From assembly GCA_977020255.1 (NCBI GenBank), contig CDROCS010004219.1:1-64000 (forward strand): a stretch of DNA of 64,000 nt, given 5' to 3'. The notes under the pieces are model-generated. The model worked only from the letters and a program-made list of their open reading frames with translations. It made no database searches and was not told the DNA's origin. The DNA comes from Obrimoposthia wandeli. Its lineage: Eukaryota. Shown one piece after another: positions 1 to 64,000 of the stretch (position 1 is its first letter; the number at the start of each line of letters is the position of its first letter). The position numbers and the translations under genes were made by a program.

Positions 1-48
1 CCTCATGCTTTCTCGTGTTGGTATTGTCAGCACGGCTATTTCATCGCT

Positions 49-1851
49 TTGCTTAAAGATGAACTGATAATTAAGAACAATCAAAAAGCTGAGAATGTTG
101 CAAAGCTCATTTCAATACGCTTCCAAGATTCTCTTGATATTGCTTTCAACGATTTAAAGGCATTACAAGCTTTTTACAGCGCAGATCAGCATCAATCATC
201 TCAAGCTGAATTTAATAAGTATATGCAAATACTCGATATTGAAAATCGTAATTACATTCAAGCATTAAGCTGGGTTCCACTAATAGCTGACAGCCAACGT
301 GAACAATTTGAGGCATACATTAAAGAGCAGCAACCTAATTTTAATATTATGCAACGCAGCAATGAAGGCGAATTAGTTAAAAGTAAAACTGCCAGCTATT
401 ATACGCCTGTGACATTCATTAGCCCTTATGAAAAGAACAAGGCGGCGCAAGGGTTTGACTTAAGCAGCAACAGTACGCGAAGCGCATCGCTAAAACACGC
501 ACGAGACACTGGCAAAACAACCATAACTGCAAAAATTCGCTTGGTTCAAGAAGAGAAAAACTCTTACGGTTTTTTAATTATCGCGCCTGTGTATAAAAAA
601 GATCAGCTTGTTTTAAATGTAGAAGATCGAAGAAAAGCACTGTTAGGCTATGTCACAGGGGTGTTTAGAATTGATTCTTTAATGGAAAGCGCTCGCCTGC
701 AAGCCGACAATGAAATGTTTTTACTGACGCTAACCGACCAAGATAAAAACAATGGCGGTATTCTATACGGGCAAAATAACAACGCAGAGCACTTTGATTT
801 TAATTTATCAATACCTGATCGTCACTGGGAACTAAGCGTTTCTTTAGATAGAGCACTAGATGAAAAAATAAACTCCCCACGTATTTCCAATTGGATTATG
901 TTAGGTGGAATTGTTATTAGTTTATTATTGGCTATTGCCATATATGCGTTAAATATCTCGATTGGTAGATCGAGTTGGATCAAAAGTTTAGGAGATCAAT
1001 TACAACAGCAAAACAATAAGCTTGAGACAAAAGTGATTGAAAGAACCGAGCTGTTGGCTGAAAAGAATGAAGAACTAAAGCAACGTATTGATGAACTGAC
1101 CAAGCAACGCGTAGTCATGTCTCAATTAATGCAAGAGTCTGAATCCGCGAAGAAAAGCGCTGAAATAAGAGCAGTAGAACTGGCTCGCTCTAACAAAGAT
1201 TTAGATGACTTTGCTTATGTCGCCTCGCATGATTTAAAAGCGCCTTTGCGCGGTATTATGCAGCTATCCGCTTGGATTCAAGAAGATATAGTCGATTATG
1301 CCAATGAAGAAACCAAGTCGAATCTTGATTTACTGATTAGCAGAACGTCTCGCTTGGAAAAGCTCTTAGAGGACTTATTAAATTACTCTCGTATTGGCCG
1401 AAAAAAAGGAGATATTGAGATCGTTAATATAAAAGAGCTAGTTTTAAATGTATTCGATTTACAAGACCCTCCTAAAAATATTACTTTAATCTGCCAAGAG
1501 ACCATGCCTGTCATCAAAACCAGCAAAGCCCCGCTTGAAACCATCATAAGAAATTTGATTGGCAATGCTATCAAGCACAACAGTGAAAAAAACGGTACGA
1601 TTAAATTTAACGTAAAAGAGCTGCCTGATTTGTACGAGTTTCGTGTCCAAGATAACGGCCCAGGTATCTCTGCAAGATATCATGAGCAAATTTTTGAGTT
1701 ATTTAGAACTTTGCAGCCAAGAGATGAAGTGGAAGGTAGTGGTATGGGCCTTTCTATTGTAAAAAAACTACTTCATTGTCAAAATGGCTCAATAAAAGTC
1801 GAGTCTGACGGAGAAAGCGGTACATGCTTCATTTTCACATGGCCAAAATAA
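49..1851 (+). CDS. CHASE-domain sensor histidine kinase (5' end uncertain, frame open to the window edge)
   Basis: CHASE-like periplasmic region (GFDLSSNSTR, KIRLVQE, GYVTGVFRI), TM helix, coiled coil, H-box ASHDLKAPLRGI, N-box NLIGNAIKH, G boxes DNGPGI and GSGMGL. Confidence 0.9.
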   Translation: MLKDELIIKNNQKAENVAKLISIRFQDSLDIAFNDLKALQAFYSADQHQSSQAEFNKYMQILDIENRNYIQALSWVPLIADSQREQFEAYIKEQQPNFNIMQRSNEGELVKSKTASYYTPVTFISPYEKNKAAQGFDLSSNSTRSASLKHARDTGKTTITAKIRLVQEEKNSYGFLIIAPVYKKDQLVLNVEDRRKALLGYVTGVFRIDSLMESARLQADNEMFLLTLTDQDKNNGGILYGQNNNAEHFDFNLSIPDRHWELSVSLDRALDEKINSPRISNWIMLGGIVISLLLAIAIYALNISIGRSSWIKSLGDQLQQQNNKLETKVIERTELLAEKNEELKQRIDELTKQRVVMSQLMQESESAKKSAEIRAVELARSNKDLDDFAYVASHDLKAPLRGIMQLSAWIQEDIVDYANEETKSNLDLLISRTSRLEKLLEDLLNYSRIGRKKGDIEIVNIKELVLNVFDLQDPPKNITLICQETMPVIKTSKAPLETIIRNLIGNAIKHNSEKNGTIKFNVKELPDLYEFRVQDNGPGISARYHEQIFELFRTLQPRDEVEGSGMGLSIVKKLLHCQNGSIKVESDGESGTCFIFTWPK

Positions 1852-1870
1852 AGGTAGATAAGGGAATCCT

Positions 1871-2299
1871 ATGAGTGACACTAATTATAAGCAAGCGACA
1901 ATTTTACTGGTTGAAGATGACGATTTAGATGCAAAAGTGGTAGTGCGCGCCTTCAATAAATTAAGGATAGCAAACCCTATTGTGCGTGCGAAAGATGGTG
2001 TTGAAGCGTTAGAGTTATTGAGAAACGATACTGTCTCTCATCCATTTATAATTTTGCTTGACTTAAATATGCCTCGAATGGGGGGATTGGAAATGTTAAG
2101 TGAATTACGCATTGACCAAGAGCTTAACAGCAGCGTCGTGTTTGTATTAACCACCAGCAAAGATGATGAAGATAAAACCCAGGCATACAGTAAAAATATA
2201 GCCGGTTATATTCTCAAAGAAAGATTACAAAATAATTTTGGAGATTTAGTTCAGCTATTTGATCATTATTGGAGAATAGTCGAGCTTCCAGATAAATAA
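1871..2299 (+). CDS. Single-domain response regulator (Rcp1/CheY-like), cognate of the upstream kinase
   Basis: ILLVEDD, ILLDLNMPRMGG (phospho-Asp), VLTTS, GYILK; 19 bp after the kinase. Confidence 0.92.
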   Translation: MSDTNYKQATILLVEDDDLDAKVVVRAFNKLRIANPIVRAKDGVEALELLRNDTVSHPFIILLDLNMPRMGGLEMLSELRIDQELNSSVVFVLTTSKDDEDKTQAYSKNIAGYILKERLQNNFGDLVQLFDHYWRIVELPDK

Positions 2300-2373
2300 A
2301 CAGCGTGTTGGTTTTCTTGTATAGACATAAGCTGAGCGTTGTAACATTACACTGTGTTCCTCCATCTCTGTTT

Positions 2374-5300
2374 TTAATGTTGCCAATTAGCATCACTCTT
2401 CCAGTGACTAATCCATACTGGAATATCACTGGCGGGCATAGGTTTAGCAATGCCATAACCTTGTGCTAATTCACATCCTAGTTGCAATAGTGCTGTACCG
2501 TGTTCTATTGTTTCAACCCCCTCAGCAATCACCTCACGTTTAAATGATTTAGCTAAAGCGACGACTCCCTCGACAATGGCTAAATCATCGGCATCGTGTA
2601 ACATATCTCTAACAAAACTCTGATCGACCTTTACTAATTTTGCAGGAAACCGCCTAAGATAAGTGAGCGATGAATAACCTGTGCCAAAATCATCCAATGC
2701 AAAGCTCACACCTAGCGCGATACAATCCTTCATGATTTTTGAGACATGATGTATATCACCTAAAGCGCTTGTTTCCAGTATCTCTAGCTCTAAATAATGT
2801 GGCTCAACATTGGGATGAGCTGTTAGCAGTGCTGTTAAACTCGTTACAAAGTGAGGCTGTTGTAATTGCAACGCCGCAATATTAACACTAATACTTATAG
2901 GGTAATTAAGCTCAACCTCTTGCCACTGCTCTATTTGCGTAAGGGCTGTATTTATGACCCATTCACCAATCTCGATGATCATGGGGCTGTTCTCGATCAC
3001 TGGTAAAAAATCACCCGGGTTTAACAGCCCACGTTTAGGGTGCTGCCATCGAATAAGTGCCTCGACTCCTATCACCTTGCCTGTTTTCATATTTACTTTA
3101 GGTTGGTAATACAGCACCAACTGATCATTATCTAATGCGTATCTAATAGCCTCAAGACTTTCGTGTCGCGCTTTAACCGCACTATCTTGGGCCGTATCAA
3201 ACAAATGATAGCGGTTTTTACCTGACTCTTTAGCGACATACATCGCTTGATCAGCATGTCGCATCAATAAATCAGCATCCACTTTATCTTGCGGATACAG
3301 AGTGACACCAATACTGGCTGACATATTTAAAACGACATTATCAATAGAGACGGGGTCCGACACTGAGAGCAATAGCCGCTCCAGTACTGGCTCGCAATCC
3401 TCAACGTTTATTAGATTAGCTAATACAGCCACGAACTCATCACCGCCAATACGAGCTAAACTGTCATTTTCGCGTAGCGCCCCTTTCATATGAGCCGATA
3501 GTGCGATTAACAGCTCATCACCCATAGAATGGCCATGAGTGTCATTAACTTGCTTGAAGCCATCTAAATCTAAAAATACCACAGCCAATGACTGAGCATA
3601 TCGATCACACTGGAGCATTGCTTGAGATAAGCGATCTGCAAGTAATGAGCGATTGGGTAAATTAGTCAGTATGTCGTAATGAGCAATGTGCTCTAATTGA
3701 TCTTGATGTTCTTTTATCAAGGTGATGTCGCTGCCAAAAGCAACGTAATGAGAGGGTAAATTTTGTTCATCACGAACCACGTTTATGGCTTTCAACTCAG
3801 CGTACACTTCTCCATTTTTACGTCGGTTCCATACTTCACCAGACCAATAACCTTGATCTAGTAGACCTTTCCACATATCAGCGTAAAATTCGCGGGACTG
3901 TCGCCCAGATTGAAGTATTCGGGAGTTTTGCCCTACTACTTCATCACGGTTGTACCCTGTTGTTATTGTAAATGCATTATTTACATCAATAATCACTCCT
4001 TCAGTGTCGGTGATGATTATGCCTTCTCGTGCGTAAGAAAACACGTTGGCGGCCAGTTTCAGCTTTTTTTCGGCTTGCTTTCGTTCCGTTAAGTCCACAT
4101 CGATGCAAAACATCTCAGGTGGTAATCCAGGCACATGGACATAAGCATGACTAGAAAACACATTAACGCTTCCACCACCCTTAGTCATCAAAGAGAGTTC
4201 AGCAGAAGGAATAGCATGCTTTGACTCAAACATTTTCTGCATCTCATCTCGAACACCGATATGCATCGATGGCGGGATAATCAAATCATAAATACTTTGA
4301 CCTAATGCTTCTTCAGCGCTGTAGCCGTATAATTTTTCAGAAGCTTTATTCCAGAAAAAAGTTTTCCCCTCATGGTCATAGCCTTGTACAGCAAATGAAG
4401 GAATAGATTGAAGAACTTGATGCAGCCTCTGTTCATTATTTTTTAACGATAAAAAAACCTTAGCCTGCTCAATAGCAATACTTGCTAAATATACTGCGTG
4501 CTCAATTATATTAATGTCGGTGAGTGTTGGCTGATGTCTGTTGCGATGGTAGACGGCGAAAGTGCCCAGTACTTGACCTTGTGAGGAACGTATTGGTTCA
4601 GACCAACAAGAACTTAACCCCGCTTTAGCTGCCAACTCTCTATAAGCTACCCAATATGGGTGAGTTTGAATATCTTCAATAATTACCCGTTTATTAGTAA
4701 ATGCTGCAGTCCCGCAAGAGCCAAAGCCGACACCAATGCTAAGGCCGTCAATCTGCGCGCTATAATAATCAGGAAGACTGGGGCTTATGCCATTAAATAA
4801 CTGTTTTCCAGTTTCATCTAGTAATAAAATACTGCATAGCATTGCGGGGTTTTCTTGCTCCACACTGCGTACAATAGTTTCGAGTATGACAGGTAATAGC
4901 TCATTACTAGCAAGCATTTCTAGTATTTGAGTGCGAGACTTTTCACGTAGTTCTGCGGTTTTTCGTTCAGTGACATCTTGATGTGTACCACAGAGCCTAA
5001 AGGGTTCGCGAGTATTACCTTGGTATTCAATTATAGAGCCTGAACTTTGAATCCAAATGCATCTGCCATCTGCATGCATCATTCTGAACTCAACTATTAA
5101 TTCTTTTTTTGACTGTATATGTAACTGGACTGTTTCTAATAAAAGATCTTTATCACTGGGGTGTATTAAATTTTTCCATTCCTGAATATGGTTGGTAAAG
5201 CCTTCTCGTGATAGCCCAAGAATCATCAGCCATTCATCGTTAACTGCTAGTTCTCCTGTTTTATAGCTCCAATCCCAGTAACCCAGTTTTGAACCGTTAA

Positions 5301-5994
5301 TAACCCCCTCAAGCTGTTTTTGAGATTGACGTAGCTTTTCTCTACTCAGCTTAAGAGCTGCTATTCTTTGAACCTTCCAAGTATCATCACATAATAATAC
5401 GCCGCAAATCACCATACCTAGAATAGAGATTAGGATAATTGATAAGTATTGTTTGAATTTAGCCGCGAGAATATCTTCGATTGTTACCTCTTGTAAGGTG
5501 TTTTCAATCTGATTAACGGCACGATTAAAATGGGCAAAAGCCAGATCAAAGCTCTGTTTGATGTCAGCATTGGTATTGTTTGTTGAGAGCGAGACCCAAC
5601 GCTTGTGGGTCATTTGCCTAAAATTTTGAAGGCTTGCGATTGTCTCTTCAATACTTATACGTAAATCGTGATCGCTTAGTGGCTTGAAGGCACTACCTTT
5701 GTACATACCACCATTTAGTATGGTCTGAGCAGTTTGTTTTGATTGATCAAAATATCGCCATATTGTGTTAATATCAGCCGTTCGATTACGACTGGTACTA
5801 TCGGCTACCAGCAAATGGGCTTCGCTCATTTCAGACTTTATCTCCTTAACAGCACTAACTAAAGGAAAATATCGCTCTGTCAGTTCACGCCCAATATGAA
5901 ATGAGCAATAAACAATCGCCATAATAAGTAACGTTACAAATAAAGAAACTAAAAAAATTTTACGATGATGCGTGTGCATTAGATGTATCCACAA
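2374..5994 (-). CDS. Membrane-anchored PAS-GAF-PAS-PAS-GGDEF-EAL protein (start may be 5979)
   Basis: Two TM segments, PAS3 (GYWDWSY), GAF (GSCGTAAF, CWSEPI), GGDEF with RENDS I-site, EAL, DDFGTGYSS. Confidence 0.95.
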   Translation of the reverse strand: MWIHLMHTHHRKIFLVSLFVTLLIMAIVYCSFHIGRELTERYFPLVSAVKEIKSEMSEAHLLVADSTSRNRTADINTIWRYFDQSKQTAQTILNGGMYKGSAFKPLSDHDLRISIEETIASLQNFRQMTHKRWVSLSTNNTNADIKQSFDLAFAHFNRAVNQIENTLQEVTIEDILAAKFKQYLSIILISILGMVICGVLLCDDTWKVQRIAALKLSREKLRQSQKQLEGVINGSKLGYWDWSYKTGELAVNDEWLMILGLSREGFTNHIQEWKNLIHPSDKDLLLETVQLHIQSKKELIVEFRMMHADGRCIWIQSSGSIIEYQGNTREPFRLCGTHQDVTERKTAELREKSRTQILEMLASNELLPVILETIVRSVEQENPAMLCSILLLDETGKQLFNGISPSLPDYYSAQIDGLSIGVGFGSCGTAAFTNKRVIIEDIQTHPYWVAYRELAAKAGLSSCWSEPIRSSQGQVLGTFAVYHRNRHQPTLTDINIIEHAVYLASIAIEQAKVFLSLKNNEQRLHQVLQSIPSFAVQGYDHEGKTFFWNKASEKLYGYSAEEALGQSIYDLIIPPSMHIGVRDEMQKMFESKHAIPSAELSLMTKGGGSVNVFSSHAYVHVPGLPPEMFCIDVDLTERKQAEKKLKLAANVFSYAREGIIITDTEGVIIDVNNAFTITTGYNRDEVVGQNSRILQSGRQSREFYADMWKGLLDQGYWSGEVWNRRKNGEVYAELKAINVVRDEQNLPSHYVAFGSDITLIKEHQDQLEHIAHYDILTNLPNRSLLADRLSQAMLQCDRYAQSLAVVFLDLDGFKQVNDTHGHSMGDELLIALSAHMKGALRENDSLARIGGDEFVAVLANLINVEDCEPVLERLLLSVSDPVSIDNVVLNMSASIGVTLYPQDKVDADLLMRHADQAMYVAKESGKNRYHLFDTAQDSAVKARHESLEAIRYALDNDQLVLYYQPKVNMKTGKVIGVEALIRWQHPKRGLLNPGDFLPVIENSPMIIEIGEWVINTALTQIEQWQEVELNYPISISVNIAALQLQQPHFVTSLTALLTAHPNVEPHYLELEILETSALGDIHHVSKIMKDCIALGVSFALDDFGTGYSSLTYLRRFPAKLVKVDQSFVRDMLHDADDLAIVEGVVALAKSFKREVIAEGVETIEHGTALLQLGCELAQGYGIAKPMPASDIPVWISHWKSDANWQH

Positions 5995-6045
5995 TTAATA
6001 CAATACGTTAGTTTTGCTCGCCAATGACACTCTCTTATTACAATC

Positions 6046-6086
6046 AATAAGTTAGAGAACTTTCATTTTTTAACCGGACAGTAATA
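6046..6086. repeat. Partial copy (one end) of the element at 53921-54069
   Basis: 6046-6082 matches 54029-54065 at 30/37 positions (manual count), ending TTAACCGGACAGT. Confidence 0.6.
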
Positions 6087-6163
6087 AATTGTAGTACAAA
6101 AAATCATACTTGGGTTTTATTAATCGCAGATTCGATACTCAAATGTATCGCTTAAATATGTAG

Positions 6164-7330
6164 CTATAAAGTAACTTCTTTAAATTCATAGGCTATTAAA
6201 GCAAACTTTTCTTTAAGGCTAATAACGGCTTCAACGCAGTCTGCATCAAAAAGCGTACCTATGTTATTTTTTAGATAGTCTAATGTTTGTGCAGATGTCC
6301 ACGCTGTTTTATACGGTCGATTGCTAGTTAAAGCATCGTATACATCGGCAACTCTCACTATTCTTGCTTCTATTGGAATGCTTTCGCCACAAAGGCCAGA
6401 AGGGTACCCACTACCATCCCAGTTTTCATGATGACTAACCACTATATTAATCAATAGCGAACTAAAGTGTTTTCCTTCCAAATAAAGGTTTTTTAGTGCG
6501 CTATCTATAATATCTTTACCGATCGTCGTGTGGCCTTTCATCACATTAAACTCACTGACTGTGAGCTTCCCTTTTTTAAGGAGTATTTTATCAGGTATAC
6601 CAATTTTACCTATATCATGAAGTGGAGCACATTGATAAAGCTCTTCAATAAACTGATCGTCAAAGCTATACTTACCTGCAAGCTTTAATGCGATCAAACG
6701 ACTGTAATGGCTCATTCTCTCAAGGTGCTCACCTGTTTCGTTATCTCTAAGTTTTGCGACTTCTTTTAATGTTTTTGCTGTACTTTTGAGCGATCTCAGA
6801 GCGTAAAGCTCACCGATGACTAAGAATGAAGTGAACTTCAAGAGCGCGTCAAATTGAATTCGTGAATACTCATTTTCAAATTCATCTTTATTTAGTGATG
6901 ATAATGCAATTATTCCTATAAATTTTTTATTTTCATATATCGGCGCCAAATAAGAGCTTTTATACCCTATCTTAAGTAGCTCTTTTGCAGTATAGCTATT
7001 TTTATCAGCCTCCAAATATCTGATATGCCTTTTACTTCCATCAGTAAGTATACTCAATAATTTTGCTAACACTTCAATGGGCGCTTCTATATGCGCCAAA
7101 GGTTCTTGCAATCCCTTATTACTCAAAAAAGCTTTTAGTGTTCTAGCTTTTTCATCATAGACCCCTATAGAAATACGAGTCACACCTGCATAATGAGATT
7201 CTAATATTTGGCAGATGATATCTAAACTATCACTCAAAGGGCTTTCAAAAGACACCCCATCAAGCACTTGGGTAATGACAGATATAGGACGATTTTCAGT
7301 ATCACTCATACAGTTACCATTAAAGAACAC
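6164..7330 (-). CDS. HD-GYP c-di-GMP phosphodiesterase with N-terminal GAF-like region
   Basis: ETGEHLERM, LHDIGKIGIPD, HHENWDGSGYP, ADVYDALT..RPYK. Confidence 0.93.
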   Translation of the reverse strand: MFFNGNCMSDTENRPISVITQVLDGVSFESPLSDSLDIICQILESHYAGVTRISIGVYDEKARTLKAFLSNKGLQEPLAHIEAPIEVLAKLLSILTDGSKRHIRYLEADKNSYTAKELLKIGYKSSYLAPIYENKKFIGIIALSSLNKDEFENEYSRIQFDALLKFTSFLVIGELYALRSLKSTAKTLKEVAKLRDNETGEHLERMSHYSRLIALKLAGKYSFDDQFIEELYQCAPLHDIGKIGIPDKILLKKGKLTVSEFNVMKGHTTIGKDIIDSALKNLYLEGKHFSSLLINIVVSHHENWDGSGYPSGLCGESIPIEARIVRVADVYDALTSNRPYKTAWTSAQTLDYLKNNIGTLFDADCVEAVISLKEKFALIAYEFKEVTL

Positions 7331-7973
7331 AGAGACTTTTTTTCTTTTTCAAATTAGTAATATTTGATGCAAGTTTATATTAACTATAAAACTCATCTCA
7401 AAACCAAACAACGTTTGCATTGTTAGAGTACGAGTAAGATTATGAGTATTTAACCTAACACTACCATTACTGCTATTGATAACGACTATTAATACAACGA
7501 ATAGTTTGGATTTAAACGCGCTGTTTCAAACAGATTGACCGTTAAGCTTTATTCAAATTTGGCCGAATCTTACATTAAAGTTAAGCGCACAAAATAGATC
7601 TATATCAAACAACTAACGAAGGGGGTCATAATACTCATTGCAGTATTTTAGAAATACAACTCAGTTTTGAGCGAAGCTAACGACAGGCACTGATTAAGAA
7701 AAAAAATAGCTTAAAACTCTTCACACTCGCTGACCAGCTTTATAAATTATCGAGTGATGCCAAGGCCCCTACTCACCATTGTCTAAAGCTGTTTAGTGTC
7801 TATTAGTGACGACTCATCTGTTGACCAAAATATTCTATAATCCACCTCACTGATCCACTTTTATCAGCTTATGTGCTTAACTATCGATTTAATATTAGGC
7901 TTTGGTCTTAATGGGTAGAGCAGGCTTGTCGCAAACTGATAACAAAGCCACACTCTACTCACCGTTTTATACG

Positions 7974-9011
7974 TTATGAGATTGATTTTTCAAGACACTC
8001 TATAAACAGATCGATTTGTGCTTCATCGCTTGCCCACGATGTGACTAAACGGATAACGCTATTATCGTTATCCACTTTTTCCCACACATAAAAATCAAAT
8101 CTATCTTGTAGCCTTTCAATCAGTAGATTTGGAAGGATAGGAAATATTTGATTTGTCTCAGTCTCAGCTGAGAGCGTATATCCACATCTCAATATAGCTG
8201 ATGAGAGTTTATCGGCCATTTTGTTGGCGAATTTTGCCGACTCAAAATAGAGACCATCCTTGAACAGCTCTACAAATTGGACGCCCAACAACCGACCTTT
8301 AGCTAACAACGCGCCTCTTTGTTTAATATGAAACGCAAAATCTTCTGCCAAAGCGGCATTATTGATGACAATAGCTTCACCTAATAACGCGCCAGCTTTA
8401 GTGCCTCCCATCCAAAATACGTCTGTTAACTGCGCGATGTCTTTCAAGCTTAAATCATTTTTTTCAGCAGATAGCGCCGCACCTAACCGAGCACCGTCTA
8501 ATAGGAGTAACAAACCATTCGCTTTGCAAATTTTTGACAATGCCGTGAGTTCAGCTTTTGTGTAAAGTGTGCCTATTTCAGTTGAATTAGAGAGATACAC
8601 CAGCCTAGGTTTAGCCATATGCGGGAAATGCGCATTGCTATCTAGTGCATTTTGCACGCTCTGCGGCGTTAGCTTTCCATCCTCTGGTGCAACCGTAATA
8701 ATTTTGTGACCTGTCGCTTCAATTGCTCCGGTTTCGCGTACCACTATATGTCCGCTACTGGGTGCAATAACCGCCTCATGTGATCTCAGACAACTAGCCA
8801 TAATAATAATATTTGCCAGTGTGCCACCGGCTACAAAAAAGACCGATGATTCAGAGTTATCAAGTTGCTGCTTGATTAAAGACCTCGCCTGAATCGAATA
8901 CTCATCTTCACCGTATGCCGTTTGTTGTACCAGGTTTGTTTTTGCAAGTGCTGCTAAAATTTGCGGATGACAACCTTCACTGTAATCATCTAAAAAACTG
9001 TATTTACTCAT
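7974..9011 (-). CDS. ltaE: Low-specificity L-threonine aldolase family (PLP)
   Basis: DDYSEGCHP, YGEDEYS, GGTLAN, HIVVRETGA, LDGARLG, GGTKAG (PLP Lys), RLVTSW. Confidence 0.9.
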   Translation of the reverse strand: MSKYSFLDDYSEGCHPQILAALAKTNLVQQTAYGEDEYSIQARSLIKQQLDNSESSVFFVAGGTLANIIIMASCLRSHEAVIAPSSGHIVVRETGAIEATGHKIITVAPEDGKLTPQSVQNALDSNAHFPHMAKPRLVYLSNSTEIGTLYTKAELTALSKICKANGLLLLLDGARLGAALSAEKNDLSLKDIAQLTDVFWMGGTKAGALLGEAIVINNAALAEDFAFHIKQRGALLAKGRLLGVQFVELFKDGLYFESAKFANKMADKLSSAILRCGYTLSAETETNQIFPILPNLLIERLQDRFDFYVWEKVDNDNSVIRLVTSWASDEAQIDLFIECLEKSIS

Positions 9012-9226
9012 GCTGTTATACCTTTAAATCAATCTTTAAATTTGGCTTAGCTAGATTAGAGCAAGCGCTTAATATTAGGCTCGTCTTCACTTCTTTACAT
9101 AAGATGTTTAGACACTTTAGCCCTAGAATTTTCTCATACCAACCCGTGTTAAATACACTGTTGCTTATTCATGAATAGATCTACACTTGAATTAACCCTA
9201 CTGTAACAATTTATAAGTTGAGTCCG

Positions 9227-9242
9227 ATTGTAAAAAATTGCA
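9227..9242 (-). promoter_or_regulatory. Candidate AraC-family binding site upstream of ltaE
   Basis: ATTGTAAAAAATTGCA, 15/16 identical to 10326-10341 upstream of the adjacent araC gene. Confidence 0.5.
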
Positions 9243-9438
9243 ACGATAGTTAACTTGAAACAAAACGTGTATATCACCTTACCCTCAATGGATGCTCTTT
9301 TCATATGTAATATCTGGTGTTAGTTACTCATGCTTTATGCAGTGAGCATTTAAAATGCGGGTGAATTTATACTTGGGAATCACAAAGCAGTATCTGTGTG
9401 AAGCGGCCCTCTTATAAGGAGAAAGACCAACCGTTACC

Positions 9439-10266
9439 TTAATAAAGTGATGGGGATACGCCATATGCTTGTCTAAAAGCACGATTAAAATGGCTGTGGT
9501 CATAAAAACCAACCGCTACGGCAACGTTAGCAATGTTCATATTGTCATTTCTTAACATTGCACAGGCATGCTCCAACCTTAACTGAATTAACCAAAGGCG
9601 TGGCGTGACTCCGGTGGTTTTTTCAAACCTTCTTAAAAATTGATAACGGCTTAATCCACACAGTTTACCAAGATCATCTAATACAATTTTGCCTGCAAAA
9701 TTGGCATAACAGTAATCCTTCACAATCATCCAATGCCGCTGCGAAAGGCCTCCGACAACTGACTTGGGTGAGACGGCGCATAGCGTTGATAATAACGGTG
9801 TAAGCACCCCCAACCAACTTTCTTCAACGGCTAAAGAAGACAAGTTACTCTCTTGCTGTATGTCACTATAAATGCGTAATAAACGTGAGGCTATATGCTC
9901 ATTTTCAACCATTGCTCCGCCAAAACAAATACCGTTGGGCTTATCGAAAACATCTTCAAAATAGCCTGTCAGTAATGCACTGGAGATGCGAAAGGTTTTC
10001 ATTCTATATTTATCAGCACCTGCTGCACCGTCATGTATCTCACCTGGTGGCATAACAGAGACACGGCCAGGCCCTAAGAGTACCGTTTGCCCTTTAAATT
10101 TTTGGCGCTGCACACCTTCATCAACTAAGCCGATGTGATAATCAATATGAAAATGAGGATCCATGTGGTTATCAGAGTAATGACCTTCACTTAAAATTAA
10201 ACCTGGTGTATCTAAAACACGATGAAACTTAACGTGATCATTCATAGGTTTCCCTTTTTTGGTCAT
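9439..10266 (-). CDS. AraC-family regulator (start probably 10245)
   Basis: Cupin-like N-domain (PHFHIDYHIG, MPPGEIHDG); C-terminal HTH (LSRYQFLRRF, GFYDHSHFNRAF). Confidence 0.93.
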   Translation of the reverse strand: MTKKGKPMNDHVKFHRVLDTPGLILSEGHYSDNHMDPHFHIDYHIGLVDEGVQRQKFKGQTVLLGPGRVSVMPPGEIHDGAAGADKYRMKTFRISSALLTGYFEDVFDKPNGICFGGAMVENEHIASRLLRIYSDIQQESNLSSLAVEESWLGVLTPLLSTLCAVSPKSVVGGLSQRHWMIVKDYCYANFAGKIVLDDLGKLCGLSRYQFLRRFEKTTGVTPRLWLIQLRLEHACAMLRNDNMNIANVAVAVGFYDHSHFNRAFRQAYGVSPSLY

Positions 10267-10325
10267 CGTCGAGCGACAGCTAAACGGCTTAATTTTTCAA
10301 TTTTATATGATTATCTTTAAACTGC

Positions 10326-10341
10326 ATTGTATAAAATTGCA
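10326..10341 (-). promoter_or_regulatory. Candidate AraC-family binding site upstream of araC
   Basis: ATTGTATAAAATTGCA, twin of 9227-9242 in the same orientation. Confidence 0.5.
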
Positions 10342-10375
10342 GTCATTGTTCTATAAATAGCAGCTATTCACAACT

Positions 10376-10483
10376 CTAAACCTTACCTGCTGGGCCATCA
10401 ATATCAAGTGCAGATTCGGGAATACTGATACGTTGTAATTGAGCAGCGTTATGAAGCAGTGCTTCTACTCCTCTATCATTAAA
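10376..10483 (-). pseudogene. C-terminal remnant of a MocA-like nucleotidyltransferase
   Basis: Manual translation FNDRGVEALLHNAAQLQRISIPESALDIDGPAGKV*, resembling the family ending GDxGAxxLL...DIDTP; in-frame stop upstream and no start. Confidence 0.5.
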
Positions 10484-10568
10484 CTATCTATAGTTAGGTT
10501 AAAGCAATTCAATTAACCTAACTAGATATTGCCTAAGCATTACTACTCAATTTATACATATCATCTGT

Positions 10569-10847
10569 TTACTGCATGGCTTTTATTTTTTCTATGTGCA
10601 AGTAAATGACATTACAGGCACCTGGTTTTATATTAAAAATTGAATGTGAGTTTTCACTATCTGAAATACCCAAATTGAAGGGGATCGATATTGGTAAACT
10701 ATTGCGGTGATTAGGATGAGGATTTACATCTAACTCCACACATTTATCATCATCTAACTCGATAATGATTGATTGCGCGCTAATTTCTGTGCGCTCGCCA
10801 TTCTCATCTACAGAAAATACTTTATATTTCATGATGTCTAATCTCAT
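10569..10847 (-). CDS. Small hypothetical protein
   Basis: 92-aa ORF with protein-like composition; no recognisable motif. Confidence 0.6.
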   Translation of the reverse strand: MRLDIMKYKVFSVDENGERTEISAQSIIIELDDDKCVELDVNPHPNHRNSLPISIPFNLGISDSENSHSIFNIKPGACNVIYLHIEKIKAMQ

Positions 10848-10894
10848 TATTTTTGCTAAGCGGGGCGCTTGATTCCTTGGAAAAATTTTCGGTA

Positions 10895-10919
10895 TTAGTT
10901 AATGCCCATCCAGAAACAG
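10895..10919 (-). repeat. 25-bp dispersed repeat, copy B
   Basis: Minus strand CTGTTTCTGGATGGGCATTAACTAA; 23/25 identical to 25508-25532. Confidence 0.7.
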
Positions 10920-10988
10920 CTAGCTACCATCATCCTAAATACGTAATCTTCTAAGATCTACATAGACAATTCCATTAAACTACTTTGC

Positions 10989-12446
10989 TTAAATGGGAAG
11001 CCAGTGGTCAACTATCTTCAGGAAAGTATTATTGGATTTCAGTTTTTCAACTGCTTTAACTAATGAATCAAGCTCTTTTTGAGTAAGTGAAGATTTTTTT
11101 GAACATTGAAGCCATACAGGAAGTGTCTTAACATTGTATCCTGTAAAGCTGATATCATCTTGTAGTCCTTGTTTGTCTACTTCATAAATTAGAGTTTTTT
11201 CAATACCAACAAAAGCGTCAATTCTGCCTCTTTTTATCATCGCTGGTCCTTGTTTTTGCGTTGGTACTATTTGTTTTTCAACTGATGAATTATTGTACAA
11301 TTCAGGAAAAAAATTGCTCCCGCCATTGGGAAAACCTACCACTTTTATTTGTTTATTATCCAAAAAATCATCATAGTTCTCTATAGAAATACCCTTGCGG
11401 CTAATAACGGTAACATCTAGATCAAACATATAACTGACGAAATGGTAATAATCACTTTCAGAGTTGTTTTTAGTGAATATTGCGCAATCAATACTACCTT
11501 CTCTCAGCTGCTTAACCATACGGGGGTAAGCTGCGTAAGAAGGCTTGCCTGTAAAACCTGTTTCGTTGAGAATTGCTTCAGATTGCTCCCAAAAAACACC
11601 CGTTACTTGATCATCTTTTTTTATCCCCCAAGGTGCAAAACCAATAATGCCAAACACTATATGAGGAGGGAGAGACGCGGTAAGAGAGGGCGTATGCGCT
11701 CTTGTAATACGCTGGATTAAACCTTTATCTTTTACTTTTTTAAGTGCTAAATTAAATTTTGAAATAAAAGGTAGCATATTTAATGATTTAGATACTCCTA
11801 AGTAGTTTGGGTCCTTCTTGAAAGGCACTGGATATAAATAAAACTCATTTCTACGTGCGCTTAATTCTGGGTCACTATTAATTATATTTAAAGCCCCAAC
11901 CATGCCTGGACCGCTAACAATGGCTACATCAATACGATTACGAAGTAGTTTTTTTAAGCGATGAACTGCATTACTGTCTTCCTCTGTTATGAAATTTCTA
12001 TTTTTTCTTTTTTCAAATGCATCACCATATTTGCTACCTCTTTGTATTCCAACACGTTTGTTATTTAAGTCAGCCATTTTTTCAAAAGGAAATATGTTAT
12101 TTTTTGTGCCTAGTAATAATAATTCATCGTAGTAAACAACATCAGAATAATCGAATATCTTTAAGCGCTCTTGAGTTTTTGAAAGCCCAATAATTGATCC
12201 CCGACCAATCGATGCTTCTCTATAGGCTCTATTCCAAGGTAATAATTTAAGCTCTAACGACAAGTCGCTTTCTTTGGATATCGCAGCTAAAATATCAGGA
12301 AGTATGCCCTTAGCTTTGCCGTTTTCAGCGTAAATTTTAGGTGGTTTATATTCATTCCCAAAAACAAGTAACTCGTTTGCTTGGCTATTTGTGGTCACCA
12401 ATATTAAAAGTAATAATGCAATGCTATAGGCTATTTTCATGGTCAA
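10989..12446 (-). CDS. Secreted protein with two tandem family-3 substrate-binding domains
   Basis: Signal peptide; two ~230-aa SBP-like halves (EYKPP..LPWNRA..RIDVAI and GFAPW..YPRMVKQL..RIDAFV). Confidence 0.85.
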   Translation of the reverse strand: MTMKIAYSIALLLLILVTTNSQANELLVFGNEYKPPKIYAENGKAKGILPDILAAISKESDLSLELKLLPWNRAYREASIGRGSIIGLSKTQERLKIFDYSDVVYYDELLLLGTKNNIFPFEKMADLNNKRVGIQRGSKYGDAFEKRKNRNFITEEDSNAVHRLKKLLRNRIDVAIVSGPGMVGALNIINSDPELSARRNEFYLYPVPFKKDPNYLGVSKSLNMLPFISKFNLALKKVKDKGLIQRITRAHTPSLTASLPPHIVFGIIGFAPWGIKKDDQVTGVFWEQSEAILNETGFTGKPSYAAYPRMVKQLREGSIDCAIFTKNNSESDYYHFVSYMFDLDVTVISRKGISIENYDDFLDNKQIKVVGFPNGGSNFFPELYNNSSVEKQIVPTQKQGPAMIKRGRIDAFVGIEKTLIYEVDKQGLQDDISFTGYNVKTLPVWLQCSKKSSLTQKELDSLVKAVEKLKSNNTFLKIVDHWLPI

Positions 12447-13000
12447 ACTCCTTTATATCATTGAGTTTATTGAAATGATTACACTATTCCTTGATGTTTT
12501 GTAGAGCTATTATTCACTGTACTCATGTTTAGTTAGCGATTTTTTGAGAAATCCAGCCAATAGTAAACGTTAATAAGCGCCCTTTATATTCGCTAAACCC
12601 TTAGTAGAAACCTATTTTCGCAAACCCTAGAAACACCACATTTTGATTAATTAGAAAGTCATACTGTTTAAATATATTTTCATATATAGCTAAAAGAGTA
12701 AGCTACTCACCTTCATCGTACAAACGATACCTAGCCATATCTTAGACTTATCTCCCCTGGTATAGGCTAAGAATTTTTTGAGAAAATGATACCAATCTAA
12801 GTTAACAGATAATGAATAAATTTAGTCATTAAACCTTTTGTACTGCTTCGGCCTAGGTCTGATTTATACCTTTGCAAGCCAGTTATATAGAACTAAATAT
12901 AAATGAGCTTATTTTGGTTTACCTTCAACATATCTTGCTTTGAACAACTTGACAATCATGTCCCCTTTTAAAAGAAGGCAATAATATATACAATACCTAT

Positions 13001-13020
13001 TACCTACCACCTAGTAGGTA
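13001..13020. promoter_or_regulatory. Candidate TetR operator
   Basis: Perfect inverted repeat TACCTAC-N6-GTAGGTA, 78 bp upstream of the DsbA-like gene. Confidence 0.6.
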
Positions 13021-13098
13021 GTTTTAATTTAAACGACCCATACTTGGCATAAACAAGCTAAATTAAAGCAATAATATATTTTATAAATAAGGAAAATT

Positions 13099-13800
13099 AT
13101 GAAACACCAACTGTTCTACGTTACAGATACATACTGCTGCTGGTGCTTTGGGTTCAGTGAAACCATGGATAGCATAGCAAAAGAGTATACTGATAAGATT
13201 GATATCAACGTCATCAATGGCGGCATGATTGCAAATGATTTTTCTTTAGAAAAATTTTTTAGCCGCTTTCCCGATCCAATTGGTTTGCATAAACATATCT
13301 CTGCGACATCTGGACAACAATTTGGCTCCCCCTACCTCAGCTTAATAAAGAACTTGAAAGACTCCAATAGAAACTTAAACTCTAGTATCCCAGCTAAAGC
13401 AATCATCGCTTTCAAACAACTTGGTGTTGATGGTCTAGTCGCGGCTAAAGAAATACAAAATGCACACTATCTTGAAGGCATTGACCTACAAAAAATAGAA
13501 TCTTACAAAACCATTGCAAAGAAACTAAATGTTACGTTTGATCAATTCTCAAAGGTTTTTTCTGATTCTAAGACCACCAATGCACTGAATGCAGAGCTAC
13601 AACTAGTAAGAAAGTTACGCATTCAAGGGTTTCCTGCCATATTATTGAAAAACGAAAACGCTAGCTTTAGCGTAATTTCAAATGGCTTTCTTCCTTATGC
13701 TAAGTTAAAAATTGAATTAGATAATGCATTAGCTAAAGTGGAGAACGCTCGAAGCGCTCAAGGAAACACATGTACTTTAGACGCAGCAGAATGTAACTAA
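13099..13800 (+). CDS. DsbA/FrnE-like thioredoxin-fold protein
   Basis: DTYCCWCFGF (CxxC) and IQGFPAILL (cis-Pro loop); RBS AAGGA. Confidence 0.85.
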   Translation: MKHQLFYVTDTYCCWCFGFSETMDSIAKEYTDKIDINVINGGMIANDFSLEKFFSRFPDPIGLHKHISATSGQQFGSPYLSLIKNLKDSNRNLNSSIPAKAIIAFKQLGVDGLVAAKEIQNAHYLEGIDLQKIESYKTIAKKLNVTFDQFSKVFSDSKTTNALNAELQLVRKLRIQGFPAILLKNENASFSVISNGFLPYAKLKIELDNALAKVENARSAQGNTCTLDAAECN

Positions 13801-13823
13801 ATAAAGACAATTTTAGAAGTTAT

Positions 13824-13853
13824 GCCCCTCCATTCACCTAAAATGGAAGGGGC
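13824..13853. terminator. Hairpin between convergent dsbA-like and tetR genes
   Basis: GCCCCTCCATT-N7-AATGGAAGGGGC. Confidence 0.6.
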
Positions 13854-13869
13854 TTTACTATTCAGTTTT

Positions 13870-14430
13870 TTAGCGCGTAAAGTGTTGTTCTAAAATATCA
13901 TCAAAAGCACTAACAAGAGCTTCGTTATCATTAAAAATCCAACTGATCAGGCTCGCTCCCTCAATAGCACACATAAATGACATCGCTATTTTTTGAGGAG
14001 AGTAGGTATTTTCAGTCATTAATGGATCAGAGGCAATTATTCTCACTAGCCATTCAAGCTGAACTTCAAATAATTTACGCGATAATTCTTGCAGCGTAGA
14101 AGGTAAAGTTGCTCGCTCCGCAGCCATAGCACAACAAAGCGGAAGAATCCCCTTATCGTAACTATCAGTGAAAAGCCTTCGATAGCCAAGCAGCCTATCG
14201 CGCACTGTTTTATTTTCTTGTTCAATGGCTCCTAGAGATTGTGAGAATCGCTGTAAGTACTCTGTGATCAATACAATCCCTAAATCTTCTTTCGTCGGGA
14301 AATGATGATGTATGCTAGGTTTTTTTATTCCTACATGCTCAGAAAGATCTGCATAGCTAAATGCTGAATAGCCTCTTGTGCGCATTAATAACTCTGCGTG
14401 TTCAAGCAGTTTCGACCTAGTTTTATTCAT
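13870..14430 (-). CDS. TetR/AcrR-family regulator (NemR/AcuR-like)
   Basis: TRGYSAFSYADLSEHVGIKKPSIHHHFPTKEDL; CPxC-like LPLCCAMAAE region. Confidence 0.93.
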   Translation of the reverse strand: MNKTRSKLLEHAELLMRTRGYSAFSYADLSEHVGIKKPSIHHHFPTKEDLGIVLITEYLQRFSQSLGAIEQENKTVRDRLLGYRRLFTDSYDKGILPLCCAMAAERATLPSTLQELSRKLFEVQLEWLVRIIASDPLMTENTYSPQKIAMSFMCAIEGASLISWIFNDNEALVSAFDDILEQHFTR

Positions 14431-14595
14431 TTATAAACCTTAAATAACTTTCTTTCTCAGATGTTTTGGTGATCTAATTTTGCATTACACTGGATAATAT
14501 AGCCGATCATAACCAGTATAACTGGACTTCTCATCTTTCACTAGATAGCTATTGTGTATAAAAAATTAAGCTTCCTCAATTTTACTTGGACATAA

Positions 14596-14623
14596 ACCGC
14601 CAGCCTCTGAAATAGCTGGCGGT
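14596..14623. terminator. Isolated GC-rich hairpin
   Basis: ACCGCCAGC-N10-GCTGGCGGT; weak U-tract. Confidence 0.4.
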
Positions 14624-14751
14624 CAAATATTTAGCAAGTGACACCACTCTAGCCCTCATTGATCTGTAACACGTTTCATGAGCACGTATGTATAGGAACG
14701 TATTTAAAGTATTATGTTTTGTTGCTATCAACAGACATGGGGTTTGAATAA

Positions 14752-14967
14752 TTGAGTAAACTTATAAGAATACTTGGCAGTATCATAGGGTTATTTTTTA
14801 TATTACTGCCCGCATGGGTATATTTTTTTACCACTTCAAGTGAGGTACTTTGGACGCAGCCGATAATAGGTATCCTATTCCTTTTACATGGCTTTGGCGG
14901 TTGTAGCGTATTATGTAAGAAATTAACAAGCTATAAGAAGTATATAAATGGAGCGAAAAAACGATAG
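14752..14967 (+). CDS. Small two-TM hypothetical membrane protein
   Basis: Two hydrophobic stretches and a basic tail; no family recognised. Confidence 0.45.
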   Translation: MSKLIRILGSIIGLFFILLPAWVYFFTTSSEVLWTQPIIGILFLLHGFGGCSVLCKKLTSYKKYINGAKKR

Positions 14968-15260
14968 GAATCGGCAATCAAACTTCACAGTCAGGTCACC
15001 TTTTCAATATAAAAATAAAGAAACAGCAAACATGTTAGCTGCTGAATACATCAGCCCTACTCCATCTTTAGCGTTCATTTTTAATAGCAACATGACCGAC
15101 CCATTCACACATTTAAATTTCATCGCTCAAATCCAAACCCCTCTTTGCCAGCTGAACAACTGTTTCAATCTTCTTATATACTTATCTAGGAATTTATCCT
15201 ATAAATAATATTACAACCATAAGAATATCAACATGGATGTAATTTCTTTAGCGCAGTGAA

Positions 15261-17564
15261 ATGGTGTATGCAATGGCGAATAATAATAAAACAAATACCG
15301 AGCTGCTAATTGAAATTGAGCAATTACAAGCCGAGCTTTCATCTGTTTATCGCACGACTGAAGTACGCGCGGCGCAACTTTATGATATTGAAGAGCGCTT
15401 TGCTATCGCCATGCGCAGTGCGAGCGACGGCCTTTGGGACTGGAACTTAGAAACCAATGAAGTCTATTACTCAACCCGATGGAAAAGCATGCTTGGCTAT
15501 GAAGAGGATGAACTTGAGCCCACCTTGATGACATGGCAAACGCTGGTTCATCACGAAGAAGTAGCTGGCGTCTTGAAGAAAGTTGAGGATTATTTAAGTG
15601 GTCGAGCAGGCTATTTTGAAGTAGAAATGAGAATGAGCCATAAAGATGGGCATGATGTTTTTGTTCGCTCACGCGCATTTAAAGTGGTGAATGATTTAAC
15701 AGGAACCCCCATACGTTTAATTGGTACGCACGTTGATATTACCTCTGCAAAAAAAGCCGAGCAGTTCGATAAAAGACATACCAAAATCATTGAGATGATA
15801 GCTAAAGGGGATGAAGCTTCTGAGGTGTATGATGAGATCGCTTTTTTGTATGAGGAGCGTCATCCAGGCTTGCGCTGTTCAATGCTTGAGTTAGATGGCA
15901 ATACCTTATGGCATGGAGCCGCACCTAGCCTTCCAACTGAATATAATGAAGCGGTAAATGGTTTAGTTAATGGCCCTAACATTGGCTCTTGCGGCACCTC
16001 CACTTATTCTGGTAAACGCGTATTGGTACAAAATATTGAAACCGATTCAAAATGGGTAGACTTAAAAGAGGTAGCTCTACCCCATGGCATGCGCTGCTGC
16101 TGGTCTGAGCCTATTAAAAGCTCATCAGGTAAAATTCTCGGCGCTTTTGGGATGTATTTTGACTATCCAGCTTTACCTAATGAAGAGCAATCAAACGATC
16201 TTATATCAGCCTCTAGACTCACCGGCATTGTAATGGAGCGCGAGAAAAATCAAAAACGTATTCGCGACTTAGCCTATAAAGATAAACTGACAGGCCTTGC
16301 CAGTCGGGCACATTTTTATCTAAAAGTTGAAGAAATAATAAAAACTTCAACCGCACAAAACCGAAAATTTAGTTTGTTCTATATCGACTTAGATAACTTT
16401 AAAAGCATTAACGATAGCCTAGGGCACGATGTAGGCGATTTACTACTCAAAGAAGTAGCGCTTCGCTTAAAGAGTGCTTGTCGTGAAGTGGATTACATCG
16501 CCCGTCTTAGTGGCGATGAGTTTTGCATTATTGTTCACGATATAAATGATGATTACAGTGTCAGCGATATCGCTCAACGTTGTCTCGACTCAGTATCTAC
16601 CCCTGTAGAATTTGTCGACAGTAAATTTATCCCAGCATGTAGTATTGGCATATCGAACTTCCCTGAACACGCAAATGATGTGCAAACCATCTTAAAAACA
16701 GCCGACACTGCTTTGTACTCAGCAAAAGACTTAGGTAAAGGCTGCTTTGTGTTTTATCAAGAAGAAATGACACGCAAAGCTGAATACCGATTTCAGATGG
16801 AACAATACTTAAGAGAAGCGATAGAAAAACAAGAACTGTCAATCGTTTACCAGCCGAAAATAAACATGATCACGGGCGCTATCGAGGGTGTCGAAGCGTT
16901 ATCGCGCTGGTACCATCCCCAGCTTGGGCAAGTTCCTCCGGTTGAATTTATCCGCATAGCTGAACAAATAGGTATGATTAAGACATTGACTGCATGGGTT
17001 TTAAAAACGGCTTGTCATCAGCTACAACAATGGAAAAACTCAGGTTTTCAATCGATACGGATGGCTGTAAACATCTCTCCTACACATTTTCTGGACAGTG
17101 AGCTGGCACCGCTGGTTAAAAGTATTCTCAATGAAACAGGCATCGTAGCGAGCGAACTTGAGCTCGAAGTGACAGAAGGCGTTGTACAAACCAACATAGA
17201 GAACCTAAATGCTTTTGAGCGAGTAAAGGCGCTGGGAGTTTGGTTATCAATCGATGATTTTGGTACCGGTTATTCCTCTTTGGCCTCACTAAAACACTTC
17301 ACTGTCAACTTTCTAAAGATAGATAAGTATTTTGTAGATGAGCTACTTACTGATAAAAAATCCTATATTTTGATTAAATCTATGATCCAATTAGGCCATA
17401 GCTTAGGCTATAAAATAACGGCGGAAGGTGTTGAAAAACCTGAACAACTCAGCATGTTGAAAGAGTTAGGGTGCGATTCAGCTCAAGGGTACTTCTACAA
17501 AAGACCCTGCGGCCATCAAGGCATATCAGCACTTTTATCTAAAGAACAATTAATGGGTGGATGA
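15261..17564 (+). CDS. Cytoplasmic PAS-GAF-GGDEF-EAL protein
   Basis: PAS3 (GLWDWNLETNEV), GAF (GSCGTS, CWSEPIK), SGDEF variant with REVD I-site, EAL, DDFGTGYSS. Confidence 0.95.
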   Translation: MVYAMANNNKTNTELLIEIEQLQAELSSVYRTTEVRAAQLYDIEERFAIAMRSASDGLWDWNLETNEVYYSTRWKSMLGYEEDELEPTLMTWQTLVHHEEVAGVLKKVEDYLSGRAGYFEVEMRMSHKDGHDVFVRSRAFKVVNDLTGTPIRLIGTHVDITSAKKAEQFDKRHTKIIEMIAKGDEASEVYDEIAFLYEERHPGLRCSMLELDGNTLWHGAAPSLPTEYNEAVNGLVNGPNIGSCGTSTYSGKRVLVQNIETDSKWVDLKEVALPHGMRCCWSEPIKSSSGKILGAFGMYFDYPALPNEEQSNDLISASRLTGIVMEREKNQKRIRDLAYKDKLTGLASRAHFYLKVEEIIKTSTAQNRKFSLFYIDLDNFKSINDSLGHDVGDLLLKEVALRLKSACREVDYIARLSGDEFCIIVHDINDDYSVSDIAQRCLDSVSTPVEFVDSKFIPACSIGISNFPEHANDVQTILKTADTALYSAKDLGKGCFVFYQEEMTRKAEYRFQMEQYLREAIEKQELSIVYQPKINMITGAIEGVEALSRWYHPQLGQVPPVEFIRIAEQIGMIKTLTAWVLKTACHQLQQWKNSGFQSIRMAVNISPTHFLDSELAPLVKSILNETGIVASELELEVTEGVVQTNIENLNAFERVKALGVWLSIDDFGTGYSSLASLKHFTVNFLKIDKYFVDELLTDKKSYILIKSMIQLGHSLGYKITAEGVEKPEQLSMLKELGCDSAQGYFYKRPCGHQGISALLSKEQLMGG

Positions 17565-18206
17565 TTTTAAAATCAGCTCTCAGACAAATAACTGCGCCTC
17601 TACTGAGCACTTTAGATAAACATAAACTTTTATATCGAACCTCTTACCAGACTGATTAAGTTCAAACTAAGCATAAGAAACCGCTGCCAACAAAAAATCA
17701 ATGGCAATACTCTCTCGGTAATAGGGCTCGACTGCTTAGATAAAACCAGCCTAATTGATATCAAGTCGGCTATTTATCACGAGAGTCAGTTTTTATAAAA
17801 ATAGAAAGTAAGCCGTAGCGCAGCCTTACTGATCATAAAACCATATAGGCGCTCTACTTACTGCGAGATGCAAGTTTGACATAACTCAAAACTAGAATGA
17901 GCTTACATGTACCATCATGAGACCTGTGCATATACTTGAGCAGAGTAATCAGTCTTGTGTGTACTAAAAATTTTTTAATGGGGGATTAAAGCTCTGTGTC
18001 ACAACCTTCTTGCATCTAAATTGACTAACAAAGGCGTGATTGGCAAACGCTAGTCTCGTGACTAAAAAGCAGAAACTTTCAATCGCTTTATTGCCTATAA
18101 CCCCCCGCGATTAATCGTCAATTTTACTAGATTGATATATTGCTTTTTTACAACTATATTAAATACTTAATGTATAGAATTGAGTTAATAGCAAGGTATC
18201 GACACT

Positions 18207-19013
18207 ATGTATTCTAAGGACGAAATTTTAAATAGAAATAATGTAACAATTATTGGTAAAGGCAATAAAACACTGCTGCTTGCACACGGTTTTGGCTGCG
18301 ATCAAAATATGTGGCGCTTCATTACCCCTTTACTCACTGATGAATATAAAATTGTGTTATTTGATTATGTCGGTTCTGGTGAATCTGACTTATCGCATTA
18401 CGATAAAGATCGTTATAGCTCCCTTGAAGGTTATACCCAAGATATTGTCGACATATGTCACGCACTCGAATTGCAAGATGTTATTTTTGTTGGACATTCT
18501 GTGAGCAGTATTATTGGTGCATTAGCGTCCATTCAATCTCCTCAATCCTTCTCACGACTTGTCATGGTTTGTCCTTCTCCTTGTTTCTTAAATTTACCGC
18601 CTGACTATTTTGGCGGTTTTGATAAAGAAGATTTAGAAGAGCTCTTAAATATAATGGATAAAAACTATATCGGATGGGCAGACTACCTAGCCCCTTTGGT
18701 GATGGGTACTAATTATTCAACAGATTTGATAAGTGAGTTATCCAGTAGTTTTTGCTCTACAGACCCCGTGATAGCCAAGAACTTTGCTAAAGCGACTTTC
18801 TTTTCTGATTACCGGCATATATTGAAAAATATAAAACATCCGTGCTTGATTTTTCAAAGTAGTAATGACGCATTGGCTGCAATTCAAATTGGTGAATACA
18901 TGTGTGACCAAATAGCTAATTCACAACTACAAATAGTGGATGCGGAAGGGCATTGTCTGCATATGACTGCACCCGAAGCTATAGCAACATGTATCATCCA
19001 ATATGTTAAATAA
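18207..19013 (+). CDS. rsbQ: RsbQ/KAI2-like alpha/beta hydrolase
   Basis: AHGFGCDQNMWR, VLFDYVGSG, GHSVS nucleophile, SPCF, EGHCLHM; family-level call. Confidence 0.88.
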   Translation: MYSKDEILNRNNVTIIGKGNKTLLLAHGFGCDQNMWRFITPLLTDEYKIVLFDYVGSGESDLSHYDKDRYSSLEGYTQDIVDICHALELQDVIFVGHSVSSIIGALASIQSPQSFSRLVMVCPSPCFLNLPPDYFGGFDKEDLEELLNIMDKNYIGWADYLAPLVMGTNYSTDLISELSSSFCSTDPVIAKNFAKATFFSDYRHILKNIKHPCLIFQSSNDALAAIQIGEYMCDQIANSQLQIVDAEGHCLHMTAPEAIATCIIQYVK

Positions 19014-19028
19014 TTACAAGAAACTATA

Positions 19029-19934
19029 ATGACTGACTATTTTTCGATTGATAATTTCCCTTGCGGTGGGCTTGTTATCGATGTAGATGGGATGATTGTT
19101 TACTCTAATATTTATTTAGATCGTGAATTCGGTTGGTCAGCGGATGCTCTTATAGGTGAGCGGATCGATAAAATATTAACCCGCTCTTCTAAAATATTTT
19201 ATCAAAGCTATCTAAAGCCTATGTTAATACATGATAAAAAATGTGAAGAATTACAACTAACGATCATAAATCCTCAAGGTGTTCGAATCCCTACTGTTGT
19301 TAACGTTAGTCTTGATGAATCAGGGGTGGCTTATTGGAGCCTCTTTAACGCCTCTAAAAGAGACAAACTCTATGAAGAACTTATCAATACGCGGGAACAA
19401 CTTGAATCGCAGGCACTGGCTCTAAAAAAGTTGGCTTCAATTGACGAATTAACAGGGTTGTTGAATAGAAGAGAAATGATAAGTCGCTCAACTATCTTAC
19501 TTGAACAGGCTGCTAGATCAGAATTTGTCGTTTGTTTTTTAATGCTAGATATAGACCATTTTAAAAAGATTAATGACAGTCATGGACACGCAGAAGGTGA
19601 CAGGGTGTTAAGATCATTAGGTCAATGTTTAAGTAATTTTGCTAGGAAGACCGATTTAGTTTCCCGTTATGGAGGAGAGGAGTTTTTATTAGTATTTCCC
19701 GATACAGATGTTGATAGAACAATGATGTTATCGCAGCGTCTTCATGAAGAAATATCTACTATAGTGATCGAAGACAAGTCTCTTACGGTCAGTATAGGAA
19801 TAGCGACCAATAACAAATCAAACTGCTCTTTTGATGAAATCTTTAATAAAGCAGATATCGCGTTATATAAAGCCAAAAGCTCAGGTCGAAATAGAACTCA
19901 ATTATATGTCCCAAGCAATGACTCTACACTGTGA
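19029..19934 (+). CDS. RsbP-type PAS domain fused to a diguanylate cyclase
   Basis: KIFYQSYLKPML..CEELQL PAS; DELTGLLNRR; RKTD I-site; GGEEF; 15 bp after rsbQ. Confidence 0.9.
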   Translation: MTDYFSIDNFPCGGLVIDVDGMIVYSNIYLDREFGWSADALIGERIDKILTRSSKIFYQSYLKPMLIHDKKCEELQLTIINPQGVRIPTVVNVSLDESGVAYWSLFNASKRDKLYEELINTREQLESQALALKKLASIDELTGLLNRREMISRSTILLEQAARSEFVVCFLMLDIDHFKKINDSHGHAEGDRVLRSLGQCLSNFARKTDLVSRYGGEEFLLVFPDTDVDRTMMLSQRLHEEISTIVIEDKSLTVSIGIATNNKSNCSFDEIFNKADIALYKAKSSGRNRTQLYVPSNDSTL

Positions 19935-20089
19935 CTTACATCTAAAACATGACGAAAATGGTACTCGAATCTAGCACTATACAAACACAAGAAATTCATT
20001 TTAAATGCTATCATATTGATTAAAATAAAGAATTAATAATACTACTTGCCGGGTATTATGCATGCACTCAATGATCAGGAGGATCGGGC

Positions 20090-21004
20090 ATGAAGAGTTC
20101 GTATCAGTTTTTAAGCCTCGTTCTTGACTCAATAACGGAGCATATTGTTGTCATTGATGAAATGGGTGAGATTCAATTTGTAAATAAAAGCTGGTCAGCA
20201 TTTGGCAACAATAACGCAGGTGTTACTAGTGATGATTGGAGCGGTGTAAACTACCTAAATGAGTGTGACAAGGCGTCTGCCATGGGGGATAAATTTGCGA
20301 CACAGGCAGGGACTGGCATTAGGAATGTTATAAAAAACCGAGAAAAAATCTTTTATTTTGAATACCCTTGCCACAGCCCTGCTGAAAAACGCTGGTTTAT
20401 TATGCGTGTTACTCCTTTTCAAATTTCTGCTCAGAGCTATTTTGTTATTTCTCACCAAAATATTACCCAAAGAAAATTAGCAGAACAAGAGGTGCAAAAC
20501 CAAGCGAGATTAGACGGCCTCACTAACATTGCAAACCGCCGCGCCTTTGATACATTTGTTCATGATGAATGGCGTCGGTGCTACAGGCTCAAGAAGCCAA
20601 TTTGCTTGGCTATAGTAGATATAGATTATTTCAAATTACTAAATGATGATTACGGTCACCAAGCGGGTGATAATTGCTTAGTTAAAGTGGCAGAGTTACT
20701 TGAGGGGTTTGCTAATAGACCCGGTGACATTTTTGCAAGATATGGTGGCGATGAGTTTGTGCTGGTATGGGGAGACACGTCTCTTGAGCAGGCTAAGCTA
20801 CTATCACAAGGGTTATTAAAGAAGATTTTTGGTCTAAGCATTCAAAATAAAAACTCACCCATAAATAGCTATTTAACAGCCAGTATTGGTTTAGCGGAGA
20901 TGATTCCAACTCATGAAAATGAAGCACAAAAATTAATCGCTAAAGCAGATAAAATGCTCTATATCGCAAAAGATAAAGGGAGAGATAGGGTCGTAAGTAA
21001 ATAG
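20090..21004 (+). CDS. PAS-GGDEF diguanylate cyclase
   Basis: PAS with YPCHSP..RWF; DGLTNIANRR; RPGD I-site; GGDEF; RBS AGGAGG. Confidence 0.93.
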   Translation: MKSSYQFLSLVLDSITEHIVVIDEMGEIQFVNKSWSAFGNNNAGVTSDDWSGVNYLNECDKASAMGDKFATQAGTGIRNVIKNREKIFYFEYPCHSPAEKRWFIMRVTPFQISAQSYFVISHQNITQRKLAEQEVQNQARLDGLTNIANRRAFDTFVHDEWRRCYRLKKPICLAIVDIDYFKLLNDDYGHQAGDNCLVKVAELLEGFANRPGDIFARYGGDEFVLVWGDTSLEQAKLLSQGLLKKIFGLSIQNKNSPINSYLTASIGLAEMIPTHENEAQKLIAKADKMLYIAKDKGRDRVVSK

Positions 21005-21097
21005 ATGCATAACATAATAAGTGAATGTTAGTTTATTAATAACACATTACTTAATGTCGTATTCGTTTACTACGCTAGTTTGTCTAATCTGTTATAT

Positions 21098-21886
21098 CTA
21101 TTTAAACACTATGTCCCCATTTAGATAGTCTTTAACTAAGTTTTTGGATGTTAGCTTGGTTTGTATACTTTTTAAACTCTCTTTTATCAAGTTGGAAATT
21201 TCTTTTGCGTGTGGGTGCTTTTTTCTTATGACCACATCATAGGGGATCTCCAATATATTAAATTTAGCTTTAACAATTTTATTCGCATCTGCTAAATCTA
21301 TTTTTTGTAGTGTATCGTACCCAGAAAAATCTATTGCTGCGACATAGTCAGCCCTTTTCATTATTAGAAATTTAAATGAAGTTAATAATGACTGTAAAAC
21401 AGTGACTTCATTTCCCAAACGTTTAAGCTTTTCATTCACAGGGCTACCAGGAATCGAAGCTATAATCCCTAAATTGCTAGCAATATCTTTTTTATTAGCA
21501 ATGTCGCACTCCTTAGCAAAGCAAAACAATACTGACGTCAAGGTAGTGACTTGAATGGCAATGATATCGTTTTTTAAACTGGGAAGGTCTAATCTGCTTC
21601 CCAAGAATAGGTCGATCCTATCTCTTTTAATTTCCTCCATTGAGCGTTTAATAGGCAGTACTTTTATTTTAAGTGTGTATTTATCTGAAGAAATAAAAGC
21701 CCTTTTAATAATATCAAGACCAATTCCCCTCCTCCCCTGAGCATCTTCCTTGTCATACATAAGAGGTGGATAGGCAAACGTGCCTAAAACAATTTCTTTT
21801 TTACTCTGCTCTTGTGCAAGCGCTAAAGAGTGAAGACAAAGAGCACAGAGGATAATAATGAGCTGCTGAGAACTTAAATATGCCAT
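21098..21886 (-). CDS. Orphan family-3 substrate-binding protein
   Basis: Signal peptide, FAYPPL, LPIKRS, RADYV; no transporter genes adjacent. Confidence 0.8.
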   Translation of the reverse strand: MAYLSSQQLIIILCALCLHSLALAQEQSKKEIVLGTFAYPPLMYDKEDAQGRRGIGLDIIKRAFISSDKYTLKIKVLPIKRSMEEIKRDRIDLFLGSRLDLPSLKNDIIAIQVTTLTSVLFCFAKECDIANKKDIASNLGIIASIPGSPVNEKLKRLGNEVTVLQSLLTSFKFLIMKRADYVAAIDFSGYDTLQKIDLADANKIVKAKFNILEIPYDVVIRKKHPHAKEISNLIKESLKSIQTKLTSKNLVKDYLNGDIVFK

Positions 21887-22245
21887 TTATCAAAAACACC
21901 TCGTTAGATAGATTAGAATTACTAATGACATTAGTATAGCTACATTTTAAAGCGTTGGATTATACGCCAGTAAATTTAAGCATAAATCTGATATTGCAAA
22001 ATGGTGTTGCACTGTAATTATCTCGTTGAACAAGGACTAGAGTTAAATTAGCTATTACTTAACCAGGCGTTAAACTCTATTTAAAATGGGCCGGTTGTGA
22101 CAGTTGCCTTGGGCTTATGTGCTGTCTGTGCTATTAATCATCACCCACTCAATAATTTTCGATAGCCAGCATTCTTTTGAACTATTGATAACAATCAACA
22201 ATACCCTGCGATTGAGATCCACACGTGAGTAAAGGATAAAATATC

Positions 22246-22737
22246 ATGATAAAAATAAGAAAATTTAAAAAAGGTGATGAATTAGAGTTATGGCAACTCA
22301 AAGTAAATACCATTAAAAACGTCAATGTAAAAGACTATCCTAACGAGCAAATAAGAGCGTGGGCACCAGATAAATATAATGCAGCAAGATGGTTAGAACG
22401 CGCTCAAAGTATGAACCCCTTTATTGCTGAAATAGATGGGAAGATAGTGGGCTTTGCTGATATCCAAGATAACGGTTATATTGATCATTTTTTCTGTCAT
22501 CACGCGTATCAAGGCCAAGGTATTGGCAGAATATTAATGCAACATATAACGACCCAAAGTAAAGAGAAATTAATACCTCGCGTTTTTTCACATGTAAGTA
22601 TAACGGCTAGGCCTTTTTTTGAAAAACTTGGTTTTAAAGTAGTTCAACAGCAATTCATGCATATTGGAGATCAAGCATTAACCAATTATGTGATGGAGAA
22701 AATAATTAATAGCGCACACTCAAAGCAACTCTCTTAA
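22246..22737 (+). CDS. GNAT acetyltransferase (YafP-like)
   Basis: IRAWAP, GYIDHFFCHHAYQGQGIG, SITARPFFEKLGF. Confidence 0.92.
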   Translation: MIKIRKFKKGDELELWQLKVNTIKNVNVKDYPNEQIRAWAPDKYNAARWLERAQSMNPFIAEIDGKIVGFADIQDNGYIDHFFCHHAYQGQGIGRILMQHITTQSKEKLIPRVFSHVSITARPFFEKLGFKVVQQQFMHIGDQALTNYVMEKIINSAHSKQLS

Positions 22738-22822
22738 CCCTTCTCTATTTCATAAACTGCTGTGTGCAGAGCATTTAACACAGCGATCGATCACAATTAA
22801 TCACACAACATAACTGCTTGCA

Positions 22823-23614
22823 CTAACAACAGTTTTTGCGATATTCATCCGGTGTTGTATTAAGCAATCGCCTAAACATGACGATAAATGAAGATGCTGT
22901 ACTATAGCCCAAATCCAGCGCGACACTCTCGATACTAGTGCCCTCTTGCAACATGGGGATGGCGCGCATTACTTTTAGACGCTGGCGCCATTCGCTCAAG
23001 GCCATTCCTAAATCCCGCTGTGCTTTACGCGCTAAGGTTCGCTCTGATGCCCCTAACTGCTCTGCCAGCTCTTTAAGCGAGCAATTATCACTCGGGTTAT
23101 CTTTTAGGTACATAAGCGCCCTTATCAACAAAGGATCATTGGCGTCAGGAAGATAACTACCGGCACTGGGCGCAATCACCAGTTGATCTAGTATGACATC
23201 TAACAGCTTACTTTCTTGGATTGAATAAGGCAGCTGTGGTGGGGTGAGTCGCAAATGATTTAGCATTGCTCTGACCATTGGATTAATCATTAAGGCACAG
23301 GTCTTTGCTGGCATATTTCGTTGCATAGCCAAGTCTTGATCTATATACAATGAGCAATGATACGAAGCCTGACGGTTGCCACCATGATGCTCTGAGTTTG
23401 GCGGATGCCATAGCCCGAAACTCGGTGGTACACGAAACTCTTGCGCTTGTGCCTGCATTTCTAGCACCCCACTAAAAGAATAGACAAACTCGCCCCACTG
23501 ATGTTGATGAGGAGGATAGACGGTGTTTTCTGGCATGGAGCGCAATTGATAAAATATAGGCTGGGGTAACTTATCAAGCTTCAATGGTGTATGTGTAAAT
23601 AGCTTGTTTGACAT
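22823..23614 (-). CDS. AraC-family regulator (start moved from the ORF-track 23722 to ATG 23614)
   Basis: PHQHQWGEFVYS, VPPSFGLW, ERTLAR..WRQRL, GYSTASSFI; the moved start removes overlap with the divergent gene. Confidence 0.9.
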   Translation of the reverse strand: MSNKLFTHTPLKLDKLPQPIFYQLRSMPENTVYPPHQHQWGEFVYSFSGVLEMQAQAQEFRVPPSFGLWHPPNSEHHGGNRQASYHCSLYIDQDLAMQRNMPAKTCALMINPMVRAMLNHLRLTPPQLPYSIQESKLLDVILDQLVIAPSAGSYLPDANDPLLIRALMYLKDNPSDNCSLKELAEQLGASERTLARKAQRDLGMALSEWRQRLKVMRAIPMLQEGTSIESVALDLGYSTASSFIVMFRRLLNTTPDEYRKNCC

Positions 23615-23746
23615 AATCTGGCTGATCCTCACTATGCATTGTCTTATTTTAACTATATCTACTATTTTAGACAAATTATAATCATGCAGCATATCCATGT
23701 TAAGCGGTATGTAGATGCGCATATTAATTTAATTGAGAGTAGTGTT

Positions 23747-24718
23747 ATGGATTCACGTAAAGATATTGATTGTTTAGCGATTGGCCTGGTAACGCTTACC
23801 TGCTTAATCTGGGGGATACAACAAGTTTTTATAAAATCAGTGGCCACTGATATGTCCCCTATTTTACAAATCGCGTTAAGATCAGGTATTGCTGCACTAC
23901 TACTGGCTATTATCATGATTATGCGCCGGGATAAATTATTCAGCCATGACACATACAAACCGGGCTTACTGGCGGGGATATTATTTTCGCTAGAATTCTT
24001 TTTTGTAGGAGAAGGCCTTAGATACACGACAGCATCACATATGGTGGTGTTTCTATACAGTACGCCGATATTCGTGGCTTTAATTTTACATTTTAGAATT
24101 GCTTCAGAGCGCCTCAAGCTATTACAGTGGATAGGTATAATCACCGCTTTTTTAGGGATTGCTCTGATCTTCCTCTGGCAAGACCCTCAAGCAAGCACCA
24201 CAACTGCAGTTAATATGCTGCTTGGCGATATCTTTGCCTTACTAGCAGCTATCTGCTGGGCATTAACCACGGTATTAATTCGCAGCTCTAACCTTGCAAG
24301 CGCACCTGCAACTCAAACACTGCTCTATCAATTACTGGTTTGTTTTGTGTCTGTTCTATTGGCTGCAATCGCCTTGGGCCAAACCGAGTACACTCTGACA
24401 ACCGCTGTATTAAGCAACTTGGCATTTCAGGGCGTTGTTGTATCTTTTGCAAGTCTGCTAATGTGGTTCTGGTTATTACGTCGATACAGTGCATCACAAA
24501 TTGGGGTTTATACCTTTATGACACCGATTTTTGGTGTGCTATTTAGTATCTGGCTTTTAGATGAGCCACTTGAAGAGGGCTTTATTTTCGGCGCAATAAT
24601 GGCGATGATAGGCATCTTTATTGTGAGTAGCCATAACAAAATACACACGCGTCTCAAAATATTTAAAGGTGAAGTTAAAGGTAAAAAAGTTAATAATAAT
24701 GAATTAGACACCGCTTAA
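23747..24718 (+). CDS. EamA/DMT transporter (start moved to ATG 23747)
   Basis: IWGIQQVFIK, LRSGIA, GLRYTTAS, FMTPIFGV; about 10 TM segments. Confidence 0.9.
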   Translation: MDSRKDIDCLAIGLVTLTCLIWGIQQVFIKSVATDMSPILQIALRSGIAALLLAIIMIMRRDKLFSHDTYKPGLLAGILFSLEFFFVGEGLRYTTASHMVVFLYSTPIFVALILHFRIASERLKLLQWIGIITAFLGIALIFLWQDPQASTTTAVNMLLGDIFALLAAICWALTTVLIRSSNLASAPATQTLLYQLLVCFVSVLLAAIALGQTEYTLTTAVLSNLAFQGVVVSFASLLMWFWLLRRYSASQIGVYTFMTPIFGVLFSIWLLDEPLEEGFIFGAIMAMIGIFIVSSHNKIHTRLKIFKGEVKGKKVNNNELDTA

Positions 24719-24847
24719 GTTTAAAGGATATATCCTGTAAGGTTTGATTACAGATAGAGAAAACAAATAACAACCAAAAACGGCTAAGCTAGCACTACAC
24801 TCTCAAGCGTTAAGTACGTTCAACCTTAATTTTTATTTGGAGTATTT

Positions 24848-25474
24848 ATGAGTATCGAAATATGGATCACATTTGTCGCAGCATCAATCGTATTGTTGAG
24901 CATACCCGGGCCCACTATTCTTACAGTGATAAGTTATTCGATGTCTCACGGATATAAAGCGAAAATCCCTTTAATATTGGCAGTAGCACTTGGCGACACG
25001 ACAGCACTCGCCCTTTCATTGTTTGGTTTGGGCGTGCTCTTGGCCGAATCCGCTTTTTGGTTTCAAGCTGTAAAGTGGGCGGGAGGACTTTATTTAATAT
25101 TCTTAGGGATAAAGTTATTTATGGCGGGCGTTAAGCCATCTACTATTCATAAAAATGAAGATAACACATCTCACTGGAAGCTATTTTTTAATACCTATTT
25201 AGTGACGGCATTAAACCCTAAAGGGATTATTTTCTTTGTTGCCTTTTTGCCGCAATTTATCAATACAAGTGCACAAGTTACCAGCCAGCTTTGGATACTG
25301 GCAATCACATTTGTGATCTTAGCTTCTCTAAATGCAACCCTTTACGCCCTGTTTGCCGGTAAAGCTAAGCAGCTTTTATCCTCACAAAAGATCCAACGCA
25401 TATTTAATCTGTGTGGTGGATCGCTACTCACTACTGCAGGATTATGGGCACTGTCTGCAAAACAAAGCCAGTAA
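24848..25474 (+). CDS. LysE/RhtB-family exporter
   Basis: IPGPT, LGD, KWAGGLYL, ALNPKGIIFFVAFLPQFI. Confidence 0.93.
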   Translation: MSIEIWITFVAASIVLLSIPGPTILTVISYSMSHGYKAKIPLILAVALGDTTALALSLFGLGVLLAESAFWFQAVKWAGGLYLIFLGIKLFMAGVKPSTIHKNEDNTSHWKLFFNTYLVTALNPKGIIFFVAFLPQFINTSAQVTSQLWILAITFVILASLNATLYALFAGKAKQLLSSQKIQRIFNLCGGSLLTTAGLWALSAKQSQ

Positions 25475-25507
25475 GAGAAACTAACTAGGGACAACTGCAG
25501 TAGATAA

Positions 25508-25532
25508 CTGTTTCTGGATGGGTACTAACTAA
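25508..25532 (+). repeat. 25-bp dispersed repeat, copy A
   Basis: CTGTTTCTGGATGGGTACTAACTAA; see 10895-10919. Confidence 0.7.
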
Positions 25533-25535
25533 AAC

Positions 25536-25566
25536 AGCGGGTATCATTTAGTGATGATAGCCCGCT
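25536..25566. terminator. Hairpin between convergent genes
   Basis: AGCGGGTATCAT-N6-ATGATA(G)CCCGCT. Confidence 0.5.
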
Positions 25567-25656
25567 AATTGTAGCTCGCAAGTGTGGGTGTTAATTCTTA
25601 TACGTAGCAATCAAAATAGCTCTTGAGCGATAACAGCCTTTAAATTTAAATACAGT

Positions 25657-28077
25657 TTACGACCTCACACAGTTATTTTCTGGATCAAATATCGAATCGC
25701 TCACCACCCTTGCAGGATAAGGCTTGCCTATTATATCCACCTCAATATGGTCTCCCTCGTTGGCGTATACAGGATCGATAAAGGCCATCACAATATTTTT
25801 ATTCACTCGATAGCCAAAACCTGCAGAGGTAACACTGCCTATCACTTTGCCATCACCATAAATTGAATCGCCCGCATGGGCGCAGGCAGTGTTGCACTCT
25901 ACAATAATAGTCACAAATTTCTTACGAGCAGGTAGCCCCACCTTAGCGACGAGTGCCTCTTTACCGGGGAAGTTGCTTTTATCCATATTGATAAAACGTT
26001 GTAATCCGCTCTCGTAAGGGTCAAATTCAGTGATCAAATCGGCCTTCCAATGTCGATAGCTCTTTTCAAGACGCATTGATTCCGTTGCTAATAAGCCAAA
26101 AGGAGTTAAGCCAAACTCAGCACCTGCATCTGTTAGTAGCGTATGCACAAGCAATAGTTGTTCATTAGGTATATGTAACTCCCAGCCTAGCTCACCACTA
26201 AAACTGACTCGCATCGCTAGCGCTTGAGCATGGCCAATAAATACTGATTTAGCACTTAGCCATGTAAAGGCTGCATTTGACCAATCGGTTCGTGGAGCAA
26301 GCTTGGCCAATAAATCACGTGATTTAGGGCCCGAAACGACTAATATGGTATGCGAATTGGTCATTGGAATAATTTCGACTCCTTGTGCGGGTAATCTTGA
26401 TCTGAGCCAATCCATATCGTGATCTTCACTGGCAGCAGCAGAGCCATACCAAAAGCGATCATCTGACAATTTAGCAAGTGTTGCTTCACCTGCCACATTG
26501 CCTTTATCTGTAAGGAAATAGCACAAACCTACTCGGCCAAGCTTTTTAGGCACATTAGAGCACATCAAGCTATCTAACCACTGTGCCGCATTTGGCCCTT
26601 TAATCTCATAGCGATTAAACCCGCTCACTTCCATTAACCCTACGTTCTCGGTTAATCCTTGTATTTCCTTGGCAACAATTTTGTCCGTTTCAGTAAAGCG
26701 AAAGCTATGCTTAAACTCAAAATCAGCAGTGGGTTTAAAGAACAGCGCTCGCTCCCAGCCATTAACCACGCCAAACTCTGCATTTTGTGATTTAAGAATA
26801 CTATAAATTGGCGTTGTTTTAGCTAAGCGACCCGCTTCTCGAAACTCGTGAGGCATATGAAAACGGAATTCGTTTTGGTAATCTTCTACGGCTTTTAGTG
26901 CCGTATACTCAGTGTTAGCGTGACGCGTAAATCGTGCGGGATCAAGGCACCAAGTATCCCATTCTGACTCGCCGTGAACGATTATCTCTGCAAGGATTTT
27001 ACCGTGCCCACCGCCTTCACCTAAGCCTGCTCTAAGACCTATGATGGAATAAACATTATCCAAACCCGGAGTTTTCCCCACCAGCGGGTTACCATCTGCT
27101 GAGTAAGTAATAGGGCCATTAATAATGCTGCGAATCCCGGTTCGCTCTAAGCAAGGCATGCGCTTAAAAACACGCTCCATATTATCCAAACAGCGGTCTA
27201 GGTCATCGGGGCACAGCGCATTGACAAAGTTTGGATCAATCCCATCCATACCCCATGTTTTACAGCGCTGCTCATAAATGCCTACCAGCAAACCGTTTTT
27301 TTCCTGGCGGCTATAAAAGTCATCTAATGGATCACGCAACAAAGGTACCCGCCAATCCAGTGCTTCTAATTCTGGCAAGGTTTCTGTTAAAAAATACATA
27401 TGCTCCATAGAAATAACAGGATATTGGACACCCAGCATTGCACCGACTTCATTGACCCGATAACCGCCTGCATTAACTACTTTTTCACAGGTAATATCAC
27501 CGTTTTTGGTCTGTACTACCCATTCGCCACTGGGCTTTTGGTATATATTCTCAACCGGATTATGTCGATATATTTCAGCGCCGGCTTTGCGCGCACCACG
27601 CGCTAACGCTTGAGTCAGCTGAGCTGGATCAATATCTCCATCTAAAGGGTCCCAGAGGCCACCCAATAAATCATGGGTTTCAATTAAAGGGTGTCGCTTT
27701 GCACATTCAGCAGCGTCAATCATTTCAAAATCAACGCCCATGCCTTTAGCCATCGAGATAAAATGCTGATAGCCATCCAGATGGTTTTGGGTTGATGCAA
27801 GCCTTATCCCACCCGATGCATGATGATAATTGATAGGGTGTTCAGGATCTTCTGACAACTCTTTGTATAGCTTTATGCTATGGCTTTTAAGCCCGATCAT
27901 TGTTTGCACTGGGCCAAAATTAGTCACTTGTGCAGCGGAGTGCCAAGTGGTTCCTGACGTTAATTCATCACGCTCCACCAGCACTACATCTGTCCAACCT
28001 TCACGCGTTAAATGATAAAGCGCACTACACCCTGCAATACCCCCACCGATAATAACGACCCTACAATGCGACTTCAT
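25657..28077 (-). CDS. Dimethylglycine/sarcosine dehydrogenase-like FAD oxidoreductase with GcvT domain
   Basis: IIGGGIAG, LTSGTTWHSAA, INGPITYSADG, GGGHG, VSFSGELGWELH, SMRLEK, GSVTS. Confidence 0.92.
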   Translation of the reverse strand: MKSHCRVVIIGGGIAGCSALYHLTREGWTDVVLVERDELTSGTTWHSAAQVTNFGPVQTMIGLKSHSIKLYKELSEDPEHPINYHHASGGIRLASTQNHLDGYQHFISMAKGMGVDFEMIDAAECAKRHPLIETHDLLGGLWDPLDGDIDPAQLTQALARGARKAGAEIYRHNPVENIYQKPSGEWVVQTKNGDITCEKVVNAGGYRVNEVGAMLGVQYPVISMEHMYFLTETLPELEALDWRVPLLRDPLDDFYSRQEKNGLLVGIYEQRCKTWGMDGIDPNFVNALCPDDLDRCLDNMERVFKRMPCLERTGIRSIINGPITYSADGNPLVGKTPGLDNVYSIIGLRAGLGEGGGHGKILAEIIVHGESEWDTWCLDPARFTRHANTEYTALKAVEDYQNEFRFHMPHEFREAGRLAKTTPIYSILKSQNAEFGVVNGWERALFFKPTADFEFKHSFRFTETDKIVAKEIQGLTENVGLMEVSGFNRYEIKGPNAAQWLDSLMCSNVPKKLGRVGLCYFLTDKGNVAGEATLAKLSDDRFWYGSAAASEDHDMDWLRSRLPAQGVEIIPMTNSHTILVVSGPKSRDLLAKLAPRTDWSNAAFTWLSAKSVFIGHAQALAMRVSFSGELGWELHIPNEQLLLVHTLLTDAGAEFGLTPFGLLATESMRLEKSYRHWKADLITEFDPYESGLQRFINMDKSNFPGKEALVAKVGLPARKKFVTIIVECNTACAHAGDSIYGDGKVIGSVTSAGFGYRVNKNIVMAFIDPVYANEGDHIEVDIIGKPYPARVVSDSIFDPENNCVRS

Positions 28078-28099
28078 GCTTGTTCATCCTATTTGGCAC

Positions 28100-28119
28100 A
28101 AATGGAAGCGCTTCCATTT
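28100..28119. promoter_or_regulatory. LacI-family operator O1
   Basis: Perfect 20-bp palindrome AAATGGAAGCGCTTCCATTT with central CG. Confidence 0.85.
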
Positions 28120-28226
28120 TTATGTTAAAAAATATCTGAATTTACAGATTTCAAGTTCAGTACTTCATTATGAATAGCTCAAGATAATAGTGTGTATAGA
28201 GGTGATTAATGATAACTAAAACACAA

Positions 28227-28244
28227 AATGAAAGCGCTTTCATT
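28227..28244. promoter_or_regulatory. LacI-family operator O2
   Basis: Perfect 18-bp palindrome AATGAAAGCGCTTTCATT. Confidence 0.85.
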
Positions 28245-28377
28245 GTTGTAATTTACACTCATTACTTAATCAAGGTCAATGTTTTTTTGCGTTGCACTAT
28301 GGGCTTCAATCAATATAAATTAGGCACAATCAAAAAAAATAGAGAAAAATTGATCACTGCTGGCAGCTAAAAACTGT

Positions 28378-28543
28378 TAGCCCGGATACTGCATGTAATG
28401 TCGTGATGATAGCGCCGCTAATTGTTTTTACAGGTTTTTTTCGATTGAGCGCCGTACGGGTGCGCCCGGTTGATTGAGAAAAAAAGTCAGTAAAAACAAG
28501 GGGCAAGCTAGGGCACGAGCAATTGGGTGCAATATTCGGGCTA
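28378..28543 (-). mobile_element. MITE family 1, copy 1 (166 bp)
   Basis: Ends TAGCCCGGATACTGCA...TGCAATATTCGGGCTA, TA at both ends; reverse complement of copies 2 and 3 with two 1-nt deletions. Confidence 0.85.
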
Positions 28544-28694
28544 GGTTTGTAGAATTCAAGACACTGCTCAGCCGTTGATACTCTTATTCCACATACAGCC
28601 TAATCATCAAAATTGCTATTTATTTGAAATTATTGCCTCCCTTGTTTATCTGTGGTTTGATAGCCGCTGAAAACAGGATGATTTTTGAGAAAAC

Positions 28695-29726
28695 ATGAAA
28701 ACCCACGCTACCCCAACAGATAACCCCACCATGGAAAACGTTGCGCATAAAGCAGGCGTTGCCCCGGTCACTGTCTCACGCTATTTAAACAATCCAGATA
28801 TGGTTAGCGAGCGCAGTAAGCTAAAAATCTCTACGGCAATAAAACAGCTAAACTATGTCCCGCATGCTGCTGCAAGAACTCTCGCCTCAAAGCGATCACG
28901 CATGATAGGTGCAATTGTCCCCTCTTTGGATAGCAACCTATTTGGACGAGCACTTGAGGTATTTCAAAACACTATTTCAGCATCGGGTTACAATTTGATT
29001 TTGGCTTCGTGCAACTACGACAGTGAAAAAGAGCGTGAATACGTACATCAAATGGTCTCCCATGGGGTAGATGCTTTACTGATGGTAGGTCATTCTCGTG
29101 ATGATGATATTTACCGTTTATTGCAAACTAAAAAAATACCTTATGTATTAACTTGGGCTGCAGACTCTCACCAGCAGCATCCCTTTGTTGGCTTTAATAA
29201 TCAGAAAGCCGCCGGCAGTATCGCTGACTATTTAATGGATCTTGGACATCGTAAAATAGCCATGATATCTGGCTTGATAGAAAATAATGATAGAGCACGT
29301 AACCGCTTACTAGGGGTACGTGATGCGCTTGCTCGGCGCGGGCTGAAGCTAGCGGATGAGCATCTGATTGAAAAACCCTTTGGCGTGGATCAAGGGCGAG
29401 AAGCGTTTCGCGAATTAATGTCAAGCCAGCAACAGCCAACCGCCATTATATGTGGCTCAGAGCCGTTTGCTTACGGGGCTATTTTTGAAAGCAAAGCACT
29501 CAATATAGAGATACCTGGCGAAGTATCAGTTACCGGATTTGATGATATGTGGCTAGCATCTAACATAACCCCTGCCTTAACCACAATAAGAACACCTCAA
29601 CAACAAATAGGTATACTAGCTGCTAATTATTTAATTTCCCAACTCAACAAAGACGATGTGCCAATACCTGAATTGCTAGAAACAAAAATCATCGTACGTG
29701 ACTCTTGCGCGCCCCCTAATATTTAA
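28695..29726 (+). CDS. LacI-family regulator
   Basis: MENVAHKAGVAPVTVSRYLN HTH, NYVP..AARTLA hinge, SVTGFDD, PALTTI. Confidence 0.95.
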   Translation: MKTHATPTDNPTMENVAHKAGVAPVTVSRYLNNPDMVSERSKLKISTAIKQLNYVPHAAARTLASKRSRMIGAIVPSLDSNLFGRALEVFQNTISASGYNLILASCNYDSEKEREYVHQMVSHGVDALLMVGHSRDDDIYRLLQTKKIPYVLTWAADSHQQHPFVGFNNQKAAGSIADYLMDLGHRKIAMISGLIENNDRARNRLLGVRDALARRGLKLADEHLIEKPFGVDQGREAFRELMSSQQQPTAIICGSEPFAYGAIFESKALNIEIPGEVSVTGFDDMWLASNITPALTTIRTPQQQIGILAANYLISQLNKDDVPIPELLETKIIVRDSCAPPNI

Positions 29727-29968
29727 ACGTGAACTCAATAAGTGAATAGCTTTGTAGTGGTCAAGGCTATACAGCAATACTCGCAATACTTCTCAGTATG
29801 TTCCTTATATTTGAATGTATAGAATATTATGTTTAAATAATGATTGTGCTAAGCAATCATTATTTATAAAACTTATGTTCAGCTCCTTAATCTAAACTGA
29901 AATCAACCTCAATATTTCAATCCTAAAAAAATCATTTTGCACCATAAAGGTATAAATAAGGTTTATAT

Positions 29969-30709
29969 ATGTACGATCCAATACAAGATGGTATAGCTAA
30001 AACAACAACGGCAGTAAGCTACATTGAGGCAAAACCACCAAGTAGCCTTGATGGATTAGTACATAATTTCTGGGAGCTAAAAACAGATACGCTGTTAACC
30101 CATGACTTTTGCTTGCATGCTTTGCCAGATGCCTGTGTGAATATTCTATTTAATCAAAAAGACACCGCTATAGCAGGTATTACTGCACTACGTACTACCT
30201 ATGAAGAACTTAACTTGGGCAGGGATTTTCATTATGTGGGTATACAACTGTTCCCAGGCGTGTGGCAAGGTAATAATAAAGAGACCAGCGACCGCTTTGT
30301 AGGAACCCCATATCTAGGCGAATTGCCGCTAGTTGAAATAAGTGAGCAGTTGAGTAATGTAGACTTTATAGATAAACAATCGGTTCTATCCGGCTTAGTA
30401 AAGCAACTAATTGATAGTAAAAAAATCATCCAAAATCCACTCACTATTAAAATACTTGCAAATCTAGATTCTATTCATAATGTCACTGATATGGCTGCTA
30501 TTACACATCTATCATCGCGCCAACTACAGCGCACTCTCAAAAAATCGACTGGTTTTTCCCCGCATGATTTTCTAAAAGTATTGCGCTTACAGCAATCATT
30601 TAAGCAGCACTATTTAGATTCTTATACCGACCAATCACATTTTATTCACTCATTCCGCAAAATCACCGGATACACTCCCGCGCAGTACTACCGCCTATTT
30701 GATGTCTGA
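29969..30709 (+). CDS. AraC-family regulator, short type
   Basis: VHNFWEL, LPDACVNI, SSRQLQRTLKKSTGFSP, YTDQSHFIHSF. Confidence 0.9.
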   Translation: MYDPIQDGIAKTTTAVSYIEAKPPSSLDGLVHNFWELKTDTLLTHDFCLHALPDACVNILFNQKDTAIAGITALRTTYEELNLGRDFHYVGIQLFPGVWQGNNKETSDRFVGTPYLGELPLVEISEQLSNVDFIDKQSVLSGLVKQLIDSKKIIQNPLTIKILANLDSIHNVTDMAAITHLSSRQLQRTLKKSTGFSPHDFLKVLRLQQSFKQHYLDSYTDQSHFIHSFRKITGYTPAQYYRLFDV

Positions 30710-30933
30710 TTTATACAATACTAAAGAAACCAAATTGCTTAGTATCACCATAGATTAGGTAGTTGGACATCACTATAAGCAAGAAAACCTGTTGTGATGC
30801 CGCGCATTAACCTAGCAAGTTTTGCTCAACAAAAGCACCATAGCTAAATAAGAGCAATGACTTGTTTCGTAGATAAATGGCCAACTGCCAACCTAGCATT
30901 ACTATGGCCTAAACATACATAAGGAATAAGCTC

Positions 30934-31314
30934 ATGAAACAAAATGCAATTGGATGGTTTGATATCTTTGTAAGTGATATGGATAGAGCAGCTACTTTTT
31001 ATCAAGCTGTTTTTAATCAACAGTTAGAAAACATAGCGGACCCTACAGACAGCAATGCTGTAATGAAAGGTTTTCCTACCGATATGATGACATATGGAGC
31101 AGGAGGCGCACTGGTAAAAAGAGAGGGAGCAAACCCAGGGCCAGGCGGTACATTGATATACTTCGCTGTAGAGGATTGTGCTATTGAGCAGTCACGTGTA
31201 ATTGACGCTGGCGGCAGCGTCCTTAAACCTAAAATGTCTATCGGGGAGTTCGGCTGTGTCAGCATATGCATGGATACAGAAGGCAATATGTTTGGTCTTA
31301 GCTCGATGAAATAG
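30934..31314 (+). CDS. VOC/glyoxalase-family protein
   Basis: GWFDIFVSDMDRAATFYQAVF, GTLIYF, KMSIGEFG, DTEGNMFGL. Confidence 0.93.
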   Translation: MKQNAIGWFDIFVSDMDRAATFYQAVFNQQLENIADPTDSNAVMKGFPTDMMTYGAGGALVKREGANPGPGGTLIYFAVEDCAIEQSRVIDAGGSVLKPKMSIGEFGCVSICMDTEGNMFGLSSMK

Positions 31315-31335
31315 TCATCCTACAAACCTACAGCA

Positions 31336-31359
31336 AGGGGACCAAAATTACTGTCCCCT
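31336..31359 (+). terminator. Intrinsic terminator after the VOC gene
   Basis: AGGGGAC-N10-GTCCCCT followed by ATCTTTT. Confidence 0.55.
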
Positions 31360-31684
31360 ATCTTTTACGACATCTATCAATAGCAAAAGCTCACCTTGAA
31401 TTAGAGCAAAAGTAAAGGCTTACGCTTTAGTTCGAAACTGATTCAACCGACACTTCTTAAACAACTATTATCACAACAAACAAAAATGTTTATCTGGAGT
31501 AGATTGCACCCAGCGTTTACAGTAAATCATCTATTGAATTACTCTTTTAGATAAGTAAATACTACTTTTTTTTATTTCTTGCTCTATTATTCCTATATAA
31601 ATAATACCGTTTAAATTATCTTAGCGTGAATTTTCTATTCAACTGCTATTTTCTACTCAATTTTTATCCAGATAGAGATGCTAG

Positions 31685-32452
31685 ATGTTAAGGTCACTGT
31701 ACATTCTAGGCTTATGTATCCTTTTGATAAATAAGCCATTATTCGCACATGAAAGTAAAAAATTAACTATCGTTCGAGGCGAAGGTGATTATACGCCGTA
31801 TGAAATGATAGATGATGATGGTCAATTAACCGGAGTGCATATTGATCTCGTACGCGCTGTCGCTAAATTAACAGATACTCGCATAGAAATAGTCAGTTTA
31901 CCTTGGAGTAGAGCGTTGCATTGGCTAGAAGTTGGCAAAGCTGATGCGATTACCTTCATAGGAAAAACGCCAAAGAGAGAGAAGTTCGCGATATTTGATG
32001 AGCAAAACATACTCAGCATTTCTTATAACGCTTTTTTTACTTTAAAAACGAACCTTCCTGACTGTAATACCTACACGGGAGATTTAAAGCAGTTTATAGG
32101 CAATAAAATTGGAGTGCTTAATGGCTACAGTTATGGGGTCGAATTTGATAATGCTGATTATCTAACCAAAGATGATGGGGCAAATACCGAAGACATTTTG
32201 TTTAGAAAACTAGTTAAAGGACGTTTTTTGATTGGGATAGCTAATATTGGCACCATCACTTACATTGCCAAAAAAGAGGATTTAATGGATAAAATTGTTT
32301 TTCTAGAGCCCTATATGAAAGGCATCAAACAATATATTGCCTTCTCAAAATCACTTCACCACGAAGAGACAGCAACCAAATTTTCAGCGGCACTTACTGC
32401 CTTTAAAATCACACCAGAGTACCGTCAAATTCTAGCTAAATACGGGTTGTAA
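31685..32452 (+). CDS. Orphan family-3 substrate-binding protein
   Basis: Signal peptide, DYTPYE, LPWSRAL..GKADAI, GYSYG, YIAFSK. Confidence 0.88.
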   Translation: MLRSLYILGLCILLINKPLFAHESKKLTIVRGEGDYTPYEMIDDDGQLTGVHIDLVRAVAKLTDTRIEIVSLPWSRALHWLEVGKADAITFIGKTPKREKFAIFDEQNILSISYNAFFTLKTNLPDCNTYTGDLKQFIGNKIGVLNGYSYGVEFDNADYLTKDDGANTEDILFRKLVKGRFLIGIANIGTITYIAKKEDLMDKIVFLEPYMKGIKQYIAFSKSLHHEETATKFSAALTAFKITPEYRQILAKYGL

Positions 32453-32803
32453 ACTAATTTACCCATAAGAGAATACAGCCTTAGCACAACAGACCTAAAA
32501 GTGCTTTTGTTTATTTCGCTGGTAAAGTGTATTGATTTTGATTGCACCTAGTTCATTTCATCTATTGCCTCCCCTGTGTCAGGCATTCCACATTTGTTAT
32601 TCCACCAGCGATTGAGGTTTTAGCAACGAGGGTTTTAGCAAAGAGGACAGCCATTTACTGCAAATCAAGCCTCGTAACAATGCGATTTTTCTGCGATTAA
32701 AATGATATCCAACACTCCATTTTAGGATGACCGTTTAATCTCTAACGTATACACAGGTCGTAAATAATCCTGATTTCGCATTGTATTGCTCAATTTTCAT
32801 TCT

Positions 32804-32971
32804 TATCCCGAATATTGCATCCAATTGTTCGTGCCCTAGCTTGCTCCTTGTTTTTACTGACTTTTCTTTCTCAATCAACCGGACGCACCAGTACGGCGCT
32901 CAATCGAAAAAAAGCCAGTAAAAACAACTAGCAGCGCTATCATCACGACATTACATGCAATATCCGGGTTA
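32804..32971 (+). mobile_element. MITE family 1, copy 2 (168 bp)
   Basis: TATCCCGAATATTGCA...TGCAATATCCGGGTTA; 13 mismatches to copy 3 by manual count. Confidence 0.88.
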
Positions 32972-33847
32972 GATCTCTGTATTAGAACGGTATGTATGCG
33001 TTTTTTTGCTCGCGTATATATTCCAAAACACGGCGATTAAAACCAGTGCACCGCCTATCCAAGTTGCAGTAGATGGAACGTGCGTAAAAACCATCCAAGC
33101 CCACACAGGAGCCAGCGGCGCTTCTAAAGTGCTTATTAGCGCAGATTGAGATGCAGCGATTAAACGAGTCCCCTCAATCATCAGTATCGTTGCGATAGCA
33201 AAAGTAATACCAAACCCTAGCAACAACACTAAATCGGTACTTTCAATCGCCAAGGGAGAGCTTAAGAAAAAGCTCAAGATCATATGTATAAGTGCAGAGA
33301 CAAGTGTAGCTAAAACCATGGGGCTTTTAGGGAACATTCTAAATAATATAACTAATATAGACATACCCAGAGCCATAAGAAGCGCCAGTACATCACCCAT
33401 TAGGTTAATAGAGCCACTTGACCCACTCACCATTACAATAACACCCACCAACGCAATTGTTGCACAGAAAATGGCTGTGCTGGTGATTTTTTCTTTTAAC
33501 AAATACCAAGCTAAAATAGACACAATAAAAGGTACTACTGCATAAATTATTGATACGTTAGCAATACTTGTATATTTAAACGCACTGATAAAGCAAACAG
33601 TCGCGCCAGCACCTATAACAGCAGCTAACCAGCCGGGAGTCCCTAACTGTTTAAATTCATAGCCAATTCCCAGCTCACTTTTTTTATGGACATATAATCC
33701 CAATACTATGATAGAAAACAAACCTCTCCAAAATAAAATCACCCACACATCAGCATCTATCCCCTTAGCAAACAGCCCCAACGTACTCCAAACTATAGCG
33801 GAGATACTGACAGCAATGATGCCCATTTGGCTATTCGTTAGTTTCAT
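32969..33847 (-). CDS. EamA/DMT transporter
   Basis: VWSTLGLF, FWRGLF, YTSIANV, LEAPLAPVW..GGALV; stop codon overlaps the MITE end. Confidence 0.9.
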   Translation of the reverse strand: MKLTNSQMGIIAVSISAIVWSTLGLFAKGIDADVWVILFWRGLFSIIVLGLYVHKKSELGIGYEFKQLGTPGWLAAVIGAGATVCFISAFKYTSIANVSIIYAVVPFIVSILAWYLLKEKITSTAIFCATIALVGVIVMVSGSSGSINLMGDVLALLMALGMSILVILFRMFPKSPMVLATLVSALIHMILSFFLSSPLAIESTDLVLLLGFGITFAIATILMIEGTRLIAASQSALISTLEAPLAPVWAWMVFTHVPSTATWIGGALVLIAVFWNIYASKKTHTYRSNTEI

Positions 33848-34332
33848 TGGTTTGCACTTGTAATGGAAGTGGCAGAGCCATGTATTTCATCGCTGTCGGG
33901 TCGGTTCCAATAGCGATTTGGATTTTCTTCATCATTTAAATAACGAGAAGTACAACTTTGAATTTCGTCAATTTGAATAGTTGGATCTTCTTGCACACCG
34001 TACTCAAAAATAATACGTAACGCCTCACTTAATACATCTGGTTCAGGCGGAATAGAAAAAACAATCTCACTGCATTGGGTGACTTGTATCGTACCCTCAT
34101 CCCCGGCATAAGAGCCCTTTAATGCCTTAAAAGTTTGCTCTCCACTACTTCTAATATATAGACAATTGCCATAAGCGCCTTGCCTAAGCGATAACTGTGC
34201 ACCTAGCTTTTCTTGCAACAACTCTACACCAGCATTAGGGCACTGAACCGTTACTCGCCAGCTGCGTTTGAGGTATGCTTGTGCGAATTTTAATTGATCT
34301 AAATTTTCAAATTGATTCATTTTAATTGCCAA
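33844..34332 (-). CDS. Hypothetical protein resembling the PII/GlnB-like (Nif3/YqfO insert) fold
   Basis: GAYGNCLYIRSSGEQTF..G..G...EIVF..QEDPTI parallels the YqfO insert pattern GNYxxCSF..G.G.F..E..HPYEEP; 4-bp ATGA overlap with the EamA gene. Confidence 0.6.
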   Translation of the reverse strand: MAIKMNQFENLDQLKFAQAYLKRSWRVTVQCPNAGVELLQEKLGAQLSLRQGAYGNCLYIRSSGEQTFKALKGSYAGDEGTIQVTQCSEIVFSIPPEPDVLSEALRIIFEYGVQEDPTIQIDEIQSCTSRYLNDEENPNRYWNRPDSDEIHGSATSITSANQ

Positions 34333-34396
34333 TATTAGTCAAGAGATATAATTTAACCCTCTAAGAGTTAAGCCTTGAAGATTTACTTACAGTGGC

Positions 34397-34418
34397 AGTA
34401 TAGAGTACTATCTATACT
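34397..34418. promoter_or_regulatory. Inverted repeat in the divergent promoter (candidate ArsR operator)
   Basis: AGTATAGA-N6-TCTATACT. Confidence 0.45.
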
Positions 34419-34441
34419 CACACATCGAGAGTTATCGAACT

Positions 34442-35122
34442 ATGACTGTAGCTAATGATATGGCAGCTATCGCCTCTGCTATGGCATCACCCGCCAGAAT
34501 AAAAATCCTTGAAACACTCGCTACTGGTACGGCTAGATCAGCAACTGACCTTGCGGTAATTGCCGCAGTACAAGCAAATACCGCAACGACCCACTTAAAA
34601 ATATTGTGCGAAGCCAATTTAATAAAAGTAGTTAAGCAAGGTCGATATCGCTACTTCAAAATAAAAGATGCAAGCGTCGGCGATTTAATTGAGATTTTAG
34701 GGGAACGAGCAGATGTAACCGCTAGAAACGCTAATATACCACTGTCTGAAATGGCATTTTCAAGAACTTGTTACGATCATTTAGCAGGCTGGATGGGAGT
34801 GCAACTTACACAAAGTTTATTGCACAATCAGCATATTATTATTAACGATAAATCATTTGATTTAACCGATAGCGGCAAAGCGTTTTTGCTAGATTTAGGC
34901 GTTAGTATTGATAAACCCAAAAACACTCGCCGTATCTTTGCTCGCACTTGCCAAGATTGGACTGAAGGCGAAATGCACATAGGCGGGATATTGGGTGCAC
35001 AGCTGTTTAGCTTCTTTGTGACTGAAAAATGGGTGACTAAAAACGATGATTATCGTGAGGTCACAGTCTTAGCAAAGGGAAGAACTAATTTTAAACATTA
35101 TTTTGGAATCGTTTTTTCATAA
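34442..35122 (+). CDS. ArsR/SmtB-family regulator with C-terminal extension
   Basis: ASPARIKIL, ATTHLKILCEANLI, QGRYRYF, RTCYDHLAG, RTCQDWTE. Confidence 0.9.
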   Translation: MTVANDMAAIASAMASPARIKILETLATGTARSATDLAVIAAVQANTATTHLKILCEANLIKVVKQGRYRYFKIKDASVGDLIEILGERADVTARNANIPLSEMAFSRTCYDHLAGWMGVQLTQSLLHNQHIIINDKSFDLTDSGKAFLLDLGVSIDKPKNTRRIFARTCQDWTEGEMHIGGILGAQLFSFFVTEKWVTKNDDYREVTVLAKGRTNFKHYFGIVFS

Positions 35123-35604
35123 GTTAACCGAGCAATAAAACATTTAATTTTATAATGCCTCAAAGAATATTTGCTTTGAGGTATCTAGCCCCTCTAATCT
35201 ATCTAGCAAGCCCGCTAGTAAGTTCAACTAACATATGCGAGATAATTAGACTATTTTAACCTGTATAGTTTTTCCTCTTGCCTTGCCAACTGTAAAGACT
35301 ATACCAAAGTATTTGTTGAGAGCTGTATTAAAATAGCTTTAATAATTAACTATCTATAATAGTTTGGTACTAATAATCTATAATAAACTCGCCTTGTGAC
35401 TATTAGTGCAATCAACAACGACATAAAGGCAGAATGTAATAATCTGTGCTAATATTTCTATCAAATAACTTTTTACTATCAAGTCACCGATTGCAACCAA
35501 TTAATCTTTTAACTATCAATTGATTTATTAATTAACTTATAACAATTTGATGCTCTACTTCTATTTTTTCCAACTAACAAAACGTCTCTTTTAAGGTAAT
35601 AATA

Positions 35605-37254
35605 ATGTTTTTTTGGTCGCGCTATAAAATCAGTTCCAGACTTACCATTAGCTTTAGCTCTATTTTAATTTTGCTCGCATCAATCTCTACTGTTGCCATT
35701 TTAAGTTTACATAGCATGTCACGTTTCACGGATAAGTTAGTGAATGATAACTTAGAGAATATAATTATTGCCTCTGATATACAAAACTTAGCACAGTCAG
35801 CCTCAATCAGCTTATTGCTCATTTTAAACACCCCAGAGCGAGATGATAGAGTCAAACTTTATAAAGAAATGGATATAATAAACGCTAAATTAGATACGTT
35901 ATTACAAGGGCTCACTGATAAAAACAAATACAGTACAATTAGCCACCTTGATGAAATTATTAACCAGCGAAACAGCTACAAAAAAGAGTTTTTAACCACC
36001 GTTGATTTTGTCGAATGGGACCCAGAAAGCGCCGTCGGACAATTTAGCAATAACACTCGCCCTGCATTATTAAGCCTATTAAAAGTGATTCAACTTCAAT
36101 TGGAAGAGCAAGAACAAAGCGCACTGAGCAATTTTGAGATTGAAAACGAAAAAGGTAAAACTTCAATTCAACTCGTTACAATTATTTCGCTTATCGCTTT
36201 TGTGCTAAGCATTTTACTTGCCTTCATCGTTAGTCGCAGTATTACGATTCCCTTAAGGAGGGTAACCAACGCTATTTATAATATTGCTGAAGGTGACGGA
36301 GACCTAAATAAAAGACTCCCTGTCATAGGTAAAGATGAGCTATCCATATTAAGCACAGGGTTCAACAGTTTTGCAGCCAATATCCAATCTATAATTATGC
36401 AACTGCGCGATGTAATAGAAGATATTTCACATTCAGCTGATCAATCAAAAAGTACGTCAATACAAACAGATAAAGCGGTATCAGCTCAAAAAGAAGATGT
36501 TTTGCAATTACTACACGCTATCGAAAACATCACTCCTGCAATGGAAAATGTCGCTTTACTTGCCAAAGAAAGCGCAACCCAAATAGATACCTCGAGTAAC
36601 TTTGCCAATGCTGGCGTTACAGCAGCAGTGCAAGCTGTAGAAAAAATAAATACGCTTGAAGAGGGTATAGATAACTCCACTAATGTTGTCAATAAACTCG
36701 CGAGTGACATAAATGATATCGGGTTGATTTTAGATGTGATTGTCAATATTGCTAGTCAAACAAATTTACTTGCTTTAAATGCTTCTATTGAAGCGGCTAG
36801 AGCTGGTGATTTAGGCAGAGGGTTTTCTGTGGTAGCTGATGAAGTACGCTCTCTTTCTATGCGAACTCAAAATGCAACAACACAAATAAGAGAGGTCACG
36901 GTACAACTTCGCAAAGCGGCAAACCAAGCCGTAGATGTTATGAGTATGAGCCGATCTAAAACGCAAGAAAGTGTTGAGTGTACTGTCTATGTGGAAAATA
37001 TTTTAAACTCAATTGCCCAAGCCTCGACAGCTATTTCTGAAATTAACCACCAGATCGCAGCACAAACAACGCAACAAAGTATCACGATAAAAGATGTACG
37101 AACTAACGTTGATAATATACATGACAATATAGGCACAATCTCCCAAGGCTCTCACCTTAGCGCAGAAAACAGCAGTAAAACTAGCCAGCTTACCCACCAA
37201 ATAAAACAACTGGTGGATCGCTTTAAAACAAGCGACAGCACTAATAATGAATAA
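35605..37254 (+). CDS. Methyl-accepting chemotaxis protein (4HB sensor, HAMP)
   Basis: Two TM segments, HAMP ([12 protein letters not shown]), [30 protein letters not shown]. Confidence 0.96.
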
Positions 37255-37481
37255 TTATTAGTGCTGTATTACTGAAGTAAATAGAGCGGTTCAATTTAGC
37301 AATAATAGCTGTGCTACGAGAGTATTGCCTTGACTATTAACAGTGCTCTATATACTTTGGCGACACGTGATTGTTCTCCTTAAAAACAGCTGCAACTTGT
37401 AATACGATACTCTTTAAAACGATCCTTTTAACGCAAACCTTTTTACACGCACTTTTAATTCTATTCAGCACAGAGGTCCAC

Positions 37482-38357
37482 ATGTCAGCTAAACAAATTA
37501 ATTGGCTAATGTTTTATTCCTTGGTCTTAATGTGGGGTACCTCTTTTCTCGTCACTGCTGTGGCGGTTGATCAGTTTAGTCCGATTCAAATCTCTACAAT
37601 GCGCATCACGCTAGGTGCCATTATTCTGCTACTCGCTGGACGCTTAAGAGGTAAGCGCCTACCCAGAGATATAAAATCTTGGCTATACCTTACACTTTTC
37701 GGTGTCGCGGGAAACGCCCTGCCCTTTTTCTTAATTTCATGGGGTCAACAGAGCGTTTCCTCTGGTACAACAGGGGTATTAATGGCTTTCATGCCGTTAA
37801 TAACCATGATTCTGGCACACTATTTTGTCGAAAACGAAACCCTCAATCGCTATAAGATTATGGGCTGTGGTATCAGTTTTTGTGGGGTAGCCATACTCTT
37901 GGGGCCACAAATTGAAGGTAGCCATTCCATCATTGCTCAAATGGCTATTTTTTGTGCTGCTGCCAGTTATGCCAGCAATACTATTTTCATTAGAAACCTG
38001 CCTAAATTTGATCCTTTAGTCGGCGGTGCCGGTATGCTGCTCGCTGCAAGTGCCGTATCAATACCGATCGCTATATACCAAGGATTTGACAGTATAAGCG
38101 CACCTACTTCGGGCGCTATTTACGCTATTGTATGGCTCGGTGTTGTTCCGACTGGAATGGCTTCGATCCTTTACTTTTCATTAGTAGAGCGAGCAGGTCC
38201 TAGCTTTATTTCCAACGTAAACTACCTTATCCCTGTGCTTGCGTTTTTTAGCGGCATTATCGTCTTAAATGAAGAAGCCTCTTGGCTAAGCCTGGTATCT
38301 GTTGCCATAATTCTTAGTGGTATCGCACTAACCCGAAAACCCGTAAGAGTGGAATAA
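37482..38357 (+). CDS. EamA/DMT transporter (start moved to ATG 37482, RBS GAGG)
   Basis: LMWGTSFL, GNALPFFLISWGQ, VNYLIPV. Confidence 0.92.
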   Translation: MSAKQINWLMFYSLVLMWGTSFLVTAVAVDQFSPIQISTMRITLGAIILLLAGRLRGKRLPRDIKSWLYLTLFGVAGNALPFFLISWGQQSVSSGTTGVLMAFMPLITMILAHYFVENETLNRYKIMGCGISFCGVAILLGPQIEGSHSIIAQMAIFCAAASYASNTIFIRNLPKFDPLVGGAGMLLAASAVSIPIAIYQGFDSISAPTSGAIYAIVWLGVVPTGMASILYFSLVERAGPSFISNVNYLIPVLAFFSGIIVLNEEASWLSLVSVAIILSGIALTRKPVRVE

Positions 38358-38424
38358 ACGCCTATCACGTATAAAGATATTGGTATCTTTATACGCAGTA
38401 ACAACTGCCATAATTAAGCTGCTA

Positions 38425-38931
38425 CTACTCGGCTTTATCTGTGCTATATGCACGATAAGCAAATACATTATTGTCTATTAGCATATCCGCAAACTTAAAT
38501 TTATATTGGCCAATTAACTTAAACCCGAGCTTTTTATAAAACCCATTAGACTCATTTTCAATCCAAGTATATAGCCAAAATTTATCGCCATACTGCTGCT
38601 CTATTTCGCTTAGTAAATTTCGGCCAACCCCGAAACCTTTGAACCGGTTATGCACATACAGTTTCTCTATTTCAAAACCATTTTCTACACCCTTGTAGTA
38701 AGATTGTAGGTTAAGCAGAGCATAGCCTTGGATATAATCGCCATCGGTACTTATTAATAGGCGATAGTTTGAATTATCCAATAATCCCAAAAAATACCCT
38801 TCGCTAAACGTTGATAGTACATATTCAGAATGCTCCGCTTTAATACCTTCACTCGCATAAGTCTCAAGCCAAACTTGTAACGATAATGCTGTAATATTTT
38901 TACAATCATCCTTAACTGCTTCTCGTATCAA
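38425..38931 (-). CDS. GNAT acetyltransferase
   Basis: EIEKLYVHNRFKGFGVGRNLL, NGFYKKLGF. Confidence 0.92.
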   Translation of the reverse strand: MIREAVKDDCKNITALSLQVWLETYASEGIKAEHSEYVLSTFSEGYFLGLLDNSNYRLLISTDGDYIQGYALLNLQSYYKGVENGFEIEKLYVHNRFKGFGVGRNLLSEIEQQYGDKFWLYTWIENESNGFYKKLGFKLIGQYKFKFADMLIDNNVFAYRAYSTDKAE

Positions 38932-38986
38932 AATATTCCCTCTTGGCTAATTCTGTGATTCTGTGCTTAAGGTAAAAACACACCCA

Positions 38987-39039
38987 GGGCAAGCACTCTC
39001 CGGTAACGAGACGTCAATTCGTAAAACGAGAGCTTACCC
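38987..39039. other. Long imperfect hairpin in the cupin-GNAT intergenic region
   Basis: Minus strand GGGTAAGC/GCTTGCCC, TCTC/GAGA and ACGA/TCGT nested stems. Confidence 0.45.
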
Positions 39040-39072
39040 TTCATGAAAAGCAATAACGGGTACCCAGATCGC

Positions 39073-39462
39073 TTATATTAAAATATTGTTAATAGCGGTT
39101 CGCTCTCCAACGTCTAATTCTCCCGTATTAAGTACGCCTTGTGGTTCAATCAATAACATTTGCACTTGCGTTTTAGCAACAGGTTTATGCATTACCCCTT
39201 TTGGTACTACGAACATTTCCCCTGGCGCTATATCTACATGACCATCTTCAAACTCAATACGTAAATCACCCTTTAATACGATAAAGGCTTCATCGGTACT
39301 GTCGTGCTTGTGCCAAATAAAATCACCTTCAATCTTAACTATTTTAAATTGATAGTCGTTTAATTCAGCAATAACTCTAGGCTGCCATTGATCATTAAAT
39401 AATGACAACTTTTCATTAAAATTAATTGATGTGTACTTAGCAACTTGGATATGATTAGACAT
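39073..39462 (-). CDS. Cupin-domain protein
   Basis: WQPRVIAELN, GDFIWHKH..TDEAF, VVPKGVMHKP, LLIEP. Confidence 0.92.
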   Translation of the reverse strand: MSNHIQVAKYTSINFNEKLSLFNDQWQPRVIAELNDYQFKIVKIEGDFIWHKHDSTDEAFIVLKGDLRIEFEDGHVDIAPGEMFVVPKGVMHKPVAKTQVQMLLIEPQGVLNTGELDVGERTAINNILI

Positions 39463-39489
39463 TATAATATTTCCGTGTGGTGATCATTT

Positions 39490-40353
39490 ATGTCTGACTA
39501 TTTAAACGCATTACATCCAAAGCGTATTGAAGGTTTGTGCGATCACATGCAAAGTACTCTGCCATCAACAGGTATAGAGCTACTACAAGCACATTTTGCA
39601 GGCCACGCTTACGACACACATAGTCATGATACTTATGCTATTGGCCTGACAGACTTTGGGGTTCAGTCATTTGATTATCGTGGTAAAACAGAACATAGCA
39701 CCATTGATAGAGTAATGGTGTTGCACCCAGGTGAAGTGCATAACGGACGTGCAGGCGATAAGTCAGGATTTAGCTATAGAATGCTGTATATAGATCCCAG
39801 TTTGATTAGCCAAGCACTACAGTCAATAACACAAAGGCCTTGTCCATTACCCTTTATAAAAGAGTGTGTATTGGATAACCAACAACTGACTAACGCTATC
39901 AATTTGACGGTTGAATATGCAACAGGCACTAATGAAAGCCTTGCTAAAGATGAAGTAATTTACGAGCTAACACGTGGATTAGCTGCCGCTGATCCCAGCT
40001 GTATCAGCTTGCGTAAAGGATATAGCATAGATTTTCAAGCAATAGATAAAGCCAAAGAGTTTCTTTTAGAAAATCAAAATAGAATCGTATCCTCTAAAGA
40101 ACTTGAAAATATTACTGACCTCAACCGGTTTGAGCTGACTCGCCACTTTAAAAAAGTATTGGGTTGCAGCCCATACCGGTATTTACTAAACCGACGCTTG
40201 GATAGTGCTCGAGTGCAATTACATACTCAATCAGCATTTATTGATATTGCCCATGAGTCTGGCTTTTCTGACCAAGCACACTTTTGCCGTCTTTTTAAGT
40301 CTAGGTTCGGTTTAACACCCGGTACATACCATCGCTTGAATCGCTGTAACTAG
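39490..40353 (+). CDS. AraC-family regulator (start probably 39547)
   Basis: HSHDTYAIG, LHPGEVHNG, FELTRHFK, GFSDQAHFCRLF. Confidence 0.93.
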   Translation: MSDYLNALHPKRIEGLCDHMQSTLPSTGIELLQAHFAGHAYDTHSHDTYAIGLTDFGVQSFDYRGKTEHSTIDRVMVLHPGEVHNGRAGDKSGFSYRMLYIDPSLISQALQSITQRPCPLPFIKECVLDNQQLTNAINLTVEYATGTNESLAKDEVIYELTRGLAAADPSCISLRKGYSIDFQAIDKAKEFLLENQNRIVSSKELENITDLNRFELTRHFKKVLGCSPYRYLLNRRLDSARVQLHTQSAFIDIAHESGFSDQAHFCRLFKSRFGLTPGTYHRLNRCN

Positions 40354-40367
40354 TATTCATTTCAGCT

Positions 40368-41738
40368 TCACCATAATTTGGCCAAAAGTGGGTCATCCTT
40401 TAAGGCTGGGTTATCTGAGGCCATAAATTTAGCCGTATCATCAAACACATCTTTTATTGATGTTTTAGCTCCAGCATTGAGTAAAAACTCAATAACAGAA
40501 GTGTCTCTACTTAACATGGCGGCATACATCAATGCTGTAGTGCCCTCACCATCTTTTGCGTCCAGATCAACCCCTGCATCAATAATCTGTTTAAGAACCT
40601 CAATTGACTGTCCACCTTTTATCGCATAAGTCAGAGCAGTACCACCCTTGTGGTCTTTCTTAGTTAGATCAGCATCCATTGCAATCAGCCGATTAATGAC
40701 AGGTTTGAAATCATCCCCCCTGAGCAGTGCAGCTAAAAGCGCTGTAGTTCCCTTTTTATTGGCTATTTTTGGCTCGGCTCCTGCATCTAACAGTGTGTCT
40801 ATTATAGCGGGCTCTTTATAAGATAATGCTAAAATGAGTGCAGAGTTACCTGCGTTGTCCACTTTGTTAATATCAAACCCTCTCGACATTAACGCTTCAT
40901 AGCCTTGTGCTTCGCCTTCCCGATTAGCCATTAACATGTGTAGCGCATTTTGACCGCGATCATTGCTGATTTTTAAATCAAAGCCTTTATCTTCTAAAAA
41001 CGCTAACCGTTTTTCTGAAGTTCCATCACCGGCAACACTCAAGAGCACCCCAGAAAAGCCATAATTATCACTTACCTCTGGTTCTTCACTCATTTTGTAA
41101 AATTTCTCGAGCATTTCAACGTTATCATTCTTGGTAAGAGCCCGCATAAATAGATCTCTGCCTTCACCGTCAATATAGCCCGCATCAAAGCCTTTCTTTT
41201 CAAGCAGCTCAAACATTTTCAGGGCGCGTTTATTGTAGGCAAAGGCACCTAAAGGTGTGATTCCGAGCCGGCTCTGTTGATTAAAGTCTAGATTGATCTC
41301 CTCGAAATATTCAACTACATCAGGGCGATATTTTTTGTTCTTTGATAACCAATACTGTGGTGTCTCACCCATATAATCTTTTACTTTGTAGTCAGCCCCA
41401 AACTCTGCAAAAAGCTTTATCAACTCCAAATCGCCATAGCGGGCAGCATAAAGCTCGGCATAAACACCTTTACCCCCCTCTGGACGATACGGCACGCCTT
41501 GCTCTAATAACCAGCGCACAACATCATGCGAAGCATTACCGCGCAATGCATAGTGCAGCCCTTGGCGGCCAATCTTTTGTTTTTCAAGTAGGCCATACCC
41601 TTGGTTGATTTTGGCCTGTACATCTTCAACGCTAGCATCTGTCCAAAACGTCTTGGTAAGGAAGGGGTTTTTAGCATGCGCACTGGTTGCTAGTAGCGTG
41701 GCTACCGCGACGGTAGAAATAAAGGTTACAAGTTTCAT
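40368..41738 (-). CDS. Secreted ankyrin-repeat protein
   Basis: Sec signal ending AHA; repeated G.T.L..A...L...GAD units. Confidence 0.9.
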   Translation of the reverse strand: MKLVTFISTVAVATLLATSAHAKNPFLTKTFWTDASVEDVQAKINQGYGLLEKQKIGRQGLHYALRGNASHDVVRWLLEQGVPYRPEGGKGVYAELYAARYGDLELIKLFAEFGADYKVKDYMGETPQYWLSKNKKYRPDVVEYFEEINLDFNQQSRLGITPLGAFAYNKRALKMFELLEKKGFDAGYIDGEGRDLFMRALTKNDNVEMLEKFYKMSEEPEVSDNYGFSGVLLSVAGDGTSEKRLAFLEDKGFDLKISNDRGQNALHMLMANREGEAQGYEALMSRGFDINKVDNAGNSALILALSYKEPAIIDTLLDAGAEPKIANKKGTTALLAALLRGDDFKPVINRLIAMDADLTKKDHKGGTALTYAIKGGQSIEVLKQIIDAGVDLDAKDGEGTTALMYAAMLSRDTSVIEFLLNAGAKTSIKDVFDDTAKFMASDNPALKDDPLLAKLW

Positions 41739-41753
41739 TTACACAATCCTCTG

Positions 41754-43928
41754 TTAATAGATGTCTTCAAGATAGCGGCCACACTGCCGCAATTCAGTGA
41801 GGCTAAGGCCTATACTGGTACAAATAATATCAATTTCATGGGCCACTGCATGTGCCATTTTGGATGAACCACACACCATGATAGTGGCATCCTGAGATAA
41901 ATTTTTGGCTAGTGTGGCAGTAGCACCACGTAAGCGCTCTTGTACATAAACATGATCACCATGGCGCGAAAAGGCAGTGTGAAGCGCATTCAAACGACCG
42001 TCGTTTTGCCACTCTTTAATGGCATCACTGTAGTAAAAATCATATTCGGGGTGGCGCAATCCTAAAAACAGTTCCATTGATTGATTACGATTGCCACGTA
42101 TCATGCCAGCAAAAGGTGCAATGCCAGTACCTGCGCCAATCATAATGGTAGGCGCATTTCGTGCCGGTCGAAAATAAGGGTTATATTCAACATAAGCATC
42201 TATATTTTGGCCCAATTGCATCCCCAGTAAATGGTTAGAGCACACGCCGCCATCCACCTCAACGACACAAAGCTCAACCATAGCTTCCTTCTTTGAAGAG
42301 GCTAGCGAGTATAAACGTGGTATAGGATCTTGCGGGGGGATAACCCCTAATAAATCTCCAGCTTGAAAAGCTGGTAGGCGCGCTCCTTTTGGTGCCCGAA
42401 AACGCAGTATCGCAGAATGTGCTCCGTCATAACCGATGTAGCTCACTCGCTCGAAAAGCTCTAGTTTTCGAGTACTTGGCTTAGGCGGGGTGTAATCTAG
42501 TCGTAATTTATCCAGCTCAAGTATAGGAGCAAGTGCATGCCCCCATGCAGTGAAAGCTTGCCCAGAGCGTCGGTTAATATCACTCATAGGCAGTAAACTA
42601 TTACGTCCAGATGCGAGTAGCGCTTTATGACAATTACTGGCAAAGGCGCAATACGCTGAGAAAGCTTTATCGCCAAATCCTAGCACCGCAAAACTTTGCC
42701 CACCTTGGTAAGCAACTAGCCTTTGCAAAAACTGCGATGCGCTCGAGGGCGGTGTACCGTTACCATAAGTGGCTGCAAGTAAGATCAACTTTGCCTCATC
42801 TTGCAGCTGATACGTTTTATTCATATCACCCAGATGCACTGCTTTGCCTTCATCACGCAGCTTTTTTGCCAAATGGACTGCGAACCCCCAAGTCGAACCT
42901 GTTTCAGAGCCAACTAAAATCACCACCTGCGCGTTACTGGCCGATACCATACCGCGCGGTTTAGGGTGACTACGACGTAGCCAAACTAAAAGACCTGTTA
43001 TGGTAAAAAAGGGAATACTAAGCGCTACTATACCCGCTATCGCACCCCATACTGAGGCTCCTTGACCGGTATGCAGCAAGGTAAATAAGTCTAATACACG
43101 GCTCATAATAGGCAAGCTTTCATGACTGAGTATTTTGCCAGATTGTCGATCAATGAACGTTAATTTCGCTCCTTGGCGCAACACATAAACATCCCACCAG
43201 TCAGACCAAATAGGAAAACTTAGTTCTGTTAAACCGCGCAGTTTAACCGTATTAAAAATATCCAATTGAACTGCTGGTATCGGCTCAGCCTCCACTAAAG
43301 ACTCCGGATAATGCGTATTCGAATCACTCCCAGAGGGTATAACTGCGTTTGACACAAGTGACATCCAGGTACCAGATAACATGGTTACAAATAACGGAAT
43401 AACCAGTAATCGACCTAACACTGTATGCCATTTATCAAGCCCTCGCCCTTTGACTGGTACTAAAATTCTCGCAAAACCACCGAGACGACGGGCTAACAAA
43501 ATCACCCCTGTTATTAAAAGTAGTAACATTGTCGTCACACCGATCAATGTTATAGGGCGCCCTTTAGGACCAATCGCCAAATTACGATGTAGACTGTTGA
43601 CTAAGTCCATAAACGGTTCAGGTCTGTCTTTACGCGCCAGACGACCATTATGTGGGTTAAAAGGTACTTCTCTTGAGCCTGCTGCATCTGAACCTCTTAA
43701 CAACACGCGTCCAGAATAATCGATACGTATCCGATCAATGTCAAAATAGGGGCTCTTTTTGGCCGACAGTTGCAGCACATCTCCCACTGTCAACTCACCT
43801 AAGTTATGCACATTACGATCAAAGCGCTTAAGTAACGGATCTATCGAAAGAATAGCGCCGGTACCCGCCATAAAAATCAGCAGTAATCCGAGTACTACCC
43901 CCTGCCATCGATGCAATTGACGCCACAT
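41754..43928 (-). CDS. PepSY-TM domain fused to flavodoxin, FAD-binding and NAD(P)H-binding domains
   Basis: TM His motifs LHRW, LHRNL, WHTVLG, LHTG; GSETG, ATYGNG, GFGD; RLYSLAS; GAGTGIAPF; RYLEDIY. Confidence 0.9.
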   Translation of the reverse strand: MWRQLHRWQGVVLGLLLIFMAGTGAILSIDPLLKRFDRNVHNLGELTVGDVLQLSAKKSPYFDIDRIRIDYSGRVLLRGSDAAGSREVPFNPHNGRLARKDRPEPFMDLVNSLHRNLAIGPKGRPITLIGVTTMLLLLITGVILLARRLGGFARILVPVKGRGLDKWHTVLGRLLVIPLFVTMLSGTWMSLVSNAVIPSGSDSNTHYPESLVEAEPIPAVQLDIFNTVKLRGLTELSFPIWSDWWDVYVLRQGAKLTFIDRQSGKILSHESLPIMSRVLDLFTLLHTGQGASVWGAIAGIVALSIPFFTITGLLVWLRRSHPKPRGMVSASNAQVVILVGSETGSTWGFAVHLAKKLRDEGKAVHLGDMNKTYQLQDEAKLILLAATYGNGTPPSSASQFLQRLVAYQGGQSFAVLGFGDKAFSAYCAFASNCHKALLASGRNSLLPMSDINRRSGQAFTAWGHALAPILELDKLRLDYTPPKPSTRKLELFERVSYIGYDGAHSAILRFRAPKGARLPAFQAGDLLGVIPPQDPIPRLYSLASSKKEAMVELCVVEVDGGVCSNHLLGMQLGQNIDAYVEYNPYFRPARNAPTIMIGAGTGIAPFAGMIRGNRNQSMELFLGLRHPEYDFYYSDAIKEWQNDGRLNALHTAFSRHGDHVYVQERLRGATATLAKNLSQDATIMVCGSSKMAHAVAHEIDIICTSIGLSLTELRQCGRYLEDIY

Positions 43929-43934
43929 GTCAGA

Positions 43935-44426
43935 TTAATACTTGTATCTAAGGTAGCGGACATAACCAGTTCCAGGAATCTTCTTCCTTTGGTTTTCACT
44001 CGTCAGATCGACCTCTGCATCTGTTTGTACATTATCAGCATTCTCAACCGAGGTTTCTACGCGCAGCTTATAACCTGCATCCACTAGACGCTTATCTATG
44101 TCTACTTCCATTACTGCACGCTCACCTCCAGGTGTTGAGGCTCCAGTAATAGCATCCACATTTTCGCGCGCACGGTTGTGATAACCAAACCAACGCTTAG
44201 AATCAGGCCACCAAATTTTATCAGGCCCTGATACCCACAGCGTGCGATCAAACTTCCCTTTTGGGTTCACTAAATAAAGATGAAAATACGCCTCAGGCCC
44301 ATTGTATTCATTCAATTGAACCAACACGACAGCTGCATCTGCTCGCAGTGGAGCAGCGAGAGAAATAACAGATGCACCTATGAAAAAAGGGACACGAAGA
44401 CAAGCAAGTAATGATGACGATGACAT
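43935..44426 (-). CDS. DUF2271-family exported protein with flavinylation motif (start moved to ATG 44426, RBS AGGAG)
   Basis: YNGPEAY..YL, TLWVSG, W..W, DAITGAS, LRVETSVE. Confidence 0.85.
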   Translation of the reverse strand: MSSSSLLACLRVPFFIGASVISLAAPLRADAAVVLVQLNEYNGPEAYFHLYLVNPKGKFDRTLWVSGPDKIWWPDSKRWFGYHNRARENVDAITGASTPGGERAVMEVDIDKRLVDAGYKLRVETSVENADNVQTDAEVDLTSENQRKKIPGTGYVRYLRYKY

Positions 44427-44500
44427 TTTAGATCTCCTGAGCGTTTTAAAGTAAAGCACAACTCAGGGCTGTAACAATCCTTAAACAACTGAATACAAAT

Positions 44501-44519
44501 AATAATCTAAAGCATTATC
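44501..44519. promoter_or_regulatory. Fur-box-like site upstream of the DUF2271 operon
   Basis: AATAATCTAAAGCATTATC, 14/19 to GATAATGATAATCATTATC; the AT-rich background weakens this. Confidence 0.4.
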
Positions 44520-44586
44520 TTTTTATTTCAACAACAGTCAAGCGTTAATAAGAACTATTATTACTACGATTATAAACAAAGCCGGA

Positions 44587-44700
44587 TTACATCCTTGATA
44601 AATTACCGGTACGGCCAAAGTCTGCCTGAATCTCATCGGTAATTAACACACTAGCGTGTTCATGTATTAGCTGTCGCTTGCTCTAAAAAACTCACCAACC
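44587..44700 (-). pseudogene. Internal remnant of a class-III PLP aminotransferase
   Basis: FLEQ/RQLIHEHASVLITDEIQADFGRTG (one frameshift), matching the family motif LLIxDEVQTGFGRTG, then a stop. Confidence 0.7.
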
Positions 44701-44939
44701 CATTAATTGCAAAAATCTAGGCACATCAACATCCCTACCAGCTTGGCTCGCTCGGCACTATCTCTAGAATCATTTTTTACCGCTATCAGCTAGAAGGTTG
44801 AGAGTAGGCAAATATGCATACCCACCGGCTAAGCCGTTCATTGTGATGTAAAGGGCATTTCAGGTGTGTAAATATTAGTAGAACTGGGGGAATATAATAT
44901 GACAGAGAGATTACTAAAAATAATAAGAGTTTTAGCAAC

Positions 44940-45235
44940 CTAACCCACTATTAATGCATCAATCAGCCATTTGTGACACTGTGAAGAGTTATTTTTAACA
45001 TGCCAAATAACTGCAAGACTATAACCAGACCAATGAAAGGGTAACTCATTCATCTCAAAGTTTTTAAAGATTGAAGTGATAACGCTTTAGGCCGGGAGGC
45101 AACAATATCTGTCCCTTGAATAAGTGATGCTAACGCAAAGAAGCCTGGAGCACTTGTCACTATTTGACGCGCATGCCCTTGTGTTTGCAATAATTGATCA
45201 ATTTCTGTCTGGTGCTTGTTGCCAAAGGGCATAAT
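44940..45235 (-). pseudogene. LysR-family regulator, C-terminal half only, frameshifted
   Basis: EIDQLLQTQGHARQIVTSAPGF..GTDIVA, frameshift near 45060, then ELPF..AVIWH..HKWLIDAL*; no HTH. Confidence 0.8.
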
Positions 45236-45237
45236 GC

Positions 45238-45753
45238 CGCGTTGCTGCAGGTAAGTTGGTCGAGCACTGGGATCATTATCAACAAGTACCAGCAAAATCT
45301 GCAAACGCTAATACTATGTACGAAGGTCCAGATGCCGATATTTACTCCACCCAAAATACCGCGCAAAACAAACAGCGCGCATTAGCTATTTTAGCGAGCT
45401 TTAACAATCCATCGGACACATCGGCAATTAAAAAATATGTGGCTGACAAATATATACAACATAACCCTTACGTTGCAGATGGAGCACAACCCTTAGTTAG
45501 CTACCTTACTGAATTAGCTGAGAATAAGGTCCGTTTAAAAACAAACATTGCGAAAACTATCGCCATGGGAGATATGGTACTTATACACTCTCGCCAGACA
45601 AATTTAGATATAAAAGATGATTTAGGATATGGCTATATGGATATTTTCCGCCTTAATGATGCGGGTAAAATAGTTGAACACTGGGATATTGAAGAAAAAA
45701 TTAGTGGAGAATCTAACAACAATAATGAAATTTTTGGCTATCCTACTCAGTAA
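45238..45753 (+). pseudogene. 5'-truncated tandem SnoaL/NTF2-like protein
   Basis: Begins at RVAAGKLVEHWD (end of domain 1); second domain intact (YIQHNP..DG, DIFR..GKIVEHWD). Confidence 0.75.
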
Positions 45754-45789
45754 AACTCTTCGTTAAAAGTTTGGTATGAAAGACAGATG

Positions 45790-45827
45790 AGGTTAACCCC
45801 CTGCGCTGAACAGCAGAGGTTTAACCT
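45790..45827. terminator. Hairpin between convergent genes
   Basis: AGGTTAA..CTGC-N8-GCAG..TTAACCT. Confidence 0.5.
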
Positions 45828-45882
45828 TAATAATTTAAGTAACAATTAATATGTAAGTTGCTTTATCACAACGCTGTTTATC

Positions 45883-46653
45883 TTATTTATACCAATCAAC
45901 CAACACTACATTAATGTCTTTATTCGCTTCATTTACAATGCGCTTAAATTCATTAACATCGCTAAAAGAGGCTTTCCCATCTTTTTTACCACGATAGTGA
46001 TAGGGATAAACAGTATTAGGTTTAAATGCTAAAACACCATCGGCTGCTGCTGCAACGGTCATGGTGTAAGGTAGATTCATGGTAACAAATGCCACATCAA
46101 TATTTTTCAACGCGCGCATTTCTTTGATGTCTGCCGTATCACCTGAAAAATATACGCGCTTATCAGCAAAGGTTAATACGTAGCCATTACCACGTCCTTT
46201 TACATGTTTAGCATCATCACTTTGCGGTAAATTATACATAGGGATCGCTTCAATTTTAATACCATCTTGCATCATATCTTTGCCATTATCTAATCGAATT
46301 GACACCTTTTTAAGATTAGCCGGTAATTTTTCAATCACTGCTTGTGGCGCGATTATTGTCGTACCTTCTTTAACCAACGCCGTTAATGCGGGTACATTTA
46401 AATGATCGCCATGTATATCTGTCACTAGGATTAAATCAGTATTTTTATCGCCACCGTGTGCACTTTTTACAGGATCCAATAATATATTGAGCCCTTTATA
46501 TGAAAGCGATGTGCTTGCGTGTTTTATGGGCTCTATTAATAAATCCCCCTCTGCTGTCTTGAAACTATCCGCCATGACTGAGTTGGCAGAAAAAGCAGTT
46601 AATAGCAATGTGGTACAAGCCGCTACACGGGCAGCGTAGATACTTTTATTCAT
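45883..46653 (-). CDS. Secreted MBL-fold metallo-hydrolase (UlaG-like; start ATG 46653, RBS GGAG)
   Basis: Signal peptide; ILVTDIHGDH, HVKGRGNGYV, YFSGDT, MNLPYTM, YPYHY. Confidence 0.88.
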   Translation of the reverse strand: MNKSIYAARVAACTTLLLTAFSANSVMADSFKTAEGDLLIEPIKHASTSLSYKGLNILLDPVKSAHGGDKNTDLILVTDIHGDHLNVPALTALVKEGTTIIAPQAVIEKLPANLKKVSIRLDNGKDMMQDGIKIEAIPMYNLPQSDDAKHVKGRGNGYVLTFADKRVYFSGDTADIKEMRALKNIDVAFVTMNLPYTMTVAAAADGVLAFKPNTVYPYHYRGKKDGKASFSDVNEFKRIVNEANKDINVVLVDWYK

Positions 46654-46951
46654 GGTGGACTCCAATAGTGATATTTTTTATAGATATTCCAGCTGTTTAA
46701 TTACTAAACAACATTACAACAAAGTACTTCTCCCAACAAGCTCTGGAAAAGTAGCTTTAACAAAGATGAATTGGGCTTAGCCTAAATTATCAAGGGCAAA
46801 CTCCTCGCTACGCAAGAATGCTTAACCCGAGGGGCTTTAATCGATTAGCTACTCATGAAGTGCATAACTTATATTTACTTTTAATTCGTCACTGATTTTT
46901 TGTAAAAAAATACAGCTATGAGCGGCAGTAAAGCAATGTCAGCACTGAAAT

Positions 46952-48112
46952 TTATCTTAATATACTGTCAATTTGCTCACTCAATTTTAAAAAATATGGA
47001 TTCCACGACAGTCTTGCATGTATACGTCCCGCCTCACTATAACCATACTCTGCATACCAAGTATCTCTGCCTATTTTGCATTGTCTAAACGCTTCGCTGG
47101 TTAAGTCTTCACTACAAAATTTAAAACTGCCTGCTTTTCCATAAAAAGTATTTTGAGGAGAAAACAAAACATTCATATGAGAAAAGGTACTTATATTATG
47201 GATAGGTATGTTTTTAGCATGATAAATCACCCGTTTATCTGTAAACAATTGCTTATCTCCGTACCAAACTAAACGGCTTTCAGGGTGTGTGAAATTTTGT
47301 GTGAATAGCTCATAAATTTCATTCGAATCAATGACTACATCATCTTCACTAATGGTTATTAATACTGGTTTATCATAATTAAATTGTTTTAACTGCTTAA
47401 CTACTTTCATTGCTGATAGGTAATAATTAGCAGCCGCTTGTGTTGTTAATGATTCATATTTTGTATAGTTACCCACAGGTACATCAACATCAACCCAGTC
47501 AACAAGCTTACTTGCAAACGGCGCTAAAAATAACCCTTTTCGGTTTGATTTAAAACCGGGCGAAAATAACAAGAGCCCAGATATATCAGGATTTTCAATG
47601 GCCAGTGATGTAACCAAATTAGCACCGGTTGAGAAACCACCTAACCATAATTCCTCCACTTCTTTTTTAAACATTTCCACTTGATGCAGTACTGCTTCTT
47701 CCCAGCTTTTCAAGGTCACATGTTTAAGATCAGCAGGTTTGCTGCCATGTCCTGGAACTAACATAACACGCACTATAAAGCCTTTCTCGACCAACTCTTT
47801 GGCTATATCTTTAAAGTAAAAAGGAGATCCTGCTAATCCATGTACCAATAAAATACCTCTGTTAGATTTCATACTAGGCTTTAACTCAAACGGCGAGTTG
47901 GCCTCAATTTCAGCAGCTTTATTCTCACTGACAAACACTCTGTTTTGTTTAAGCCATGCAACAGTGTCACGCTGGTACTCAACAAAGCTCGACTGCTGAT
48001 AGTTAGCTAATGCCTTTGACGGTTCATACAAAGGTTTATCAGGAGCCATGGTGCAGTTGGTGAGCCCCAATAAACACAACGCAATCGCCACAATAGTAAA
48101 CAAAAAACGCAT
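46952..48112 (-). CDS. Exported alpha/beta hydrolase, probable lipoprotein
   Basis: LTNC lipobox-like, LVHGLAGSP, PGHG, GGFSTG nucleophile, FSH. Confidence 0.85.
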   Translation of the reverse strand: MRFLFTIVAIALCLLGLTNCTMAPDKPLYEPSKALANYQQSSFVEYQRDTVAWLKQNRVFVSENKAAEIEANSPFELKPSMKSNRGILLVHGLAGSPFYFKDIAKELVEKGFIVRVMLVPGHGSKPADLKHVTLKSWEEAVLHQVEMFKKEVEELWLGGFSTGANLVTSLAIENPDISGLLLFSPGFKSNRKGLFLAPFASKLVDWVDVDVPVGNYTKYESLTTQAAANYYLSAMKVVKQLKQFNYDKPVLITISEDDVVIDSNEIYELFTQNFTHPESRLVWYGDKQLFTDKRVIYHAKNIPIHNISTFSHMNVLFSPQNTFYGKAGSFKFCSEDLTSEAFRQCKIGRDTWYAEYGYSEAGRIHARLSWNPYFLKLSEQIDSILR

Positions 48113-48194
48113 AATCCCCCTTTAACCCGACCGTTGTATTTATTTGAGGTCCCAATATAAAGCCAGCCTTGTGAAAATTATGTAGAAAGATCAT

Positions 48195-48227
48195 TCCACA
48201 TTTTTTACACATTCAAGCAGGTACTAT
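48195..48227 (+). promoter_or_regulatory. ColR-type box 1 plus -10 element
   Basis: TCCACATTTTTTACAC (48195-48210), 11 bp, TACTAT (48222-48227). Confidence 0.7.
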
Positions 48228-48257
48228 TAGCTTAATTAACACTTAAGAACGAACGCT

Positions 48258-50519
48258 ATGACAACCAGACAAAGCAGCAACCATTCAAGTTTATTAAAGT
48301 CTGTCATTATTGGGCTATTACTGTGCTTACCAACCGTACTTACAGCGCAACCCACTGTAAATGAGAGCGCCTCAAGTGAGTCTGATTTTAGTGAAACGAC
48401 GACTGAAAACAAAACGGTTGATCAGCAATTATCAGTATTATCCGATACTCAAGCTAGAGCATTGTTACGCGCACAACTCATCAAAAATAATCAGCAGCAA
48501 CAAATTGATACAACTAATTCAACCGTATTTGTTGTTATTAAAGAGAGCCTAGCTAATACCCTGTTAGCCTTTCAAGATGCTTTTATAAAAGTAATGAACA
48601 TTAACAAAGCATATGATCAATTAGCAGCGATCTTTAGTGGGGAGTTTAAAGCGCCTATGAGTTTTTTTAATGCAGCAATGCAATTATTAATGCTTGTGGT
48701 TTTGGCTTTAAGCATTGAATTGTTGTTCAAAAAAATCACACGAGCAAGAACAATAAGTCTACTCTTAGGCAATGACACATTAAAAAGTGGCAGGTTTTTA
48801 TCGCTAGGTAAAATTGCTTTTTACAGGTTAGTTGGCGCGGGTATTTTTTACAGTGCTTGTTTTTTAGTACTGCCTTATATATTTACTCAAAATAGTTTTC
48901 TTTTAACAGCATATGCGTTTTTAGATTACACAATGATTGCCCGTTTAACCTACATCGGTTGCGCATTTTTCTTTGCACCTAAGCATCCTCAACTACGCTT
49001 ATTTAATATAGATGATACATTAGCATCCCGTTTGTTAAGTCGTTTGGTGATTGTGAGTTTATTCTCTGCATTGAGTATTTTTGTAGATTTATTTAAAAAC
49101 CTTGGAATACCTCAAGGACTCTACAAACTAGGCTTTTGGACCAGTATTTTATCTTATATTGCAATGATCGTTGCGGTCTATTTAAGTAGAGACGGTATTA
49201 AAAAAATGCTATTGCATACTGAATCTGGCAACAGCAAACAACGTATTTTATTTGCTAACATTTGGCCCACTATTGTCATTTCTTGTATTGTGCTTGTTTG
49301 GCTCACATTAGAAATTGTCGTAGCGAATGTAGGCTTTGATGATGATATAGTCTATGCGGCAACATTTACGATGCTCGCTATTCTCGCAGTGCCGTTTTTT
49401 GATATCGCAATTATTACTATCGTCAATACTAAGAACCCATCTAATACCAACCAATCTAAAACCCAGCAAAAACTAAATTCATCCTTAAAATTTAGTATTT
49501 TACGTATTTCAAGAATTATGACATTTATGAGTTTGGTATTTGTCTTCTCGTTGCTGTGGGGTATAGATTATCTTAGCCTCAGTACACAAGGTTTCGCCGC
49601 TATCATAATTACAAGAGTAATCGAAGCGACTATTTTACTGCTATTTGGCCTCATTAGTTGGGAAATAGTGAATGTATATATTCAACGAAAGCTAACTAAA
49701 GAGCTACCTGATAGTGATGAAGAGGCCATGGATGCAGAGGGCGGCCAAGGGCTATCTCGCTCAGCCACACTACTACCGCTTATCAAGAACACCATCGCTT
49801 TCTTTATTTTCATCTTATCAATAATCGGTGCCTTATCTACGTTAGGCTTTAATACTACTGCATTGTTAGCTGGTGCTGGTGTATTAGGCTTAGCCATTGG
49901 TTTTGGCGCGCAAACCTTAGTCAAAGATATTGTTTCAGGCGTGTTCTTCCTCATTGATGATGCATTTCGCATGGGAGAGTATGTGGTGATTGGAAGCACG
50001 ATGGGGAGTGTTGAAAAAATCGCATTACGATCATTAAGATTACGCCATCACTTAGGTGCTTTACATACTGTCCCCTACGGTGAAATTCCAAGCCTAACGA
50101 ACTACAGCCGCGACTGGGTTATTATGAAATTGCGCTTTAGAGTACCTCATGACACAGATATTAATAAAGTCAAAAAATTATTCAAAAAGCTGGGCAAAGA
50201 GCTATTAGAACACCCAGAGCTTGGTAAAGATTTCATTGAACCGTTTAAAAGCCAAGGTGTTTTAGAAGTCGATGAAGTAGGTATGTTAATTAGAGGAAAG
50301 TTCACCTGTAAGCCTGGCGGCCAATTTATGATACGCAAGCAAGTGTACTTACGAGTACAGCAAATATTTGCTGAAAACAATATCGAGTTTGCTAAACGCA
50401 AGGTAGAAGTACAACTGCCTAAAGATGTACCCCCTTCACTGATGGCGCCGCTAAGTGCGGCAGCTGCAGAAATTTCAGTCGCTGCAAGCACTCCCGTTAT
50501 TGTTCCGCCGACAACTTAA
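48258..50519 (+). CDS. Large MscS-family mechanosensitive channel
   Basis: Many TM segments, LLAGAGVLGLAIGFGAQTLVKD, GSVEKIALRSLRLR, VPYGEI. Confidence 0.93.
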   Translation: MTTRQSSNHSSLLKSVIIGLLLCLPTVLTAQPTVNESASSESDFSETTTENKTVDQQLSVLSDTQARALLRAQLIKNNQQQQIDTTNSTVFVVIKESLANTLLAFQDAFIKVMNINKAYDQLAAIFSGEFKAPMSFFNAAMQLLMLVVLALSIELLFKKITRARTISLLLGNDTLKSGRFLSLGKIAFYRLVGAGIFYSACFLVLPYIFTQNSFLLTAYAFLDYTMIARLTYIGCAFFFAPKHPQLRLFNIDDTLASRLLSRLVIVSLFSALSIFVDLFKNLGIPQGLYKLGFWTSILSYIAMIVAVYLSRDGIKKMLLHTESGNSKQRILFANIWPTIVISCIVLVWLTLEIVVANVGFDDDIVYAATFTMLAILAVPFFDIAIITIVNTKNPSNTNQSKTQQKLNSSLKFSILRISRIMTFMSLVFVFSLLWGIDYLSLSTQGFAAIIITRVIEATILLLFGLISWEIVNVYIQRKLTKELPDSDEEAMDAEGGQGLSRSATLLPLIKNTIAFFIFILSIIGALSTLGFNTTALLAGAGVLGLAIGFGAQTLVKDIVSGVFFLIDDAFRMGEYVVIGSTMGSVEKIALRSLRLRHHLGALHTVPYGEIPSLTNYSRDWVIMKLRFRVPHDTDINKVKKLFKKLGKELLEHPELGKDFIEPFKSQGVLEVDEVGMLIRGKFTCKPGGQFMIRKQVYLRVQQIFAENNIEFAKRKVEVQLPKDVPPSLMAPLSAAAAEISVAASTPVIVPPTT

Positions 50520-50548
50520 TCAAATTTTTTAAAAAGAGATAATTCGCT

Positions 50549-51529
50549 ATGCCAAATAAAACACTTTTACTCTCTAGTTTTATTCTAGCCAGCACAATGA
50601 CCAACATTAGTGACGTTTACGCAAAGGATAGTCTAACACCCCCTGCATGGAGTACCCCACAGCGTGGTTCCATCAGTTGGAATGAGCCAAAAACGCCTGC
50701 TGTACATACATTAGAGGGCAGTAGAAAATCATACAGTTTTGAAGAAATAGATGCCAAAAACTCAGCCCCTATTTGGTTTGAAAACCCACTATTAGCCATG
50801 CCAACTATTGTCCAGTACGGCAAAGGAAAAAAAGTATGGGCTTGTGCTTCGTGTCACTTAACCTCGGGGATGGGCCATCCAGAATCATCAAGATTAGCCG
50901 GCCTAACGAGCATATACATACAAGAGCAAATGCAGGCATTTACATCTGGAAAGCGTGTAGATTACAGTGGGCACATGAATCGCATGGCACCTTTAATAAC
51001 CACCGCTGAAACAAAAGAAATAGCAGATTGGTTTGCCACTTTAAAGCCAATTAAATGGTATGAGGTAATTGAGAGTGCACAAGTACCTAAAACTGTTTTA
51101 GATAAGACGCGTATGAGAATTTTGTATTCTGATGCATTTGCCAATGCTGAAAATACCTTGGAAAATATTAACCAGCGTATTATTGAACTACCAATAGATA
51201 TATTAAAAGTTAAAAAGCGATCGCCTATTTCAGGTTTTACCGCTTATGTTGAACCTGGCAGTATAAAACGTGGGCAACAAGCCAGCGTTAAATACGCTTG
51301 TAGTGCCTGTCATGGTGCTCTTTTAAAAGGGGCTGCTATTGCTCCCAATATCGCCGGTGTTTCACCCATCTACCTTATGCGCCAACTCTACAGTTTTAAA
51401 AACGGCCAGCGAAAAGGTGAATATTCTGATAAAGGCGCTATGATGAGTAACTTATCAACGTTAATAAGTACCCAAGAAATAGCTGATTTAGCCAGCTATA
51501 TCGCCACACTTAATCCGCAGAGCGAATAA
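50549..51529 (+). CDS. Periplasmic diheme c-type cytochrome (c4/c553-like)
   Basis: Signal peptide; CASCH and CSACH; RLAGL..YI..Q, IAG..PIYLMRQL; Met ligands. Confidence 0.9.
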   Translation: MPNKTLLLSSFILASTMTNISDVYAKDSLTPPAWSTPQRGSISWNEPKTPAVHTLEGSRKSYSFEEIDAKNSAPIWFENPLLAMPTIVQYGKGKKVWACASCHLTSGMGHPESSRLAGLTSIYIQEQMQAFTSGKRVDYSGHMNRMAPLITTAETKEIADWFATLKPIKWYEVIESAQVPKTVLDKTRMRILYSDAFANAENTLENINQRIIELPIDILKVKKRSPISGFTAYVEPGSIKRGQQASVKYACSACHGALLKGAAIAPNIAGVSPIYLMRQLYSFKNGQRKGEYSDKGAMMSNLSTLISTQEIADLASYIATLNPQSE

Positions 51530-51533
51530 TAAA

Positions 51534-52211
51534 GTGCGTATACTTCTTGTTGAAGACAACTTAGAACTAGCCGGTAATATATGTGACTATTTAGAGTTAA
51601 ATGGTGTATTAACTGATCATGCTAATACAGGCAAACAAAGCTTTACTTTAGTTGAGCGTGCCAACTATGACGTCATTATTATGGATGTAATGATGCCGGG
51701 AATAGATGGATTTGAAACTTGCAGACAACTACGTCAACGATGCCAATGCCAAATCCCCACCATTTTTCTCACAGCAAGAACTGATTTAGAAGACAAGCTC
51801 AAGGGGTTTGAAGCAGGTGCTGATGATTATTTAACTAAGCCGTTTGAAATGGCAGAGCTACATTGTCGTCTACTGGCTCTACATATGCGAGGTAAGCGCC
51901 AAGATATTGGCGCACTGAGCTTCTTAGATCTTAAACTTAATACCCAAACGGGTTTAGTCACCCGAGACGGGCTTGATCTAAACCTCAATAAGATACAGTA
52001 CCAAATATTACTCACCCTTATTAAACACTCTCCTGCAATCGTATCGCGTGATGACTTGGAGTATCAAATTTGGAGGGAGGATGTACCAGATACCGATATT
52101 CTGCGTAGTCATATTTATCAGTTGCGCAAAATAATTGATAAACCTTTTGCCCAAACTTATATTCAAACAGTGCATGGTAAAGGCATAAAGCTCAGTGTAG
52201 GTGATCATTAA
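51534..52211 (+). CDS. colR: OmpR-family response regulator, ColR-like
   Basis: MRILLVEDN..NICDYL; C-terminal PDTDILRSHIYQLRKIIDKPF..IQTVHG closely recalls Pseudomonas ColR. Confidence 0.8.
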   Translation: MRILLVEDNLELAGNICDYLELNGVLTDHANTGKQSFTLVERANYDVIIMDVMMPGIDGFETCRQLRQRCQCQIPTIFLTARTDLEDKLKGFEAGADDYLTKPFEMAELHCRLLALHMRGKRQDIGALSFLDLKLNTQTGLVTRDGLDLNLNKIQYQILLTLIKHSPAIVSRDDLEYQIWREDVPDTDILRSHIYQLRKIIDKPFAQTYIQTVHGKGIKLSVGDH

Positions 52212-52214
52212 GCC

Positions 52215-53462
52215 ATGTATTACTTTCGATATTTTAGCCGCCAAGTCACACTCACATTTATTATTTTTAGTGCGTTTTTGAGCGGTTTATTTAGCATTTT
52301 AATATGGACAACAATTGAAAATACTGATGACCAAGTACGCAAAGATTTATTACAAGCGCAAAGCCAAAGATTGGTAGAAAACTTTAATCTTACAGGACGT
52401 ATCTATCAAAAAAATGAACTCTTTGGTATTCAAGTTCTGGTCGAAAAAAGAGATGAAATACCTGTTCATTGGTTAAAATTACCTATTGGTGTGTATGAAG
52501 AAGAAAAAGGAATGACACATCTAGAAAAAATATTATTAGAAATAGATAATAAAACTCGGCAAATATTCCTAGTTCACATACCCGCTGATGGAGATGTGTT
52601 AGATAAAAACAAATCCTCTGTACAGCTTATACTCGCCTTCATATCACTTATCGTCACACTAATAGGCTCTTTGGTCGGAGTATTGTTAGCAAGAAACCTA
52701 TCGCGTCCTGTACGAGAGCTCTCAGAAAAAATAGCTGACACTGACCCAAATAAACCGGTATTTCAACCATTGGAGCGCAATGACGAATTTGGAGAAATAA
52801 GCGCCGCTTTCGCCAGAATATTATTAAAGATAAACCAAGTAATTGAACGAGAAAAGCAATTTTCTGCTTATGTTAGTCACGAATTGAGAACCCCTGTCGC
52901 GGTTATTAAATCATCACTAGAGCTTCGAAAAATATGCCAAGAAAAACAGGACTCTAAAGCAGCAAAACAGATAGCAGAGCAAGCGCTGTCGCGAATGACT
53001 ATTGCCAATGCGCAAATGGAATTACTTATAGAGACATTCCTCTATCTTGGTAAAGAGACCAGTACGCCTCCTACCACCAGCGATGTTGACATAGCAAAGT
53101 TAGTACGTGCAAAAACAGCAGCTTATGAAGAGGAATATCAAGCAAAAAACATTAAGGTCACTCAAGATACCATTCCAGCGTTAACCATTAGATGTAATAA
53201 AAAAATGCTCGAACTTATCTTAGAAAACATTCTACGTAATACTTTTAGTTACTGTGCAGGCAGTATCTCTATCGTCTTAAAAGCTGATCGCTTTTATATC
53301 TACAACAATATTGATCAATTACGCATTGATACAGCAGAACACTTTGGTTTTGGCTTACAAATTGTTGAAGACCTTTGTAAATCTCAAGGCTGGTCTTTTA
53401 GCGCTGGTGTTGCCGCTACTAATCAGTACTTATCCACTATACATTTTCAAAATAATCCATAG
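52215..53462 (+). CDS. colS: Sensor histidine kinase, ColS-like
   Basis: Two TM segments, HAMP, REKQFSAYVSHELRTP, ENILRN, GFGLQIV; 3 bp after the regulator. Confidence 0.75.
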   Translation: MYYFRYFSRQVTLTFIIFSAFLSGLFSILIWTTIENTDDQVRKDLLQAQSQRLVENFNLTGRIYQKNELFGIQVLVEKRDEIPVHWLKLPIGVYEEEKGMTHLEKILLEIDNKTRQIFLVHIPADGDVLDKNKSSVQLILAFISLIVTLIGSLVGVLLARNLSRPVRELSEKIADTDPNKPVFQPLERNDEFGEISAAFARILLKINQVIEREKQFSAYVSHELRTPVAVIKSSLELRKICQEKQDSKAAKQIAEQALSRMTIANAQMELLIETFLYLGKETSTPPTTSDVDIAKLVRAKTAAYEEEYQAKNIKVTQDTIPALTIRCNKKMLELILENILRNTFSYCAGSISIVLKADRFYIYNNIDQLRIDTAEHFGFGLQIVEDLCKSQGWSFSAGVAATNQYLSTIHFQNNP

Positions 53463-53472
53463 TGAGTGACGT

Positions 53473-53895
53473 TTGATTAATCTGCTAATTAAAAAAAATA
53501 TACGTTTAGTTCGTTTTGCATGTGTCGGTAGTATCGGTTTTTGTGTAGACGCTTTAAGCTTAATTTTACTGGCGCTGTATCTACCCTACCCTATAGCAAG
53601 AGCCGTTTCTTTTTGGGTGGCAGCAAGCGCTAACTGGTGGCTAAATCGCAACTTTACTTTCAAAACAGAAGATAAAAACCAACCCAACAAACAACAGACA
53701 AAACGCAAACAGTGGCTATTCTTTTTATGCGTTAGTTGCATCGGTTTTATACCCAATTGGCTTTGTTATATATTCTTTTTAGAACACTTCTCGTGGGCAA
53801 GACAAATGCCCGTTATCGCCATTATCCCGGGCATTTTAGTCTCCATGCTGTTAAATTACTCACTTTCAAAGCGCTGGGTTTTTAACCAAAGATAA
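53473..53895 (+). CDS. GtrA-family flippase
   Basis: RFACVGSIGFCVD, NWWLNRNFTF, NYSLSKRWVF. Confidence 0.9.
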   Translation: MINLLIKKNIRLVRFACVGSIGFCVDALSLILLALYLPYPIARAVSFWVAASANWWLNRNFTFKTEDKNQPNKQQTKRKQWLFFLCVSCIGFIPNWLCYIFFLEHFSWARQMPVIAIIPGILVSMLLNYSLSKRWVFNQR

Positions 53896-53920
53896 TAGCA
53901 AGCTATTTAACAATAAAGAA

Positions 53921-54069
53921 CATTGCTGTCCGGTTTAGCTCTTGTTGCTCTCTAACGGATTGATTTTACGTTGTAGGCAAAGGTAATTTAGTTGCAAAGT
54001 CACTTTTTAGCTATAACAGATAATTAGAAATCAGTTAGAAGGCTTATATTTCTTAACCGGACAGTCATG
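53921..54069. mobile_element. MITE-like element, family 2 (149 bp)
   Basis: Imperfect terminal IRs CATTGCTGTCCGGTTTAG / CTTAACCGGACAGTCATG (15/18); related end at 6046-6086. Confidence 0.6.
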
Positions 54070-54158
54070 GATAAAGAACGAAAAACATGAACAATTTCTA
54101 ACTTTTCGCAGTAGATTAGTGGTAAATCCGACAGGCTCCTAGTCGGTACAATGGTCTT

Positions 54159-54326
54159 TAACCCGAATATTACACCCAATTGCTCGTGCCCTAGCTTGCT
54201 CCTTGTATTTACTGACTTTTCTTTCTCAATCAACCGAACGCACCCGTACGGCGCTCAATCGAAAGAATGCCTGTAAAAACAACTAGCGGCGCTATCATCA
54301 CGGCATTACATGCAATATCTGGGTTA
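54159..54326 (+). mobile_element. MITE family 1, copy 3 (168 bp)
   Basis: TAACCCGAATATTACA...TGCAATATCTGGGTTA. Confidence 0.88.
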
Positions 54327-54389
54327 AATGCAGCAAAGCGGGCCTTAAAATAACCTGCTTAGATTCAAGACATTTGCTATAACCGCACA

Positions 54390-55319
54390 TTACAATCCTT
54401 TACAAGACTTCCAATTTGATTGAGCATTCGGGCCAAAGTGATTAATCTTAAAATTTGCGGATGACTCCATTTGTTCAAATACTCGAGAATTTCCTACAAA
54501 GTGCATAACGGTACTTCCTTGAACCAGATTCTTGACGTGATAGTGGCTCAAACTGGCCAATAAGAAATAACCGTTTCTAGCAACAACGGTGATTTCAAGT
54601 TCTGATACCTCACCCTCTGCAATAGCGACTTCGGTGATGACCTTTTCATCACTGGCATGCAACACATCAATCGTATTTTCTTGCAGTGGTAGCGATTTGC
54701 CTTTTGCATCAAATACCGACTGTATTTTTATATCAAGCATTGGCAGCTCACCTTCATTTTTAATCACTAAATAAAACGCATTCGCTTTATTAGGAGCGGG
54801 CCATAACCAACCCATTAAATATGAATTACCGCCCGTGACTTGGCTAATCATCTCCCTGCTAGACTCTTTAACCTCTGTTGCTATTCCCGCAAAATCCTCA
54901 AGCAGTTCTTCCCTTAATTCTTTACGCATTATTTTGCGCTCATTTTCCTGCGCTTCCTTGGTATTTTGGTGAGATAAGGCATTCAAAAAAAGCCCAATTA
55001 AAGTGATCCCGACCAAGGCTTCTAAGGCGGTAACAAACTTGCCCAGTATCGTCAGCGGTAATATATCCCCGTACCCAAGAGTGGTGATAGTAACGACGCT
55101 AAAATGCAGGCTATCAACAAGGTTACGCAGTATGAATTCAAAAGAGCCACAGCGTTCACACACTTCTCTAAAGAGCATAAATTCTAGGAAATAATAGACT
55201 GAAAAGATAAGGATTAAGCTAAAATAGGCGTACCCATAAAACCCAGGAGGGTGAGCAGTAATTTTATCAATGACAGGCTTAATATAATTTTTAATGCGAG
55301 CCCTTTTGCTTTCGCCCAT
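54390..55319 (-). CDS. Two-TM potassium channel with unrecognised C-terminal domain
   Basis: HFSVVTITTLGYGD selectivity filter between two TM helices. Confidence 0.88.
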   Translation of the reverse strand: MGESKRARIKNYIKPVIDKITAHPPGFYGYAYFSLILIFSVYYFLEFMLFREVCERCGSFEFILRNLVDSLHFSVVTITTLGYGDILPLTILGKFVTALEALVGITLIGLFLNALSHQNTKEAQENERKIMRKELREELLEDFAGIATEVKESSREMISQVTGGNSYLMGWLWPAPNKANAFYLVIKNEGELPMLDIKIQSVFDAKGKSLPLQENTIDVLHASDEKVITEVAIAEGEVSELEITVVARNGYFLLASLSHYHVKNLVQGSTVMHFVGNSRVFEQMESSANFKINHFGPNAQSNWKSCKGL

Positions 55320-55365
55320 CAGTAAATACTCTCCATAAACTAGTTTAGCTACTGATAATACTATG

Positions 55366-55398
55366 AAAACAAAAACGCCCCAACCTATGTTGAAGCGT
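55366..55398 (-). terminator. Intrinsic terminator on the minus strand, upstream of the K+ channel gene
   Basis: ACGCTTCAAC-ATAG-GTTGGGGCGT (10-bp stem with G-U pairs) then TTTTGTTTT. Confidence 0.65.
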
Positions 55399-55522
55399 AG
55401 TTCTAAAAATATGACTTTAGATTACTTCGCAGTTGATCGCTTTGCAGTAAATCGCACTATGACTGAACTCAAATAGAGCGTTTATATCTCAATAATTGTG
55501 ACTATTACCCAGCTTTTAATCT

Positions 55523-55555
55523 TTCACATTTTTTCTACTTAACTAGCGTTACTCT
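55523..55555 (+). promoter_or_regulatory. ColR-type box 2 plus -10 element
   Basis: TTCACATTTTTTCTAC (55523-55538), 11 bp, TACTCT (55550-55555). Confidence 0.7.
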
Positions 55556-55617
55556 TACCCATATCTTTATAAGTAGGTAGCTGAAACCTCTGCTATGAAC
55601 AATGGTAAATATAAGTA

Positions 55618-56697
55618 ATGAATTCAAACAACACTCAATTCAAACCAGCTGTAAGCTCAGCATTGCTCAACATATTGCCTAATAACACTCCCACTGTGAG
55701 TATTATTATCGCTTACTACAACGAAGCAGAAGTGCTTCATGAATGCCACCAGCGCTTAGTCGACGTTTTAAACACTCTAAATCTACACTGTGAAATTGTC
55801 TATATTGATGATGGTAGCACTGACGAATCATGGGCTATTTTACAAGAATCTTTTATAAGCAAGCCTTCCCTTGACGCTCCAGTAAAAGAGACCAAAACCT
55901 CAATTGATATTACTAATTTGCGCTTGAGCCGCAACTTCGGTAAAGAAGCCGCCATGTGCGCAGGGCTAGAGCACTCGAAAGGTAAGGCAGTCATTTTATT
56001 AGATGCAGATTTGCAAGACCCACCAGCACTTATACCTCAAATGCTAGGCAAATGGCGCGAGGGCTACGACGTGGTTGATATGCAACGCAATACACGTAGC
56101 GGTGAAAGCTGGGCTAAATGCTTTTGTGCGAATATGTATTACAAATTACTCAATCAATTATCGGATCTTAGTATCCCTAAGAACGTGGGTGATTTCAGGC
56201 TGCTAGATAGACGTGTGGTAAAACAAATTAACAAATTACCTGAAAAAACCCGCTATATGAAAGGTCTGTTTGCATGGCCTGGATATAAGCGCACCACCTT
56301 AAAATTTGATCGCGAACCACGCCACGCAGGTCAAACTAAATGGGGCTACTGCAAGCTCTTACACTTAGCATTTGAGGGGATAACCTCATTTAGCACTAAA
56401 CCGTTAAAACTGGCGAGCCTTGCAGGTTTTGGCATCTCATTCATCGCACTAATCTTAGCTATTACCACTGTTGTTAAAACCCTCGTTTATGGTAATTCTG
56501 TGGCAGGCTATAGCTCTACTATCACCATTGTGCTGATGCTAGGTGGAGTGCAGTTATTGTCAATTGGTATTTTAGGTGAATATATAGGCAGGATTTTTAT
56601 CGAAAGTAAACAACGCCCGCTCTATTTAGTTATGGATCAGCAACACTCACCTCACATTAATAACCATCAAGAGGCAGGCAAAAAGCCAAATGAATAG
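55618..56697 (+). CDS. GT2 polyprenol-phosphate glycosyltransferase (GtrB/ArnC-like)
   Basis: YNEAE, IDDGSTD, LSRNFGKEAAM, LDADLQDPP, GDFRLLDR, GEYIGRIF. Confidence 0.95.
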   Translation: MNSNNTQFKPAVSSALLNILPNNTPTVSIIIAYYNEAEVLHECHQRLVDVLNTLNLHCEIVYIDDGSTDESWAILQESFISKPSLDAPVKETKTSIDITNLRLSRNFGKEAAMCAGLEHSKGKAVILLDADLQDPPALIPQMLGKWREGYDVVDMQRNTRSGESWAKCFCANMYYKLLNQLSDLSIPKNVGDFRLLDRRVVKQINKLPEKTRYMKGLFAWPGYKRTTLKFDREPRHAGQTKWGYCKLLHLAFEGITSFSTKPLKLASLAGFGISFIALILAITTVVKTLVYGNSVAGYSSTITIVLMLGGVQLLSIGILGEYIGRIFIESKQRPLYLVMDQQHSPHINNHQEAGKKPNE

Positions 56698-58177
56698 TGC
56701 AACTTTGAGTCAGTTAAAGCGAAATAAGATGCTAAGTATTTCTCTGTTACTTCTGATCGTGACATTAACCGTCAGGATACTCTCCCTTAATTTATACCCA
56801 GTAATGGATACGACTGAAGCCAGATACGGTGAAATGGCTAGGATCATGTTAGAAACAGGCAACTGGTTAACCCCAATGTTTGATTACGACGTGCCATTTT
56901 GGGGTAAACCTCCCATTTTTGCTTGGTTAAGTGCTACCGGTTTAAAGTACTTGGGGGATAATGAGTTTGCACTTAGAGCCCCGCATTTTTTGGTAGCCTT
57001 AGCTACATTGTCTCTGGTTTGGTATTTTGCTAATTCTGGAAATATATTTGATGGTATTCGCGTATCTGCTAACAAACATACTTTAAAACCTCCCTCAAAT
57101 TATGCTTGGTTAAGCTGTGCTTTATTAGCCTCGACCAGTATTTTTATCATTATCGGCGCAGCGGTTATGACGGACACGGCATTAATGTTTTCTGTATCGC
57201 TGGCAATGGCTAGTTTCTGGTTATATTGGCAGAAAAAGAGCCGCTATTGGGGGTATGTGTTTTTTATTGCTCTCTCACTAGGCATGTTATCTAAAGGGCC
57301 TATCGCGATCTTACTGGTGGGTATTAGTTTGTTTATTTGGGGCTGTTTCCAGTCTAGATGGCGAGAACTACCTAATTGCCTACCTTGGTGCGCGGGTATT
57401 GTTATTTTCATCGCACTTACCCTACCTTGGTATTTTTTTGCAGAGCGCGCTACCCCTGGTTTCTTGAATTACTTTTTAATAGGTGAGCATTTTAAACGAT
57501 TCTTTGTATCTGGCTGGCAAGGAGATCTGTACGGGAGCGCCCATAACAAAATGCGTGGCACTATCTGGGTTTATTGGGTATTTGCAACGCTCCCTTGGTT
57601 TCCTTTATTTGTCGTACAGTTAGTTCGCTACTATAAATCCGCTAATAAACACATTGAAAAAACACAAGGTATAGACTCATTTCTATATTGCTGGCTGTTA
57701 TCTCCATTGATTTTATTTTCCTTTGCTGGAAACATTTTGTGGAGTTATGTATTACCGGGTATTCCTGCATTTGCTTTACTTTTGGCTCGTTTTCAAATGC
57801 GCTGCCCACTCCCTGTAAAGTATTACTACTTAGGATTTTTCACCCCAATATTAATAATTGTTGCCGTCACTGTCATCGCAATTAACCCTAGTGCTAAATC
57901 GAACCAAAAACCATTAATAATCGCTTGGCAACAACAGCTAGAGTACAAAAATTCGACTATTTATTACCTTAAAAACCTGCCTTTTTCAGCGCGCTATTAT
58001 AGCCAAGGTAAAGCGAAATTAAGTGATGATTCGCTCATCAATATCACTGCTCATAAAGGCGCCAAGTTCATTGTGATCCGCTCTAAAGATATGCCTATTG
58101 ATCTAGCGATACTTGGTTGCGTAAAAAGGTTTTCAGCATCTAAACGAAGCTTAATTTATTGTATTAATAGTCAATAA
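56690..58177 (+). CDS. ArnT/PMT-family GT-C glycosyltransferase
   Basis: DTTEARYGEMAR..TGNW, KPP, KGP, PWY, EHFKRF; overlaps the GT2 stop. Confidence 0.92.
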   Translation: MNSATLSQLKRNKMLSISLLLLIVTLTVRILSLNLYPVMDTTEARYGEMARIMLETGNWLTPMFDYDVPFWGKPPIFAWLSATGLKYLGDNEFALRAPHFLVALATLSLVWYFANSGNIFDGIRVSANKHTLKPPSNYAWLSCALLASTSIFIIIGAAVMTDTALMFSVSLAMASFWLYWQKKSRYWGYVFFIALSLGMLSKGPIAILLVGISLFIWGCFQSRWRELPNCLPWCAGIVIFIALTLPWYFFAERATPGFLNYFLIGEHFKRFFVSGWQGDLYGSAHNKMRGTIWVYWVFATLPWFPLFVVQLVRYYKSANKHIEKTQGIDSFLYCWLLSPLILFSFAGNILWSYVLPGIPAFALLLARFQMRCPLPVKYYYLGFFTPILIIVAVTVIAINPSAKSNQKPLIIAWQQQLEYKNSTIYYLKNLPFSARYYSQGKAKLSDDSLINITAHKGAKFIVIRSKDMPIDLAILGCVKRFSASKRSLIYCINSQ

Positions 58178-58290
58178 GCTTATTTTAAAATTTGTAATAG
58201 TAAGGCACATTTTTCTAGATAGGCGCACGTACGGCGCAGTACCTACTTAATATTACTTAATATTGAAAATATAAATAGAGGAATAATGTA

Positions 58291-58821
58291 ATGCTCAAAA
58301 CTTGGTAGTTGTTTCTTTCTGCGTTTTGGTTTTGTAGTTTAGTACAAGCCAGCGCACAAAAACTAGAGACTGTAGCTCAATCACAGTTTGCTATGAATGG
58401 CGTCGCTATTACGACGAATAAACGTATATTTGTATCTATGCCACCAATGCGAACCAGTTAGCGCAACAGGTTGAAGTGGTCACTGACAATCGGTGGTATC
58501 ACCAAAGATAAAAATGATAACCTGTACTTGGGAAAAGTCCAAGATAAAGCAATTACGGTTATCAAACAGGGAAAAATAGTCGGCAACCTCATACAAGATG
58601 ACCGATTGTTATGGCTCGATGCAATGGATATTCACGAAAATTTTCTTTATATTCCATGCCCTCAGCTTAAGTTGCTTGCAAAGATGAATAAAGGAATAAG
58701 TAAAACCCGGGGTAAATTTAGCCTATACCGCTACCCTCTTAAAACCAAAAACCTTACATTACTCTCAAGCCTAGATCGTATGTTTTCTCTGCTTCACTCA
58801 CTACAAAAATATACGTTCTAG
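58291..58821 (+). pseudogene. Major royal jelly protein (MRJP/yellow)-family pseudogene with internal deletion
   Basis: One frame from ATG 58291 with two in-frame TAG stops; signal peptide, GVAITTNKRIFVSMP joined almost directly to GGITKDKNDNLYL..DDRLLWLDAM..FLYI. Confidence 0.75.
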
Positions 58822-59089
58822 ATAACTCTACCCATTAGATCCAATACATTTTAATTATCATTAACCACCTTAAATTCGGCCTTTCGTGCCCCTTGATTTG
58901 ACCTTAATATCTGTCAATATCACATCCACCACCTAACATCGATCCAAATATGGGTCTTTAAATCAACAGGGAATTAATTGTTTGGCTAAGCAAAGAAAAC
59001 ATACGATGATAGAGCTTATGTAAATATAGAAACGATTGTATGCACTTTAATAGCCACTAATAACTAGAGTGAAAAACCTAAAAAATAGT

Positions 59090-59122
59090 TGCACATTTTT
59101 TTTACATACTCAGCTATATAAT
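59090..59122 (+). promoter_or_regulatory. ColR-type box 3 plus -10 element
   Basis: TGCACATTTTTTTTAC (59090-59105), 11 bp, TATAAT (59117-59122). Confidence 0.75.
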
Positions 59123-59180
59123 TTTAAAGAATCTAAGCGATACCGCTTGGTTATTATTTAAACCTATATAGTAATATTTT

Positions 59181-60485
59181 ATGAATAAAAATTTAAATGC
59201 TAGTTTTTTAATATTAATACTAGCGATAGCTTTACCTATTGGATCGCTCTCACTGCAATTAGCCACACCAAAATGGCCTGAGTTTTGGCAAGTACGTGCT
59301 TTTTTAGTCACTTATAGCGGCATAGTGACGATGATACTTATGTCATTGACCATTATCCTGTGTGCTAAAAACCGGCATCTAGAAAAGTGGTTATCAGGGT
59401 TAGATCAACAATATCGGTTACATAAATACCTAGGTATCACCACCGTATTTTGTGCGCTCTTACATTGGCTAAGTTTTATGTCTGACGACATTGCAATGGA
59501 ACAAGGTTTCATAGCAGCCACAGAGGAGAAATACCCTTTTTTCAAACTGATAAATTGGATGGGTGATCCTGCGCAGTTTTTAGGTGAATGGGGATTTTAC
59601 CTCAGTGCATTTATTGTTTTTATTGCTTGGGCTAAATATTTTGCGCACCATATCTTTCAACTAGCACATAAACTCTTACCCTATATCTACCTTCTACTCG
59701 TTATACACATGCTCATTTTTTTAGATATAAAGCTATGGTTATCGCCACCTGGCATTGTATTAGCAATAACTACTTTGTTAGCCAGTATCTCAAGCTTATT
59801 GGCAATATTAGGTATCAATGGAAAAAACAACCGCAGCTTAGCCACCTTAAACAAAGTCACTAGTCTTAAAAGTGGAGTGGAGATCACATTGCAACTGGCA
59901 TCAAACACACAAACATACCAAGCAGGACAATTCGCATTTATTCGCTTTGATCAAAAAGAGAATGCGCATCCGTTTAGTCTTGCATCAAAGGTCACGAGCG
60001 AGGGTAAAGTGCGGTTTTTAATTAAAGCCAATGGGGATTACACAAACACATTTGCAAACAACCTAAACCTTGGACAGCAAGTACAATTAGAGGGCCCTTA
60101 TGGCTACTTTGATTTTATTGATGAAGCTAAACATCATGTTTGGATAGCAACCGGTATTGGCATAGCCCCGTTTCTGTCCGCATTAGAAAACATCCCTAAA
60201 AACACACGAATAGATTTATTTTACACATACAGTATCGCTGATGAAATATTACTCTCACGGCTGATGTCACGAGCAAAAAAATCCAATGTAAGATTGCATC
60301 TAATTAATACGAGCACCTCACCACGGTTAACCCCTAATGATATATTGAAAACCATTAAAGACATTTCTATATGCAGTGTTTGGTATTGTGGCTCGCTTAT
60401 TCTGGGAGATCTTTGCGAGAAAGCGCTGCGTAAAGCAGGATTAGCTAGCCATTCATTTCATAGAGAGTTATTCAATTTCAGATAG
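59181..60485 (+). CDS. Ferric-reductase-like membrane oxidoreductase (TM heme, FAD, NAD domains)
   Basis: YRLHKYLG, ALLHW, AHK..IH, HPFSLAS, EGPYGYF, ATGIGIAPF, YCG, FHRELFNFR. Confidence 0.9.
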   Translation: MNKNLNASFLILILAIALPIGSLSLQLATPKWPEFWQVRAFLVTYSGIVTMILMSLTIILCAKNRHLEKWLSGLDQQYRLHKYLGITTVFCALLHWLSFMSDDIAMEQGFIAATEEKYPFFKLINWMGDPAQFLGEWGFYLSAFIVFIAWAKYFAHHIFQLAHKLLPYIYLLLVIHMLIFLDIKLWLSPPGIVLAITTLLASISSLLAILGINGKNNRSLATLNKVTSLKSGVEITLQLASNTQTYQAGQFAFIRFDQKENAHPFSLASKVTSEGKVRFLIKANGDYTNTFANNLNLGQQVQLEGPYGYFDFIDEAKHHVWIATGIGIAPFLSALENIPKNTRIDLFYTYSIADEILLSRLMSRAKKSNVRLHLINTSTSPRLTPNDILKTIKDISICSVWYCGSLILGDLCEKALRKAGLASHSFHRELFNFR

Positions 60486-60930
60486 AGCCTTTTTTCATAT
60501 ATTCAGCGAAAGGCACTAAAGGCACCGGCTCAAATTGATAACCTTTATTTGAATAAATTATAATAGAAATCAGTGCCGTTGCTTATCAAAAAGGCTGGCT
60601 GTTTTGCAAAACCAGCTTCGCCCTCCCTAACGCTAACCTATGGGCTAAAACATCGCTTATGGTAGGTTATAGCTCTTAAAACCAGAGCAACTTTACGCTT
60701 TTATTTCTAAACAAAACACTTATCCCAAGCCTCAATACAGTCAATGTTCAGCTACAGTAAGCCAATATAGGTTATTAAGTGGTAATAATTTAGTGACTGC
60801 TTTCTAGAAAACAAAACTTACTCATATAATTTTTATTGCTAATTTCGTTCCAGAGCACAGTTATATCGAGCACACATGAGTGTGCTTTTAACAATCTGTA
60901 AACTTGTATTTGACGACACGGACGCTGTAA

Positions 60931-63900
60931 ATGCCTTTTATAAAATTTAAATTATTTTATACATACTTACACTCGTTATCCTATTTAGCGCTATCGTTTA
61001 AGCATCTTTGTGCTGGGCTAACGGCTAGTCATAAGTTTTTATTTAATGCATTAATCTTACTGACTTTTATTTCAACAACCATCCACGCCCAACAAACGTC
61101 TGATTTACAGCTCACAGCTAAAGAGCGTCAATGGATTCAACAACACAAACAAGTGACTCTCGCCTTTGATGGTTACTTTCCTCCCTATAGTTTTATAAAT
61201 GATCAGCAAAAGTTAGAAGGATTTTCTGTTGATTTATTTGCAATTTTAGCTAAAAAAACAGCGATAAACTTTAGCGTCCACTCCCAAAACAAGTGGGATA
61301 AACTGTATGAAACAGCCAAAGCACATGAAGTAGATATCGTCGCAACCATGGTGAAAAGTGAAGAGCGTTTACAGTGGTTTAACTTCACACAAGCTTACCT
61401 TTTTAAATCGCAAGTCATTATTTCTCGTGAAGATGATACCACCATAAAAAACAAGCCTGATATTAAGAATAAAACAGTGGCTCTGGTAAAAAATTACCAC
61501 TACACACAAAAAATTATCACAGACTACCCATCGCTTACCCCCGTATATTTCGATACGATACTGGATGCACTCAATGCAGTATCCGTTGGCAAAGCCGATG
61601 CAGCTATTACTTTTTTTGGTGCTGGGCATTATTTACGAAATAAGTATTTATTGAGCAATTTAAAATATGCCGCTATTTACGACAGAGATAATGCGAATGA
61701 GCGTATAGCTGTAAGAAACGATTTGCCGCTACTGTCTTCTATACTCAGCAAAGCCTTAGCCTCAATACCACAAGCGCAATTGCAGAAGCTTAGAGCCAAG
61801 TGGTTACCTGTTGATGATCTGCAAGAACTGGCTGAAATTGAATTAACACCAAAAGAGAAAAAATGGATAAAAGCGCATCCTGATATTCGTTTAGGAATAG
61901 ATCCTGAATACGCACCTTTTGAGTACATTGAGCAAAAACAATACAAAGGCATGGCTTCTGATTATGTAAAACTGCTCAATCAACGATTAAAGCTCAATAT
62001 GAAAGTAAGCCAAGATTTGAGCTGGAACGAGGTAATTAATCATGTGAAAAATAAAAAAATTGATGTATTACCTGTGGTGAGCATTACTCCACAGCGTAGT
62101 AAATTTTTATCTTTTACACAGCCCTACCTTAATTTTTACCGCGTTATTGTAACGCGAACTGACATGCCATTTATCAGCAGCCTCGATGATTTAGGTAAAA
62201 AAAATGTCGCGGCGCAAAAAAACACTTCTCACTATGAGTTCTTAATACAAAACTCGACCATACAGCCACAACTTTATGCCGATCTACAGCAATCATTACT
62301 GGCTGTATCTAGTGGCAAAGCAGATGCGTATATAGGCAATGTTGCCGCTGTTACTTATTGGATTAGAAAACTCAATTTAACCAATTTAAAAATTGCCGCT
62401 CCCGCATCCACTCAAATACAGAGCCTGCGTATTGCTATTCGTGATGATTGGCCTGAGCTCACTTCTATTTTACAAAAAGGGCTCGACAGCATTAGCTCTC
62501 GCCAAAGAAAGGTAATTTCTGAGAAATGGCTATCAATAAATTACGAACCAAGCATTAATTATCAAATTATTTGGCAAATTGCTGGTCTCGCATTTTTTTT
62601 AGTGTGTGCCATCATCATATGGAATGTAGCGCTTAAGCGAAAAGTTAAACTGCGCACCTCGCAACTCACCTACAGCTCTAATTACGATAAGCTAACTGAC
62701 TTACCCAATAGATTGCTTATTTTAGATCACTTGAAGCAAAAAATTGCTGAAGCACAGACTAATGATTACCAGATTGCTGTGGTATCTATCGATATTAACG
62801 ACTTTAAAATGATCAATAATTTACATGGTCATCAAACTGGCGATTACATTTTAAATGTCTTTGCACGCCGCCTAAAAGAGTCTTTGCGTGATCACCAACA
62901 AATTGGCCGTGTCAGTGGTAATCAGTTTTTAATGATTCAGACCCATATTAGAGACTCTATTCAATCTGCGAGTGTAGCTGAGCAAATTATAAACTGCTCC
63001 GTAAAACCTTTTACACCCGACAAAAACCAAATATTACTTAATGTGAGCTTGGGAATATCTTTGTATCCCGATAATGGCAGTGCAGCCGAGCTGTTATTAA
63101 AGCACGCTGATGCGGCCACCCTACACGCAAAAAAACTGCTCGATGGCGGCTATATTTATTATACAGAGCGCTTGAATAAAGACATGTCTCGTAAATTGAT
63201 GATTGAAAAACAGCTGCTAACAGCGATAGAAAGTAATGAACTAGCAGTGCATTTCCAACCTAAACTAGATCCCAACACAGAAAAAGCAGTCAGTTTTGAA
63301 GCACTTATTCGCTGGAATAATAAAGAGCTAGGTGCCGTTTCACCTGCCGAATTCATACCGATTGCCGAGCAGCATGAAATAATCAACCAAATTGGTTTGT
63401 TTGTAATAAACCAATCACTGTTAGCATTACAACAGTGGCAACTAAAATATGGGGTTGATTTTTCTATCGCGGTAAACCTCTCCCCGGTGCAATTTCATGA
63501 TGATGATTTATTACCAAATATAGAGTTACTATTAAATAAATATCAACTCAAGCACAGTACTATTGAGTTTGAGATTACAGAAGGCGTATTGCTTTCTAAA
63601 TTTTCAGGTATAGAGGATAAATTAAGAAAACTGGAAGATTTGGGAGTATCTCTCGCAATGGATGATTTTGGTACGGGTTATTCTTCTTTGAGCTATTTAC
63701 GTAAATATAGGTTTGATACTTTAAAGATAGATCAGGAGTTTATTTCAGAACTCCCTCACTCTAAAGCGGATAAAAAGTTGGTTTCAGCCATTATTGTCAT
63801 GGCACACGAGCTAGATATGAAAGTGGTCGCTGAGGGGGTAGAAACTAAGGAACAACACGCTTTTCTTATTGAGCATAAATGTGATTTTGTGCAAGGCTGG

Positions 63901-63981
63901 CTGTTTAGTAAAGCGATGAATGCAACAGATGTAAATGATTATTTAGATCAGCAGTTCCTTGAATCAAAACCTGCTCTATAG
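60931..63981 (+). CDS. Tandem SBP sensor, TM, degenerate GGDEF, EAL phosphodiesterase
   Basis: Two BvgS-like periplasmic SBP domains; SGNQF in place of GGDEF; EAL, EFEITE, DDFGTGYSS, AEGVE intact. Confidence 0.93.
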   Translation: MPFIKFKLFYTYLHSLSYLALSFKHLCAGLTASHKFLFNALILLTFISTTIHAQQTSDLQLTAKERQWIQQHKQVTLAFDGYFPPYSFINDQQKLEGFSVDLFAILAKKTAINFSVHSQNKWDKLYETAKAHEVDIVATMVKSEERLQWFNFTQAYLFKSQVIISREDDTTIKNKPDIKNKTVALVKNYHYTQKIITDYPSLTPVYFDTILDALNAVSVGKADAAITFFGAGHYLRNKYLLSNLKYAAIYDRDNANERIAVRNDLPLLSSILSKALASIPQAQLQKLRAKWLPVDDLQELAEIELTPKEKKWIKAHPDIRLGIDPEYAPFEYIEQKQYKGMASDYVKLLNQRLKLNMKVSQDLSWNEVINHVKNKKIDVLPVVSITPQRSKFLSFTQPYLNFYRVIVTRTDMPFISSLDDLGKKNVAAQKNTSHYEFLIQNSTIQPQLYADLQQSLLAVSSGKADAYIGNVAAVTYWIRKLNLTNLKIAAPASTQIQSLRIAIRDDWPELTSILQKGLDSISSRQRKVISEKWLSINYEPSINYQIIWQIAGLAFFLVCAIIIWNVALKRKVKLRTSQLTYSSNYDKLTDLPNRLLILDHLKQKIAEAQTNDYQIAVVSIDINDFKMINNLHGHQTGDYILNVFARRLKESLRDHQQIGRVSGNQFLMIQTHIRDSIQSASVAEQIINCSVKPFTPDKNQILLNVSLGISLYPDNGSAAELLLKHADAATLHAKKLLDGGYIYYTERLNKDMSRKLMIEKQLLTAIESNELAVHFQPKLDPNTEKAVSFEALIRWNNKELGAVSPAEFIPIAEQHEIINQIGLFVINQSLLALQQWQLKYGVDFSIAVNLSPVQFHDDDLLPNIELLLNKYQLKHSTIEFEITEGVLLSKFSGIEDKLRKLEDLGVSLAMDDFGTGYSSLSYLRKYRFDTLKIDQEFISELPHSKADKKLVSAIIVMAHELDMKVVAEGVETKEQHAFLIEHKCDFVQGWLFSKAMNATDVNDYLDQQFLESKPAL

Positions 63982-64000
63982 AAACCACAGCATATTAGGC

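Follow-up and report, generated by a model that had tools for sequence, protein, structure and literature searches.

The three genes analyzed here are co-oriented on the minus strand of the window (the whole 64-kb stretch of DNA that was analyzed) and encode, from upstream to downstream, a DUF2271 protein (open reading frame 43935-44459), a membrane flavocytochrome of 724 aa, hereinafter the reductase (41754-43928), and an exported ankyrin-repeat protein of 456 aa with approximately 13 repeats (40368-41738). The gaps between these open reading frames, all three of which are intact, are 6 bp (43929-43934) after the DUF2271 gene and 15 bp (41739-41753) before the ankyrin gene, as described in the first-pass annotation, and a promoter with Fur-like boxes is predicted upstream on the same strand (44490-44565). 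Given that the DUF2271 gene is located immediately upstream of a PepSY_TM gene, the locus belongs to the PepSY-like flavinylation gene clusters, which are defined by the clustering of a PepSY-like gene with genes for ApbE, the modifying enzyme, or for FMN-binding, DUF2271 or DUF3570 proteins (Meheust et al., 2021, eLife 10:e66878). In that study, 3220 such clusters were reported, of which 2833 contain DUF2271, 1077 an NAD-binding domain and 167 VIT1.

The first open reading frame opens at GTG, and the likeliest true start is the ATG at 44426, which is preceded by a GGAGA ribosome-binding site conserved in 8 loci and yields a protein of 163 aa (43935-44426). This protein, which is predicted to carry covalently bound FMN in the periplasm, matches the DUF2271 profile of Pfam (PF10029; E = 5e-27, 94.6 bits versus a cut-off of 27.3) and has a Sec signal peptide ending ADA/A. 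The flavinylation motif DAITGAS(T), the core of which was pointed out at first pass, is present, and [ST]GAS is found in the DUF2271 partner at 79 of the 79 related loci that have such a partner. As known from NqrC and RnfG, the FMN-bearing residue of this motif is the last S/T, and we take it here to be the Ser of TGAS, not the Thr that had been proposed earlier for mutation. Flavinylation of a DUF2271 protein by its ApbE has been demonstrated experimentally for one member of the family (Meheust et al., 2021). The DUF2271 gene is directly upstream of the reductase gene in 79 of the 80 genome loci; this core module, which combines DUF2271 with a PepSY-like protein and an NAD-binding domain, has already been published (Meheust et al., 2021) and is not new.

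The reductase begins with a PepSY_TM domain of four helices (residues 1-320), in which four His are invariant and into which two PepSY-like segments are inserted on the periplasmic side; this is followed by a cytoplasmic flavodoxin domain (residues 333-470) and an FNR-like FAD/NADPH domain of only about 235 residues (about 490-724). In the Pfam search, the PepSY_TM profile (PF03929) is matched at positions 2-295 of 295 (E = 5e-31, 108.9 bits versus a cut-off of 28.8) and the matches to Flavodoxin_1 (E = 1.5e-14) and NAD_binding_1 (E = 5e-12) are both above the respective cut-offs, so that the flavodoxin-FAD-NAD(P)H chain recognized at first pass is recovered, with the FAD_binding_6 match remaining under the threshold (E = 1e-3, 19.6 bits versus 21.1). 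The transmembrane His residues that had been noticed along with this chain (His6, His114, His168 and His286) are invariant in an alignment of 15 homologues with identity down to 37% and are located at the ends of TM1-TM4 in the AlphaFold model (pLDDT 82), which has an N-in, four-TM, C-in topology. The best PDB sequence and fold matches of the cytoplasmic part are the reductase modules of NOS, CysJ and cytochrome P450 reductase (CPR), which are aligned in two stretches with E down to 5e-55; in the best-matching PDB chain, about 145 residues (1070-1215) are left out of the alignment. With these diflavin reductases, the cytoplasmic part shares the domain order, flavodoxin first and FNR-like FAD/NADPH second, as well as the FSR motif and a C-terminal aromatic residue, a Tyr in this case; it differs from them in lacking the CPR-type connecting domain (no PF00667 match in Pfam) and in being joined to a membrane cytochrome instead of serving a soluble partner. 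Because the connecting domain is missing and the FAD-domain match is below the cut-off, the inter-flavin geometry may differ from that of CysJ/CPR, and the reductase probably works like a diflavin reductase without being a typical CysJ/CPR-type member.

For the transmembrane part, FoxB (7ABW) is the sole significant PDB match, limited to the ends of the domain, and the first and the last of the four invariant His residues align with FoxB. FoxB binds two hemes via conserved His pairs, and a four-helix PepSY_TM core with two His pairs, predicted here to hold two hemes, is the feature shared with the ferric or ferri-siderophore reductases FoxB, FpvG and VciB, as is the proposed periplasmic reduction of iron. 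In contrast to the window reductase, these proteins lack a fused flavodoxin/FNR module, no DUF2271 or ankyrin partner has been described for them, and the similarity to FoxB is weak (E = 1e-4). The eukaryotic and bacterial NOX, FRE, STEAP and MsrQ-like reductases that include an NAD-binding domain share the route from cytosolic NAD(P)H through flavin and two transmembrane b hemes to an outside acceptor; however, their membrane fold is unrelated (Ferric_reduct, PF01794, as opposed to PepSY_TM here) and they have neither a covalent periplasmic flavoprotein nor an ankyrin. The window itself contains a gene for a protein of this NOX/MsrQ-like type at 59181-60485, at a distance of 15 kb.

The interpretation that we favor, with moderate confidence, is that the three genes form one iron-regulated operon for a self-contained inner-membrane electron wire with an ankyrin docking scaffold, from which apbE was lost after an alpha-to-gamma transfer. 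In this wire, NADPH would reduce FAD in the C-terminal FNR-like domain of the reductase, and electrons would then move on to the FMN of the fused flavodoxin domain, to two b-type hemes on the four invariant His residues of the PepSY_TM helices and, finally, to FMN bound covalently to the Ser of TGAS in the periplasmic DUF2271 protein, with Fe(III), free or chelated, as the most likely final periplasmic oxidant, and possibly also Cu(II). This predicted path, which is essentially that proposed in the first-pass annotation, fits the domain order, the four invariant His residues, the FSR motif and the C-terminal Tyr. The wire model itself is not new either: it has been published for the subset of PepSY-like proteins with a fused NAD-binding domain, which are predicted to use cytosolic NAD(P)H and are linked to iron through VIT1 and Fur, and the window operon resembles those systems in that a DUF2271 protein with the [S/T]GA[S/T] motif adjoins a PepSY_TM protein (Meheust et al., 2021). 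The new elements are the linkage of the ankyrin gene, the secondary loss of apbE and a conserved promoter block.

The ankyrin gene has an AGAGGA ribosome-binding site, and its product matches Ank_2 of Pfam (E = 2e-41, 141 bits) downstream of a Sec-type signal that ends AHA/K and is modelled as disordered. Signal peptides are found in all ankyrin orthologues, and the initial description of an exported ankyrin-repeat protein accordingly stands. In the structural model (pLDDT 90.5), 26 paired helices are present, with all helical pairs over residues 29-455, and the PDB fold matches include only the generic AnkB, AnkR and DARPin solenoids (E down to 3e-21). The 22 orthologues aligned have no fully or almost fully conserved His, Tyr or Cys, and no conserved residue indicates a specific ligand. 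As the model is that of an ordinary solenoid of approximately 13 repeats that lacks conserved His, Cys or Tyr, a docking role appears most likely: the solenoid would keep the DUF2271 protein, or a substrate-presenting protein, in contact with the PepSY lobes on the periplasmic face of the reductase.

The ankyrin gene is found directly downstream of the reductase gene in all 14 tree rows of one clade (SH-aLRT support 100, then 100/100) and in none of the 65 loci outside it. The same gene order is observed in five further assemblies (L081, L082/83, L085, L086 and L087), bringing the ankyrin-bearing loci to about 20 in all. Identity among the ankyrins drops from 82% to 27% in step with that among the reductases (77% to 38%), and the orthologues comprise a compact family of about 38 clusters that a gap in scores sets apart from generic ankyrins and that is seen nowhere outside the reductase clade. 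The ankyrin is therefore a fixed third component of one clade of the operon family, and the synteny survey proposed at first pass bears out the association with DUF2271 and PepSY; the gene is not mentioned in Meheust et al. (2021), in the text of its supplement or in the 2024 follow-up. This linkage amounts to a single evolutionary gain, which is strong evidence of a functional link and is silent on the mechanism. A more specific possibility, which we put forward tentatively, is that the exported ankyrin is an obligatory subunit of the periplasmic redox chain, namely a docking platform that couples the flavinylated DUF2271 protein on the NADPH-driven flavocytochrome to specific protein-bound substrates, such as loaded siderophore-binding proteins. 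If this is the case, it would be the first demonstration of an ankyrin-repeat protein at work within an extracytosolic electron-transfer system of bacteria, and the operons that carry it would constitute a mobile sub-type of PepSY-like systems in their own right.

Most of the non-ankyrin loci encode PepSY_2 (58 loci) and a two-component pair, whereas no ankyrin locus contains PepSY_2, a histidine kinase/response regulator pair or VIT1, so that the window clade differs from the systems of Meheust et al. (2021) both in the fixed ankyrin and in these absences. The two layouts are thus mutually exclusive, and the ankyrin might accordingly be a regulatory gate on the periplasmic lobes of the reductase or on DUF2271 that holds back electrons as long as no substrate or partner is present, replacing the role of PepSY_2 and the two-component system in the other clade. 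We consider such gating unlikely, given that the exclusivity reflects one evolutionary event and hence is a single observation and that any regulatory role of PepSY_2 is itself hypothetical. Docking and gating are indistinguishable from sequence.

The promoter scan identified a -35 element TTGACT (44541-44536) and a -10 element GATAAT (44519-44514), a 10/12 match. The 14/19 Fur-like box reported at first pass is indeed present, at 44501-44519, where it overlaps the -10 element, and a 13/19 box is located at the -35 element (44544-44562). Both boxes occur no more often than chance predicts in the window, and the 14/19 box is not significant taken alone (six sites of at least 14/19 versus 3.9 ± 2.2 expected); it carries weight because it is conserved in orthologous promoters. 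Specifically, the block TAATnATTCTCATTA-TTGACA-...-GATAATG-...-ATTATTATCATT is conserved in 8 orthologous loci, where other intergenic DNA does not align, and boxes of 15-16/19 are present in the orthologous promoters of L004, L005, L081 and L082. PepSY-like clusters are repressed by Fur in Shewanella and Caulobacter (Meheust et al., 2021), and we infer a similar control for the window operon.

The neighborhoods of the orthologous operons are diverse. On the iron side, genes for FecCD importers are located next to the L009 and L087 operons, a DUF4198 gene next to that of L086 and an imelysin/Bfr cluster next to that of L085; copper-related neighbors include a cupredoxin in L002, CopA/CopB/CusRS in L084 and a multicopper oxidase in L085; the L081 operon is next to a periplasmic molybdoenzyme cluster; and metal-related genes are missing from the vicinity of many loci. 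The copper and molybdoenzyme contexts suggest that the wire might be real and yet have a job other than iron assimilation, such as Cu(II) reduction, NOX-like production of periplasmic superoxide or peroxide, or the feeding of a periplasmic repair or respiratory enzyme recruited by the ankyrin. The NOX, FRE and STEAP enzymes, furthermore, are laid out in the same way, with NADPH, flavin and two hemes leading to an outward face. Nevertheless, a non-iron function seems improbable considering the conserved promoter with its Fur-like boxes, the iron importers, DUF4198 or Bfr cluster in four loci, the link to iron reported for the family at large (Meheust et al., 2021) and the variability of the neighbors, none of which is constant.

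Ankyrin genes that are co-operonic with a gene for a heme protein are also represented by the catalase-linked ankyrins, namely AnkB of P. aeruginosa, which is periplasmic, Cj1386 of C. jejuni, which binds heme via Tyr57, and ank-katE of Leptospira. Bacterial ankyrins encoded with heme enzymes are required for the activity of these enzymes, and the reductase is predicted to contain two hemes, so that, by analogy, the ankyrin could help to mature the PepSY_TM cytochrome or to handle its heme instead of being a structural part of the working wire. We regard this as quite unlikely because none of the residues that could serve as a heme ligand is conserved among the orthologues, Cj1386 has been described as a cytoplasmic protein whereas the ankyrin here is exported, and the related cytochromes at the 65 non-ankyrin loci do without such a factor. 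The catalase-linked ankyrins also have a different partner and are much smaller than the 456-aa, 13-repeat protein.

The preferred docking scaffold and wire would require a flavinylated DUF2271 protein, and yet tblastn detected no ApbE homologue within the 64-kb window, in agreement with the initial observation that no apbE was in view. In 12 of the 13 alphaproteobacterial loci, apbE is the next gene after the ankyrin gene, the exception being L087, in which a convergent FecCD importer occupies this place; by contrast, apbE is absent from the operon in L001, L005, L006, L008, L081, L082/83 and the window. The ancestral order was probably DUF2271-reductase-ankyrin-ApbE and, since apbE is kept in the alphaproteobacterial and absent in the gammaproteobacterial members of the clade, its absence appears to be a secondary loss that places apbE outside the cluster, unlike the systems of Meheust et al. 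(2021). This loss makes flavinylation in trans, anticipated at first pass, likely, with the DUF2271 protein of the gammaproteobacterial hosts modified by an ApbE encoded elsewhere.

In the rooted tree, the gammaproteobacterial copies belong to the crown of the clade and the successive basal branches are all Alphaproteobacteria, which supports an old alpha-to-gamma transfer of the operon and, with it, the earlier suggestion of horizontal acquisition. Under this scenario, the sub-family would have originated in marine Alphaproteobacteria with the four-gene order and would then have passed to Oceanospirillales-like Gammaproteobacteria, where the operonic apbE was lost. The operon is frameshifted in Aliamphritea spongicola (L008), in a Pseudomonadales MAG (L082/83) and in L007, and is therefore dispensable in some hosts. 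That the window copy is likewise a decaying relic, with apbE lost and DUF2271 unflavinylated and inactive, is highly unlikely despite these frameshifts and the gene fragments directly upstream of the operon, in view of the intact open reading frames, the conserved motif, His residues, ribosome-binding sites and promoter, and the intact apbE-less versions in at least five gammaproteobacterial genomes and on Klebsiella plasmids.

The operon genes have a GC content of 43-46% compared to 39.1 ± 2.7% for the other genes of the window; the enrichment noticed at first pass is thus real but smaller than the range of 42-55% given there. The rise is mostly in codon positions 1 and 2, and base composition lends weak support to the transfer. 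Because GC3 (35-39% versus 34.2 ± 3.9% for the other genes) is nearly that of the host, the transfer appears to be old rather than recent. Also in favor of the transfer, a dimethylglycine-dehydrogenase-like protein encoded in the window is closest to those of Marinomonas, Cobetia, Vibrio and Psychromonas.

The operon consists of three co-oriented genes on the minus strand, and the coordinates of the open reading frames bear out the 6-bp and 15-bp gaps described in the first-pass annotation. The first gene (43935-44459) encodes a protein of 174 aa matching Pfam DUF2271 when read from a GTG start; the true start is most likely the ATG at 44426, which is preceded by CTCAGGAGATCTAAA, a block that is kept in eight orthologous loci. 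The second gene (41754-43928) encodes a reductase of 724 aa with Pfam matches to PepSY_TM, Flavodoxin_1, NAD_binding_1 and, weakly, FAD_binding_6, and the third (40368-41738) an exported protein of 456 aa with five to thirteen Pfam ankyrin-repeat matches. The reductase gene starts 6 bp past the DUF2271 stop and is not preceded by a clear Shine-Dalgarno sequence, suggesting that this pair might be translationally coupled; an AGAGGA site is located 5' of the ankyrin gene. The neighbors of the operon in the window are unrelated genes, as is the case at many other loci, so that the three or four genes appear to act as a self-contained cassette.

Four histidines of the reductase (His6, His114, His168 and His286) are invariant in an alignment of 15 homologues extending down to 37% identity, in which the glycine motifs of flavodoxin and of NADPH binding, an FSR motif and the C-terminal tyrosine are kept as well. 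The AlphaFold model (pLDDT 82) predicts an N-in protein whose four long helices are accompanied by two alpha/beta inserts in the periplasm; the flavodoxin and FNR-like domains are on the cytoplasmic side. The C-terminal half is related to CysJ (NCBIfam). In a whole-protein profile search, the NOS, CysJ and P450-reductase modules were matched in two stretches separated by approximately 145 skipped target residues, which indicates that, in contrast to classical diflavin reductases, this protein lacks the connecting domain. When the profile was limited to residues 1-330, the sole significant solved relative was FoxB (7ABW), aligned at the first and the last histidine; a fold search with the full-length model matched diflavin reductases alone, without FoxB among the hits. 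Given the domains, histidines, topology and FoxB match, the previously proposed electron path from NADPH through FAD, FMN and two hemes to a periplasmic FMN on DUF2271 is a fair reading of the sequence. The [ST]GAS motif is present in every surveyed DUF2271 partner, and, thanks to the fused NADPH module, membrane assays of the system are straightforward.

The PepSY-like flavinylation systems, which occur in thousands of bacterial genomes, were defined by Meheust et al., 2021 (PMC8238504), who counted 3220 clusters, with DUF2271 in 2833, a fused NAD-binding domain in 1077 and VIT1 in 167, noted Fur repression for Shewanella and Caulobacter, and reported an experiment in which the cognate ApbE flavinylates a DUF2271 protein at the [S/T]GA[S/T] motif. 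A 2024 follow-up reviews the two heme sites of FoxB. Neither paper mentions ankyrin, and the Ank Pfam accession does not occur in a portion of about 0.4 Mb of the 2021 supplement text, which is a weak absence; a literature search for a link between PepSY and bacterial ankyrins found none, the matches being unrelated work on TRPA1 and phage display. Thus, the core of the system, the DUF2271/PepSY-NAD wire, is already published. The new elements are a strictly conserved periplasmic ankyrin gene, an ancestral DUF2271-reductase-ankyrin-ApbE order and a lineage-specific loss of apbE. These findings should be useful to the field of extracytosolic flavinylation and involve no surprise of principle: a clade that invariably encodes a large ankyrin protein of the periplasm between the reductase and apbE offers a concrete handle on the system, and the ankyrin protein itself could serve directly as bait to identify the contacts of the wire.

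A survey in which one genome per species was scanned yielded 80 loci encoding a relative of the reductase. The DUF2271 gene is directly upstream of the reductase gene in 79 of these, the exception being a contig end. In the commonest layout, genes for a small PepSY_2 protein, DUF2271, the reductase and ApbE lie in this order and are preceded by a divergently oriented pair encoding a response regulator and a histidine kinase; VIT1 or a P-type ATPase often comes after ApbE. This arrangement is recurrent in the main clade of the family, the non-ankyrin loci (L013-L080; approximately 4000-13000 in each), where the regulator is of the OmpR type, the small PepSY_2 protein is secreted, and ApbE is succeeded by VIT1 and/or a P-type ATPase (about 630 aa). 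In 14 loci, the gene immediately 3' of the reductase gene encodes an orthologue of the window's ankyrin protein; none was found within 8 kb in the other 66. In the reductase tree, from which one locus with a frameshifted reductase (L008) was left out, the 14 ankyrin-linked rows (13 loci and the window) form a single clade (SH-aLRT 100), and none of the 65 remaining rows is ankyrin-linked. Across the linked loci, identity to the window proteins declines in parallel, from 82% down to 27% for the ankyrin protein and from 77% down to 38% for the reductase, indicating that the ankyrin gene has long been traveling with the operon. With the ankyrin protein as query, a word search detected full-length orthologues (39-82% identity) forming about 38 clusters, with a large score gap to generic ankyrins.

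Six further contigs were found by the exact ankyrin protein. Those of Motiliproteus coralliicola (L081) and a Pseudomonadales MAG (L082/83) have the same gene order as the window; L085 contains two tandem ankyrin genes followed by ApbE, L086 has DUF4198 before the operon and ApbE after it, L087 has an adjoining FecCD importer, and L084 is cut by a contig end and is uninformative on gene order. Thus, the conservation of the ankyrin gene beside DUF2271 and PepSY, on which the first-pass annotation had made its reading depend, is seen in 14 survey loci of one clade, and the five informative further contigs agree. Cultured strains such as Neptunomonas japonica DSM 18939 and M. coralliicola carry this operon. 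The tandem duplication in L085 (3803-17384) is followed, beyond ApbE, by a multicopper oxidase and then an iron cluster of DUF1513, two imelysin-like Peptidase_M75 genes, a di-heme oxidoreductase, bacterioferritin and Bfd. Several copies of the operon are broken: in L008 (Aliamphritea spongicola JCM 16668; 7507-11561) there are three reductase frameshifts, and the DUF2271 and ankyrin reading frames are truncated; the L082/L083 reductase (5797-7985) is broken up into two or three reading frames; and L007 (2155-4343) contains one frameshift. These cases could be either decay or assembly error.

As noted previously, no apbE is in view: the 64-kb window contains no ApbE homologue. Of the 13 alphaproteobacterial loci in the ankyrin clade, 12 have apbE next after the ankyrin gene (L002-L004, L007, L009-L012, L051, L065, L085 and L086), and in the exception, L087, a convergent FecCD importer takes its place. 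The gene is also missing from L001, L005, L006, L008, L081, L082/83 and the window, all from Gammaproteobacteria. The three other survey loci without apbE likewise come from marine Gammaproteobacteria, and no apbE accompanies the non-ankyrin module on one Klebsiella plasmid. The simplest reading of this distribution would be a loss of apbE following transfer of the operon into hosts with an ApbE of their own, and we infer that DUF2271 is flavinylated in trans. The missing apbE would then be a lineage-specific loss, which corrects the impression of an anomaly, and the three-gene version in a gammaproteobacterium offers a natural experiment on whether a foreign substrate can be flavinylated by a housekeeping ApbE.

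The horizontal acquisition proposed in the first-pass annotation is favored by the tree, to which base composition adds little. When the reductase tree is rooted on the non-ankyrin clade, the ankyrin clade has Devosiaceae and Rhodobacterales as its successive basal branches, and the gammaproteobacterial copies and three alphaproteobacterial ones share a crown group (97/98 support). The free tree needs three changes for the entries into Gammaproteobacteria; a single clade is left unrejected by the AU test (p 0.20). The nearest relative of the window copy is from an Oceanospirillales MAG (77%), and a chromosomal protein encoded in the window has its closest relatives in Marinomonas, Cobetia, Vibrio and Psychromonas. 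The operon genes have 43-46% GC vs 39.1 +/- 2.7% for the genes of the window, with GC3 of 35-39% vs 34.2 +/- 3.9%; composition was set aside as evidence of recent transfer, since the GC3 of the operon departs from that of the genes in the window by no more than about one standard deviation, and the transfer is thus taken to be old. No ankyrin orthologue was found on plasmids in PLSDB; the non-ankyrin module is present on 98 PLSDB plasmids, 71 of them conjugative, with hosts including Klebsiella, Citrobacter and Raoultella.

The best promoter-like site upstream of the operon consists of TTGACT and GATAAT separated by 16 nt (44541-44514), with Fur-like boxes overlapping the -10 element (14/19) and at the -35 element (13/19). 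The 14/19 box reported previously is indeed present; six sites of at least 14/19 were observed in the window vs 3.9 +/- 2.2 expected, so that this box alone proves nothing and was rejected as stand-alone evidence. The promoter block is conserved: in an upstream alignment of eight loci, the -35, the -10 and the flanking arrays of AT-hexamers are kept, and the rest of the spacer does not align. Fur-like boxes of 15-16/19 are found in L004, L005, L081 and L082. Collectively, the upstream sequences give reasonable, if indirect, support to probable control of the operon by Fur. Three ankyrin-type alphaproteobacterial loci (L002, L003 and L009) share a different upstream block, CTTGACAAAA, about 150-200 bp before the DUF2271 start, which is followed by an AT-rich stretch. 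Immediately upstream of the window promoter there are gene remnants (44560-45304, minus strand), namely a frameshifted regulator-like C-terminal fragment (approximately 45304-44935), for which a LysR-like identity was not confirmed by Pfam, and about 25 residues (approximately 44665-44590) resembling the active-site region of class-III aminotransferases.

Iron is the best-supported candidate acceptor of the wire, given the published family context (PMC8238504), the conserved Fur-like promoter, the FecCD importers adjoining the operon in L009 and L087, DUF4198 in L086 and the imelysin/bacterioferritin cluster in L085. Copper genes adjoin the operon in three loci, and accordingly a broader metal-reductase role is possible. 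In the confident model of the ankyrin protein (pLDDT 90.5), a disordered signal peptide is followed by about 13 repeats that make up one uninterrupted solenoid, for which a fold search against solved structures matched only generic solenoids (AnkB, AnkR and DARPins). The positions conserved in 22 orthologues are the repeat consensus and three other elements: NP[FL][LM]..[FW]W at the mature N-terminus, D.FM.A, and the C-terminal D.F.DTA...DN.AL; no conserved histidine, cysteine or tyrosine is among them. A periplasmic docking or gating role fits best. Ankyrin proteins encoded next to catalases in bacteria are required for heme loading, and a function as a heme chaperone is therefore a rival by analogy, but the protein lacks a candidate ligand and 65 related cytochromes manage without such a factor. 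The non-ankyrin clade differs in having the small PepSY_2 protein, a two-component pair and VIT1, none of which occurs in the ankyrin clade, a contrast that traces to a single evolutionary event. The interpretation of the first-pass annotation is thus supported as far as sequence can go.

The rest of the 64-kb window consists of accessory and regulatory genes, with no housekeeping genes, and includes three large GGDEF-EAL signaling proteins (2374-5994, 15261-17564 and 60931-63981). On the plus strand, 15 kb from the operon, a protein of 434 aa (59181-60485) combines a Ferric_reduct transmembrane domain (PF01794) with FAD and NAD-binding domains; it is another NAD(P)H-driven transmembrane reductase, unrelated to that of the operon. 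A Ferric_reduct-type protein is also encoded on a Klebsiella pneumoniae plasmid (L089), directly before a PepSY_2-DUF2271-reductase-VIT1 array.
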